Assembly (NCBI RefSeq): GCF_004010195.1
Contig: NC_057751.1
Span: 6,188,598 to 6,252,597 of the forward strand
Reading direction: 5' to 3'
Source: Chiloscyllium plagiosum
Lineage: Eukaryota
DNA: 64,000 nucleotides
The notes below the pieces were generated by a model, which saw nothing but the letters and a program-made list of their open reading frames with translations, was not told the origin of the DNA and searched no databases. Of this stretch, positions 1 to 64,000 are shown piece after piece; the first letter of the stretch is position 1, and each line of letters starts with the position of its first letter. Made by a program: the position numbers and the translations under genes.

Positions 1-450
1 GTCTGTCACTATGCCTTGACAGCCTCGGGCACCTCATGGATTCCCAGTCTTGAGTTCCAGATCTGTTTGAAATCTATTAGCATCTCACACAACACAATGG
101 AGGATGTCATTAGTGTGAAGATGGGACTTGGTTTGGACAAAGGACTTCATGATGGTCACACCGAAGGATGCTGTCATGGACAGATGCATTTCCGTCTGAT
201 GAGGATGAATTGAAGAAAGTTTTTCTCTCTAGTTGGTTTCCTCACCGCCTGCAAGACCCAGTCTAGCAGCTGTGTTGTTTAGGATTTCAGCAATATGGTC
301 AATACTGCTGAGCCACTCTTGGTGATGGACATTCACATCTCACACTAGGAGTATATTTGCACCCTGACCACCCTCAGTGCTTCTTCCCAGTAGTGTTCAG
401 CATGGAAAAGTTCATAATTTGAGGGGTGGCAACAGCTGGTAATCTGTACA
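1..450 (-). mobile_element. Old LINE fragment (CR1/L2-group), APE endonuclease region
   Basis: Reverse strand of about 215-405 translates, with frameshifts, to EEALRV...DVNVHHQEWLSS...AARLGL...PTREKN, matching the GDFN-H...PTR pattern of LINE endonucleases. Confidence 0.65.
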
Positions 451-469
451 AGATTTTCTTGTCAGTATA

Positions 470-602
470 GGAGAAAGTGAGGACTGCAGATGCTGGAGAT
501 CAGAGCTGAAAATGTGTTACTGGAAAAGCGCAGCAGGTCAGGCAGCATCCAAGGAACAGGAGAATCGACGTTTTGGGCATAAGCCCTTCTTCAGGAGGGC
601 TG
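470..602 (-). mobile_element. Short Penelope-like element terminal fragment with degenerate hammerhead core
   Basis: Same sequence as the end of the RT-bearing PLE at 14174; exact 15-bp TSD TTTCTTGTCAGTATA at 455-469 and 603-617. Confidence 0.85.
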
Positions 603-1169
603 TTTCTTGTCAGTATAACAATGTCAGGCATATGGCTGCCCTAAATTTTGGCATACGTCCTCAGATGTTAGTAAGGAGAACTTTTCAGGGTTGATAAAGT
701 TCACCATTGTAATTTCTTGTGCCTTGGTCTTTGCCAGGCAGTATCTTTGATTTTCTTTTTGTAATGAGTTCACTACTTTGCTGCAGGTCTCAAGTCACCT
801 GGGCCTGACCAGGGTAAGGTTGGCAGTTTTCTACCCTGAAAGGATATTTGTGAACGGATAGGATTTTGTAGCAATCAATGGTTTTTTTGGTCTCATTCGA
901 CTCATTTAATTCCAGAATGTTTTTTAAAATTCAGATTTAATAATCTGTCATGGCTGAACCTGGCTCTTCAGAGCATTACCTGCGCCACAGGATTAAGAGG
1001 CCAGCGATAATAACTCGACACTACTGCATACATATATTTGGCACCTGTCTGATTGACTATCAATTTAGCTGCAGCTACCTTAATGAAATGTTAGAGGTTA
1101 CTCTTCCTTAGTTTTCCTTCCATCCGAAGAAGGGCTACGTTTTTCCAAGCAGCTATTGTGGCACAGCGA

Positions 1170-1510
1170 TGCTGATGGGATGCTGTAAGATCGTGAAGTG
1201 ACTCACCAAGTGAGTGTGGAAAGAACGTTTCCTCTTGTTTAAAAATAAGGCGTCACTCAAATAAGACTGATATATTGAAACATTTTTGTGTCAGAGGATT
1301 CCCTTCTTCAAAAGGCAGTGGATGCAGAATCTTGAAATATTTTTAAGCAAGAGGTAAATAGATTCTTGATTACTAAGGGGATAAAAGATTATTGGAGACA
1401 TACAGTAAGAGCTTAGGTTAAAATTAGATCAGCCATGATCTTTTTGAACGATGGAGCAAGATGCAAGGTCCAAGTGACTAACTCTTGTTCCTTGTTGATT
1501 TATTCATGTA
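1170..1510 (+). mobile_element. Old CR1 LINE 3' fragment
   Basis: Degenerate similarity to the 3' end/UTR of other CR1 copies in the window. Confidence 0.55.
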
Positions 1511-1964
1511 ACATCTTGTTATTGTTGAATCTGAGATCATCAGATATTGTGAAGCCTTCAAACAGTTCTTACTGATAACGTTTATTACACAACAGGAAAT
1601 GTGCAGGATAAACAATTTTAAAAAAGTTGTAATTGCATGCAGGTATAAACAGAGACTGCTTGCCTTTCCAGCACCAACAAATGTACAGCCAATGAATGAT
1701 GACTGAAATCATCACAGTTCTATGGGAAGTAGCTGTTAATTAACTCAAGTCTGGCTCAGTGTGCCAAATGCTGCTGTGCTCTATCTTGATGAAGATAATG
1801 TCTTTCCTGCTGAATATCCTCTTCTTCCCACTTGGAAGTCTGCTGCTGCTTTCCCAGCTCTTCACCGTCTATCCCATCCCTCTTTCCAGCTCCAGTTATT
1901 TTGAGCACAGCATGCAAGAATTAAATGGTGCAATCACTACCACCATTACCATCACTATCACTCA

Positions 1965-2650
1965 CGATCAAGGCACTGCTGAATTCCCCACTGTCAGCAT
2001 TCTAGTGGTTACCAATGACCAGAAAGTCAACTGGACTTGCAAAAGTATCTACAAGAGCAGGTAAAAGGCTCAGAATCCTGCAGAGAATAACTCACCTCCT
2101 GACTCACCAGAACCTGTCCACCATCTGTAAGCCACAAGTCTGGACTATGGTGGAATACCACAAATTCCCTGGATGGATGCAGCTCCAGAAATGGTCAGGA
2201 AGCATGACACCATCCAAGTCAAAGCCACTCACTTGATTGGCACCAACATCCACAAACATCCACTCCCACCATCACCACTGACTGTTCAAAGCAGCAGTGT
2301 GTGCAAACTGCAGATCTGCTGCAGAAATTCACTGAATATCTTGGACAGCTCCTTCAAAACCCACCACACTTCCATCTAGAAGGTCAAGGGCATGAGATAC
2401 ATGGAAATGCCACCACCTGCAAGTACCCTTCAAAGGCACTCACCATATTGACCTGGATATGTATTGCCATTTCTTCACTGTTGCTGTGTCGAAATCCTGA
2501 AACTCTCTAACAGCCTTGTGGGACTACCTACAGCACATGGATTAAAGCAGTTCAAGAAGACAGCTCACCACCACATTCTCAAGAGCAGCCAAGAGATCAT
2601 AATAAATACTAGCCAGCCAGTGACATCTACATCCCACAAAAGAAGAAAAG
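1965..2650 (+). mobile_element. LINE 3' end (CR1/L2-group, probably the family at 1-450)
   Basis: Translates to RAGKRLRILQRITHLL...LSTICKPQV...EY, a LINE ORF2 C-terminus; homologous 3' ends at 16190-16515, 37255-37605 (-) and 52370-53105. Confidence 0.7.
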
Positions 2651-3464
2651 TTAAAAATTCTGATTATCGTGTACTGAAGTGGCACTCCATACCTGACCTA
2701 TAATGGCTTCATTGAAAGAATGGACTGTAATGTACTCATGCTTGTCACCAATCAGAGTGTTGTGTTATCGAGTCATCAGCCATGATTGTAAAGGGCAAGC
2801 TGAGATTAATTGATACTGAGATGCTAATGCAGGTATATAAACTTTCTCCCACTCACTAATTAGATACTTATATAACCATTCAAACATTATGTAAAAAGTG
2901 AAACTTCTTTCAATGTCAAGAATCTCACTTTTCATTCTCGCCTTATTTTCACAACAGTCTTGACCTTGTCCAAGTCATTTGGAAGCTGGGAAAATTCAGC
3001 CCTTGATTTTTATTTTAACTCAAGAGTTCTGGAGAATTTTCTTCTTGATCAAACGTTTCTCAAGGCTCTTAGTGCCCCCCAGAAATGTTAACCTGGTTTC
3101 CCTTCATGGATTCTGCCCGACCTGCTGAGTGTTTCCAGCATTTTATATTTTCATGACTGGAATAGTGGAATGGTTTAGCTTTTTAGAGTTTGGTTTGCTT
3201 TCTGTCTCAGCATATTCTGCATACTTCATACCACATTTTCTTTCAAAGGAACCAAATGCATATCAGATTTAAAATATTCTGCTTGGACAATTGCAGTTTC
3301 TTTCTGTTTGTTCAAACGAGGTGAGCTTCACTGACACATCCAATATGCACTGACCATTCCTCACTGCTTTTCAAAAGGTAATGATGAGCTTCCTTTTTGC
3401 ACTGCTGCTGTTCCAAGGACTGAAGATGTTTCCTCAGTATTCCTATTTTTAAATTTCCCTCCAA

Positions 3465-3737
3465 TATGGAAACAGGCCTTTCAGCCCAACAAGTTCACCC
3501 CAACACTCCAAAGAGTAACCCACCCAGACCCATTCCCCTGACTAATACACTATGGGCAATTTACCTAGCCTGCACATCTTTGGATTGGGGGAAGAAACCG
3601 GAGCACCCAGAGAAAACCCAAGGAGACACGAAGAGAATGTGCAAACTCCACACAGACAGTCGCCCGAGGTGGGAATCGAACCCAGGTCCCTGGTACTGTG
3701 AAGCAACAGTGCTCACCACTGAGCCACCATGCTACCC
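3465..3737 (-). mobile_element. HE1-like tRNA-derived SINE
   Basis: Reverse strand has A box GGTGGCTCAGTGG and B box GGTTCGATTCC; similar to the other copies in the window. Confidence 0.85.
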
Positions 3738-4504
3738 CTTATATTTTCATCTACTTTACCATCAAAGTTTGATACAATGGAGTCACTTGATAGGCATTGC
3801 AGAGCGTCAACAACTGGAGTATGCTGTTCTCTACATTCTTTTTAACTTGAAGCATGTCTGAGTAATATTATTGTGAATAAAAATATACTCCATTTTACAC
3901 TTAAAAGCTACTCAAATTTTCTCATGAAGGTCATGGAAAAAACCACGAATATGTCTATTCCCACTGTAACAATGGTAATTTAGTATTGGTCATGCTTTAA
4001 ATGAGACCCACTTTGTGTCTCAGTTCATGATTCTCCTCCCAGTATTTTGATTTGACCTTTCAGATTCTGATGTTGACAATTACTAAAATTGAATCTAAAT
4101 CCGTATTTAGAAACTGCAATCCATTTTTTCAACAAAATAATTCGTGTGACAATCTGTTCAAAGAACCAGCCCGATTTCCCTCCGCCATTGGAATCTCCCA
4201 GCTATCTTCTGTTTCCCTCTCCTCTTGAAGGTCCTTGAACTTTTTGTCACCTCCCAGATCCAGATCCAATTTGTGTGTTTATTTCATCAATTAAGGTTTT
4301 CCACTCCCTGCCCACTGCTGGGCCTAAAGTGATCCTGCCAAAATCACAAATTATTTTCCCATATGACTGTGAGAAAGATAAGTTCACCCTCCTCATCTAC
4401 ATTCACTCATCTACTTCCATTGGCACAGTTACTCATAACATCTTACGAGAATATCTGTGCATCACTATCCAGTTATGTGGGAACACACCATTTAGTTTCA
4501 TTGA

Positions 4505-4771
4505 TGGGTTCCAGGTTCGATTCCTGCCTTGGGTGATTGATTGTGTGGAGTTTGCACATTCTTCCTGTGTCTGCGTGGGCTTCCTCCAGGTCCTCTGATT
4601 TCCTCCCATAATCCAAAGATGTGCAGGTCAGGTGAATTGGTCATGCTAAATTGCTCATAGTCAGGGGTGAATATAGGGAGTGGGTCTGGGTGGGTTACTC
4701 TTCGGAAGGTTGGTATGAACTTGTTGGGCCGAAGGGCCCGTTTCCATCCTGTAGGGAATCTAACCTAATCT
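4505..4771 (+). mobile_element. HE1-like SINE (5'-truncated); a second partial SINE follows at 4772-4900 and 5110-5200
   Basis: B box GGTTCGATTCC, HE1 body and AATCT tail; second body fragment is split by the PLE hairpin. Confidence 0.8.
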
Positions 4772-4900
4772 CCTCTGGATGCTTTGGTTTCGTCCCACAG
4801 TCCAAAGATGTGCAAGTGAAGTGGATTGGCCATACAAAATTGCCTGTGGTGTCCCAGGAATGCACAGGTTAGTTTGGCAAAATAACAGGTATAGAATGTG

Positions 4901-5094
4901 GTAAAAACAATGACTGCAGATGCTGGAAACCAGATTCTGGATCAGTGGTGCTGGAAGAGCACAGCAATTCAGGCAGCATCCGAAAAGCTTCGAAATCGAC
5001 GTTTCGGGCAAAAGCCCATCATCAGGAATAAAGGTCGATTTCGAAGCTTTTCGGATGCTGCCTGAATTGCTGTGCTCTTCCAGCACCACTGATC
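4901..5094. mobile_element. Palindromic short PLE insert; hammerhead core in the loop
   Basis: Perfect 64-bp inverted repeat 4937-5000 / 5034-5097; 15-bp TSD CAGGT(A/G)TAGAATGTG at 4886-4900 and 5095-5109. Confidence 0.9.
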
Positions 5095-6907
5095 CAGGTG
5101 TAGAATGTGTCCGAGTGAGATGCTCTTTGGAGGGTCAAAGTGGACTTGACGAGCCAAATGGCCTGCTTCCACACTGTCAGGATTCCATGATTCCAATCTG
5201 ACAGTATCCCATTCTCACATTATTCCTGCTGTGGTACTCCAAGGATTTATCTTGGCTCTCTCCACGTACTTCCTGCCTTTAACGTGGTAACATCCAGAAA
5301 ACACAGGATTTTGTTTTGCATGTGCACAATGTAAACCCTCAACTCAATCTCATCACCTATCCACTCGACCTGTCTGCTGTGTAAAATTTAAGTTTCTTTT
5401 ACCAAAATTGAATTTTGAATGGGAAGCAGTTTCTCCAATTAAATCAGGTGGAAACTGAAACCATTTTCTGCACACCATCCACAGATGTAGATGTTTTGCT
5501 GTTGATTCTGACCCTCTCTTTGGCAAATATATGATCTTGAACCAAATTAAGTGCAACCTGAGCGTCCTATTTGGTTGCAAGCTGAGTTTTTGATTACATC
5601 TCCACATCCCAAAAATTGCATATTTGTACATCTGTGACATAGGATCATTCTTCCTTAGCTTCAGATTGTCTGCTGCTGAAATTCTCAGCCATATTTTAGT
5701 CTGGCCCAGCCAGTCACGCTCACATCGAGGAGTGAATTTTAAAAAATGAGAATTCCAACACATTTCTGATTTGCCTTCCATATTCTGCCTTTCATAAACT
5801 TACCCAAAACTTTGCATTTTTCCTGACTCTCACTTTATCCCATTCACCCATATCCCCTGTACAAGCTGACCTACATTGGCTTTCAGGTGAGCCACGCCCC
5901 AATTTTTAAACTTTAAAATTTGCTGTCAAACACTTTGGAAGTCAGGAGCACTGAATCCCCAATTTCCTCCAGCCCTGCAATCTTCATAAATGTCTGCACC
6001 TTTCCAGTTCTTTCTTGAGCATCCTGAATTTTAATAATTCTACTCCTGATGATCGTGCCTTTTGTGAAATGGGCTCTGAGCTCTGGATTCTCTCCATCAC
6101 CCTCTCCTTGTCTCAACCTCTTGCTCGTCCTTTGAGACTTTATACCAACTCAGTTCTTTGAAAAGGTTTTTAGTCTACTCCTCAAATTTCTCTTTGTATG
6201 GGCTTGATGTCAGAGTTCATCAGATTGTACTTCAATGAAGCCTGTGGAAATGTTTCTCTAAGTTAAAGGCTCCTGCATTTTGAAAGTGCAGTTAAAGGTT
6301 GGCTTGAAATTGATCTACATTCAATGGTTTTTTTTAAAGAATCACAGGAACCAACTCAGGATATTAGGACACACCATTGTATTGAGGGATGAATGCACAG
6401 GACCTAATCTAATCAGATGCAATGACAAGCTCTGGACTTGTCTGCTAATTCACATTCTTGTTTCATAGCTGCCTCCTTCCCCTTTCCTCTGGAACCTCTG
6501 ACAACTACCCACTCCGCCCAGCTTCCTCATTTCTGCTCTCGAGCATATCCTCAATTTTAATTGCTCCACCTTTTGTGACTTGCTTTCATTTGGTTAGACT
6601 TCCTTCCTAAATTTCCTTCCTAAATCCCTTGATCTCTCTGACTTACATACTTCAAAATGTGCCTTAATTTTTTTTTGTTCTGTAAGACCTCCTGTTGAAA
6701 TATATTCTTGCATAACTTCAGTTTGGTAACATTTCCATGAGGTGCCCTGGCATCTTGCACTATATTAAGGGCACTATATTAATGCAACTTGATGTTTCCT
6801 GTGGTCAAGGTTGACAATGAAGAAACCAAGTGAAGAGTAGGGAACTCTTCCAATTTATTGACCAGACATTTTCCTAATCCAGCACCACAAAACAAGCACA
6901 GGAACAG

Positions 6908-8785
6908 AGAGGAGGATGTGCTGACAGTCTTGAAATGCATAAAATGGATATATCCCTAGGACCTGATCAAGTGTACCCTAGGATGCTGTGGGAAGCTTGG
7001 GAAGTGATTGCTGGGCCCCTTGCTGAGATATTCACAGGTGAGGTGCTGGAAGACTGGAGGTTGGCTAACGTTGGTTAACTGTTTACGAAAGGTGGTAAGG
7101 ACAAGCCAGGGAACTATAGTCCAGTGAGCCTGACTTCGATGGTGGACAAGTTTATTAGATTAGATTAGATTAGATTAGATTACTTACAGTATGGAAACAG
7201 GCCCTTCGGCCCAACAAGTCCACACTGCCCCGCCGAAGCGCAACCCATCCATACCTAACACTACGGGCAATTTAGCATGGCCAATTCACCTGACCTGCAC
7301 ATCTTTGGACTGTGGGAGGAAACCGGAGCACCCGGAGGAAACCCACGCAGACACGGGGAGAACGTGCAAACTCCACACAGTCAGTCGCCTGAGGCGGGAA
7401 GTGAACCCGGGTCTCTAGCGCTGTGAGGCAGCAGTGCTAACCACCGTGCCACCGTGCCGCCCACAAAGTTGTTGGAGGGAATCCTGAAGGACAGGATGTA
7501 CATGTGTTTGAAAAGGGAAGGACTGATTAGGGATAATCAGCATGGCTTTGTGCATGAGAAATCGTGCCTCACAAACTTGATTGAGTTTTTTGAAGAAGTA
7601 ACAAAGAGGATTGATGAGGGCAGAGCAGTAGATGTGATCTATATAGACTTCAGTAAGGCGTTTGACAAGGTTCCCCATGGGAGACAGGTTGGCAAGGTTA
7701 AATCTCATGGAATACAGGGGGAACTAGCCATTTGAATACAGGACTGACTTGAAGGGAGAAGATGGATGGTGGTGGTGGAGGGTTGCTTTTCAGACTGGAG
7801 ACCTGCGCCAGTGTTGTGTCACGAGGATCGATGCTGTGCCCACTGCTTTTGTCACTTATATAAATGATTTGGATGTGAATATGGGACGTATAGTTAGTAA
7901 GTTTGCAGATGACACCAAAATTGGAGGTGTAGTGGACAGCGAAGAAGATTACCTGAGAGTACAATGGGATCTTGATCAGATGGAGATTAATTTAGATAAA
8001 TGTGAGGTGCTGCATTTTGGAAAAGCAAATCAGAGCAGGACTTAAACACTGAATGGTAAGTTCAAGGGAATGTTGCTGAACAAAGAGACCTTGGAGTGCA
8101 GGTTCATAGCTCCCTGAGAGTGGAATCGCAGGTACATAGGATAGTGAAGAAGACATTTGGTGTGCTTTCCTTTATTGGTCAGAACATTGATTATAAGAGT
8201 TGGGATGTCACATTGTGTCTATACAGGACATTGATTAGGCCATTTTTGGAATATTGCGTGCAATTCTGGTCTCCTTCCTATTGGAGGGTTGTGAAACTTG
8301 AAAGGGTTCAGAAAAGGATGTTGCCAGGGTTGGAGAATTTGAGCTATAGGGAGCGGCTGAACAGGCTAGGGCTATTTTGCCTTGAATGTCGGATTCTGAT
8401 GGGTAACTTTATAGAGTTTTTTAAAATCATGAGGGCAAGGATAGGATAAATAGACAAGGTCTTTTTTCTGGGTGGGCGAGTCCAGAACTAGAAGACATAG
8501 GTTTAGGGTGAGAGGGGAAAGATATAATAGAGTCCTGAGAGGCAACTTTTTCATGAAGAGGGTGGTGCGTGTGTGGAACGAGCTGCCAGAGGAAGTGGTG
8601 GAGACTGGTACAATGACAACATTTAAAAGGCACCTAGATGGGTATATGAATAGGAAGAGTTGAGAGGGATATGGGCCTGGTGCTGGCAAACGGCCCTCGA
8701 TTAATTTGGGATATGTGGTCAGCATGGACGAGTTGGACCGAAGGGTCTGTTTACGTGCTGTACATCTCTATGCCTCTATGACTCT
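6908..8785 (+). mobile_element. 5'-truncated CR1 LINE (RT domain to 3' tail), disrupted
   Basis: QHGF...SCLTNLIEFFEEVT...DVIYIDFSKAFDKVPH, SKFADDTKIG, LEYCVQFWSP; ends in CTCTATG repeats. Confidence 0.95.
7153..7461 (-). mobile_element. HE1-like SINE inserted in CR1
   Basis: (ATTAG)n tail at 7154-7182, A/B boxes on the reverse strand; interrupts the CR1 at AAGTT. Confidence 0.9.
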
Positions 8786-8848
8786 CACATCGTCTTCAAT
8801 AACCTTCAGTAAGTTCTCAAGATATGAAATGAAAACAGAATGATGAAG

Positions 8849-9008
8849 TTAGATTAGATTAGATTCCTGACAGCGTGGAAACAGGGTCTTCGGTCCAACT
8901 AGTCCACACCGACCAGTGCTGGTCAGGTGAATTGGCCATGCTAAATTGCTCATAGTGTTAGGTGCATTAGTCAGAGGGAAATGGGTCTGGGTGGGTTACT
9001 CTTCGGAG
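8849..9008. mobile_element. HE1-like SINE with 5' inversion
   Basis: 8849-8914 is the SINE 3' end on the minus strand; 8916-9008 is the adjoining upstream body on the plus strand. Confidence 0.8.
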
Positions 9009-9355
9009 AATGTTCTGAAAAAACTCAGCAGGTCTGGCAGCATCTGTGGAGAGACGAACAGAGTTAATGTTTTGAGCCCAGTATTACTGTTTAGAAGAAC
9101 TGGAAGGGAGAGAAGTGATGGGTTTTCTACTGAAACAAAGAAGGGCGCTCAGAGGAGCAAGTTGAACAGATAATGTGGGTGCCCAGAGCAAAAGGGAAAG
9201 AGATTGCGAATGATAGTAGAGAAGTCTCAAAGAGGTGTAAGGCTTAATGGTAGAAAATACGTCAGGTCTGCTGAAAGCAAACCCATGCAAAGTGGAAGTG
9301 ATGAGGGAAAAAGGGGATTATCAAAATGAAGGGCAGAGTTCATGGTCTGAAGTTA
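9009..9355 (-). mobile_element. Old PLE terminal fragment
   Basis: CTCAGCAGGTCTGGCAGCATCTGTGGAGAG motif shared with 13705-13800 and other old PLE ends. Confidence 0.6.
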
Positions 9356-10140
9356 AGTTCCTCAGCAGACTATTAGCTGCTATTCCTTCAGCTTCAACAC
9401 GAACTGCTGCAGGCCTTGGACAAAATTTGAGCTTGAGTCTTCTGGATTTGATTGTGGGTTGTAAAATTGGGAACATAGCTATTTCTGATTGTGCGGCAGT
9501 ATGTTTGGAGGTTAAGGCCAAAAGTGAGGGGTTAAGTTCACAGCACTGGTGGCTGGATCCTTACCTCCTCAAGGATTCCAAATTTGTGGAATACTTTTTG
9601 AGGGAGTTTCAGGAGTTTTTGACTATCAACTCAGGCATAACTGGTAGTCCATCTATGCTATGGGAGGCTGCGAAAGCCTTTGCTAGGGGATTAGCTATTT
9701 CCTATTCGGCTGCCAGAAATGATAGAAGGGGGAACAGCAGCATCTACTTGAGATGCGGTTGGAAGCTGCTGAGGCGATACTTTTTGCGAGGCCTTTGGTG
9801 ACCAAGCTACAGCGGATCACAGCCCTCCGGTCGCCCTGCATTCAATACTGACACAAACAGTGAAGAAAGAACTTGCTTTTGCAATACAAAGGTTGTTTGA
9901 GTATGGTGATAGGCCAGGGGAGTATTTAGCATATCTGACTTGGAAGAAGCGCGCACCCAAATCCATTACTGTAGTTTTGAGACAGCGCTGGGGTCCTTAC
10001 ATATGATGCCAAAAGGATTAATGAGGCTTTTCAGAGTTTTTACTCTGAATTGTGTCAGTCTGAAGGTTGTGAGGATGGGTGGGCCTAGATGCAAACCTTT
10101 TTTAAGAGCCTGGACCTCCCAGGGGTAACCTTGGAACAGG

Positions 10141-10364
10141 AGTTTGCACGTTCTCCCCGTGCCTGCGTGGGAGTCCTCCGGGTGCTCCGGTTTCCTCCCA
10201 CAGTCCAAAGATGTGCAGGTTCGGTGAATTGGCCATGCTAAATTGCCCGTAGTGTTAGGTAAGGAGTAAATGTAGAGGTATGGGTGGGTTATGCTTTGGC
10301 AGGTCGGTGTGGACTTGTTGGGCCGAAGGGCCTGTTTCCACACTGGAATGTAATCTAATCTAAT
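10141..10364 (+). mobile_element. 5'-truncated HE1-like SINE inserted in L1
   Basis: HE1 body plus (TAATC)n tail; CAGG duplicated at 10137-10140 and 10365-10368. Confidence 0.88.
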
Positions 10365-11539
10365 CAGGTCTCTCTCCTCAATGCCCCCTGACAGTTCAGG
10401 AAATACAGCAGGCAGCGAGGCAACTTCAGCGTGGGAAAGCGCCTGTCCCTGATGGTCTCCCGGGTGAGTTTTATAAGGAGTTTAGAGGGATTCTGTCAGG
10501 GCTGATTCTGGAAATGTACAATCACTCCTGTATGCATGAATGCCTACCACCATCTTTGAGAGAAGCTAATATTTCCCTCATTCTTAAGAACGGGAAGGAT
10601 CCTGAGGATTGTGCCTCACACAGGCCCGTCTCTCTTAAATTCAGATTTTAAGATTCTGACTAAGATTTTGGTGCTAAATTTGGAGGAGGTGTTGCCCTAT
10701 ATTGTCAAAGAAGACCAGACAGGTTTTATAAGGGGTCGCAGGTCCTCTAATAATATTAGAAGGTTGCTGAATATGGTCCAAGTATGTCAGCAATGATCAA
10801 TCCAGGGGTTGGTGATTTCCTTGGATGCAGAGAAAGAATTTGACCATGTAGAAAGGCCGTATCTCTTTTATGTCTTCGAGCGGTTTGGGCTGGGTGGAGT
10901 CTTTGCTCGGTGGGTGGAGGTTTTATATTGCCAACCTCTGGCCATGGTCATGACCAATGGGGTGAAGTCTGGAACTGCCCCCTCTCACCGTTGTTGTTTA
11001 CATTTGTGACAGAGCCACTGGCAGAGGCCATTCGTCAGAACATCCACATAACCGCTCCGGAAGTGGGATTGACGGTACACAAGTTTACACTATATGCGGA
11101 TGACATCCTTCTGTTTTTAGTGGACCCCATCTGATACAATGTATTAATATATTTGGGGCTATTTCAGGATATAAGATCAATTTTGCAGAGTCTGAGGTTC
11201 TGCCTTTGGGAGACCTGAAGGAAGTGCCAGAGGTTGAAAGTAGCCCTAGGTTCCCCTTTAAGTGGTCACGGGTGGGTTTCCAATACCTAGGTATTTTTAT
11301 TACCCCAATGTTTGATCAGTTATTTTGGATTAACTTTGTTCACCTGCTCGACAATATTAGGCGAGAAGTTCTTCCAATTTTGTGGTTGGGCCGAATAGCA
11401 TTTATTAAGATGCTTTATCCCATGCATATGCTCCCGATAATGTTTCCCAGGTCAATGTTGCGAAAACTTATGGTTTGGTTTAGTTCTTTCATTTGGTATC
11501 GTGGGCAGCCCCTCATCAAACATATTAAATTACAGTAGC

Positions 11540-11639
11540 TGAAAATGTGTTGCTGGAAAAGCGCAGCAGGTTACGCAGCATTCAAGGAACAGGAGAATCG
11601 ACGTTTCGGGCATAAGCCCTTCTTCAGGAATGAGGCCTG
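11540..11639 (-). mobile_element. Short PLE fragment inserted in L1
   Basis: 12-bp TSD AATTA(C/T)AGTAGC at 11528-11539 and 11640-11651. Confidence 0.85.
11595..11632 (-). ncRNA. Minimal type I hammerhead ribozyme motif
   Basis: Reverse strand: CTGAAGA-A-GGGC-TTAT-GCCC-GAAA-CG-TC; intact core, 4-bp stem II, weak stem I. Confidence 0.7.
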
Positions 11640-12669
11640 AATTATAGTAGCCTCAAGGATGGAGAGGAGTAGATTTCCCAGACATCAGGAGGTATCAATT
11701 GAGTCCCCTGCTGTCCTTTGTGTGTGATTGGGCAGATAACAATCCAGGCTCATTATGGCTGGATATCCATGCCTCCAAGGCAAGGTGCCCTCTTATTAAC
11801 CTGCTGTTCATGGATAAGATGGGGACAGTTATAGACCACTGCCGGAACCCATTGTGATTAATATGGTCAAGACATGGAGGGTAATGCGTCAGAGTGAGGG
11901 TTGTTTATCCAAGACTTTGCCACTCACCCCCATAGTTAGTATGATGGACTCAGGGTTCAAACTATGGGCAGCCAGAGGAGTTTCCAGTTTCGGAGACTTG
12001 TTTGAGGGGGAGGTTATGATGTCTTTCCAGCAATTGAGCCGCAAATACTGGCTGCCCAGCAGAGACCTTTTCCTTTTTTTTCAGGTTATGGATTTCATCC
12101 AGAAGAAGACTAACTTCTCACTAAGCCCTATAAGCCTGATACAGAGAGGTTGTTGCTATGTGCCACAAGCACCCTTTCAGTTAGTGCCTTCTATCGCCTA
12201 CTGGGTGTTAGGACCTGGCAGGATATTAACTGGTTATGGGAAGCAAGAGCTTGGAGTGGAGATCTCTTCTGAAATGTGGGATGACATATGGGAGAATGCA
12301 CAAAAGATCTCAATCTGTAATAGGACATACGCTATGCAGTTAAAAGTTCTGCACAGGGTCCATTCGGCACCAAACTGTCTGGTGAAGTTGAAAATAGGGG
12401 CATCTCCAGTGTGCCCCAAATGTAAAATAAATGTAGGTAATTTTACTCATTGCTTTTGGACATGCCACAGGCTCTGTGTTTATTGGAGCACTATGGCGGG
12501 AGAGGTAGTGAGGGTATTGAGGACCAAAATTAAAGGAGACCTAACCTGTCTCCTTCTAGTTCTACCGAATTTATCAACTTTAGACGGGAATGGGAAAAAA
12601 AAATTCAATATTCTTACTGACTGTACATGGAAGAATATTCAGATGAATTGGGTGTCTGAGAACCTTCCG

Positions 12670-12805
12670 AGCATAAGCCCTTCTTCAGGCTTATGCCCGA
12701 AACATCGATTCTCCTGCTCCTTGGCTGCTGCCTGACCTGCTGCGCTTTTCCAGCAACACATTTTTCAGCTCTGATCTCCAGCATCTGCAGTCCTCACTTT
12801 CTCCT
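12670..12805 (+). mobile_element. Short PLE fragment with a small inverted 5' piece
   Basis: GCATAAGCCCTTCTTCAGG followed by CTTATGCCCGAAAC...CACTTTCTCCT. Confidence 0.8.
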
Positions 12806-14173
12806 TTGTCATATTTTCCATAACTTTGTATGTTTGTAAAGTCAAAAAAAGTTTTGTTTTGCTAATAAATATATTTACAAAAAAAGGAAGGGAAGAATCA
12901 GGGAGGGACCAGGTGAAGATGAGAGAAGATGCATTAATCTTGATTGCAGTCAGTGAGACTTTGCTTTGTGAAGCGATTGCCGTATTTGATGATAATCACT
13001 GTTTTATAGAAAAAGTATATTGCACGCAAAGTGTTTTGGATATTTTGAGTGACATGAAGTGTTGTTGTAAGTTTTTGATTCTTTTAAACAGAAAACGGAA
13101 TGAGAAATACAACTGAAGTAAAGGAAGAACGGGGTAAAATACACATGACGCAAAAACATGTTACTAATTTGAACTTTTCATCTTGTGGAACTGGATTCAA
13201 TACTTCAGTGTAGGTGACACATCAGAACTGCGGGAATTGCTGACAGCTAATCAATACCAACACACATAGCTACACTTTTGCAAGATTTAGCTTACATTTA
13301 TTTTCGTAGTCATCAATCTCTGGCAACAATGATTTAATTCATTGGTTTAGTTGCAGACATGAAGTCTAGCATTTTAAAAAAATCCCATTGATCCATTGAT
13401 GTTTCAATGTGTGCGTGGTAGTTACCCTTTGTTCCAGAATGGACAGGAGGTGGCAGTTTTCAGGAATGTAGTTTCTCAGCCTAGGGAGAGAGCTTACAAG
13501 GAAAGAATCTAGCTGAAAATGAGCAGCATGTACATCATATAACATTGGGAAGTTGGCCAGAATTGATACCTGTGACCTGGAGCCAGAAGTGGGAAAGGCT
13601 TAGCGAGCCTACATTGACTTGTTTTTTAAACCAATTTTCATCTAACACCTTCCACCCTCCCCAATCTTCCCATCCTGATCCAGACTGCCCCAACAACCCA
13701 AGCTTTAAACACAAAATACTGCAGTTGCTAGAAATCTGAAACATATACAGAAAATGCTGGAGAAACTCAGCAGGTCTGACAGCATCTGTGGAGAGGGAAG
13801 CACCAGAACCTCACAATTACCTTCATGCAAAACCTTCCATGACTTCCCCACCCTATGCCTGATCAGGTCAACTCCCTGCCCCATTTTGTTCCAAAGTGTA
13901 GCCTCAAATTCTCCTTTGAGTATTTTCATTTTCACCTCAACATATTGAGCCACTTTCCACAGCTCTATCAACTCTATAATGTTGCAGTAGCACTGGTGCC
14001 TGTCTTCACGTTTACTTGATGACCTCCTTCTGCAGTCATCATTCGAACAATCACAAACCATTCATCACCTCCAAACCTGACATTTCCAACTTGTTGTTGG
14101 GACTAAAGTGATATATCAGAATCATCACCTGACATTTTTCCAGCAGCCATCTTTGAAGGCTTGCCTTTCTTCT

Positions 14174-15577
14174 TGGAGAAAGTGAAGACTGCAGATGCTG
14201 GAGATCAGAGCTGAAAAATGTGTTGCTGGAAAAGCGCAGCAGGTCAGGCAGCATCCAAGGAGCAGGAGAATCGACGCTTCGGGCATAAGCCCTTCTTCAG
14301 GAATGAGGAAGGTGTGCCAAGCAGGCTAAGATAAAAGGTAGGGAGGAGGGCCTTAGGGGAGGGGCGTNNNNNNNNNNNNNNNNNNNNNNNNNNNNNNNNN
14401 NNNNNNNNNNNNNNNNNNNNNNNNNNNNNNNNNNNNNNNNNNNNNNNNNNNNNNNNNNNNNNNNNNNNNNNNNNNNNNNNNNNNNNNNNNNNNNNNNNNN
14501 NNNNNNNNNNNNNNNNNNNNNNNNNNNNNNNNNNNNNNNNNNNNNNNNNNNNNNNNNNNNNNNNNNNNNNNNNNNNNNNNNNNNNNNNNNNNNNNNNNNN
14601 NNNNNNNNNNNNNNNNNNNNNNNNNNNNNNNNNNNNNNNNNNNNNNNNNNNNNNNNNNNNNNNNNNNNNNNNNNNNNNNNNNNNNNNNNNNNNNNNNNNN
14701 NNNNNNNNNNNNNNNNNNNNNNNNNNNNNNNNNNNNNNNNNNNNNNNNNNNNNNNNNNNNNNNNNNNNNNNNNNNNNNNNNNNNNNNNNNNNNNNNNNNN
14801 NNNNNNNNNNNNNNNNNNNNNNNNNNNNNNNNNNNNNNNNNNNNNNNNNNNNNNNNNNNNNNNNNNNNNNNNNNNNNNNNNNNNNNNNNNNNNNNNNNNN
14901 NNNNNNNNNNNNNNNNNNNNNNNNNNNNNNNNNNNNNNNNNNNNNNNNNNNNNNNNNNNNNNNNNNNNNNNNNNNNNNNNNNNNNNNNNNNNNNNNNNNN
15001 NNNNNNNNNNNNNNNNNNNNNNNNNNNNNNNNNNNNNNNNNNNNNNNNNNNNNNNNNNNNNNNNNNNNNNNNNNNNNNNNNNNNNNNNNNNNNNNNNNNN
15101 NNNNNNNNNNNNNNNNNNNNNNNNNNNNNNNNNNNNNNNNNNNNNNNNNNNNNNNNNNNNNNNNNNNNNNNNNNNNNNNNNNNNNNNNNNNNNNNNNNNN
15201 NNNNNNNNNNNNNNNNNNNNNNNNNNNNNNNNNNNNNNNNNNNNNNNNNNNNNNNNNNNNNNNNNNNNNNNNCGAGGTAGCGCTGATACAGTCATCGATG
15301 TAGCGGAGGAAAAGGTGGGGGTGGTGCCAGTGTAGCTGCGGAAGATGGACTGTTCCACATATCCGACGAAGAGGCAAGCATAGCTGGGACCCATGCGGGT
15401 GCCCATGGCTACTCCTTTGGTTTGGAGGAAGTGGGAGGATTGGAAAGAGAAGTTGTTCAAAGTGAGGATCAGTTCAGTCAGTCGAAGGAGGGTGTCAGTG
15501 GAAGGGTATTGGTTGGGTTGGCAGGAAAGGAAGAAGCGGAGGGCTTTGAGGCCTTCGTGATGGGGGATGGAGGTGTC
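14174..15577 (-). mobile_element. Penelope-like element spanning the gap; RT motifs present
   Basis: TSIPHHEGL...LNNFSF...QTKGVAMGTRMGPSYACLF...FLRYIDD on the minus strand; PLE terminus at 14174-14367. Confidence 0.9.
14368..15272. other. Assembly gap (905 N)
   Basis: Run of N. Confidence 1.
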
Positions 15578-15809
15578 CCTATACATTACCTTTCAGCCTT
15601 ACCTATCTCGAGAGATGCAGGCTGGTCACTCTGTTGTATAAAGTTTGGTTTGTAAGATTCTTAACACTGCGTGGTATATTAAGCATGATCAGTATGATGA
15701 TGCCACATGGAATCAGGTGGGGGCAACAACTTTGAATTTCAAAGCTTCAAGACTGAACATGGAGGTTTCCCTTGCTATCTTAGTCATAATGTCTGTCATG
15801 TCAATGTAA

Positions 15810-15980
15810 AATTAAAAATCACACAACACCAGGTTATCGTCCAATAGGTTATTCCACAACCACCTGGTGAAGGAGCAGCACTCCGAAAGCGAGTGCTTCC
15901 AAATAAACCTGTTGGACTATAAACTGGTGTTGTGTGATTTTTAACTTTGTACACCCCAGTCCAATACTGGCACCTTCAAA
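15810..15980. mobile_element. Short palindromic PLE-type element, second family, degenerate hammerhead
   Basis: Arms AAAATCACACAACACCAG / CTGGTGTTGTGTGATTTT; core CTGGTGA-A-GGAG...CTCC-GAAAGCGA; 14-bp TSD TCATGTCAAT(G/T)TAA at 15796-15809 and 15981-15994. Confidence 0.75.
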
Positions 15981-16724
15981 TCATGTCAATTTAATTGTAT
16001 CTCATTGCTATCATACAATAAGTCTTCAATTACCAGTCGGTTTTCCTCTTCAACTTCCAACCAATGAGGCTCTGAAGATTCCTACCAGGAAAAAGGATGG
16101 TGGCAGCAGATCTACAGTTTAGATCTTCTTCTGTCATGTGCCTTGATGAGGATTCACCTCAGAACACAACCTGCAGGAAGTTTGTGGTGCCACAGAGCTG
16201 GTAATCCAGAATCTTAAGCCAATATTCTTGGGGCATGGGTTTATATCCCATCATGGCAGGCAGCAAAATTGTAATTCAGTAAAAATCTGGAATTAAACAC
16301 TCGCCTAAAGGTAGCCATTTAACCACTGGCAATTGTTGTTAAAATCAATTTGGTTCACCAATGTCCTTCAGGAATTGAAATTTGCTATCTTAATCTGGCA
16401 TGGCCAAGAGGTGACTGCAGATCCACAGCAATGTTGATCACTCTGAATTGCACTCTGTGCAATTTGGGAGGGGGATAAATACCAGCTTAGCCAGCAATGT
16501 GTATGAATGAAAAAGTATTCCTGTCATTGTTGACTGGTCTGGAATGTACAAAAGACACAGTGAAATAGTGATGCTTTTATGTTGCAAGTGCTAATGAAGA
16601 CTTGTGCTGCTGCCAAATATTTCGTGTTTCATAAGACTAATGTTGTGAAATGTTTGTCACTGGCTCTTCCAAACCATGGAGACAGCTTCAAGGCCCTTGT
16701 GGCAGCATGTAAAAATTAAGCCTC

Positions 16725-17030
16725 GATTTTATGTTGTGCCTTACATCATCTCAGGACAATCCAAAGAACTTTACAGCAAATAGAATACTTGTCATTTGTG
16801 GTCATTATTATAATGCAGGAAAGGCAGCAGCCAATTTACACAGTAAACTCCCACACGCAGTATTGTGATAACGGCCAGATAATCTGTTTTATTCATACTG
16901 CTTATGTGATAAACATTGGGCAAGACACAGGGTTAACTCACCAGCTGCTATTTGCAAGGGTTTGATATTTCTTTTATGTCCGCTGGAGGTGAGATGTTGG
17001 TTTAGCATTTACCTTAAGGACAGAACCTCT
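16725..17030 (-). mobile_element. Deu-domain SINE fragment (SacSINE1/AmnSINE1-like)
   Basis: Reverse complement resembles the Deu domain and L2-type tail seen at 29330-29769. Confidence 0.6.
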
Positions 17031-18695
17031 GAACATTTACTTTTATCAAGTAAGCATCGTTGGCTAGCTGGCCAGGATTTAATGTCGTTCCCCACTTGCC
17101 CTTGAAAAGGTAGTGCTGAGCTACCTCTTAAACAACGGTGATTACATGTGCTGTAGATGCTCACACAATGCCCTTAGAGAGGGAATTAGTCCTCTCTCTT
17201 GAACATAATAAATGATTGACCCTTTATAGCCCTCTCAGGTGAGGGTTACAAAGGTTTACTCGCCTCTGAGTGAAGAAATCCTTCCTCGTCTCAGTCCAGA
17301 ATAGCTTATCTTTCATTTGACACTGTATCCCCAGTTTTAGATTACTCTACACAGAGGAAACACCTTTTCTGCCTTCACCTTGTCCAGCCCTTTTTGAATT
17401 TTGTAGGTTTCCATGAGGTCACAACACATCCCTAATTTTGTTCATTAACATATTGACTGGGACCTCATCAAAAGCCATTTGAAACGTAAATGCAGCACAT
17501 CCACTGATTCCTGTTTTGACTTTGTTGGTAATACCCTGGAAAAAAAAACTCTAATAGGTAAAGCCCTCTGTTGGGCAAATTGAAATAATGCTTCAAATTA
17601 AATGAACCTACCGTTTGAACTTTCAAAAGCAAATGAAATGTTACACCCGCCATCATGACTTTCATTCCTTATTGGAAAGACTAAAGTATACCCAGAGGGG
17701 TTTATTCATAATTAGTTCCCACTGTACTGAAGTCAGAAACCCCTGTGGTTTGATGTAGCCGTCAGTTTGCTATTACTGAGTATTTGATGCAAGGCAGCCT
17801 GGATGTAATTGACAGGCTGAAGAGATCAATGAGCAGCTACCAGCTGGGCAGAATGAACACAGACTATATGCACACAGTACACACTCACCAGCACTAACAA
17901 TTGAGGAGAGGGACCACATGGTTGGCTACAGCATTTTAGATCAGTTTGTACACATCTGGAGGAGCAAAAGTTTTGCATACATGAATAAAGCATTCTTTAT
18001 GATGGGTTCATTACCTTTGAGACAATATTTCCATGCAAATTAGATGAAAAGATTCATTCAACTGCAAGTTGATTGAAAAGGCAAACACCATTGTAGCTCT
18101 CGTTGTTCGTGTTGAAAGGAAAAGTGCATTAACTTGAATAATTGCACAATATTAAATGCTATACAGTGAAACTGATGGAAATTGCCATTTAAGCAGAGCT
18201 TAATGATGGTGCATTAGGGAAGTTTGATCTAAACTGTTCCTTTTTCTCTTGTCAAGTGTCCCATTCCTCTTTGCTCTCAGCACCATCATTGTTCTTTTTT
18301 CCTGCCTCTCCTGATTATGCTGATGACCCCTTTCTGGCATAATCTCTACAGCCACTGCCATCTAGAAGGAATTGATACCTGCAACCTACAGTAAAGCCAA
18401 CATCCATTTTAAATAAAATCAGATTGGCAGCACTTAGCTTGTTGTCTGGGGATTTGTTTGGTAATTATACTTGAACTTATTGATTATAATGTGACTGCAC
18501 AGATTGCAACACACCTGGGTGGTATATATGTGTATCAACAGAGAAGAGAAACATGGGTTCTGTCATGCATCTACATTGAACTAAATTGTCTTTAAAAATC
18601 CAACTGGTTTCTGATTCTTGTGGAACCTTGCTTGCCATAACACTGTAAGTCTAATTGGAATCATTTTTAAACCTCTCCAGGGTCTCAGTTTAATG

Positions 18696-19274
18696 TATGA
18701 TAATGCTGTCACTTTAACAAGGTTATTTTGTCCTTGGTTTCTTTCAAGAGAGCTCATAAAGGCAGAGATGCTGAAATGTCTGGGCCAGAGTCAAGTTTAA
18801 AAATGGCATGGGAGTGGCTAGTTCTCCCAGTTCAACTTTTCCCTAGTTTTGTTTAGCTGTAACAGTCAGGTTCTGTTTGTAGTGGAGAAAGGTTCTGCAG
18901 ATGATCCCCGACTGGCTTTCTCCCTGAAATCTCTTTGGAAGTTGTTCCCTCCTGCCTGTAAGAACCCATGTTTGAATTTGCCTTTTGCCAAGGAGTGTGT
19001 TTATGAAATGTTGCAGGAATTGGAACAGCTGCTTAGTTAAGTTGCTGTACAGGTTGAGTTTTCAAATAGTTAAATTATTCTAAATTCTGTTTTATTTTGT
19101 CCGTGTTTCAATTGTTGTGTGTAAATAAATTCTGTTTTGCTGAAAGCCGAGTGGTTTGACCCATTGCATCACACCTGGAATACTCACTTCACATTTTGCT
19201 TTAGAATAAGAAAAAGGTAGGGTGTAGGCTACCTTCTTAAAATATTTTGAGGGGGTCTGGCCTGGTCCATAATA
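18696..19274 (+). mobile_element. Solo LTR (family of the Gmr1-like element)
   Basis: Homologous to 58817-59175; 4-bp TSD AATG at 18692-18695 and 19275-19278. Confidence 0.85.
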
Positions 19275-19376
19275 AATGTCAGGTATAAAGTATCTTTCAT
19301 CAATGAGGCACCATTTTGGGAAGATGGCAAAGGTACAATACACAATTTTTGAATGACCAGTTCAATGACAGAAATT

Positions 19377-20003
19377 GAGTCATAGAGTCATGGAATCTTA
19401 GAGGTGTACAGCATAGAAGCAGACCAACTCGTCCATGCTGATCAAATATCCTAAATTAATCTTGTCCCATTTGCCAGCCTTTGGCCCATATCCCTTGAAA
19501 CCATTCCTATTCATGTACCCATCCAGATGCCTTTTAAATGTTGTAATTTTACCAGCCTCCACTACTTCCTCACGCACCACCCTCTGTGTGGAAAAGTTGC
19601 CCCTTAGGTCCCTTCTAAATCTTTCCCCTCTCACTCTGAACCTGTGCCCTCTACTTATGGCTCTCCCACCCCTTGCCTATTTACCATATCCATGCCCCTC
19701 ATGATTTTATAAACCTCTGTAAAGTGACCCCTTGGCCTCTGATGCTCCAGGGAAAGCAGCCCCAGTTGATTCTGCCTTTCTCTATTGCTCAAACCCTCCA
19801 ATCCTAGCAACATCCTTGCAAATCTTTCTTGAACCCTTTCAAGTTTCACAACATCCTTCCTCCAGGAGGGAGATCAGAATTGCACACAATATTCCAAAAG
19901 TGGCCTAACCAATGTCCTGTATAGCCACAACATGACATCCCAAGACCTATATTCAGTGCTCTGACCAATAAAGGAAAGCATACTAAACATCTTCTTCACC
20001 ATC
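19377..20003 (-). mobile_element. CR1 LINE 3' fragment
   Basis: RGERFRRDLRGNF...FKRHLDGYM; tail repeats at 19377-19400. Confidence 0.92.
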
Positions 20004-20214
20004 AATTTTAGGTTATGAGAGATGCTCACAAAGAAGCAAGAGGCAAGGTTACCAAATGGTCTTTGAATACTGTGTTTTATATAATACTTTTAACTGTAAA
20101 CATCCAAAGCTATCAATGAAGACTATTCACATATAAAACAACTTAATGCCAGTTAGCCCACAAGAGTTTAATGAAATTTTAATTCAAGAGATAGGTTGCC
20201 AGTCCCCATCCAGA

Positions 20215-20320
20215 TGCCAGTCCCAATTCCTGATGAAGGGCATATGCCCGATATGCCGATTCTCCTGCTCCTTGGATGCTGCCTGACCTGCTGTGCTTTT
20301 CCAGCACCACACTCTCAACT
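20215..20320 (+). mobile_element. Short PLE fragment with degenerate hammerhead
   Basis: CTGATGA-A-GGGCATATGCCC-GATA; exact 16-bp TSD CCAGTCCCCATCCAGA at 20199-20214 and 20321-20336. Confidence 0.85.
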
Positions 20321-21724
20321 CCAGTCCCCATCCAGACCAATGAATGAGCCCAACTGCAGGTACACAGGATTTAGAGGCAAGATCTGGTCAATTGGCCCTT
20401 CAAGCCTGCTCTTCCATTCAATGGCATTGTAAATGATTGTGGTTTGAATTTAACGAGGAATATAAGATCATGATAAGGGAAAGAATAGGGCTCTTTTTTC
20501 CTGTTTCCAGTCTGGGGAACTGAACATACATTTAGCACCATAATGTCAACCCTGGCTGAAATCAGCTAAACCAGCCTGGAGCACGGATGAGGCCTGTCGT
20601 ATTTCTGCTGGACGTTGATCAGATTGGTTAGTGTTCCTGAGTTATTGAGTGGGTTATATATTGTGATAGTGACTGCATTACATTATTAGTTCATTCCTGG
20701 CAATACTGCTATGTGTTACAACCATTCTAGAAGCTCTTGCAGTGCACTGGGTAGTGTCCCTGTCTCTGAACCAAAAGCTTCAGGTTCCAGTCCCACCCCA
20801 GAGTTTGATGGCAAAGCAAGATGCTTTCATTGCACAACTAAACAGCTTGAATATCAATCTGCAAATTCTTCTAATATGCACAAGTGGCAGATGGGGAGAG
20901 AGGGAGCATCTGCCATCACTGTCCATAGCTTCACATATCACAACAATGTTGGGTGGGGGACACATGTTTGTTTGGACTACCAGTGTGAATTACATTGATG
21001 CCAACAACATGTAGTTCTCTTCCCATTTTGTATAATCTGGATTAGGAACTGCATTGTTGCCCTCCCGTTTGTGGAAATCACAGTGTTATGTGTCAAACAA
21101 GTCTTCAGGCAGACAGCCAAAGAGGTTGAAAAATAATCACCATCACATGCCGCAGTTGCTCCTTGTGGTGAAATACTGTGAATTTGCTTGCCCCAAGGCT
21201 TGAGACAACACAGCAAGGGTGCCAAAACTGTGTATCATAATATAGGGAGCTGTTGACACCTTCACTCTTTCCACAGAAATCTGAACAGACTATTCACCTA
21301 TGGTAAAGCTTGCCTTCAGCATCACACTGGTTAATTTCAGTGTGTTGTACAATGAACGGACGCTCCATTCCACCAAACCAAATCCATGGGCAACCAAAGT
21401 GAAAAATAACATTAACCCCACACTTGCAAATTGAGTGTTGCCTCATGTGAATTTCTGTTCAAACCATAATTTTATTTCATCACATGATCAGCTTGGAATT
21501 GTGCCAGTACTTTGCTCGTATTTGTTTTTGAATCACACTAATTTTGTTACATTCTTGTCTTGTGGGATGTTCCTGGTCCTAAATAGTTGCTGTATATGCT
21601 TATAGAACAACAGTGCTCTCCAAAGTAATTATTTTAACATGCAACTCTGTTATAAAACATTCTGTAAATGTAAGTCTTCTTCTTCACATTATCTGGGGCT
21701 TTGGCAAAGGAAAGCTTTCAGCCT

Positions 21725-21727
21725 GAC

Positions 21728-21758
<31 letters not shown>
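21725..21758 (+). repeat. (GA)n(CAGA)n microsatellite
   Basis: Direct reading. Confidence 0.9.
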
Positions 21759-24308
21759 AAAGAAGAGAAATCTACTGTGTGAGGATTAGGGAGAATGAAG
21801 CTTTTAAACTCACTGAGAAATATTGAATTCATAATGGAATAAATTATGTAGCATCTTTGAACTAACATTGACTCTGATGTTAACTGAGCTGAAGCATACA
21901 TGTGTCATCTGACAACACAGCAGGAACTTCAAGGTCAGTCATGATTCAGGTCTAGCATAATGCTGCATCCCTGTTGCATTGAGCCAACTGAAGGATTAGG
22001 AGAGTCAGTGCACTTAAATTCACCACGCAAAGTTGTGTTGACTTCTCAGATTCTTTGACTTGATTTGTGACATATGGGAAACGTTACTTTGATTACGTGA
22101 CCATATAGTATTACTATGTGAACACTTTGAACTTGTTTTATCATATTCTTTTATCCACCACAGAGGACATAAAGTATTCAGGAAGTATTAACAATATAGA
22201 AGCAGATTATTTTGAACAAAGATACATTCTGGTGTTTTTATCCTTCTTCACCTGACCCCATCAACATCAACTTGTATTCCGTTCTCCCTCATGTGTTTCA
22301 ATGCTGCCTACCTTACTTATTGCTTGTCATAACAAGTACCAGCTCGAAGGTGAAGCAGAGAAATGGAACAGAGCAAGTGAAGATGTTCAGTAATTCAGTA
22401 GCCAAGGAAATCAAAGATGATAGCACAAATCAATAGCAAATCATTCAGCAAGTAAATATCTGACCGTGTACAAGGTATGAAATTCATTATTGTCAGAAGT
22501 ACAAGACAAAATACATTTAATTCTGATTGACAATTAAAGGACAAAATATGAAGGGTGCATAGAAATATGAGAGATGGAAATAGAATTGAAGCTTTGAGAA
22601 TGCATTTTGATAGAAGAACAGACAGGTCAGAGGTAACTTGCAAATTTATAGCAAAAAACAGTGAAACCTAAACAAAAATGAATCAATGGAATGAGCAATT
22701 TCAACACGCCTTGAAACAGGAGGTGATCAACTCTGTTACATTTGGGGAACTAAAAGAAAGATCACCACAAGGCTATATCAGTTTGAGCCTTCATTTGCAG
22801 CAAGGAATCATATGCACAGCAAGCATGGGTTCATGAGTCAGGGCTGAGGTGCTTTACCCTATCTTGGGTTATGTTTCTTTGAGTGTGGCTTTCCAACTAG
22901 GAGAGAGGAATTATTGTATGAAAGACATTCTGTTGCTGTAACTCTCCAGGAAATGTGTAACAAAGTACTAATGGATGTGAAAATGGAGTGTTCCTCCAGA
23001 CGGTGAACTTAGTGGTTTAGATGAAAACTTTGCTTTGAAAGATCTGGTGGAGAGCATTCAACCAAGCAATATGTTGACTTACTGATTCAATGTAAAAACA
23101 TTTTCATTCAGTTGTAAAAATGGGAAGTCATCTTAATATTGCTCCAGTTAATCATTATACTCAGTTCTGATCGCAGGAAACATCTCTCTAGGAAAGTCAC
23201 ATCGCTGACCTCTACTAGCAGACAGCAAAGTTACAAATAAAAAAGGCAATCAAGGGAAACATTGCAGGGGTACTTTTTGAGTAAGCCAAGTGGAAAAAGC
23301 AAACCCAGAGCAAATTTCAGCTGTGACTATGAGGCCAGAAGACAGCCTGTTGTGTAAATTAAATCAACAGTGACTCCATGAAGTTCTTCATTTTGAGTGT
23401 GTGGATGCAAAAATTGGACTTGGAAACAAATAAGAAGAGATGACAACTTTGAAGTAATGGAGCAAAAAAGTCTCTGACTGGAACCATCGAATTTCAACAG
23501 TCATGCTTGAATGTTACTGGTGATGTTTGAGGATTATTGAGAGACAGATGGCCATTCAGGGTTAAACCTCATCTCCATCTTCATTTTCAGTTTAAAGTAC
23601 TTTCTTCAAGACACTTTATTAGGTATTCTTTTTGCAGCTACTTACCAAATGTGGTTTCGTTGTATAATTAAGTAGGCCTTGCTGGCGCTCTTGTAATGAG
23701 AGCTGAGTTGACATGTTTAAACATGGCCAGAAGCACATTCATTGGGGTGGTTCTAATGCCAAAGACCTGGATCAGATGGGAAGGAAACATGATTATATTT
23801 TTAATCCTGCCCCAGCCCGAGCCCATTCCACCCATTTCCAGTTCTAACCAAGTTCGACCAGGCCTCATATCTATTAGTAGGAAGAAGATCAGGATTCAAA
23901 ATGTTCCAAGAAGGGCTGTGTGCAAACAATTCCTCTCCTCGTAATGATCCCTAACTTTCACCCCAACGATTGTTGCTCCCTATCCTAATCTTGGACTTCT
24001 ACCAAACCATGTCTTCAATCCTTTATTTTGTCAGTCCACCAGACAACTTTTGACCCTAACTCTTGGAAGCATCAAAATCTTTACCCTCCCCACCATCTGC
24101 CAACCCATCTCTAATACAATCCCCACCATGCTGGAAATTTTTTCTCCTACTCCTTTTCTAAGACTATCCAGCCTGATGTTGGGTGGAAAACCCATTAGAA
24201 ACATTGCAAATCCTGGAAATGTTTACTTCTCATTTTCATCTTGAGAAATACTTCATCCACCTTTGGCATCAGCAGGCTTTTTGGCTCTGAAAATACTAGC
24301 GTCAGTGA

Positions 24309-25107
24309 TGTGCATTAAAATGGAATGTTTGCATGGTGATTGGAAGGAGGTCAGCCTAGTTGACCACCCAGTACATGAGTTCCCTGATTGGAGCTGTTAA
24401 ACTGGTCCAAACAGGGAGTCTTAGCTGACGGTGTCAGGGGTTCTGCTCAATCCAAGGCCTGGCTCTGAGCTAGCTGGGTCAGTGTCCATAAGACCATAAG
24501 AGATAGGAACAGAAATTAGGCCATTTGGCCCATCGAGTCTGGTCCGTCATTCAATCATGGCTGATAGGTTTCTCAACTCCATTTTCCCACTTTCTCCCAG
24601 TAACCTTTGATCCCCTTGGCAATCAAGAACTTATTTATCTCAATTTTAAATATACTCAATGACCTGGCCTCCACGGTTTTCTGTGACAATGAATTCCATA
24701 GATTCACGACTGTCTGGCTAAAGAAGTTTCTCCTTATCTCTGTTATAAAGGGTCTTCCCTTTACTCTAAGGCTATGCCCTCAGGTCCTTATCTCTTCCTT
24801 CAATGGAAACATTTGCCTGATGTCCACTCTGTCCTGAGCGTTCAATATTCTGCATGTTTCAATCAGATCCCCCTCGTGCTTCTAAACTCCATTGAGTACA
24901 GTCCCAGAGTTCTCAAATGTTCCTTAAATGTTAAGCATTTCATTCCTGGGATCATTCTCGTGAACCTCCTCTGGACCCGCTCCAGAGCCAATATATCCTT
25001 CCTGAGGTATGTACAACGCACTATGTCATGTACTATGTCATGTACAATGCATGTGTAAGCGAAGGGTGACTTAGTGATGGGATATCGGCCTTCATGGTGT
25101 TACTTTA
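24309..25107 (+). mobile_element. Probable solo LTR of a different family, split by a CR1 insertion
   Basis: CCAAT-type boxes in CCCTGATTGG...CCAAACAGGG and an LTR-like 3' end; TSD not clearly recovered. Confidence 0.5.
24487..25010 (-). mobile_element. CR1 LINE 3' fragment
   Basis: CATAAGACCATAAG tail and CR1 C-terminal coding on the reverse strand. Confidence 0.88.
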
Positions 25108-25124
25108 GATTGGTGTGATGTAGT

Positions 25125-25306
25125 GTGGTGCTGGAAAAGCACAGCCGGTCAGGCAGCATCTGAGGAGCAGGAGAGTCAACATTTCGAGCATAAGCTCTTC
25201 ATCAGGAATATTGCCTGATGCTCGGATGCTGTCTGGCCGGCTGTGCTTTTCCAGCACCACATTTTTTTTACTCTAATCTCCAGCATCTTCAGTCCTCACT
25301 TTCTCC
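25125..25306. mobile_element. Palindromic short PLE insert
   Basis: Inverted arms GTGGTGCTGGAAAAGCACAGCCGG / CCGGCTGTGCTTTTCCAGCACCAC; exact 15-bp TSD TTGGTGTGATGTAGT at 25110-25124 and 25307-25321. Confidence 0.88.
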
Positions 25307-27337
25307 TTGGTGTGATGTAGTTCAGGAGAAAGTTTCTACATTTTTTCAGGGAATAATTTCCAGAACATTAATGTCAGTTCACTCTTGTCGTTTAGATATG
25401 AAGGGAAGCTTCAGGTAGCTGGGATAGACAAACTTGCAATGATTTACATTCTGCCAGAGGAAGAGAGGAGGAAAATGTACATGAGTTGTACCACTGAAAA
25501 TCTCTCACTGTTCCCAGTGATTTTCTGAATTCTGACAACAAAATATGTAAGTGGGTTGAGATGAAGAAAAAAGCAATGTGCTATTGAGATTTGTTCTGTC
25601 AGTTTCCATTGTTGGGACAGCTGGCAATTCAGTCATTGTACACAACAGATAATTTTGTATTGTCGTCCCATTCTCTAGTAAATTACATCTAAAACATTTT
25701 CACTTCAAAAATGTAAGCATTCTAATTTTTTTCACGTCATTATCTACATTTTCTCCTGTTGTCCCTTTCTGTTCTCAAGGTTTATTTGCATTTACTGACA
25801 TCTATCTTTTTCTTCCAATTAACCTACGTTCTCTTTCTGATACTTATTTCCTGCAAAATAAGTTGAAGCCCTCCATGTAAACATCTCCAGGCTTCCACTG
25901 TCCACATTGGGACCCAAAGAAATCTTGCTCAAATTGGATATCCGCTTGCTGAAAATCAGCTGTCAAGGCCAGTTTCCTCGAACATGCCAATCCCTGGACC
26001 CAGAAGACTGATTTGCAACTCAGTCAAACTTTGATTCATTTCCTTACAAGGAGAAAAGAAAAGACAGCTAAACAGCTAGCATACTCCTGGTGGAGTCCCA
26101 ACACACAGCGGCCTCTTGGCGAGTAAAATCTCTGAAAACCAAATCAAGCTGGCTGAAAAGAAAGAAATTCTATTCATTTTGCACCTCACACACTTCCCAT
26201 GAAGTATTAGTGCTTCTTAGCTCATGACTACCTTTTGAAGTGTAGTCACTCTTATTATATTTTAAATATTTACAGCACAGAAACAGCTTACGGCTCAGCT
26301 GATGTTTATGTCCACATAAGCCATTTTCACCCATCTTCACTGAACTCTATTAAAGTAGCATCACATTCCTTTCTCCCCCAAGCACCTATCTAGTTGCCAT
26401 TGAAAGCAGCTGGGCATTTTGCCTCATTTTTCCTCTGAGAGTGACTTCCATAATGCAACATTCCCTGTGTAAACTGGTTCTTCCTAATTCCGCATTGGAT
26501 TTAATCGTGACCATCTTTCATTTGTGACCTTTCCATTCTGATCTTGTCCACAAATGGACTGTGTTGCACACAAATCACCTGTTTCACTTGACAACATTGG
26601 CCTGCACACAACAGAAAATTAACCAATGTCACAAAAGGAGATGAGAAGCCACAGTGCATTTGGGCAATAGCTGGATAGATGTGGTATAACTCAAACTAAA
26701 ATCAACTTTCTTTGATCTTTTATAATTTATTTCTTCAATGTGAACAGTTTTGTTAAAGCGTTAGTATGATGGCCTGGCATGGATTGATAGGAGGGAGAAA
26801 TGACAGTTGCTGTGATTACTTCTCTACATTGCTTATTGGCTGATTCCTTTTCTTGTATGTCAGATGCAGAAGAATCATAATTAAATGTATAAGCACAGGA
26901 AGAACAAAGAATTTTCAGTGTTACCTGATGCTCAGTGCAAGCTTGGCATCTGCTTATCAGAATACTTGGCAACAAATAAAATGAGAGTCAACACAGTCAC
27001 CTTCAACTAGATTTGCTTTTCAAAGAGTTGGAAGTGACGTTTAAAATCTGCTCAGTCTGGATTTTTGGTTGTGGTCCTTGCAAATTAATTAAGGCAGACA
27101 AAAAGGAGATTAGCACAAAACATATACTATCTCCTGGGCAAAGAACTGTGTAATTTTTACAATGTGCAAGAATGTTCGCAAATGTCCTTGCTAATTAAAT
27201 ATATAATAAACAAACTGATAACAATCCTACTTGCAATGCTTGCAGAAAAAGCTTATACAAGACAAATGAGATTCAAACTGGAGCTAATATTGGAGACGCC
27301 ATCTTATTAACAGAAACAATATTGGAATTCCTAAAGA

Positions 27338-28026
27338 CAGAACAAAGGATCATAGAACAATACAGCACAGAACAGGCCCTTCGGCCCACGATGTTGTGCC
27401 GAACATTTGTCCTAGCTTAAGCACCCATCCATGTACCTATCCAATTGCCGCTTAAAGGTCGCCAATGATTCTGACTCTGCCACTCCTACAGGCAGCACAT
27501 TCCATGACCCCACCACTCTCTGGGTAAAGAACCTACCCCTGACATCTCCCCTATACCTTTACCCTTCACCTTAAATTTATGTCCCCTTGTAACACTCTGT
27601 TGTACCCGGGGAAAAAGTTTCTGTCTACTCTATCTATTCCTCTGATCATCTTATAAACCTCTATCAAGTGACAACTCATCCTTCACCGTTCCAATGAGAA
27701 AAGGCCTAGCACGCTCAACCTATCCTCGTACAATCTATTCTTCATTCCAGGCAACATCCTGGTAAATCTTCTCTGCACCCTCTCCAAAGCTTCCACATCT
27801 TTCCTAAAGTGAGGTGTCCAGAACTGCACACAGTACTCCAAATGTGACCTAACCAAAGTCCTGTACAGCTGCAACATCACTCCACGACTCTTGAATTCAA
27901 TCCCTCTGCTAATGAAAGCTAATACACCATAGACCTTCTTACAAGCTCTATCCACCTGAGTGGCAACTTTCAAAGATCTATGAACATAGACCCCGAGATC
28001 CCTCTGCTTATCTACTTTACTAAGAT
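27338..28026 (-). mobile_element. CR1 LINE 3' fragment (distinct subfamily)
   Basis: QRDLGVYVHRSLK...LEYCVQFWTPHFRKDVEALERVQRRFTRMLPG. Confidence 0.93.
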
Positions 28027-28287
28027 CAGTGCAAGGAAGCGTTTTCATACCTACCCCTTGGGTCCAATATTTTCAGGGCTATCAAGAGAGCTGTTGGCCA
28101 TTGTGTTGGGAATGTTATGGAAAGGTAACAGGAAATATATTCTCCAGAGTTTGTCCATATTTTCAATGGTTTCTTTTTCCCCTGAAGCTGAGGGCTGTCA
28201 AGATTATGAGTAAGAGCATGCATTGTATTAGCAAAAAGCAAATAGCATGAGATTTGAGCTGCTTTACTGTCAAAATTCAGTATAATA

Positions 28288-28630
28288 GGGTGGCACAGTG
28301 ACTCAGTGGTTAGTACTGCTGCCTTATAGTGCCAGGGACCCGAGTTCGATTCCAGCTTTGGGCAACTGTCTGTGTGGAGTTTGCACATTCTCCCTGTGTC
28401 TGCGTGGATTTCCTCTGGGTGCTCTGGCTTTCTCTCACAATCCAAATATATGCAGGCTAGGTGAATTGGCAGTGCTAAATTGTCCCTTGTATTCAGGGCT
28501 GTGTAGGTTAGGTGCATTAGTCAGGGTAAATGTAGAGTAATAAGGTAGGGGAATGGATCTACTTTTCGGAGGGTCGGCGTGGACTTGTTGGGCCAAAAGG
28601 CCTGTTTCCACATTGTTGGTATTCTATGAT
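28288..28630 (+). mobile_element. HE1-like SINE, near full length
   Basis: A box GTGACTCAGTGG, B box AGTTCGATTCC, CR1-type tail. Confidence 0.9.
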
Positions 28631-29329
28631 AAATCAAAGGACACTATTCTGTCCTTGTACAGGGTTGAAGTGCAACTGGAGCGCTCCATGAATCACAGTC
28701 ACGATTGCATTGTAGTAATTGCCTCAATATGTTCAGAGGAGATTCACAAGAATCTTTCCCAGTAACCATCAGATAATCAGATTGGTCTGAGGGACCCTAT
28801 CATTATGCAGACTAAAATAGCTTGTAAAACCACTCTGCCATTGCTACATCCCAACTGAATTTCTGTGTTTATACATTCTGCTCATTCACAGTTGCTCCCA
28901 GGCAGCCGATAAAACTCCCACTATAGTCTGAAATCCACTTCCATTTCTAGTCATAACATATCCACTGGCTGCTGACCTTTATTGCATCCTTACTTCTTAT
29001 TCATTGTTCACCCTTCATTTTGTTGGTATCTTCTGTACTCTTTAATTTTCCCCATGTTCTTGGTAAACCTTATCATCTGCTATTTACTCTTGTAGGTATT
29101 TAACATCTTGAAACCCACCTCAAGAATGGAATTGGATTGTGTTTTCTAAGTTGAATTTGGAACACAGTTCATTCGATTGGTTCCTGTCCTGCACGTATTC
29201 TACAAGAACACTCAATTTTACCTGATTGCGCCAAATTTTTTAGTGCCCTTTTCATGTTGCTGTCTCTCTCCTGATTATATGGCTTCAAATCTAAAACGGC
29301 ACAGTACAGATGGTGATGCATTGTGTGAG

Positions 29330-29769
29330 GTTCCATATTTTGGGTGAAAGGTTATGTTGCTTTGAAATAGAAGGAATCGTAGGTAGAAATCCTTGTGCAG
29401 AAACGTAACCACAGAAGTTGAGGCCCATAATCCAGTGCTGTATTTAGAGAATGCTGCACTGTCAGAGGAGCTGCCTTTCAGATAACTTGTCAAGCCGAGA
29501 TCCCATCAACTCTCTCAGATGGATGCAAAAGGTCCAGAGCATTATTCAAAGAAAACCAGCCGTCCTCTTACCCAGTGACTTTGCTGATTGTTATAATCTC
29601 AATCAAGAGCTCTAAAATAGATTATCTGTGGTAAACATCAGAGGCTGCTGTGCAGTGTATATAAAATCACTGCCACAAATTCTATATGACAACAGTGACA
29701 CCTCACGCAAAAACAAACTATTTTTGTAAAGCACTTTGGGGCATCCCAAAGTTATGCAAAGTGTAAGCC
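29330..29769 (+). mobile_element. Deu-domain SINE (SacSINE1/AmnSINE1-like)
   Basis: TGCTGCACTGTCAGAGG...CTCTCAGATGGATGCAAAAG...AGATTATCTG and L2-type tail GTAAAGCACTTTGGG; recalled from consensus. Confidence 0.7.
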
Positions 29770-29782
29770 TTTCTTTTAGGCA

Positions 29783-30126
29783 AAGTTAAAAATCACACAA
29801 CACCAGGTTATAGTCCAACAGGTTTAATTGGAAGTGCTAGCTTTTGGAGCGCTCCTCCTTCATCAGGTGGTTGTTCCACCTAATGAAGGAGCAGCGCTCA
29901 GAAAGGCCTAACCAAAATCCTGTACAGCTGCAACATCACTTCACGACTCTTGAATTCAATCCCTCTGCTTTTGGAGCGCTCCTCCTTCATCAGGTGGTTG
30001 TTCCACCTAATGAAGGAGCAGCGCTCAGAAAGCTAGTGCTTCCATTTAAACCTGTTGGACTCTAACCTTGTGATGTGTGATTTTTAACTTTGTATACCCC
30101 AGTCCAACACTGGCATCTCCATGTCA
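29783..30126. mobile_element. Palindromic PLE-type element (second family) with internal duplication and CR1 insert
   Basis: Same arms as 15810-15980; 13-bp TSD TTTCTTTTA(G/A)GCA at 29770-29782 and 30127-30139. Confidence 0.85.
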
Positions 30127-30997
30127 TTTCTTTTAAGCATAATGTCTTCAGTATGTTCAACGGATTTCTATTTCACTGGAAGTTTACTTGGCTTCAACTG
30201 GTGAAATACTTCACTAATTTCCTGCTTGATGCCCTTTTACAGCAGCTGCATGACTTCAACAATTGAATTATTGGGTTTAATCTACTGTTTAAATGGCGCA
30301 ATGAGCCACTAAACTCACAAATACTCCAGTAAACCTAATGAACTCACCTCATTGTTACTCTCTCTGTGATCGCTACACATTTCTCTTTCATTTTAGTTCT
30401 CATGAATAGTTTATCTGCAAATCCCCCATGAAACCTTTACAAACATTTGGTACTTAGGGACTTGCAGTAAATCTCATTGACCAGTTTGTGCATCTCCCCA
30501 AAGTATTGTTCAGTTCACAGTTCTATTTATTATTGCATTGATTGGAACCTGATTTGCTCAAATTGACTGCTTTCTTTGTTAATACATTTCTTTTAGCAAT
30601 TTGCAATGGATTTTTTGGTTGTGGAGAAATTCCAAATATTCATTCCATTAATTGTTGTAGTAACTTGATAAGTGATGCAAAGCATACTGGGGAGAAATAT
30701 ATTTTTCTCAGAATATAATTGGTCAGAGTTAGTTTTTAATTCAAAAGCATGAAAAAGAAAAAATAATTGGGACGCTTGTTGCTTTGAATGGGTTCTCACA
30801 CAAAACTATTCATGAAAGCTTACTGCTTCACTTAAGGTGTTTTGCACATTGGCTGGAGGAAATGAAATAATTTGTAACTAAATCTTTTGGCCATCCCTCC
30901 TCATTGTACCTTCTTTGAGTCAGCACTCATATATTCCCTGTCACCCCAACAAGGTATGAAGATAAATCTTTACTTCTGTAAAAAGTTTCAATCGCTT

Positions 30998-31915
30998 AGA
31001 GTCATAGAATCATAGAGATGTACAGCACAGAAACAGACCCTTCAGTCCAACCTGTCCATGCCGACCAGATATCCCAACCCAATCTAGTCCCACCTGACAG
31101 CACCCGGCCCATATCCCTCCAAACCCTTCCTATTCATATACCCTCCAAATGCCTCTTAAATGTTGCAATTGTACCAGCCTCCACCACATCCTCTAGCAGC
31201 TCATTCCATACCCGTACCACCCTCTGCGTGGAAAAGTTGCCCCTTAGGTCTCTTTTATATCTTTCTCCTCTCACCCTAAACCTATGCACTCTAGTTCTGG
31301 ACTTCCCAATCCCAGGGAAAAGACTTTTTCTATTTATCCTATCCATGCCCCTCATAATTTTGTAAACCTCTATATGGTCACCCTCAGCCTTCTAGGGAAA
31401 CAGCCCCAGCCTGTTCAGCCTCTTGCTATAGCTTAAATCCTTCAACCCTGCCAACATCCATGTAAATCTTTTCTGAATCCTTTCAAGTTTCACAACATCT
31501 TTCCGATAGAAAGGTGACCAGAATTGCATGCAATATTCCAACAGTGGCCTAACCAATGTCTTGTACAGGTGCAACATGACCTCCCATCTCCTGTACTCAA
31601 TACTCTGATCGATAAAGGAAAGCATACTAAATGCCTTCTTCACTATCCTACCTACCTGCGACTCCACTTTCAAGGAGCTATGAACCTGCACTGCAAGGTC
31701 TCTTTGCTCAGCAACACTCCCTAGGACCTTACCATTAAGTGTATAAGTCTTGCTAAGATTCACTTTTCCAAAATGCAGCACTTCGCATTTATCTGAATTA
31801 AACTCCATCTGCTACTTCTCAGCCCATTGGCCTATCTGATCAAGATCCTGTTGTAATCTGAGGTAACCTTCTTCGCTGTCCACTACATCTCCAATTTTGG
31901 TATCATCTGCAAACA
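30998..31915 (-). mobile_element. CR1 LINE 3' fragment
   Basis: FADDTKIG at the right end; MEFNSDKCEVLHFG...LEYCMQFWSP; tail at 30998-31017. Confidence 0.95.
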
Positions 31916-32221
31916 CTTATTTAATTTTGTTTAAAAGGTGGACCCTTGCTAGACACACTTAGAACCTCTTACTGTGCCTGAGTGGAATGGCTTGTGCTGC
32001 ATTCATTGGAATGAGATTCCAATGTCAGAGGTCCTTCCTTGTTGGAGTCCTCCAAATATCACTGTCGGAGAACTATGCTACATAATCATTTGGTGCGTCA
32101 TGCAAATGCTGTCGGCTCACAATACTAAAATATTCATGTAACCCGGTTCTTGTCGGTGCTTTTACAATGACTGTTGATCAGACAGGTGATGTTGTAAAAT
32201 AGCAACACATTTATGAACACA

Positions 32222-34243
32222 GGATGTAGGTTTGCTCGCTGAGCTGGAAGGTTCATTTCCAGATGTTTCGTTACCCTACTAGATAATATTTTCAGTAGGC
32301 CTCAGGTGAAGCAATGCTGAAAATTCCTGCTTTCTATTTATATGTTTAGGTTTCTTTGGGTTGGTGATGTTATTTTCTGTGGTGAAGTCACTTCCTGTTC
32401 CTTTTCTCAGAGGATGGTAGTTGGGGTCTAACTCGATGTGTTTGTTGATAGAGTTCCGGTTGGAATGCCATGCTTCTAGGAATTCTCATGCACGTCTTTT
32501 TTTGGCATGTCCTCGGATGGATGTGTTGTCCCAGTCAAAGTGGCGTCCTTCCTCATCCGTCTGTGAGGATACGTGTGAGAGAGGGTCATGTCTTTTTGTG
32601 GCGAGTTGGTATTCATGTATCCTGGTGGCTAGTTTTCTGCCTGTTTGTGCAATGTAGTGTTTGTTACAGTCCTTGCACAGTATTTTGTAAATGACATTAG
32701 TTTTGCTCAATGTCTGTATAGGGTCTTTTAAGTTCATTAGCTGCTGTTTTCATGTGTAGGGTTTATGGGCTACCATGATGCAAAGGGGTCTGAGTAGTCT
32801 GGCAGTCATTTTTGAGATGTTTTTGATGTAGGGGAGAGTGGCTAGGATTTCTGGACATGTTTTGTCTGCTTGTTTGGGTTTGTTGCTGAGAAATCGGCGG
32901 ACTGTGTTCATTCGGTACCCATTCTTTTTGAATATATGGTATAGGCGATTTTTCTCTGCTCTGCGTAGTTCCTCTGTGCTGCAGTGTGTGTGTTGGCTCA
33001 TTGAAATAATGTTCTGATGCAGCTTCGATCGTGGGTGTTTCATTGGTTCCGTTGGATCTCCGGTATCACGGTTCTCAGCGGAGCCAGTAATGCAGAGACT
33101 TGAACAAACAGCTCTGCCAACCATCCAACCCAAACTTTGGGTCCACTACGTGGATGACACCTTTGTCATCACTGAACAAATTAGAGGAAACATTCAAGAC
33201 CATCAATAATACCCTTACTGGCATAAAATTCACTAAAGAGGAGGAAAACAAAAACAAATTGCCATTCCTAGATGTTGCAGTAGAGCGAACAGACAATGGG
33301 GAACTTCAGACCAGCGTCCAGAGGAAAACAACCCATACAGACCAAATATTGAGCTACAGAAGCAATCATCCCAACGCCCACGAACGAAGCTGCATCAGAA
33401 CATTATTTCAATGAGCCAACACACTGCAGCACAGAGGAACTATGCAGAGTAGATGATAATCGCCTATACCGTGTATTCAAAAAGAATGGGTACCCAATTA
33501 ACACAGTCCGCCGATTTCTCAGCAACAAATCCAAGCAAGCAGACAAAACGCATCCAGAAACCCTAGCCACTCTCCCATACATCAAAGACATCTCGGAAAT
33601 GACTGCCAGACTACTCAGACCCCTTTGTATCATGGTCATCCACAAACCCACCAACACATTAAAACAGCAGCTAAAGAACTTGAAAGACCCTATACAGACA
33701 TTGAGCAAAACTAATGTCATTTACAAAATATCGTGCAAGGACTGTAACAAACACTACATTGGACAAACAGGCAGAAAACTAGCCACCAGGATACATGAAT
33801 ACCAACTCGCCACAAAAAGACATGACCCTCTCTCACACATATCCTCACAGACGGATAAGGAAGGACAACACTTTGACTGGGACAACACATCCATCCTCGG
33901 CCAAACAAAGACATGCATGAGAATTCCTAGAAGCATGGCATTCCAACCGGAACTCTATCAACAAACACATCGAGTTAGACCCCATCTAACACCCCCTGAG
34001 AAAAGGAACAGGAAGTGACTTCACCACAGGAAATAACATCACCACAGGTAATGACTTCACCAACCCAAAGAAACCTAAACATATAAATAGAAAGCAGGAA
34101 TTTTCAGCAGTGCTTTGCCTGAGGCCCACTGAAGATGTTACCTAATAGGGTAACAAAACATCTGGAAATGAACCTTCCAGTTCAGCGAGCAAACCTACAT
34201 CCAAAACCTCAACCTGAGCTACAAATCTTCTCAAAACTCGCTA
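32222..34243 (+). mobile_element. Penelope-like element (RT C-half plus GIY-YIG) with a long inverted 5' copy
   Basis: GSP...W.HYVDDTF, LPFLDV, NVIYKISC.DC...YIGQTGR; arms 32222-33039 and 33373-34202 are inverted; TSD ATTTA(T)GAACACA at 32209-32221 and 34244-34255. Confidence 0.93.
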
Positions 34244-37200
34244 ATTTAGAACACAAATATGTTTCTGTAGTTAGGTACAGGCTGCACCACTTAGGTGCCC
34301 CCCAAAGCAACATTTTACATTCCCCTCCGATTAGTTGTTGTGTGAAGGGCAGCTCATTTCTCTGGGACATGGCTGAGCTTTAGAAATAGAACCGGCATCA
34401 AGAATCCCAGGAAGTCCCAACAATAGCCTTACGTCTGTGATTTCTAAAACCACAACAGGGTACCATTGATGCATGGAGAGTAGCTTGAGGGGAACCGAAT
34501 CTCTAGTGTACAACCATCATATTACTACGCTTTCAATTACCTGCCCCCGTGCTCCAACGTCTGTGAGATTAACCAACTGCAAGAACTGTCACTCGACATA
34601 GACTTATTGGACTCTGATTTGTGTAAATTATTATCCATATCTCTTTTTTTAAAATGAAATATTTGTGATTGTTCTTCTTGTTTTATTTATTTCATCTTCT
34701 TTCTTGCAGATATTTTCAATCAGCCTGTTCAGACATGTTTTGACACAACTCTGGAGCAGGTAGGACTTGAGACCAACCCTTTTTCTCTTTCTTCTTAGTA
34801 CACTTGTGTGTGTCTGTTTGTTGAGAAAATTATTGTCTGAGCTTGAGTGCTCGAATAAAGCTCCTTTTGTTTTAACCCTCATGAGATTTTGTTGTGGACC
34901 ATTTAAAAATTGCATTTAGTTTGGTATGAACAAACACTAGAGCCTATTTCAAATGGGCAAAAAAAAAACTCTTCTTACAGATGGAAGAGAAAAATTAAAA
35001 AATACACCTCTCCCTTTTATCACTGACATGCCTCACTAACATTGAGGGATATACTTCTTAAAAAGTCATTAGCAGGACAAATTGTCCTTCTTGAATCGTA
35101 GGAACCAGGGCAAACATGGACAAGTAGGCACATCTCAAACACTGAAACCAAACATTTTATTGCCTCAGTCAGAAGCGATAACCCTGAGGCAATTGCCAGT
35201 TTCTGTTCACTTTTTATTTAATTTCCCATATTTACCATTATATCTCATTATTGTGGTTCTGTCTTGCAGCTAATCCTGATGTTTTGATCAAGCTAGATCA
35301 TGGTAAAGTTTGTACTTTGGGTGGACATTAGCACAATTGTAGAAGGTGCAGTTGCGTTTAATGTTTCTTCTCAAACTCACTTGTATATTTGTGAACATAA
35401 AATCTTGCATAAAGCACTATAGTTCGAATCTGGTCATGGTTTTTTTTAATCTTTGCATTTGGAAAAATAATTATGTTCTCGAATGAGTGGTAACCTGATG
35501 CAGTTATATTCGTACAACTGAAATGAGTGTCTGATCTGAAAATAAAATATTGTAAGTAATGTTTCCAGTCCAGTGACCTCTTTTCAGAAGATTTTAGTCT
35601 GATTTGTTTAGGCTATCAACAGATTGTGAAGAAATGGTCACTCTGCTCATAAGAACATTTAATTTGTTGTAGGGCTGTATTCTTTTGGAGGGTGCTTCAA
35701 AGCTACCACTTTAAAAAAAAATCATTCTTACTCTCCACAAATATTGAAAGTCTTCTCCCACTTCAGATGCTTCTACTCGAGGTTCAATGAATTCTATAGA
35801 GACTGTGCTCTTCGTTGGGCTAAAAACTAGCTGTCAATATATTGAACCCTGCTGTGTTATTTCAGCATTCCCTTCCCTTACACTTGCCTCAACTTAAAGC
35901 CAGTGACACTGTTGCTGAATTTAATCAGCTTTGTTAGTTGAACCAGATGAGTATGCTGTCAAAATGCAAATCACTGGACATACATGGTTTGTGGTAATAA
36001 GAATGTTCTCATAGATTATGTGTTTGTTTGGACATGTGTTCTCCTTCAGAGAAATTGACTGATGAATGTCTGCTCAGTGCAGCATTATCCAATTCTCAGC
36101 TGTTATATCTATTACGTTTTTCAGTTATTTAATTCTCTCTGCACTTAACAGTGGCTGAAATGATGTCTCAGGATCGACAAGTCAAATGCACTATGTCCTT
36201 TGAATTGTAGCAAGTTTCTGAGACAATGCAGAACCTTTGTTTATAATGTCTTGTTTACAATGATGGATAGTTAGTCTTGACTTCAACACACCCCAGTCCT
36301 CTTTCAATACATTTCAATTCAGTTCTTAAAGTAAGGATGATGAGGCTCTTACATTATTTTTCTGGTTTTCTTAAACCAAGTGCTGGTTGGATTTCTATGA
36401 TCTGAGGCAACCTGCTGCTGAATTTTCATTTCTGCTGATGCTACAACTCATATTATCAGTGGGATCTAATATCCTTTTATTAATGCTGTAAAATTCACAT
36501 AAACTGCCTTTGTGCACGAGATTAGCATAACCATTAGCCTCTACAAGCAAATGGGTTAATCACAAGGTTTAAAATAAAAGGGTAAATGGCTGTTAAAATA
36601 AATGAGTCAACAGCTGATTAAAATGAATGGGTTAAAACAGTGCACAAAGGAATTGTTTCATGAACATATTATCTGGCGTGCTGGAGAAAATTAAACCTTG
36701 AAATGTCATTTAAACCACATTAAAATTGATTAATACGTGGTATTAAACAGTTCAGTTATCCATCAGCAGATGCTGTATGTTTATGCAAACACAGTATTCA
36801 GGGTGTTCCAAGGCAATAATGCACGAAAACATTTTCTCCAAGCTCTTTCCCCCTCTTCCACAGCCCCTGTGCATTTGCATTACTGCTTGGAGCATGCAAC
36901 AGATTGTGGTGACTTTATATGGTACACAGGTATTTAGTGATTTATTACTGTCTTATATTTTCCTGCTGGAGGGTACCCAGTAGACAGTGATAAATGTCAG
37001 CCTCCTGCCATTGAATAGTGATTTGAGAGTTAATGATAAGGGAGATTTTTTTTCCCTACTCTGATGGGAAAGAGTTTTTATCCTTTATAATGAAAGGGGG
37101 TACTTGGCTCACTAAATGACTTCATGTAACAAACTCTCTGCTCCTTAGACACAACCAAACAGCCAGACAGAAGAATAACACATTGTCCCTGAATTATTCA

Positions 37201-38349
37201 TGTCACATTCGCTTCATAGAATATGCAACAGCATGGCATTTAAGAGAAATAAGACTTTTATTCTTCAATTGTGGGATGTGGGCATTGCTGGCAAGGCCAA
37301 CATTTATTGCCCATCCTTAATTGTTCAGAGTCAAATATGTTGCTGAGTGCCTGGAGTCACAGATAGAGTGGACCAGGTAAGAATGATAGATTACCATCCT
37401 TAGAGATGATTAGTGAATTAAATTGACTTTTACATTGAGCAAGTTATTTGGTCACCATTAGGCTAGCTTTTTATTTTTGACTTCTGGTGAATTCTGATTT
37501 CACAGTTTGCCAATCTGGGTAGGATCCATCCCATGTCCCCAGAGTGTGAGCCAGGGCTTCTCGATTACAACAGCAATGACATTACCACTGTAAAGCCACT
37601 TCCCCTTATTTATTTAACAGAAATCAAATACAGGCACATCTGAGATAAGGCATCTTTCCATCTTAGATCAAATACAGCACAGACCAAAATCCTTAGGCCT
37701 AACAGTTGTAAATTCTCCCTACTCCTCTGGCAGCCTGTACTCGTCTATGACGAGCCACATGTTATGCTGGGCGATTCTATTGACTGAAAGTACATCTGCT
37801 TTGGTGAAGTAACGAGTAATCGATTTTCACCAACAGACAGCCATCATCATTTCCAATTAACAGCGCTGTCTGAACCAGTGAACAAAGACTGAATTAAGTT
37901 GAATGCTGATGTTTACAAGGAAGATTGTGCCAGTCCACAAGAGCTGCTCTACAATGCTGCCTGTAAATTAAACAAATTTTTGCCAGATAGTGAGGAATAG
38001 ATCCCGTTTTCCTGTTCACTGTAATTTGTTTAGAATGGTAAGTCCCTTGGGAACTGTAAGAAATGTAAGAAGACTTGCTATTTCATTTCATCCCTTGATC
38101 TCATGAGGTAAAAAGACAGTTTTGATTTAAGCAAGGTCTAAAATGAAAGGACAATTTTTGGAATAAATTGCTTAAGATGACCAGAGAATTTGACAGATTT
38201 TTATGCCTTGAATGATCAAGTTATATTATAATTCAGAATATAGATGATCAAGGGTTTATTAACACCACTGCAACCTCAAGATTGAGACATGTAACTGTGG
38301 TGGACTGTAGTATACATTGTTCATGAAAAAACACAAACTGATGTTCAGA

Positions 38350-38660
38350 TAGATCTCGTGAAACAGCTCAAAGCATTACTAGAGTGAATTACATTACAGT
38401 GCTGTCATTTTGCGATCACTTCCTAGATGTACAACCAAATTTGTTTTTGATGGTGATGGTTGAAGGATTCTGGGAACAACGAAAAAAATCTTCTTGCTGT
38501 TTCTCAATTACCACCACAGAACCTTTAAAATCTACCTGAGTAAGCAGACAACAGGTTCTCTTAAAGATGGCATCTTTAGTAATGCTTCACCAGTTGGATA
38601 TTGCCTTGGTATCTCAGTAGATTCTGGGCTCTTGATATAGTATTGACTAGCCTTCCTTCA
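38350..38660 (-). mobile_element. Old Deu-domain SINE fragment
   Basis: Degenerate reverse-complement similarity to 29330-29769. Confidence 0.45.
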
Positions 38661-38761
38661 GGCAGTGCCCCTCATGTGTATGAAGATGATACAAAGCACT
38701 TCATGATGAGGAAATTGGTACCAAGTATGGACTCATGAGATTAATGTGGACAGTGAGACAC

Positions 38762-39482
38762 GATAAGAATGAACACAGGAACTTGGAGAAGAATTTTCCA
38801 AATTGGCCCCTTGAGCATGCTCTATCATTCAACAAGATCATTGCTGATCTGGCTGTGTTCCAAATTCTTAATTTCCATCTAACCCGAAAAAATTTTGATT
38901 CCCTTGCCAACTACGAATCTGTCCACCAAAACACATTCAATGATATTGCCTCCACTGGCTTCTGAGACTCAGAATTTCAAAAATCCGCTGAGAGAAAATT
39001 GAAAAAAACTTCAGCTCTGTCCAAAAAGGTGATTTTCTAATTGTTGAACAGTAATCCCTGGTTCAAAGTTACCACAAGAGGAAGCATCCCTTCTCTGTTC
39101 ATTTTGTTAAGACCATTCAAGGTCAAATTTACATCAATCAACTGCCCCCTGCATCTTTTGAATTCTCGGAGCAGCACAGCCAGTCTGCCAACCCTTTCCT
39201 CAGAAGACAACCTGCTCATTCCAAGTACCAATCTGGTATACCTCTAAACTGCCTCCAATGCATTTACATCCTTCCTTAAAGAAGGAGACCAAAACTGCAC
39301 AAAGTATTTGACTTGCAGTCTCACCAATATCCTGCATAACTGAAGGTTAGCATCCTAATTTTATGCTCAGTTCCTGTCATAATAAAGGATAGCATTCAAT
39401 TACCCTTCCTAATTACTTTTTGTGCCTGCATGTGAACTTTTTGTGGCTCAGGAACTAAAACATCCAGATCCCTCTGCACCTA
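38762..39482 (-). mobile_element. Old CR1 LINE 3' fragment
   Basis: Degenerate YFVQFWSP...NALEAV motifs on the reverse strand. Confidence 0.8.
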
Positions 39483-41291
39483 ATTAACCACCCATTTTTA
39501 CAGCCACGTGGAAGACATTCCATCACCTTATGATTTATGTTTTGTGGATGAGCAGTCTGTGGAGGGTCAGGAGCTGCGTTTGGCGCTTCTGAAATCCCAT
39601 TATGTCATGAAAGAAGTGCACAGTAATGTATAAGCTAAAGAATTGAAAGGAACAATGATGGGAAAGATCAGCGAGAAAGATTTTGCGGTGGGAATTTTGA
39701 GGGGAATGGGCTTGGAATTCTATGACATTTGGAGAAAGAAGCAAGTTTTGACAATGAAGCAAGCCGAGGTAGTGGCAAAAAATATGCCTGAGTTTGAGTA
39801 GCACAGCAAATGGCCCAGCAAAATTGGTCATGATAACTGGAGCACTGGCTCTGCTCTGCTTATTAAGACTATGGAAGATGGTTTTAATATGTTTTAGTTT
39901 TCCTTTCTTTATCTCTCATATTTGTCAAATGTTGTTTTTCATCCCTCTACGATTTATTGTGCGTGGCTGTCATTCACCTTGGTTCCTTCTCCATTGTTGC
40001 TGTTTTGTTAACAACTCAACTTAATGATGAAAGAGATAGCCTGTTGCTCCTGTCAATCCATAACACCTCTGATGCCATGCTTTCAACTCACATGCTCCCT
40101 GAATTTGCAGCAGAGCAAGTTTTCAAGTACAAGGAGGTGAGGGAAGTAGTCTAATTCACCAAGTACAAGATGATATGTTCACTCCAGCACATTCTGCATC
40201 AGGATTTCAATGTGAATGTTCATACTTCGTTTGTCTCTGACTTCACTTTTAGCTTTTTCTGTGTCACAACACACTTTGTACTGGAGAAAATTTAACAGCT
40301 TCTTAATTTCTTTTTGTTTTTTTTATTCTTAGGTCTTTTGCTGGTGAGCCATAATGACTGCTTGTGTATCATGTGGTTTCACAGGAAAATGATATTGGGT
40401 TCATTTCAATCACGATGAGAGGAATAGTCCAAGGTTCCACAAGTTTCATTTCATCATTCTGTTTGAAATATTTGTATTCTAAATTGATTTTGCTTCTTCA
40501 GAAATGGCAAATTATTCTGCTCTGTGATACACTGAAGAGAATACAAAAGAGTTAACTTGGTCTAATACTCTCAGCTCTGTTCATTGGATAGTGCTCTACT
40601 TGTTTTTTTTTCCACTGGTAACAATTGATACAATCAATGCAAATCCATTTCTGGAGTCTTGATTCTTATTCAAACGTTCTCTCTCCCTGTCTGATGCCTT
40701 GATTTTGGTTGTGTACTTTTCTTGCTGGATCTTTCCATTGACTCTTGCCTCCTCCAGAGGAATGAATCCCTGATTAATTTCTTCAATTTATGAAAGAAAA
40801 TTATTTCCTTTTCACATCTTTGAGCATTACCAGCAGTTGTAAGGGTTATGAAAGAGGACAAAAGATATGGTCACATTAGTTGACCTGCGTGCTGATCCAA
40901 GCATCTATTTTCTTCTCTCTAATGTCCCTAGAAGAGGGAAGTGGGTTGAGTGAAAGAGGGTTAAGTGTTTTTTTTGATTATGACCATTAAGTTCTAAGAA
41001 ATGCAAAGTGACCTTTTTTTTATGAGGTTGAACAACCAAGAAGCATAAGGTAAATTGAAAGCTAAATGCAGTGGAGCAAAACTAGCTCATATTTACCATT
41101 TGGCAGTTCAGGATACACTACGAATTTGGGTAAAGATGAAACAATTAGCATCCTCTCTGACTGGAACAGTCTTCTCCTTGGCAGTTTTTGAAAGATGAGA
41201 TCTTTGCAGCAGGTTTTTGAGAATAGAACAAATCTCGTGGGTGGAATCTCTTTGGCCACAGAGAGCTTTAATAAGGCTGGGCAGTCAACTT

Positions 41292-41664
41292 TCATGAGGG
41301 GTGACCTTATAGAGGTTTATAAAATCATGAGGGGCATGGATAGGGTAAATAGACAAGGGTTTTTCCACGGGGTGGCGGAGTCCAGAACTAGAGGGCATAG
41401 GTTTAGGGTGAGAGGGGAAAGATTTAAAAGGGACCTAAGGGGCAACTTTTTTATGCAAAGCGTGGTGCATGTATGGAATGAACTGCATGGGGAAGTGGTA
41501 GAGGCTGGTACAATTGCAACATTTAAAAGGCATCTGGATGAATATATGAAGGGTTTAGAGGAAAATGGGATTAGATTAATTTAAGATATCTGAACGGCAT
41601 GGACAAGTTGGACCGAAGGGTCTGGTTCCACGACCGAAGGGTCTGTTCATCTCTATGACTCTAT
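41292..41664 (+). mobile_element. CR1 LINE 3' fragment
   Basis: MRGDLIEVYKIMRG...FKRHLD; CTCTATGACTCTATG tail. Confidence 0.93.
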
Positions 41665-42899
41665 GTGTGGGTGGCAAAGATTCACGGTCTTAAGGAATGG
41701 AGGGAGGAGATTGAGATGTAGAGGGGAGACTCACAGTAATAGGAGAAAGGGACACAAGGAAGAATGGGAGCTGCATATTGAGAGGAACACAGCAGGGTAA
41801 TTATGTGGAGAATAAGAAAGAGCAGGCAAATTGAATAAAGCCTGGGCATGGAATTTGGATGACAGTCAAATCAGGGAGTAGAGCAAGAATATCAAAGGAC
41901 CAATTGTCACACCGAGATGGAAGAAGCCTATCGAAAATGATAGGTTACACCTGCACTCGACAGTAGGAAGGTTGATGGTAAACGAATTAAATAAAAAATT
42001 CACAATCTCCAGTTCCAAAGTTAGTCATCCCTCAAAAATCCGCCTTTCAGAGAATGCATAGTATAAATGGGAGGGTCATGAGATCTGCTTGCAAGTGTTC
42101 CTATTATGGCATAAACACATCCAACTGAGGGAATAAGCACATAAACTTTACAACATTGTTCTGTGAGCATTCAGTTAAGCAGTTGAGCACTGAGGGGAAG
42201 CACTCACTGTAGAATACAGGTGACTAAGCTCTATCAGCTTGTGCCACCAATACCCCCACCATGTCCTGTGATTCATTTAACTGTGAGAAGAAGGGTGTCT
42301 AAGACTCACGAACAGTGGTGGCGGGGGGTGGGAGTTATTCCACCTGCAGCCATGGACAGCACTCACAGGCCCAGAGATCTGAAAGTTATGGATGAGTCGA
42401 TGAAACTACGAGACAGGCTGTACATTTCGATGTTGTAAGGGTGTATCATAGGAAATAGTGAACACCACCAGGAGTCAGATTGAGCAAGTTGCTGCTTTCA
42501 TGAAAGTCACGATAAAGATCAAGGTTACAATGAATTTGCTCTTGGCATGATGAGCAAGAGAAAAAAACAATCATGTGTCGTGAAAGTAGAGGTGGATGTA
42601 GCAAGGGCTTTCAATGAACACATGAGCAGTCTGATAAGGGCCCCAAAGGTTTTTTGGCCATGCCTAGACCTCAGATGGAGGAGAACCATCTTATCGTGGT
42701 ATCATTTCATGGGTCAATAAGATGTTTGGCCAACTTCATTCCATCAGCAATATGAGCATTGCTGATGGGGTAAAGGTGCAGGAGGCTAAGAAAAAGGAGT
42801 GCTCAGCAACAACAGATAAAGATAAGAGGCTATGGAGCTGCAATGGGGAAAAAGCATGTGGTGCCTGAAGTGGGAAACCAGTGTCATGAGCCATGAGTC

Positions 42900-44290
42900 A
42901 TGTACAAAGGGAGGGTCTGCAGGCATGCTGTGTTTCCCTGCAGATGTATGAAAAATAGTGCTGGAGATCCTACACATGACACAGGAAGCCAAATCTGCCG
43001 CATACTGCAGACAGATCTGCAGCTGGTCAACTTGAGGGGCAGCAAAATGCCATGGCTCTGACTATCACAATGGCGTTGCACTTCTCAGCCATCTGTGCTT
43101 TTTGAAAAATGTGTGGTATCTCTCAAACAGTAGTCCATATCTAAGATCACTGATGCCCTTCACAGGAAAGCAAGACAGCTTGTTAAGGTCACCATGGATT
43201 CAGAGAGTCATGGTGGCCAAGCCATTGGATATATAGCCATTGCTGGGTACAAGAGATCTTTGACATCATGTACATGGTAGTCAGAGTTTCATGGCATTAT
43301 CCAGCCAGATTCCTGACAGAAAGGGATTTCACTCCCTCAATGTCCAACTTGTTTGTGAACACAGACAACAGTTCCTACAGAAATGAATAGGTCTAGTTTT
43401 GGAAGTACCAGTGAAAGCAAACAAGAGAAGATGGGGAACAGGGAACAGGGAAAATGAAGTGACAGAAAGCTTGAGTGTTGACAGTGAACAAAGAAATGGT
43501 TGTCTTTCAATGGGCAAGGAAAAGATAAGGGCATGTAAATGTGTACAGTGAACAAAACTGGAACTTGAAGTAGAAATTACTTTAATGTGACATGACATAG
43601 TAACATGACAAAAATATGGTTCAAGCCAGGACAGGATTGGATACTTAACATCCCAGGTTATCAGGCTTCCGGTACAATCAGGATGGGTTTCAAAAGAAAA
43701 CTGGACATATAATTAAAGTGATTAACTTAGAGGATGAAAGAGGTAGGGCTGGCCAAAGGGATGAGCTGCGTAGCTCTTTCACAAGCTGGTATAGACACGA
43801 GGTTGAATGGCTCCTTCTCCCTTATACAATTGTATCCTGTTAGATTTAAAAATACTGACATTGTGCATAACTCCTATGTTCTTCAGATATTTGATTCCCT
43901 GCCTCACCTCCTGGACTGGCTTTTGACTGATAAGTCATTTCCCCTGGAAGACATGGCTAATAACCCCAGTCATAACCCTCACTTGGATGGCACTACAGTG
44001 TCAGCTAGGCATCTATTTGCATCATTTTCAACACATCTTGACTTCAGAAGATGGCGTTCTATTGTCTGGACCAATCGGGAGGAATTTTTGTCAGAGTCTC
44101 TGGAATACTGGCTGCTTGCTGTGCCTTCCGATACTTAGCTCTGCGACTGGCTGAAAAGAGGGGGAGATGGACTCCGCTGATGAAAAGCGTAGGAGGAGAG
44201 TCAGGCAGTGATTTTGAGGGAGTTCATGCTGATGATGAGGATGGTAAAGAAGCCGGGGACGACTAAGATGAAGCAGCAATGCCTGAGAAA
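42900..44290 (+). mobile_element. PIF/Harbinger transposase remnant, interrupted at about 43380-43830 by CR1-like sequence
   Basis: CGISQT, TDAL, RKGFHSLNVQLVC, WLLTDKSFPL (cf. GDKGYP), CLDQSGG...AACCA; multiple stops and frameshifts. Confidence 0.8.
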
Positions 44291-44390
44291 ACCTGATTGT
44301 CATTGGGTTTGAAGGCAATTAACTTTACATTATCTTCATGTACAGTCAGAACTATGACCTAATTATGATGCAGAGGCATTCATGCTCTTA

Positions 44391-44405
44391 AGCGCCCTCT
44401 GGTGA
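44391..44405 (-). promoter_or_regulatory. CTCF-like motif
   Basis: Reverse strand TCACCAGAGGGCGCT, close to the CCACCAGRGGGCGC consensus. Confidence 0.35.
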
Positions 44406-45699
44406 TTTGGAATAAAAAGGGCTCTGTATTATTGGAAGTCTCCTGCAAAGGTGCAAGTGCAAAATTTTCATCTTGATCTGATTGGTGAAGTTTGGGCTCA
44501 TTGCTGTCTTCATATTCTTCTGCTTATACAAAATGTCTGCAGCGATATGGGCTCTGGTGAGATATCAGAGAGAATTGGGTGACAAGTGAGGTGAAGCCCA
44601 TCTTGATGTCCTGATAATTTTGCTCTATACTTTATATTTTTCATAAGTGTGTGGTTGGATTCTCACAAGGCAGCAGCACCGAGGTGTAAATCTGACAGGG
44701 ATTAACACTCATTACATGCCTTGCTAATGCCAAGCATTCAACCTCCCATCTTAACAAACTCACCGAAGAAGCTAAACATCAGGAAAATCTGACAAGGAAG
44801 TTAGAGTGGGTACCTGGCTAGTTCATTTGTCCCCAATGACTTCCATGTTGGAAACTGGGCATCAACATTGCAGAGCACAGTTCATGGGCACTGAGCACAG
44901 ACACCGGTGCCCATGGTAATTGGCATCCAATGTATGTCAGCTTGTAAAAACCCTCATTTCACATCTCTGCCCAACAGTTTCTGTCTTTGGTTTGGGGTTT
45001 CGAATTTGTAGTTTTTCGCTTTTGACTTTTTACATTGTTTCTTTGATCCTAAAATTAGGCAGATTTTTCCAATGAAGCATGAGTTTGAATGAACTATAAA
45101 GTTACAATTAGGACATGGAATATAATTTCAAGGTAGAGATTTGAGCAGATGTGCAACAGGTTAAGTTTGGGTGTTGGCTCACAGATGCCTGGGTATTCGG
45201 AATTTCCATCCATCCATTTTGTTGGGAAATCAATCTTGAAATAATTTTGATTGGGCTGAATATTTCTCTTGGATAGGATGGGCAAAACTTCTTTAAAGAA
45301 AGTCCTTAAACGCCCTCATGAAGAAATGAAATAATGAAATCGCAGATGCCTTTTTATTTGAAAAGAAGTATTGTTGTTTTTCATTTGGAACCCACTTGCT
45401 TCCCCTTTATCAGTATTTATTAAAAAGTCAAGTCTATCTGAAAGCAAAGAAATGAAAAGCAATAAAGAACTGCAAGTAGTGGGAATTATGAAACCAAAAT
45501 TGAAGATGCTGTGAACATTGAACAGTAGAGACAGTTTTGGTAAAAAGATGTATTAATTTCTCAGGTGTGGAGTGATTGCTCTTACTACAGGATAACAATA
45601 CTTGGCAAGAAACAGAATAAAATGAAGCATCCATGTTAAATCATGCAGGGACAAGATGAGTATATAGGGAAATACACAGATGTTAGCACATGGTTTATT

Positions 45700-46000
45700 T
45701 TGTTCACTCATAGCTGTGCCTCAGTGAATAGTTCTCTAGCCAGAGAATATGGTCTCTGTTTAGGTACAAGACCAAATATTTGAGCACAAACATTATGGGT
45801 GAGTGTACACTGCATTGTCTGTAGTTATTTTCAATAAGGTATTAAATCCCATCTGCTCTCTCAGTGGGACTTGAATAACCCGATCTATTATTTTGAAGAG
45901 CAACAAGGTGTTAATACAAATATTTGGCTAGTCATCATCCTTCAATCAACATTACTGAAAACTGATAATCTGGTTATTGTATGACCTTGGCTGGTGGTAA
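45700..46000 (+). mobile_element. Old Deu-domain SINE fragment
   Basis: CTCTCTCAGTGGGAC...TATTTTGAAGAGCA...TAATCTGGTTATT similar to 29330-29769. Confidence 0.55.
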
Positions 46001-46610
46001 AGTGGACAAGATCTTAGAGTGTGACATGGCTCAATGAATGATAAATTTCATTTTTCTTTTCATTTACCATGAACGTTAGTTGCTGAACAATAAGCTGACA
46101 ATGTACTTTTGATAAGGTAACTTGAAAGAGTGTTTACACAAAAAACAATGATGTTACAAGAAGGACTTGACATAGTCTTGCTAGAAATATCAGAAAGGAA
46201 CATTCCCTCAACAACCTTCCAGACACTCGAACCTCAGAAAAGGGTCATCTCATCTCCATTTTAAAGTTCCTTGATCAGCTTGCATGACTGTAATTAGTTT
46301 ATTTTTGGCAAATTTCCATGTTCATTCAGTTATATTTTCTTGAGTTAATGCCTTTTTTGAGACCCTTAAACAAGTTGTTGGCTCAATTCATTGATTTCCA
46401 AAATTGGATGAGTTAAACTCTTGTGTTCCACAACCACTACTTCTGGAGTTTTCTTCTCAGCCATTCAAACCTTTTGCCCAGCCACCCTAATATTGTGTAT
46501 TAACAGCACTTCTTCTGCTGTGAACTTTTTGCTGATGGAAACTTTCATGTTGTCGGGCTTCTCATGAATGGTTCTGATTTTCTGGGTCAATGGGCTCCTG
46601 TTGCTAGCTG

Positions 46611-46895
46611 TTGCTTTCAAGATGAGAGGTGGAAAGTTTAAGGGGGATACACGCGGCAAATACTTCACACAGAGGGTGGTGGGTGTTTGGAACGCGTTGC
46701 CAGCAGAGGTGGTAGAGGCAGGCATGGTAGATTCATTTAAGATGCATCTAGACAGATGCATGAGTAGGTGAGGAGCAGGGGATACAAATGCTTAGGAATT
46801 GACTGACAGGTTTAGACAGTACATTTGGATCGGCTCAGGCTTGGAGGGCCGAAGGGCCTGTTCTTGGGTTGTAAATTTTCTTTGTTATTTGTTCT
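46611..46895 (+). mobile_element. CR1 LINE 3' fragment
   Basis: RGGKFKGDTRGKYFTQRVVGVWNALP...FKMHLD. Confidence 0.9.
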
Positions 46896-47376
46896 AATAA
46901 CAATTGTACTTTGATCTAATGCACTGAACTATTCACCTCTTGAGTTCAAACCCTCAATTAACTGGACATATGGATACATTTCAGGCACGCCAACGCCACT
47001 CACAAAACAAATTTAAAATTAAACAAAAAACATGTATCCTTTTTAACACATATAAGGGAGAAATATAAATCAAACTGAAAGCAAGGCACCATTCTTTCAC
47101 TTTCAAACCCAAGCTCTCTAACATTGTAGGAGTATGCTTGCTTCTGGGTTAGGAAATTCTGAGTTCAAGAGCCACCTCTAACAGAAATGTTCCACAACAT
47201 GTCTGACCAGTTTGATTTGAATACTTGTAAGGAAACCATCGTCACCTCTGGAGTTAGCTCCACATAAATTGACTACCCTGTTTCCTACATTGCAAAAGTG
47301 AATAATTAAATGAGCCCTGGGAACACCCTGAGGTTATGAAAGGTGTGATAACCCCTTTAAAAGTCAATCAGAACAC

Positions 47377-48010
47377 ATTTAGATTTAAGTTTAATTGTCA
47401 TGTATGCTGAAGTGCAGGGGTACGGGAGTACAGTGAAATGTCTACAGTGTTGCCATTCCCTGTGCCATCATAGGTACAACGATACCTAGGTACAATATGT
47501 TGGGTACAAAAATTGAAAAATAAAGAAGTAAGTTAAAAAGTTCAACACTACAGCTCTTCTTAGCATCAAGTAGAAAAATAAACAAATAAAGTTAAAAGTT
47601 AAACTTTGCAGTCCTTTCTTAAGTCTTGGGCCTGCAGATATTCTCTGCTGGGCTTTCTCCACAAGGTTAGCTCTCCCCAGCACTGGGCACATTTTCACCC
47701 ACACTGGGCGAAGTCACACCCAGGATCACCAGCCGCTACGCTGCCGACCACGGCTTGGCTGCTGACCACCATTGGGTCTTGCTAATCTTCGCCGCCAACC
47801 ACCAATTGGCCACTGACCGCTATCCGGGCTCGTGTTGGGCCCCAACCACTGACACTCTTCGTCACCATCGGTGTCTCCAGAAGATAAGTAAACAAAAACA
47901 CTAAAAAGCTAAAAAAGAGAAATTAAACGAGAAAAGAAAGAAAAAAAGAAAAGCAGACGGAATGGCTGAGACCTGGGCTTAAGAGTCCAGACACTGCCTG
48001 CCATCTTGAA
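47377..48010 (-). mobile_element. Non-autonomous retroposon, possibly Rex1/Babar-associated
   Basis: Reverse strand begins CAAGATGGC and ends ...CATACATGACAATTAAAC-TAAATC repeats; no ORF. Confidence 0.45.
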
Positions 48011-48265
48011 TTTGATTGAGAGCAAGTGGTGCTTTGTCTTTAAGAGCTGAGCTCTTTGCATGTAAATTTCTAATTGGCTACATGGAAGATTATTGATTGA
48101 TAGGTTTCAAAAAGCAGCACGGTGATTTGGTGGTGGGTAAGTCATTTTGTTGTGGATATAATTTTAAAAAGAGCTGGGTTCTTGTTGTGCAGTGATAGTG
48201 TCCCCACTTCTGAACCAAGGCACCCAGGTTCAAATCCCACCCGATGCAGAAATTTGCCATGACAT

Positions 48266-48586
48266 AGCATGGTGGCTCAGTGGTTAGCACTGCAACCTCA
48301 CAACGCCAGGGATCTGGGTTCAATTCCTGCCTTGGGTGACTGTACATTTGGAGTTTGCACGTTCTTCCAGTCGGATTCCTCTGGGTGTTTGGTTTCTTCC
48401 CATGATCCAAAGATATGCAGGCCAGGTGAATTGGCCACGCTAAATTGCCCATAGTGTTAGGTGCATTAGTCAGGGGTAAATATAAGATAGGAGAATGGAT
48501 CTGTGTGTATTACTCTTTGGAGGGTTGGTGTGAACTTGTTGGGCTGCAGGGCCTGTTTCCGTAATGTAGGAAATCTAATCTAATCT
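48266..48586 (+). mobile_element. HE1-like SINE nested in an older tRNA-SINE head (48175-48610)
   Basis: A/B boxes and (AATCT)n tail; flanks join into a sequence related to 34705-34770 and 47130-47225. Confidence 0.85.
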
Positions 48587-49965
48587 CTGAACAGGTCGAT
48601 CAGAAAGTATAAGAGAGTTGTTTTTTTTTCCCTAAAACGTGTTATTTCCTAGTTTTTCATTTAAGTGAATTGACTCATGGGATGTAGTGTCACTGGTTGG
48701 GCTAAAATGTATTGCCTATCCCTCACTGCCCTTGAGAAAGTGATGGTAAATCACTAGAGTCTATTTAGTTCAGTTTCTGGATAACTCACAGCAATGTCAC
48801 TAGTTCATTACCTACCAGGCATCTGTGGTTTGACTTGTGAGTAAGCAGAATCCAAGGGAAAAGTTGGAAACAAGTGTTTGTTCAAAATATAGATTTACAA
48901 TAAAACTGTTGAAATTTCTGAAAGTCTTTTGCTACCTAATTCAACAAATTGATGTTGGTCTGTTCAACAGACACTTGGAAGCAGTTAAATGATAGAAGAG
49001 ACACCTCCTTGGGTCAGCAATAGATAGAATGTAAGAAATCATAAGTTCATAAATTCATAAGTTCTTTAAGTTCATTTATAAAAAGCACAGAGAGCATGCA
49101 TCGATTCCAAGTGAACGCACAGAAAAAAAATGACCAAGCTATGTAAGCCTACAAGAAAGAGAAAAAACAGACCTTTAGTTTCGCCTAATCCGCAAATACC
49201 AGCAGAGTCATCCACTTTGTAAGCAGTTCTTGCCAACGAGAAAAGTCAGAGCTATGAATCTCTGAGGTTATTAAAGTCAAAATTAAAGACTGGCAAAAAC
49301 TATCATTTTATTGGTTTCCTGTGAATTTACAACACTTCAGGGTGGCTGCAAATAGAAGATCTGTTATATTAAGTTGATAACATTTCCTTTTTATTTGCCA
49401 TTCGGGCCAGGTTTTCCAGAAGTGCTCAAGTCACTGCAATTTCTTATGGATTGAACCCAATTTCTTTTTTCTCTTTTTTTGCTGAATTCCTTCTTCATGA
49501 TCTTGGTGAAGAGGGTTAATATGTTCATCTTTTTCTTAGCACAGATGATGGCTGGCCTGCTGTATGTTCTCAGCATTGTCTGTATTTTATTAAGATTATT
49601 TCTGCCCTGCTTGTTCCCTCCTAATGTCAAGGTATGTCAGGTCATGTTCACATTGGGCCGAATCTTACTTGTTTTTTGCCCAAGCATGAATTGTACTGAG
49701 CCTTTTGAAGGGATTCCTGGTGCAAAGCTGAATGAGATGTCTTAAATTATGTAGCCAAACGTGCCTCATAATATCCTACCCTGCCCCCAAGGTGTCCCTC
49801 ACATCCGATATCTTAGCACGTACCATTCCCAGAACTTGCATTCAGAAAATATCCACCAAAAGATCTGCCTCCCTTGCACCCGCACCATCTTTAAAGCCTG
49901 TTGTACACCCGGACAAGCTCTGTCAGACTGGAAACCACTACACGTTTCCTGGCATTTGTCTCAGA

Positions 49966-50300
49966 CATGGCAGGCAGACGGAAATCGTCATCAGGCTTTT
50001 GTGGACAGGGACGTGGAGGTCCTGGTGGGTGGGATAGTGCACAAGCAGAACATCCCCTTGCTCCAGGCTGTGGCAGCAGACAATGTCAGCCTGGTCAAGG
50101 TTGCCACCAGGTTACTGCAGTCTCTGCCAGCATTCCCTAGAATTTTCTGACCGGCTATGCGGGTCTCTGAGTTTTATGCATGGTAGTATCTGCTGGAAGC
50201 AGAAATGTATGCATGGATCAGCTCATGTGGAAACAATAGTCTCACTTATCTGGCAGAATGTCCAGCATTGCAAGAAGAAGGCCAATGACTCTCAACATGA
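49966..50300 (+). mobile_element. Myb/SANT-like DNA-binding ORF remnant of a Harbinger element
   Basis: MAGRRKSSSGF / DRDVEVLV / W..VA / QHCKKKAND across frameshifts. Confidence 0.6.
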
Positions 50301-50534
50301 CATCAGATGGCATGCTATCATTTTCTGTCTGGTACCTTACATGATCTCTGCTACTATACCCATTCTGCCACCAAGGCACATGCTCCAACACTCCCTCTAC
50401 TGCCTGCAACATCTTTCCTCACTTAGTCTCACCTAGCCAAACCCCTGACACCAATATCACTGCATGTCATGTGTGCTGCCTACATGTTGTGGAACTTCAC
50501 TACCTGCCCCATTGAGCTGGGTGCAAGTCTCTGA

Positions 50535-51139
50535 CATTATGGACCAAGTCAGATGCCCTCAAAACATTTTAAGAAGGTAGCCCAGACCCTAACATTTTGT
50601 TTTTTTTAAAGCAGATGTAATGTGAATATTCCAGGAGTGATGCAGCTGGCCCAACCACTCAGCTTTAAACGAAACAGAATTTATTTAAACATTACGGATG
50701 AAACATGAACAAAATAAAACATAATTTAGGATAATTTAACTTATTTGAAAACCCAACCCTGACACAATATTGCAACTTAACGAGGGAGCTGTTCCAATCT
50801 CCACAACATCACATAAACACACCACTTGGCAAAAGGTAAATTCAAACACAGGTTCTTACAGGTAGGTGAGATATCAAAGAGAAAATTCAGGCAAGACCTC
50901 TGTTGAAGCATGGAACCTCTTTTCACTGTAGCCGCTTCTCTGGATCCCCAGCAGTTTTTGACTGTTTGCTAAAAATAGGTCACACTAGAAAAGAAATGTG
51001 AACTGGGAAAATTGGCCGCTCCCCTGCTGTTGTTTTTGAGGAGCCATTTCCAGACATATTGGAACCTCTGCCTTTGCGACCCCTCTTTAAAAAAAAAACA
51101 AGAACAACATAACCTTGTTAAAAGGGCCGCATCATCACA
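50535..51139 (-). mobile_element. Solo LTR (Gmr1-like family)
   Basis: 4-bp TSD CTGA at 50531-50534 and 51140-51143; homologous to the other copies. Confidence 0.87.
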
Positions 51140-51539
51140 CTGAACATGCAGTGCCCTTGCAGCACCATTACCGTAATAGTTGCTAGTGTGGCCAATGTGT
51201 AGCATTAATGTGCAGAAGCATCCTGTTGGTGGACTGGAGACTGGCATGTATCACACTGATTGTTTGAGACTGGCACATGTTAGATATCAATGTGGAATGC
51301 GCCCTGAGGTGTTCATGCCTGGTATCCCTCATGCGGGGTGTTTGGAGCATGTAGTGAGCTGAAGCCACCAAGTACTTGCTTTTTTTTCCCATGTTGAGAT
51401 TTCTCAGCATCACGTTTGTCTGGCATGTTTCGTAAGATGTGAAGCTGAGGCAGGTTGAACCATTACGAAGGTATTAAACAAATTAAATTTCCCCTTAATT
51501 GCCACTGCTGAGTGAAAAACTCACCACACTGCTTTTGAA

Positions 51540-52290
51540 AAGCATGAAAGATGGAGTTCAACTCTGATAAGTGTGAGATACTGCATTTCAGGAGGTCAAA
51601 CAGGGAACAGACAATAATTAGGAATATAGTGAGAGGGATGGGTGAAGTAAGATATACTGGTGTGCAAATGCAGTCCATGTAGCAAGCTGTCTTCTTCATT
51701 GAGAAACATATAGCATACAAAAGTAGACATATGATGATGCAACTGTATATTACACCAGTGAGGCAATAACTAGAATATTGTGTGCAGTTCTGGACACCAC
51801 ATTACAGGAAGGACATAATAGCTCTGGAGAAAGTGCAGAGAAGATTTATGAGAATGTTGCCAGGGCAAGGGAATTGTCGTGGCAATGTGAAGTTGGAGAA
51901 GATTGGTGTCGTTTTCCTTCAAACAGAGAAGGCTGAGGAGTGACTTTGTTGAGGTACACAAAATTGTGAAGGGTGGAGATAGAATAGGCAGGAGTAACAT
52001 TGTCAGTGTTCAAAACCAGGGGTCAGAGATTCAAAGTACGTGACACAAGGATTAGAGGGGATGAGAAGAAAAGCTTTTTTAATCAGTGGGAGATGGGTGT
52101 CTGGAATTCATTGCCTGAGATGGTAGAGGCAGAGAGACCTGAAACTCTTCTAAAAAGAACCTAAATCTGCACCTAAAGTGCTGTAAAGTGCAGGGCTATA
52201 GGCTGTGTGTGGGAAGATGGGATCAGCAAGGGTATCTGGGTGTCTCGAGGTTGACATGCATAAGATGGGTCAATGGACCATAACATTAGA
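51540..52290 (+). mobile_element. Old CR1 LINE 3' fragment
   Basis: MEFNSDKCEILHF, LEYCVQFWTP. Confidence 0.85.
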
Positions 52291-52562
52291 GTATTTTTTT
52301 CAAAAATTCTTGAAGTATTTTTTCATGCTTGTTTGTGCATGTATCTACTTCAGGACAAGGTGTTACAAAGATCCTCAGACAGTACTTTCCAAACCCATGA
52401 TCACTTCCATATAGAAAAACTAGGGCAGCAGATATAAGGCAACACCACCACCTTCAAGTTCCCCTCCTAGCCACTTACCATCCTGACTTGGCAATATATT
52501 GACGTTCCTTCACTGTTGCTGGATCAAGATCCTGGAATTCCCTCCATAATGGCAGTGTTGGT

Positions 52563-52997
52563 TGTTGTGGAAATTAAATCGACTTGACTCAATCATTAGC
52601 AAGAGCAAAGAAAGGATATTTATTTTAAATCCTGCAGGATTGACTCATTATACTAAGCCAGATACCTCAATGCAAAGAGCCCTGAACATTGTACAGATGC
52701 TTGCTTTATAGCGTTCCTTATCACACTCTCAAGGGGAAAGACTGGGGGAAACTCAAGTTGTTATCCTCTCATCCCCTGGTTCTAGACATAACAGGGTTCT
52801 TCAGCTTTCGCTGAGTTCGACTATCGCAAGGTCGAGTTGAATGTTTACAGAATTCAGAGATAAGCTAACTGCAGACCTTCATCAAAGCATTATTTACAAA
52901 GCTCAGTACAGCATTGAATTTAAGAAAAGCATTCTCTTTTAAATTTCACAGTAAATGGATAATTAATTTCACAGTAAATGGATAATTTTCCATTACA
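52563..52997 (-). mobile_element. Solo LTR, ERV-like, unique in this window
   Basis: TG...CA ends with imperfect terminal inverted repeats; TSD TGGT; reverse-strand TATAAA near 52708 then AATAAA near 52621. Confidence 0.8.
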
Positions 52998-53479
52998 TGG
53001 TCAACCCACAACAAGCTGACCACCACCACCTTAAGGGCAACAAGGGATAGGCAATAAATGCTGGCCAGCCAGAGATGCCCACACCTCACAAATGAATAAT
53101 TTTTTTAAAACTTGAGTATTCTTCTTACAATCCAACTACTAAACTTGGTGACAATTCTGCAGCCTGAACTCGACTTGGCTCAAAGCATCTCTGACTGTGC
53201 TTCAGTTCCATTCTGCAACTTGAGCATCAATTGTCCTGATGCTGTTTGCAGCCAAACCGGATTTGAACAGATATCAGAATGGCCATTCATTTCTCAATCA
53301 GCCAATGTGACATAAACAGACTAACTGCAGGTCTTGCAGCATTGGTTAACATTTCGGGTTCCGTGACCCTTCCTCAGAACAGCATTTGTTCCCGCTTCAA
53401 CTCGGTTCTATTAAACATTCCTTCCTAAGAACACTATGTGAACGTTTCCCAAATTTCTGCAACATTTACACTTCATCTA

Positions 53480-54428
53480 TGTGATGATGCTGCCCCTTTA
53501 AGGTTATGTTGTCCTTGGTTTTTTTCAAGAGGGTTTGTCAAGCAATTGGTGTTGAAATGGCTGTCAGACACTGCCGAAATCAACAATCAAAGGAGGCCTT
53601 TAGGTGTATTTTTGTAACACAGTTATACAATCAAAGGGGAGTGGCCAGTTCCCCCAGTTCAGTTTTTTTCTAGTTTGGTTTACTTTTAGCAGGGAGTTAG
53701 AAGCTACTTGTAGCAGAGAAGCAGCTACAGTAAAAAGAGGCTCCATGATTCAACAGAGGTCTTGCTTGAACTTTCTTTCTGAAATATCTCCTGCCTGTAA
53801 GAAACTGGACACCCGGACCAACCAACCCAAGCACCCCGTGGCTCAACACTTCAACTCCCCCTCCCACTCCACCAAGGACATGCAGGTCCTTGGACTCCTC
53901 CATCGCCAGACCAGAGCAACACGACGGTTGGAGGAAGAGCGCCTCATCTTCCGCCTAGGAACCCTCCAACCACAAGGGATGAACTCGGATTTCTCCAGTT
54001 TCCTCATTTCCCCTCCCCTTCCTTGGATGCTGCCTGACCTGCTGTGCTTTTCCAGCAACACATTTTCAGCTCTGATCTCCAGCATCTGCAGTCCTCACTT
54101 TCTCCTCCGTGTAAAAAACTGTGTTTGAATTTACCATTTGACAAGGGGTGTGTTTATGGGATGTTACAGGGATTGGAACCATGTTGTTAACTTGCGATTT
54201 CAAGTTGGTTGGGTTTTCAAATATTTAAGTTATTCTAAATTCTGTTTTCTTTGTTTGTGTTTCAACCGTAGTGTGTGAATAAATTCTGTTTGGCTTGAAA
54301 CTGAGTGGTTTGATCAGCTGCATCACACCTGGCATATCCACCTTACATCTGCCTTCAAAAGAATAAAAGTTAGGGTCCGAATTACTTTTTTAAAATATGT
54401 TGAGGGGGGTCTGGCCTGGTCCATAACA
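53480..54428 (+). mobile_element. Solo LTR (Gmr1-like family) containing a PLE insert
   Basis: TG...CA; (A)TCTA duplicated at 53475-53479 and 54429-54433. Confidence 0.88.
53808..54106 (+). mobile_element. PLE fragment (GIY-YIG C-terminus plus terminus)
   Basis: PVAQHFNSPSH...RRLEEERLIFRLGTLQPQGMN; about 20-bp imperfect flanking duplication. Confidence 0.88.
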
Positions 54429-56269
54429 ATCTAGCTCTATCCATCTGAGAAAGGATATTACCCATAATGATCCACATGTTTGATTTAGACCTTTGTAATC
54501 TCCTTCCTTTCTGGTGTCGGGCTAGTTCTCTTACAAGAAGGTGGATCTCACAGGTCGAGCAGATCTTCTCCTGAGTCTTCTTGGGCTGCTACATGGTCTT
54601 CCACACAAGTCTTGCAAAGGGGATGTCTTCCAGGTATGAGCTTTTTATCTCCCTTGCCTTGGTCTTCCCAAATGTTCTGTTGTCTTTAGACACTGGTGCC
54701 ATGACTTGGGTTCAAAGCATCCAATGCGATCGCACCAACACACTTCATTGTTGCCATGCTGGGGAGGTGTAAAATGCACAGACTTAGGCACTAGGTGAAA
54801 GTCAAGCTGCGTGAATGTCTGATCGGAACTTTGCCAGCTGATTATAACTGGTTACCCCTGACCTATCTGACCTTGGTTTTCACTGTTCTCTTTAGCCGAT
54901 AGCTGAAGGCTTCTGTTTAATTTAGTTTGCCTAACTTCCTGTCCAGCCCAATTTTTCCAGCTGTCAGTCAGTTTAAGAATGTCCAATTCTGGGCCCTTGT
55001 TGGCTGTAACTACAAACAAAATAGTTCCCATGTGAGTTGACATGCCATCAGTTGCTGTATCTGAAAGTAACTTATTTCAAATGAAATATGCGCAGATGGC
55101 TAAGGACTGGAATGAATTCATCTTTTTCAAACAATAGTGGGGTTAAGTTCACTTAAAGTTTTTCTTTTCTTTGGTTTGGTACAGACATTAATCTACTTGG
55201 ATGAATCAATTTCATATGAACATATTCATCTGTTTGCTATTAATGTCAAACTGTGTAATTTCAACTCCATTGTATTTTGGAAAGAAGTTTAACATATTGA
55301 GCTGCAGAATTAATGTCCAACATTCAGAATGCAAGAACTCAAAAATATACACGACAAGGCTTTAGATCTTTGCCTTATTTCTTTGGGCCAATTTAAATTG
55401 CATTTGAGAAATATAGCTTAACAGCATGCTGCAATCATGTTAAAAAGAATTAATCTTGCATAAAGGACCAATTTATACCCTTGGATTTCCTCCATGAATA
55501 TGAGATGCTATAAACCTATTTTATTTAAAAGAAACAGCTTAGAAAATATTGTGATTGAAGAAAATTAATGAATGGGATGTCAAATTATTCCCAGTGTCCA
55601 TCTCTTGCTCATTAGAAATCGCGCACTCCTGTAATGTTTCATTTTTCTCAATTTGCTTTCACACTGTTTAATCTGAAAAACTCACGATCAATCTGTGTGT
55701 TATGAATATAAATAATTTTGTGAGTTTGTGGTGGACCATAGCCTAAATAATTACGATCACATGAGGGAAGACATTTTTACATTGTTCTTTGATAAGGATG
55801 AAGTACTCAGCTGACTTAAGGAGGCACAATCTTTATTTACATGTGGACCAGAAATTGTCTGGTGTGAAAGTCAGATATTTCTTTCCCACCCACCCAAAAT
55901 CTGATTTCATTTTTATCTCCCTTGCCCTGTTCTTCCCAAATGTTCTGCTGTCTTTGGACAATGACACCATGACTTGTTCTGAAACATTTTGGTTTTTTGT
56001 GCAATTCTCTGTCAGATTCTTTTCTATGCACCCAGAATTACGAGGGGCATGTGTGGCTAGAGAGTTGTTTGCATTGATGGAAAGTGAAAAAACCAGAAGA
56101 CACTTGTTTCAAGTGATCGGCAAAAAAAATCACTGATAACATGGTTAAGACTTAGAATGCACTGCGTAAGAGTACAGTCAGGACAGAGTCAATTTTGTGG
56201 CTTTCATGAGGGAATTGTGGATGTCAAGATCAAAATTTCTAATTCCAGGTTGGGTTTAGGATTATTGAA

Positions 56270-59175
56270 CTCAAAGTCAGGGAGTGGTAAGTCTAAGTAG
56301 CTTTTGTTTGGGGTGTTGCATTCAGTCCAGAATACCATCCAGAAATAGAGGTTGCATTTGACCTGTGGCATCAAACTCTAAAGACTGTCTAGACGATTTG
56401 GATAAAGGAATTCCATTTGTACGTATTACAATCAGGGATGCACCAAATGAATCTATCAAATTTAGTCCATTTGAATCAGCCTTTGGGCATGAGGTGAAAG
56501 GACCACTGAGACTGCTGAAGGAGAAATTGGTGAGTCACAGTTCAGAATCACATTTTCAGACTATGTATCAAATTTTTGAGAAAGATTAAATCGGGTGAGT
56601 TGGCTAGACAGCATTTAAAAGGAGCACAACGTGATGAAATGGGAAGCAGGTGAGAAATCAAAAATTTGCAATTTTGCAAGTGGAGATAAAGAGTTAATGT
56701 TACTTCCAGTGCAGAAAAACCTTCAGTAAGGCCACTGAGTGGGCCTTATCAAATTGAAAGGAAATTGAGTGAGGTGAATTGTTTGATCAGAACACAGGAT
56801 AGAGAGAAATCTCACAGATTCTGTTACATGAATATGCTCAAAAGATATATTGGCAATGAAGGAAATCAAAAGAATAATGTGTTACTTGTTACAACATAGA
56901 GTAAAGAACCAAGATCAAATTATTCTAAATTGGACAATGAAGAAGTTGTCAAAAATTGGGATAATTTATTGAGTTACCTTCCAGCGAACAATTGAAATGA
57001 CCTGAAAGAGTTATTACAATCGCATAGGGAGATAAGTGGGAATAAGTTGGGAAGTGGAATTGTGCATGATGTAGTTGTCGGAAATGCTGCTCTAATTAAG
57101 CAACATCCTTATCAACTTAACCCTCTTAAGTTGGCGCACGTTCAAAACAGACAATATAATTGAAGTGAATTGCAGTGAATGGAGCTTACCAATAGTAATG
57201 TTGGCAAAATCAGATGGTATCCAGTGATTATGTGTGGGCTATCGCCAAGTCAATGCAGTTACAAAGTCTGATTCATAGCCCATTTGGAAGACTGTATTGA
57301 TAAACAACTTAAATTCAAAGTTAGACTTACTCAGAAGTTTCTGTCAGGTAATTTTATCTGAAAACGTGAGAATTGCTCGATTGACTTCAGGAAGTGGGGG
57401 TTGGTGATAAACCTGGCTAAAAGTGAATTTGCAAAAGCCTGAGTCACATTCCTGGGCCATGTTATTAAACATTGTTTTCACATCCTGTGGGTCCATCTGT
57501 CAAACCATTGATGAAGAGGGCAGTTCTACAATTCCTGAGATTGAATGGTTTTTATCGGCAGTTCATACCGAATACGAGCTATGTTGTCACTCCACTGACT
57601 GACTTACTGAAGAAGTGCAGAAACTTTTAGTGGAAGAAGGAGTCAGAAGACATTTGACAGCCTGAAGGCTGTGTTAGATACAGTTCCAGTGTTAGCCATA
57701 CCTAATGACGCAAAGCCATTCAATGACGAGAGTGTTATGGTTGGCAGTTCTGCATTTTTACAAGAAAAAGTTGAAAAGAAAGAAAGACCAATTGGGTATT
57801 TTTCCAGAAATTTGAATGGTCATCAATGGATATACATTATTCCATGGCTGAGAAGGAAACATTGAGCTTGGTGTTGGTGTTACAACATTTCAACATTTGC
57901 CAGTAATTTGTCTGAGACACTTGTATACACTGATCATAATCCCTTAAGGTTTTTGGGGAATTTAAAGGACAAAAATTCCAGACTCTTTAGATGTCACTTA
58001 ATATTGCAGACATTCAATTTGAAAAATTACATACATGTCAGGATGGGAAAACATATTTGCTGATGCATTGTCGCGACTTTGCTGAAGAAAGATGGACATG
58101 TTCACTGGGTGGGAATAAATAGACAGAAATAGACAGGACTACTAAATGTTTGCATGCTTAGAATCAATGTAATGCATAAGTATTGCAGTATGCTAATCAC
58201 ATATGTTATGGACAAGGCCAGACCTCCTCAAATCATTTCAACAGGATAGCCCAGACCCTAACTTTCCTAGTTGTTTTAAGCAGATGCAAAGTGGATATTC
58301 CAGGAGAGATATAACTGGCCCAAGCAGAATTTATTTACACATGAGAAAAGGAAACAGAATATAGAATACTTGCACTATCCCCCTAAACACTCCCTTGGCA
58401 AGAAAGTTAAAATCAAACGCAGATTCTCGCAGGAGAGAAATCAGAGGGAGAGAGGATCAGCATGGAGCTGTTTCTTTGACCAGCAGCCTTAAAAGAAACT
58501 GTTGCTAAAACCAAATTCAACCAAACCAGAGGAAAGCTGAGCTGGGAGAATTGGCCACTCCCCTTTAATTGTACAAGTTTTTTTTAAAACTTGAAAGCCT
58601 TTTGTCTGAGGCAGAATAGGTCAGCAATAATCAAATTGGCCCTAAGCCCATCAAACCAGACACATCGGAATCTATGCATTTACGACCCCTCTAAAAAAAA
58701 CATACCAAGGACAACATAACCTTGTTAAAGGAGTAGCATCATCACACGTAAGACTAAGAGTTTTTACAAATGAAGTCATCCTTGTATATTGATGGTTCCA
58801 TTTTTAAGGAGGCAGATGTGGCAATGCTGTGGCTTTAATAAGTGTAATTTGTCCTGGTTTCTTTTAAAAGAGAGATTGAATGAGAAGCATGGTACAGTCT
58901 GTGGTAATATAAACAGCTTGTGAGGCCTTGGGGGTTTTCAAAAAAGTTGGAACAATAGAAGATTCCTGGATGAGTGTGGCCAGCTCTCACAGACCAGGAC
59001 ATCTAGGTGTTTTTTTTCAGCTCTTAGATTTGGTTGTATTTTAACTCTAGTGTTTGAATAAATTCTATTTTGATTAATGTCGAGTAGTTAGACCGGTTGA
59101 ATTGCAGTAAGAAAAAGTTAGGGTCTCGGCTACCTTCTTAAAATATGTTGAGGGGGTCTGAGCTGGTCCACAACT
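56270..59175 (+). mobile_element. Decayed Gypsy-superfamily LTR retrotransposon, Gmr1-like (INT-RT-RNaseH order), with 3' LTR 58817-59175
   Basis: Integrase YHPE...WHQTLK, FSPFE..FG, GPY; then RT IKQHPY, SEWSLPIV, NAVTK, TFLGH; then RNaseH PIGYFSR, VYTDHNPL, ADALSR; purine tract before TG at 58817. Confidence 0.88.
58204..58746 (-). mobile_element. Solo LTR of the same family, inserted antisense in the 3' UTR
   Basis: TG...CA; TSD CATA / CGTA (one CpG-type change). Confidence 0.85.
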
Positions 59176-61247
59176 GACTCTATTCCATAAAAGAGAGATC
59201 TTTTCTTTAATAGGAATGTGATTGGTGGTCAAGGATTTATTTAAGCTGAAGACCTGACTGTTGAAATCATAAATTATTGCATTGCATGAAGTAAAGATTG
59301 AGAAGCTGACTAAGTCATTTTGCTTCATTTGGAGGCTGTTAATTGCAGAGCAGATTTAAGGCTTAGTCAGTTGGCAGTCATGTTTTATTCAACTTGTCAA
59401 GTGGTCTCTGCTACATTGCAGTACAAAATGTTACAGCAAATCTCTGCTTTTACTCCTGACCTGCCTGTGAAATGCCTTGGCAAAAGGCACCTCGCTGCGT
59501 TTCAGGTTCACAGTGTATGGAAGATTACAATATATTTGATTCTTCAAATGGGAAGCCATTCTTGTGCAAGAGAATGTTTGCAGAAATATTGGTGTGTGAT
59601 CTGTGATCCCTTCATGGGAAGCAATGATTTCACCTTGTAATCCCAATGAAATGTCAGACTGAATTGCGATGGAATTTGATTGAATTTAAAAATTGGGAAT
59701 TATCAACAAACAACTCTGAAGCGATAATGATAAAACTAGAGTTTGTTTAGTTAAATAAGATTGACTGTATTCAGTTATTTTAAAGGAGGAGTGAGGATCC
59801 TTCATTTTCATTTCAAGTTTGACTGTGCTGCTTTGACTCTGAAGTGTTTTAGGATATATTGAAGTCATGAAATACATTTAAAATGGAAGATTAGATTGTT
59901 CATCTCATTTCATTTTTGTTTGTGTGATGAATGTTGTTTGTTCTATTGTATGTAATGCTATGTAACTGTTGAATCCCAAGCATTTTGTGCATCAGGAGTA
60001 AATAACACCCTGTAGGAAATAATTAACCATCTTTTTCTGAAATAGTTTTAAATATATATCCTAATTACAGTAGCTATCTTATTATGCTGTTACTTACGAT
60101 ACACATGGCACAGAACAATTGCAGAAATTCCCTTGTCATGGGTCCCTGCTGTTTTCATAATCACACCTCTGCCTGTCTCCTCTAATCATACAGATTGTCT
60201 CCTTTTACAAGATTTTGTCTCATTTGTTTTGGGAAAAATATATATTGGCTTGGATTTAGTGGTTGGTGAAACAGATGAGGCTATCAGTGCATGTTGTTGT
60301 GGAACAATAAACTGGACAATACCTTCTGATGTCTACACATGCAGTGAACACCAAAGGTTGTCCTGCTTGCCCTCATCCTCCACAAGCATTTCAAACCAGC
60401 ACCTCATTCATAGTTTTGATATTGAAATTCATGTAAAGGCAATAACGTTGCAAGACTGCCTCCTGAACCACCAGAAAATCTGTGGGCTTGTCCACTGAAG
60501 TATAAGTGAATTTAAATGGTGTGTAAAGTCTTAGTTATAAGCAGGCAATCTCCCGGCCTCTTAACCTTTTCCCAAACGTGGAATTTCATTCCAATGGATT
60601 TTAATTACTGTTTAATATTTTAAACATGTATAAATATTTTTCTTCCTGTGTCTTTAACCTCTCTCTATTCATCTGATTGTGCTTTCTGCTTGTACTTTGT
60701 CACTGAATTAGATATTCTATTCTATGTCTTCTGATTGTAACCCTTTTCCTCATATGAATTCTTCATTGTGTATGATTGAAGAAATAAACTGAAACTTGCT
60801 TGTGTGCAGAGGTCCTGAATCACTTGTAGAAGGCATGCTGTTGTAGTGCCCTCTTGATGACGGCAAGGTGCCATTCTACAGTCCATAAGACATTTATTGG
60901 CAGCTGTAATAGTAATGAATAGTGAGCAGTGTTCACTCACGACTGACTGCAAAATCTAACCTCCTTTGCATTTTCTCAAAATATGGTCAATGTCACTTTC
61001 CTATTAATTACTTCAACATTAATACTGCCAGTAAATATTACATCGAATTAGTGTGGTACTGAGCAGCACTGACCCAGAAGTTTGCAGATTCTCAAAGATG
61101 GACAGATTCTTGACCAGCAGAGGAATTAAGTGTTTCAGGAAAGTGGACATGAGAAATATTGGATCAGCCATGAAGCTATTGAATAGCGGAGTAGGCTTGA
61201 GGGAATAAATGACCAACTCCTGTTTATTGTATTGTCTGTGATTTTAA

Positions 61248-61556
61248 GATTAGATTAGATTACTTACAGTGTGGAAACAGGTCCTTTGGCCCAACAAGTC
61301 CACTCAGACCCTCCGAAGAGTAACCCACCCAGACCCATTACCCTCTGACTAATGCACCTAACACAATGGGCAATTTAACATGGCCAATTCACTTGACCTG
61401 CACATCTTTGGACTGTGGGAAGCACCCAGCGGAAACCCACACAGACACAGGGAGAATGTGCAAACTCCACCTAGACAGTCACCCAAGGCTGGAATTGAAC
61501 CTGGGACCCTGGCACTATGAGGCAGCAGTGCTAACCACTGAACCACCGTGCCACCC
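61248..61556 (-). mobile_element. HE1-like SINE
   Basis: (ATTAG)n tail; A/B boxes on the reverse strand. Confidence 0.9.
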
Positions 61557-61726
61557 TAAATTCTATCAATAGTCTGTGCAGAGTCAGCAAAATCACAACT
61601 GGGATCAAGCATATGGCATTGCCATAATTGACTTCAATATTTTGCGTATACAGATGCAAACACAGATAGTGTTCATGCATTTACAAATGAATTTAAATGG
61701 TGTTGTAGGTCTTAATTATAAGCAGG

Positions 61727-61960
61727 GAGAAAGAGAGGACTGCAGATGCTGGAGATCAGAGCTGAAAATGTGTTGCTGGAAAAGCGCAGCAGGTCAGGCA
61801 GCATCCAAGGAGCAGGAGAATCAACGTTTCGGGCATGAGCCCTTCTTCAGGAAATGAAAGGTATGATTTCCTGAAGAAGGGTTCATGCCCGAAACGTCGA
61901 TTCTCCTGCTCCTTGGATGCTGCCTGACCTGCTGCGCTTTTCCAGCAACACATTTTCAGC
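61727..61960. mobile_element. Palindromic short PLE insert with two back-to-back hammerhead cores
   Basis: 98-bp arms 61758-61855 / 61866-61963 with 2 mismatches; 17-bp TSD TCTTAATTATAAGCAGG at 61710-61726 and 61961-61977. Confidence 0.92.
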
Positions 61961-62770
61961 TCTTAATTATAAGCAGGCAACTTCCCTGGCTCTTAACCTT
62001 TACTCAAGTGTGGCATTTCATTCCGGTGGAATTTAACGACTATTAAATATTTTAAAGCATGTAATTCCTTACATTTTTCTTGCTGTGCCTTTTACCTCCC
62101 TCTGTCCTGGGATTGCTACATTGTTCCAGTGAAGCTGAAGGTCAGCAATTGCATCTTTTGTTCAGACTATTTTTAACCGATCAGAATCTACAAGTTCAAC
62201 AATTTCAGATCATGACCTCGACTATATTTTTAAAGAACAGATCCTGGCAATGTTTCAATTGCTTGCATCCGACCATTATCTTGTTAGTATGGAAACAAAA
62301 ATACTGCGGATGCTGGAAATCTGAAACAAACACAGAATGCTGAACTGCGCATCTGATGCTCTGGGAATACCACAACATCCACGGAGAGACAAGCAGTTTC
62401 GAATCCAGTATGACATATCTTCAGAACTGTCATTATATTTTCACATTGGTATTTGTGGAACCTATATGTGTACCAAATGGAACTACTTTTTCTTTCTTTC
62501 ATAGAAACATAGGAACAAGAGTAGGCCATTCAGCCTGTTTTGCCATTTATTGAGATCATGGCTCTCTGTCTCCGAATTCCATATGGCCGCTTTTTGGTGC
62601 ATATCCCTTTCATTTTAAGTGAAAGTGTTCTGTCTCAGATTTGAAGAAAGCCTCATGCTGTTCCCACAATCCTATCTTTCATTCTTATACCATCAGCTGT
62701 TTTGCTTTTCTATCACTGCCGCCTTCCAATGTGTCACAGCACTTTTCTTTATTTCCTTCAGAGTGCACAC

Positions 62771-63672
62771 TGATATGGACCAGGCCAGACCCCCTCAAAA
62801 TATTTTAATAAGGTAGCTTGGACCCTAACGTTTTCTTATTTTAAAGGCAGTTGAAACTTTATTGCTGGAACAGCACAGCAGGTCAGGCAGCATCCAGGGA
62901 ACAGGAGATTCGACGTTTCGGGCACAGGCCCTTCTTCAGGAATGAGCAGAGAGTGTTCAGCAGGAGAAGATAAAAGGTAGGGAGGAGGGACTTGGAGGAG
63001 GGGCGTTGGAAATGTGATAGGTGGAAAGAGGTCAAGGTGAGGGTGATAGGTCGGAGTAGGATGGAGGCGGAGAGGTCAAGAAGAAGACTGCAGGTCAGGA
63101 AGGCGGTGCCGGGCTGGAGGGATCCGGCTGAGACAAGGTGGGGGGAGGGGGGATGAAGAAACTGGTGAAGTCCAAGTTCAAGGCAGATGAGGAGTGGATA
63201 TTCTTTGCTGCTGGTCAAACCACTCGGCTTTAAGCAAAACAGAAATTATTTAAGCACGACAGTTGAAACATGAGCAAAAGCAAACAGAATTTAGAATAGC
63301 TTAACTATTTGAAAACTCAACTGACTTGATACTGCAACTTAACTAAGGAGCTGTTCCAATTCCCGCACCATTCCATAAACCCTTGGCAAAAAGGTAAATT
63401 CAAACATGGCTTCTTACAGGCAGGAGAGATTTCAGAGAGAAAAGTCAGCCATGGATTATCTGCTGAAGCTTGGAACCTTTTTTCAGCTTCTGACTACCTG
63501 CTCCCAGCAGCTTCTCTCTTCAACTAAAACAAACTAGAAAAAAGCTGAACTGGGAGGACTGGCCACTCCCCAGCCGTTGTTAAAGTAAACAATTCGGCAC
63601 CTCTGCCTTTACGACGTCTCCTGGAAACAACCAAGGACAGTATAACCTTTTTAAAGTGACAGCATTGTCACA
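62771..63672 (-). mobile_element. Solo LTR (Gmr1-like family) containing a PLE insert at about 62855-63179
   Basis: TG...CA; TSD ACAC at 62767-62770 and 63673-63676. Confidence 0.87.
62908..62943 (-). ncRNA. Minimal type I hammerhead ribozyme motif, best-preserved copy
   Basis: Reverse strand: ATTC-CTGAAGA-A-GGGC-CTGT-GCCC-GAAA-CG-TC-GAAT; 4-bp stems I and II both fully paired. Confidence 0.78.
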
Positions 63673-64000
63673 ACACTACTCACTGTCACCTCCTTACTTT
63701 CTCTGACATTGTATGTACTCAATAGCTTGTTACATCTGTAAGATGTTCCCTTTCTGAAAGGAGGTCACTGATCTGAAAACTATAGTGAAATCTTACCACC
63801 TCAGTCCCTGTCAGAATGGTAGGACCATTTGGAACCTGGCCTTGCACAATAACGGTGACAGTCACTCTGTCCCTCCTGCAAACTAATTAATATCCAGCTG
63901 GTGGATGTCCTGACCAATGATGGAAGGAACGTGTGACGTCCATGATTGGAATTCCAAATTAAAGTGACTGCGACATGGATCAGAGAAGCTCATCAATGCT

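What the first reader, a model, noticed from the sequence alone, without database searches (positions are those of the whole stretch)
455..617. Population of tiny ribozyme-bearing Penelope-derived inserts with long TSDs
Seen: at least eight 100-350 bp inserts (470, 4901, 11540, 15810, 20215, 25125, 29783, 61727), each flanked by a 12-17 bp target duplication and each containing or ending near a CTGANGA...GAAA core, intact or decayed. They fall into at least two unrelated sequence families. Established: PLE terminal repeats carry minimal hammerheads. Inference: the recurrent stop points near the ribozyme suggest these move as short non-autonomous, retrozyme-like units or that the ribozyme sets where copying ends, rather than random truncation.
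Basis: partly seen in the sequence, partly recalled or inferred. Interest (0 to 1): 0.7.

Follow-up and report, generated by a model that had tools for sequence, protein, structure and literature searches.

The report
Penelope stubs stopping before the hammerhead
These tiny insertions are real, short end-pieces of Penelope-type jumping genes in a shark-like genome, and in the commonest family most stop about four bases in front of a small ribozyme motif rather than at its cut site, likely because the copying enzyme runs off the start of the element's own RNA, so they are probably dead by-products and not a new self-copying element.

Summary
Observation confirmed: 8 of 8 inserts (100-344 bp) have 12-17 bp target duplications and a minimal hammerhead, intact in 4. 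They are end-pieces of Penelope-like elements (PLEs). Family A is linked to Neptune-type RT and endonuclease remnants; family B is unrelated and has no ORF here. The 3' ends sit at two fixed sites (the known PLE tail). In family A the 5' ends are not random: depth falls 3.3-6.6-fold over 18 bases, and the top listed 5' end is the A of TCATTC, 4 nt before the core and 31 nt from the cut site. So cleavage does not set the end. No hammerhead-bearing tandem arrays were found, and short and long copies are 94-96% alike, so these are not retrozymes. Best reading (0.6): reverse transcriptase starts about 100-130 nt inside the transcript and runs off its start. My advance test on a third family did not show the predicted pile-up. 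This scan reached the same reading before on other DNA of this and other genomes. New variant of a known kind; interest 0.4.

The parts
455..617 (-). Family A stub with 15-bp TSD (455-469, 603-617): element 470-596, tail present, 5' end 2 nt before the core, 6-nt snap-back filler 597-602; hammerhead 567-594 with one core change
4886..5109 (.). Family A2 (79% like A1) two-armed insert; tailed arm on minus strand with intact hammerhead 4998-5025, 5' end about 8 nt before the core; tail-less inverted arm starting about 3 nt before the cut site
11528..11651 (-). Family A tail-less stub, 12-bp TSD, intact hammerhead 11600-11627, 5' end 8 nt before the core, snap-back filler
12661..12805 (.).
14175..15585 (-). 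Long family A copy: tail end 14175, hammerhead 14273-14300, cut site 14273/14272, TCATTC 14306-14301 (modal stub end 14304), TTTTATC 14336-14330, assembly gap 14368-15272, PLE RT remnant 15273-15574
15796..15994 (.). Family B two-armed insert, 14-bp TSD; short tail-less minus arm 15810-15850; tailed plus arm with decayed hammerhead 15864-15892, starting up to 13 nt before the core
20199..20336 (+). Family A (subfamily A3) tail-less stub, 16-bp TSD, filler copied from the target 20215-20225, 5' end 4 nt before a decayed core at 20230
25110..25321 (.). Family A3 two-armed insert, 15-bp TSD; tail-less minus arm with intact hammerhead 25178-25205 (compensated stem II pair), 5' end 4 nt before the core; tailed plus arm without hammerhead
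29770..30139 (.). Family B two-armed insert, 13-bp TSD; hammerheads 29838-29866 (-) and 30007-30035 (+); arms start 8 and 4 nt before the core; the fold-back junction is duplicated (66 bp) around 63 bp of LINE DNA
53796..54121 (+). Family A copy with endonuclease C-terminus (53814-54002), an internal deletion that removes the hammerhead, tailed 3' end, about 12-bp TSD, inserted in another repeat
61710..61977 (.). Family A two-armed insert, 17-bp exact TSD; two intact hammerheads 61823-61850 (-) and 61871-61898 (+); one arm tailed, one tail-less; arms start about 5 and up to 16 nt before the core
62841..63190 (-). Family A (subfamily A1') tail-less copy running about 240 nt upstream of its intact hammerhead 62912-62939; 14-bp TSD with 2 mismatches
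32222..34244 (.). Family C two-armed PLE with RT and GIY-YIG remnants, used as a comparison; hammerheads 32262-32295 (-) and 34129-34162 (+); TATAAATA at 34082; 3' ends at 34203 and 34243-34245

Best explanation
The inserts are short end-pieces of protein-coding Penelope-like retrotransposons with two fixed 3' ends and, in family A, a 5' end piled 4 nt before the hammerhead core; they are likely made when the element's reverse transcriptase starts about 100 or 130 nt inside the front repeat of its RNA and runs off the RNA's start, which would make them dead-end by-products. Steps. (1) Shown: 3' ends fall at two sites 32-41 nt apart (tail). (2) From the literature on one lizard PLE, transferred by inference: these are internal RT start sites, and both strands of the cut target are extended. 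(3) Shown: family A 5' ends peak at the A of TCATTC, and the copies span the cut site. (4) Inferred: that A is a polymerase II start (initiator, AT-rich box at -32), so the stub is the whole stretch between RT start and RNA start. (5) Inferred: the free cDNA end is joined by host end-joining, which trims a few bases and adds snap-back or target-copied filler; when both strands are extended, one from each start site, the two cDNAs are joined into a hairpin insert. (6) Inferred: stubs lack the RNA downstream of the tail that the lizard enzyme needs to load, so they do not copy on.
For: 3' ends: 1188 and 1129 contigs end at 14175 in X1 and X4, with a second group at 14215-14224 that is partly subfamily clipping; family C 392/363 at 34203 and 1000/990 at 34243-45. 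5' ends: 273 and 279 contigs (of 10,632 and 9,618 partly laid, an undercount) end at 14304 with mixed flanks (agreement 0.31); also listed in X15 (43) and X21 (145). Depth step from 14287-95 to the plateau 14314-40: 3.4, 3.3, 6.6 and 14.7-fold in X1, X4, X21, X15, then flat in X1, X4 and X21 (ratios 0.91-1.04). Window: 7 of 10 family A insertions end 1-16 nt before the core, P about 1e-4 under constant-hazard truncation after allowing for 20 bins (bin chosen after seeing the data). The stop recurs in A1, A2 and A3. TCATTC fits the initiator consensus YYANWYY (consensus recalled) with A as +1; TTTTATC lies at -32 to -26 with the same spacing in the 62849 copy while 9 of 21 spacer letters differ (counted by eye). 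The loose-end consensus at 14304 begins with C, that is G in RNA sense, in 3 of 3 contig sets, as a copied cap would give (no frequency given). 6 of 6 two-armed inserts with both 3' ends have exactly one tailed arm. PMC11167929: RT starts inside the pLTR-ORF junction at two sites bounding the tail, both strands are extended, product length follows the template's 5' end, uncut RNA is the main substrate, and RNA to +172 is needed. Promoters and start sites lie in pLTRs (PMC2377424, PMC3846280, PMC8557442).
Against: No transcript start was mapped: table 6 was empty, and the strand ratio in X21 does not change at 14304 (1.3-1.6 on both sides). My advance prediction (note) that family C 5' ends would pile about 30 nt after its TATAAATA (34106-34114) was not met: no such end is listed, and the 2-fold step at 34116-34133 is about the size of 21 clipped reads of a variant that runs on upstream. 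Position -4 is also the 5' edge of hammerhead stem I, so the site does not separate start site from fold. Three window copies reach -8 to -16, beyond a single start. The leading C is absent in X21 and could come from snap-back synthesis. TTTTATC is a poor TATA match. Contig depth swings several-fold along the repeat for assembly reasons, and subfamily divergence upstream may inflate the step. Family B (2 inserts) was not tested genome-wide. In Drosophila Penelope the start is about 120 nt upstream of the hammerhead (46 nt plus a 75-nt intron), so the layout is not universal.
Confidence: 0.6

Rival explanations
1. The hammerhead fold, or the PLE protein bound to it, fixes the end without cutting: a 5'-to-3' exonuclease trims longer RNA back to the foot of stem I, or RT lets go as the new cDNA folds back at stem I.
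For: The peak coincides with the 5' edge of stem I; the best-supported inverted joint links 14304 to 14270, the two sides of stem I (7 and 2 contigs); the lizard hammerhead folds only with protein; family B arms start 4, 8 and up to 13 nt before the core.
Against: Stem I has only 2-4 pairs and the hammerhead is not the predicted monomer fold in any of 6 folds; RT pauses are expected at the 3' foot of a hairpin, not after it (general knowledge); family C has a longer stem II yet shows no listed pile-up; three window copies pass through.
Confidence: 0.15
2. The stubs are a non-autonomous SINE-like or retrozyme-like family, transcribed from short master copies and moved by the PLE protein.
For: They outnumber long copies (70-85% of depth is lost at the step); each has its own TSD; pLTR-derived retrozymes and non-autonomous PLEs exist.
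Against: No tandem array holds a hammerhead (0 of 9 TRF rows); stubs are 94-96% like the long RT-bearing copy and the stop recurs in three subfamilies; each junction has its own filler; copies are not cut-site-to-cut-site units; the region beyond the tail is missing.
Confidence: 0.1
3. The stubs are solo pLTRs left by recombination between the two repeats of a full-length copy.
For: A solo repeat would keep the TSD and both fixed ends; solo pLTRs are reported in Adineta.
Against: Repeats of 100-130 bp recombine poorly (general knowledge); two-armed inserts and copy-specific fillers point to direct insertion; the Adineta solos put down to recombination lacked TSDs. It also still needs a cause for the fixed front edge.
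Confidence: 0.07
4. Ordinary random 5' truncation; the link to the ribozyme is only geometry and detection bias.
For: The core lies 65-100 nt from the fixed 3' ends; PLEs are heavily truncated; family C declines gradually; second arms end at scattered places.
Against: Sharp step then plateau in 4 of 4 runs and a single-base peak with mixed flanks in family A.
Confidence: 0.05
5. Ribozyme cleavage makes the template's 5' end, so copying stops at the cut.
For: One second arm (4901) starts 3 nt from the cut site, and the commonest inverted joint lies 2-3 nt from it.
Against: A cut template would exclude the core, yet the stubs hold it; no loose end is listed at 14272-14273 (only the best-supported 6 per run are shown); the lizard enzyme mainly uses uncut RNA.
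Confidence: 0.03

Closest known systems
Insertion units of endonuclease-bearing PLEs (Neptune, Penelope/Poseidon): 5' truncation, inverted pLTR, one-sided 30-40 bp tail, TSD (PMC8557442, PMC3846280; passages read)
   Same: Two fixed 3' ends, inverted arm, tail on one arm only, long variable TSD, hammerhead near the 3' end, RT and GIY-YIG relatives.
   Different: The passages describe 5' truncation as heavy or variable; a single-base 5' peak just before the hammerhead is not described in them.
Minimal hammerheads in PLE repeats (PMC4209133; parts 1-2 of 4 read)
   Same: Same descriptor, extra base before stem II, palindromic stem III remnant, mostly single dispersed motifs 'probably related to truncated PLEs', and pairs on opposite strands 100-700 bp apart.
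   Different: That paper did not map insert ends; stem II here is 4-5 bp in families A and B, not 7-8.
PAc Poseidon element of Anolis in vitro (PMC11167929; parts 1-2 of 4, passages, two supplement PDFs that gave almost no text)
   Same: RT starts about 85-92 nt after the cut site (here 65 and 98 nt); both strands extended; uncut RNA copied; AT-rich targets.
   Different: Different clade and host; the RNA start was not mapped there, and short run-off inserts are not discussed in what I read. Figure S2 could not be seen and may show genomic 5' ends.
Animal non-LTR retrozymes (PMC7229834, passages; bioRxiv 10.64898/2026.07.22.740005, parts 1-3 of 5)
   Same: Short, non-coding, type I hammerhead, related to pLTRs, TSDs longer than 4 bp.
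   Different: Retrozymes are head-to-tail repeats of 150-450 bp with canonical hammerheads that give circular RNA; these are single or head-to-head stubs with minimal motifs, collinear with the PLE end.
Minus-strand strong-stop DNA of LTR retroelements (recalled, no call)
   Same: Short cDNA from an internal start to the capped RNA end.
   Different: Here priming would be from the cut target, with no tRNA primer; strand transfer is not shown.

Membership tests
Endonuclease-bearing PLE (family A) | PLE-type RT linked to the repeat | tested here: met
   RT remnant in the 14175 copy is 85% like shark proteins and 50-65% like proteins with RT plus GIY-YIG; the link runs across a 905-base assembly gap
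Endonuclease-bearing PLE (family A) | C-terminal GIY-YIG endonuclease just upstream of the 3' repeat | tested here: met
   53814-54002 matches the endonuclease end of P0030 (E 3e-8) and P0041; Pfam alone found nothing on the 72-aa piece
Endonuclease-bearing PLE (families A, B, C) | Minimal hammerhead in the terminal repeat | tested here: met
   self-cleavage not testable here
Endonuclease-bearing PLE (families A, B, C) | 30-40 bp tail on one end, inverted arm, variable TSD | tested here: met
   6 of 6 two-armed inserts have one tail
Endonuclease-bearing PLE (family B) | RT-endonuclease ORF linked to the repeat | not testable with these tools
   No long copy in the window, no genome, no match in viral or metagenome contigs
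Neptune/Nematis clade (family A) | Cysteine motif in the RT-endonuclease linker | tested here: inconclusive
   Seen by eye in relatives P0030, P0031, P0041, P0070 (feature); the linker is not in the window and no tree was built
Non-LTR retrozyme | Head-to-tail repeats with a hammerhead in each unit | tested here: not met
   0 of 9 tandem arrays in the window hold one; none among listed joints (list cut); arrays elsewhere in the genome not excluded
Non-LTR retrozyme | Canonical type I hammerhead | tested here: not met
   Minimal motifs only, stem I 2-4 pairs; no Rfam hammerhead match
Non-LTR retrozyme | Monomeric linear and circular RNA | not testable with these tools
   Only poly(A) single-cell reads and RNA contigs were available
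SINE-like non-autonomous family | Own lineage from short master copies | tested here: inconclusive
   Stubs 94-96% like a long copy and the stop recurs in three subfamilies, but only 10 insertions were compared

The most novel reading that the evidence does not exclude
PLEs have a strong-stop step. On a single-unit transcript the enzyme can load only at the front repeat, because the back repeat lacks the RNA beyond the tail. It then has about 100-130 nt to copy before the cap. Long copies arise only if it transfers to the back repeat or if hammerhead cutting and ligation have closed the RNA into a circle; the stubs are the majority outcome on capped, uncut RNA. This would explain how the pseudo-LTR is rebuilt and give the PLE hammerhead a job.
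Probability: 0.22. Interest if true: 0.72.

Novelty: new variant of a known kind. Interest (0 to 1): 0.4.

Why it matters
How PLEs copy themselves, how their pseudo-LTRs are rebuilt ('no obvious mechanism', PMC2377424) and what their hammerheads do ('still unclear', PMC8557442) are open questions. Thousands of stubs with fixed ends are a natural record of the reaction: they name one base to test by cap mapping and one template to test in the existing in vitro system. They also caution against annotating such repeats as SINEs or retrozymes. The elements and motifs themselves are known.

Tried and rejected
No genome was available, so ends could not be counted in an assembly. Rfam gave only chance miRNA and U6 matches. 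Family A and B patterns found nothing in viral contigs and family B nothing in metagenome contigs; a 17-mer of family A gave 119 loci, 0 of which matched over 30 bases or more. No RNA holder was listed for the stretch, and X22 laid 0 reads on family C; neither is evidence on expression. The family C test did not meet its prediction. A splice acceptor at -4 was rejected: there is no AG, and flanks are mixed, not a shared exon. A lariat branch at -4 was considered: no suitable acceptor 18-40 nt downstream. A cDNA hairpin at the modal end is no more stable than shuffles (z 0.30). Literature searches: 'penelope, hammerhead, retrotransposon' (36 papers, 25 listed), 'penelope, pLTR, transcription start, truncated', 'penelope, promoter, initiator, drosophila virilis' (30), 'penelope-like, pLTR, hammerhead' (31), 'penelope, shark, neptune, non-autonomous' (0), 'penelope, strong-stop, retrotranspos' (1, off topic by title and abstract start), 'penelope, chiloscyllium, transposable element' (49), 'penelope-like, solo pLTR' (54). 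None of the passages read describes the 5' peak. The library lacks most subscription papers, including the 2016-17 paper on PLE hammerhead dimers; bioRxiv supplements and Figure S2 of PMC11167929 were not seen and may bear on this.

Full report
Setting. The window is repeat-rich vertebrate DNA with LINE and PLE remnants. The best relatives of its PLE RT fragment are named from sharks and rays. No genome was held, so genome-wide evidence comes from public runs laid on two 270-base stretches.

Observation. All 8 of 8 cited inserts are present, 100-344 bp long, with 12-17 bp duplications, four exact and four with one mismatch; 0 of 296 random zone pairs scored as well. CTGANGA by itself is at chance, but a minimal-hammerhead descriptor gives 7 strict hits against 0 in 20 of 20 shuffles. 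Four inserts hold an intact motif, two a motif with one core change, two a decayed one. Families A and B are unrelated in sequence. The same fold appears with different stem II sequences in families A, B, C and a lone fourth motif at 53348.

What they are. Family A has 10 insertions in the window. One runs, across an assembly gap, into an RT fragment whose relatives carry RT and GIY-YIG domains; another holds the endonuclease end. Four A1 stub arms with full overlap are 94-96% like the long copy over 79 letters. The 3' ends fall at two sites: 1188 and 1129 contigs end at 14175, a second group near 14215-14224 (partly subfamily clipping), and family C shows the same with a 41-nt gap. This is the known PLE tail, shown in a lizard element to lie between two internal RT start sites (PMC11167929). 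In 6 of 6 two-armed inserts that keep both 3' ends, exactly one arm has the tail (12661 left out: one arm has lost its 3' end); this is also a known feature. Family B is filed as a PLE end on this architecture alone.

The 5' ends. In the window 7 of 10 family A insertions stop 1-16 nt before the core (P about 1e-4 under constant-hazard truncation, bin chosen afterwards). In the runs, depth drops 3.4, 3.3, 6.6 and 14.7-fold across 14296-14313 and then stays level or rises slightly. The top listed 5' loose end with mixed flanks is 14304 in X1, X4 and X15, and it is also listed in X21. That is 4 nt before C3 and 31 nt from the cut site. The tool lists only six loose ends per run and warns that contig depth is no copy number, so the shape is firm and the fractions are rough.

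Why there. Base 14304 is the A of TCATTC, which fits the initiator consensus (recalled). An AT-rich box lies at -32 with the same spacing in a subfamily whose spacer differs at 9 of 21 letters. The loose-end consensus starts with C, a G in RNA sense, in 3 of 3 contig sets but not in the raw RNA reads. PLE promoters lie in the pLTR. In vitro, the lizard enzyme starts in the pLTR-ORF junction, extends both strands, gives products whose length follows the template's 5' end, uses uncut RNA, and needs RNA beyond its start sites. Run-off from the front repeat therefore predicts a stub of exactly this extent that cannot be copied again. Junction fillers fit host end-joining: 6-bp snap-backs at 470 and 11540 and target-copied filler at 20215.

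Against. No RNA start was mapped. Base -4 is also the edge of stem I, and the best-supported inverted joint joins the two sides of stem I. I set a test in advance: family C has a clear TATAAATA, so its 5' ends should pile near 34106-34114. They did not: no 5' pile-up is listed at either predicted place, and a 2-fold step in 374 raw reads matches 21 clipped variant reads. The reference has several private changes there, so the test is weak, but it gives no support, and it shows the pattern need not hold in every family. It also counts somewhat against the fold as a general stop. Family B ends (4, 8 and up to 13 nt before the core, plus one short arm) come from two inserts only.

Retrozymes. The defining tandem units and canonical hammerhead are not met; circular RNA was not testable. 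A 2026 preprint derives retrozymes from pLTRs, so such stubs could be raw material, but nothing here shows that they move.

Earlier notes. My run-off reading was written down before I looked. The look-ups show that other agents reached the same reading on other pieces of this genome and on other genomes, some reporting an extra G. These are unchecked AI notes, not support. I took the words 'stub' and 'strong-stop' from them.

Verdict. Real, abundant, a known kind of element. The fixed 5' end is not described in the passages I read and makes an open mechanism testable. New variant of a known kind; interest 0.4.

Noticed in passing
window 29907-29969: 63 bp inside the family B insert are 96.8% like the LINE copy 2 kb away (27848-27910) but 71-82% like three other LINE copies in the window; the piece sits between two identical 66-bp copies of the fold-back junction, suggesting templated capture of nearby DNA during repair.
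   Followed up: partly
window 53348-53377 (-), 53133-53240 (+): A lone intact minimal hammerhead of a fourth family, weakly like family A downstream (16 bases, E 0.008), next to a faint RT remnant on the other strand (E 0.004): probably an old PLE with an inverted repeat.
   Followed up: partly
window 14247-14226 (-): Downstream of the hammerhead, family A has a branch-point-like CTGAC followed by a pyrimidine run and CAG, the best conserved part of the alignment; it looks like a 3' splice site and could be exonised by host genes.
   Followed up: no
window 32222-34244: A 2-kb two-armed family C PLE (arms 90% alike) with RT and GIY-YIG remnants, a TATAAATA box 47 nt before the hammerhead and an 18-bp tandem repeat; 22 RNA reads carry an A-run at 34236.
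   Followed up: partly
window 53480-54428, 62771-63672, 18683-19279, 50537-51140, 58199-59174: An unnamed 500-600 bp repeat family with several copies; two family A insertions (53808, 62855) landed inside copies of it.
   Followed up: no
window 14175-14270 in runs X1 and X4: Joints from 14254-14270 back to 14175 or 14215 suggest short head-to-tail partial tandems of the 3' end that lack the hammerhead core (table 5c; joint kind not given).
   Followed up: no
window 14175-14367 and 33990-34259 in run X21: Reads are strand-biased towards the same element orientation in both families (1.3-2.7-fold in A, up to about 7-fold in C); direction depends on the library and was not resolved.
   Followed up: no
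window 9241-12735: A long decayed LINE-like ORF region on the plus strand that hosts the 11540 and 12661 insertions (no Pfam match for the last piece).
   Followed up: no

Follow-up and report, generated by a model that had tools for sequence, protein, structure and literature searches.

Endonuclease-bearing Penelope-like elements (PLEs) leave a characteristic architecture in genomes, consisting of an inverted pLTR without a tail, a tail, and a short TSD, as set out in the accessible sections of Arkhipova et al. 2013 (PMC3846280). Minimal hammerhead motifs (min-HHRs) occur in PLEs as pairs on opposite strands, 100-700 bp apart, according to the accessible text of Cervera and De la Pena 2014 (PMC4209133). 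The element described here lies in a 64-kb stretch of shark DNA, the whole of which was analysed and which we call the window. It likewise has an inverted tail-less arm, a direct arm, a 34-nt tail, a TSD of 9-13 bp and two min-HHR motifs on opposite strands. While captures between pLTRs arise at insertion in the PLEs covered by the accessible part of PMC3846280, the duplication in our element postdates the decay of the element.

This duplication can be compared with several known mutation classes. Staggered nicks that leave 3' overhangs of 43-50 nt give rise to tandem duplications, either by NHEJ/CST-Pol alpha or by TMEJ, and those formed by TMEJ extend over almost all of the overhang and carry microhomology (accessible sections of Schimmel et al. 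2021, PMC8355091). Our locus is alike in its size (<100 bp), in the direct duplication between what would be opposite-strand nicks, and in the junction microhomology of the TMEJ form. The breaks in that study were, however, made by Cas9 in cultured cells and its accessible sections do not mention hairpins, whereas the unit duplicated here is the centre of a hairpin with a 61-nt foreign patch. Leaving the host sequence, copying a foreign template, returning and replicating the host segment again defines the 'cycle' class of templated insertion (PMC7025897, accessible part), and the replication models proposed for such events are inseparable by breakpoints alone (PMC4056370, likewise in part). 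As in the 'cycles' and local n-jumps of Li et al. 2020 (PMC7025897) and in FoSTeS, MMBIR and serial replication slippage (PMC4056370), we found a template excursion followed by a return, with junction microhomology; the events treated in the accessible parts of these papers are somatic and mostly far larger, whereas ours measures 127 bp altogether and was found in an assembled shark genome. The class 2 templated sequence insertions of Onozawa and Aplan 2016 (PMC5110952) share with our locus a short templated patch at a break, microhomology, and the lack of poly(A) or another tail. In the accessible text class 2 is defined by a distant template; for our insert, the window contains a 95% match 2.06 kb away. 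That text makes target duplication a mark of class 1, together with poly(A) and TTTT/A, yet our 66-bp duplication comes without those features.

The locus has the host segment twice in direct orientation around an insert, an identifiable template and short junction microhomology, as in cycle-type events. It looks like a real, single and well-preserved example of a known mutation class, and the element that carries it is also of a known kind. No description of centre duplications came up in searches of the literature for this geometry (Penelope, palindrome or cruciform with duplication), which covered few subscription papers.

A palindromic end fragment of probable PLE origin and its hammerhead motifs

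When the additional 127 nt at the locus (one duplicate plus the patch) are left out, a palindrome is obtained with its axis at 29873, arms of ~92 bp and a 34-nt tail on the right side only. The original insertion is flanked by TSD copies at 29770..29782 and 30127..30139 that are identical at 12 of 13 positions, or alternatively by a perfect 9-bp TSD. Arm pairing places the inverted, tail-less arm at 29781..29875 on the minus strand; its inner 36 nt form the left half of the first duplicate, and its end coincides with that of the inverted arm in a family copy at 15808. The rest of the direct arm (plus strand, to 30092) and the one-sided 34-nt tail take up 30033..30126, with 86% identity over 128 nt to 15860-15987. 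Pairing the arms about 29873 gives 10 mismatches in 90 pairs, so that the arms are 11% apart. An inverted arm without the 30-40 nt tail, plus a TSD, is what is expected of a PLE end fragment. The host family is probably a PLE, judging by this architecture and the min-HHR motifs; no ORF adjoins either of its copies in the window.

The second copy of the family, at 15798-15987, consists of a short inverted arm (15808-15850) joined via TTATTCC to a direct arm. It has an apparent TSD of ~10 nt, its hammerhead core is also mutated, and its centre is unlike that of the 29.8-kb copy. A metagenome scan with a 25-letter pattern of the PLE family found no match. Three short palindromes of a different hammerhead-bearing family are present in the window, at 4937-5097, 25124-25261 and 61758-61963. 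The last of these is young: its arms are 95% complementary, its TSD measures 17 nt, and its two cores, arranged head to head, look intact. Of the five short palindromes of this sort in the 64 kb, one has a duplicated centre and the other four do not. Single hammerhead motifs were also seen at 11600, 53348 and 62912. A large inverted repeat at 32222-34202 has arms of ~840 nt that are 90% identical and a weak GIY-YIG match (E 0.0016) in the frame 33353-34015, and we read it as a longer fold-back PLE insertion of another family. A weak match to DDE_Tnp_4 at 43731-44135 (E 0.005) is possibly a remnant of a Harbinger-type transposase.

Both hammerhead motifs of the element at 29.8 kb were read against the min-HHR core, using a position numbering deduced from the min-HHR description. 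The minus-strand motif (29838..29870) has A in place of G12 (29845), and the 3' strand of its helix I is also broken. The plus-strand motif (30003..30038) has A in place of G5 (30009). Neither motif thus contains the invariant core CUGANGA...GAAA...UH, while both keep the helix III palindrome AGCT and the helix II stem GGAGC/GCTC. Each substitution is found in both duplicates (G5A at 29882 and 30009 on the plus strand, G12A at 29845 and 29972 on the minus strand), and the opposite arm retains the canonical base at each mutated position. The combination of G5A and G12A serves as an inactive hammerhead control (PMC6128941, accessible part). A search of the whole window against Rfam gave no match at the gathering score, and a search of 29700-30200 at E <= 10 gave six chance-level matches, none of them to a hammerhead. 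The predicted scissile bonds lie after 30035 on the plus strand and after 29838 on the minus strand, that is 3-4 nt and 2-5 nt outside the ends of the duplication.

The duplicated hairpin centre and the timing of its duplication

An earlier, sequence-only reading of the locus reported an exact 66-bp duplication, and this was borne out: on the plus strand, duplicate 1 (29840..29905) and duplicate 2 (29967..30032) match at 66 of 66 positions, and the exact match extends no further on either side. Among the four exact direct repeats of at least 40 nt in the window, this pair is the longest and the sole local one. The same reading had stressed that the duplication is far longer than local TSDs, and indeed the two PLE insertions with measured flanks have TSDs of 9-17 bp.

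The unit is the centre of the hairpin. As single-stranded DNA it folds at -24.6 kcal/mol, compared with -7.5 +/- 2.3 kcal/mol for 300 shuffled versions, all of which lie above it; the fold contains four mismatches in 30 pairs and a 5-nt loop. Position 29841 pairs with 29905 about the axis. Within the limits set by the microhomologies, the distance from the axis is 30.5-33.5 bp for the left break and 31.5-32.5 bp for the right break, which allows exact symmetry, as the geometry first proposed for this locus requires. The chance of such ends is 0.055 if breaks fall randomly on the arms, and 0.076 for a 66-bp unit spanning the axis. Symmetry of the breaks about the axis was noticed post hoc and concerns one event; we regard it as suggestive, not strong. 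The unit had also been described as bounded by the two AGCT palindromes. Its ends do lie in both AGCTs, but it runs from the G of the left one to the G of the right one and so cuts within the tetramers. AGCT at both ends is not independent evidence, because symmetric breaks in a palindrome always hit the same sequence, and we rejected it as a separate coincidence.

Both junctions are joined over short microhomology only, without long homology. The GCT microhomology noted before at the right junction (29967-29969) was found again, and the left junction adds a 1-nt G microhomology (29905/27846). At the new left junction (29902-29910) AGCT, a palindrome of 4 nt, has been turned into one of 6 nt, AGGCCT, and with the A that follows this resembles helix III of a min-hammerhead. 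The core next to it still carries G5A and helix I cannot form; the motif suggests an imperfect microhomology beyond the single nucleotide. Four bp beyond the end of the duplication the arms show a double mismatch at 29835-29836 (TG versus CA). This could be a 2-nt micro-inversion, and the mismatch would stall hairpin extension near the break.

The palindrome runs on across both outer junctions, and because of this continuity we take the ancestral state to have been a single centre. The duplicates differ at 0 of 66 positions and the arms at 10 of 90 (Fisher p=0.005, or p=0.011 when the double change is counted once), and the four of the 10 arm mismatches that fall inside the unit are all present in both duplicates; the duplication therefore copied an element that had already decayed. 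Likewise, G5A and G12A predate the event, because both duplicates carry them. Read in this way, the duplication is a late, recent event in an old, decayed element, after both ribozymes were dead. Among the 23 sequencing runs listed, 17 hold part of 29000-31000 (up to 0.87 of the sampled words in one species, 0.13-0.32 in two relatives), and only an estimated ~9 of the 201 words could span the new junctions, so these shares are uninformative on the junctions.

The CR1-type insert and its template

The insert between the duplicates (29906..29966, 61 nt, minus strand) corresponds to 22 uninterrupted ORF2 codons without a tail, in keeping with its earlier description as a captured piece of CR1. 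The CR1 label of the insert and of its neighbour is one that we presume from the peptide motif and the tail. Its translation, its family residues and a match of 58 of 61 positions to 27847-27907 trace the insert to a CR1-type template. The match of 29907-29969 to 27848-27910 at 61 of 63 positions was reproduced as reported; over the insert itself, however, three of 61 positions differ and not two, the third being 29906 (G) against 27847 (A). The insert is internal ORF2 sequence, ~500 nt from the tail of the neighbour, and neither junction holds a CR1 3' end. The neighbour is a 5'-truncated CR1-type copy at 27345..28030 on the minus strand (approximate ends), recognized by its translation as the C-terminal part of ORF2, interrupted by one stop and one frameshift. 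For this region 238 of 239 candidate proteins match at E <= 0.001, the best of them 80-83% identical, and the best named relative is a bamboo shark reverse-transcriptase-domain protein (75%). Pfam assigned no family to the CR1 fragments and gave two weak matches among the 20 of 39 long frames searched. An older CR1-type copy of another subfamily lies at 31000-31915 on the minus strand, with 67% identity to the neighbour.

The segment 27847-27910 is a candidate local template, 2.06 kb away in the same orientation and with a 95% match to the insert. It is the only close copy of the insert segment in 63 kb of called bases, with a chance of ~7% for such proximity. The substitutions point elsewhere. 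At 27847 and 27882 the other CR1-type copies in the window (4/4) have the letter of the insert, whereas at 27858 they have that of the neighbour; counts restricted to the copies aligned by BLAST were 4/4, 4/4 and 2/2. Among the 120 protein matches listed, 82 have P where the neighbour has S (13) and 82 have T where the insert has I (10); at the remaining residue the insert has E, as do 40 of 99 matches listed, and the G of the neighbour is outside the four commonest residues. The neighbour thus has two derived letters that are absent from the insert, and a comparison at the level of residues shows no derived one shared by both. The insert is close to the family state, its one private change in 61 being an A at 29917 that is absent from the neighbour and from all four other copies in the window, while at 11 of 91 well-conserved residues the neighbour departs from the majority of the family. 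Under a rough Poisson model, a different copy or RNA is favoured ~6-10 fold over the neighbour. The neighbour is also awkward as a template because the insert differs from it at 3/61 positions while the duplicates differ at 0/66 (p=0.11). The proposal that the copy 2 kb upstream provided the patch is therefore about an even bet, with proximity in favour and the substitution pattern against, and we lean very slightly towards the alternatives, namely another near-consensus copy or CR1 RNA/cDNA.

In the metagenome scan for the CR1 subfamily, 80 loci were kept of 122 confirmed, all at most 63% identical at the protein level, and none of the 80 matches the insert or the PLE arm as DNA. Two proteins (P0050 and P0073) carry Proteus mirabilis as source label and yet are 77-78% identical to the shark-type LINE ORF2 piece; they are probably host DNA in bacterial assemblies.

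Origin and meaning of the duplication

The best explanation in our view, with a probability of roughly three in four, is that a decayed PLE fragment underwent a tandem duplication with templated insertion at the DNA level and that the hairpin determined the ends of the duplication. Such a history would have two steps. Long ago the insertion of a PLE would have produced a 5'-truncated end fragment that had an inverted arm, a tail and a TSD of 9-13 bp; this fragment then decayed, both hammerheads losing an invariant base. Much later, the 66-nt hairpin centre would have become single-stranded and folded. This could happen through nicks on opposite strands ~32 bp to either side of the axis, placed diagonally at the foot of a cruciform or of paired hairpins, so that each end kept the centre as a 3' overhang, or through a nascent strand that folds back at a stalled fork and may expose the template exactly at the mirror position. 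One free 3' end would then copy 61 nt from a CR1-type template, and the ends would be joined through 1-3 nt of microhomology and filled in, giving centre, patch and centre, i.e. a 'cycle of templated insertion' with one insert. Polymerase-theta-type end joining or microhomology-mediated template switching are candidate activities. The order of events, the dead ribozymes, the microhomology, the stable hairpin and ends compatible with symmetry can be read directly at the locus; that the hairpin set those ends is what we infer.

The sequence-only reading had proposed symmetric nicking of a cruciform, or template switching, at the ribozyme sites. Its hairpin-repair half is plausible: the geometry allows symmetry and a CR1-type patch is joined by microhomology. 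The ribozyme role fell away, and cruciform nicking is one of several routes at the DNA level between which the sequence does not discriminate. For a cruciform, the symmetry of the breaks is compatible within the microhomology windows, with folding computed for the single strand only. A centre with four mismatches and a 5-nt loop is a poor candidate for cruciform extrusion from duplex DNA. This weakens the nicking version, and since extrusion from the duplex is doubtful, the single-strand route is at least as likely.

In a ribozyme-driven event, hammerhead cleavage of sense and antisense transcripts would have set the ends before template switching. Both ends are indeed only 2-5 nt from predicted cleavage sites, inside the helix III palindrome, but they are off the scissile bonds, and G5A and G12A, present in both duplicates, are older than the event. 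Even intact min-HHRs are weak and cleave only as dimers in vitro (accessible part of PMC4209133). Pre-existing core mutations and ends off the scissile bonds thus rule out ribozyme cleavage as the cause, and a ribozyme-driven origin is barely credible. The enzymology of a LINE offers a different route, in which CR1 RT started cDNA synthesis inside CR1 RNA from a nick that follows the right-hand GAAAG; the 61 nt of cDNA would then have been attached at another nick, 66 bp distant, and the duplicate would be an overlong TSD. A canonical CR1 TPRT insertion does not fit, as no 3' end or tail of the element is found at a junction and 66 bp replace a short TSD. For the abortive form, the missing tail, the single nucleotide of priming homology and the lack of a TTTT/A-type end at the priming side are difficulties. 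The insert is nonetheless LINE sequence near the family state with one private change in 61, its substitutions suit a template that is young or RNA 6-10 times better than they suit the neighbour, and, read in CR1 orientation, the 3-nt microhomology falls at the 5' junction. Truncated LINE ends usually have microhomology there. Duplications of small size at sites of L1 have also been interpreted as large TSDs (bioRxiv 2024.12.14.628481, accessible part). An abortive LINE insertion leaves the symmetry unexplained unless the hairpin set the second nick, in which case it merges with our main reading, and it would make the neighbour at 2 kb a coincidence (~7%); we hold it to be unlikely.

Everything could instead have been made at the PLE insertion, by a polymerase jump to a local CR1 and back with later homogenisation of the centres, or a decayed palindrome could have been recently re-mobilised with jumps on hairpin RNA. 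An origin at insertion accounts for a nearby template without shared derived letters, the PLE and the neighbour being similar in age (arms 11% apart; neighbour off the family majority at 11/91 residues), and capture between pLTRs has been described in the accessible part of PMC3846280. It requires, however, full-length conversion of a two-copy 66-bp repeat, and fold-back correction would equalise the inverted halves, which differ, while it is the direct copies that are identical; a re-mobilised palindrome would not be likely to have its end precisely at the usual boundary of the arm, next to the TSD. This pair of histories is decidedly improbable. An assembly or library artefact, such as a chimeric read at the hairpin, is a little less probable again. 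A gap of 905 N at 14369-15273 marks the assembly as scaffolded, the copies are perfectly identical and the junctions are known from the assembly alone. Hairpins are known to promote chimeric reads. Conversely, the private letter of the insert at 29917 means that it is not a pasted copy of the neighbour, and the junction overlaps are 1 and 3 nt, far below what assemblers join on; simple graph misassembly was rejected.

A tandem duplication of the hairpin centre with a templated patch has no evident function at this locus and is best viewed as a neutral scar. As a single event it matters little; its value is that of a clean fossil, in which decay mutations date the duplication after ribozyme death, and its ends hint that the hairpin, and not sequence homology, set the duplicated length. 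It is a long shot, but the very abundant shark PLE mini-palindromes might be recurrent hairpin or cruciform break sites long after insertion, with symmetric nicks always in one position, the AGCT of helix III, made perhaps by their own GIY-YIG endonuclease in trans, and with repair repeatedly yielding centre duplications patched from nearby DNA. In that case, scars of cruciform resolution in the germline would have accumulated in the genome as a natural library that can be dated. If many copies of the family had the same symmetric ends, they would show across the genome how short imperfect palindromes are cut and repaired in germ cells, a process that is difficult to watch directly.
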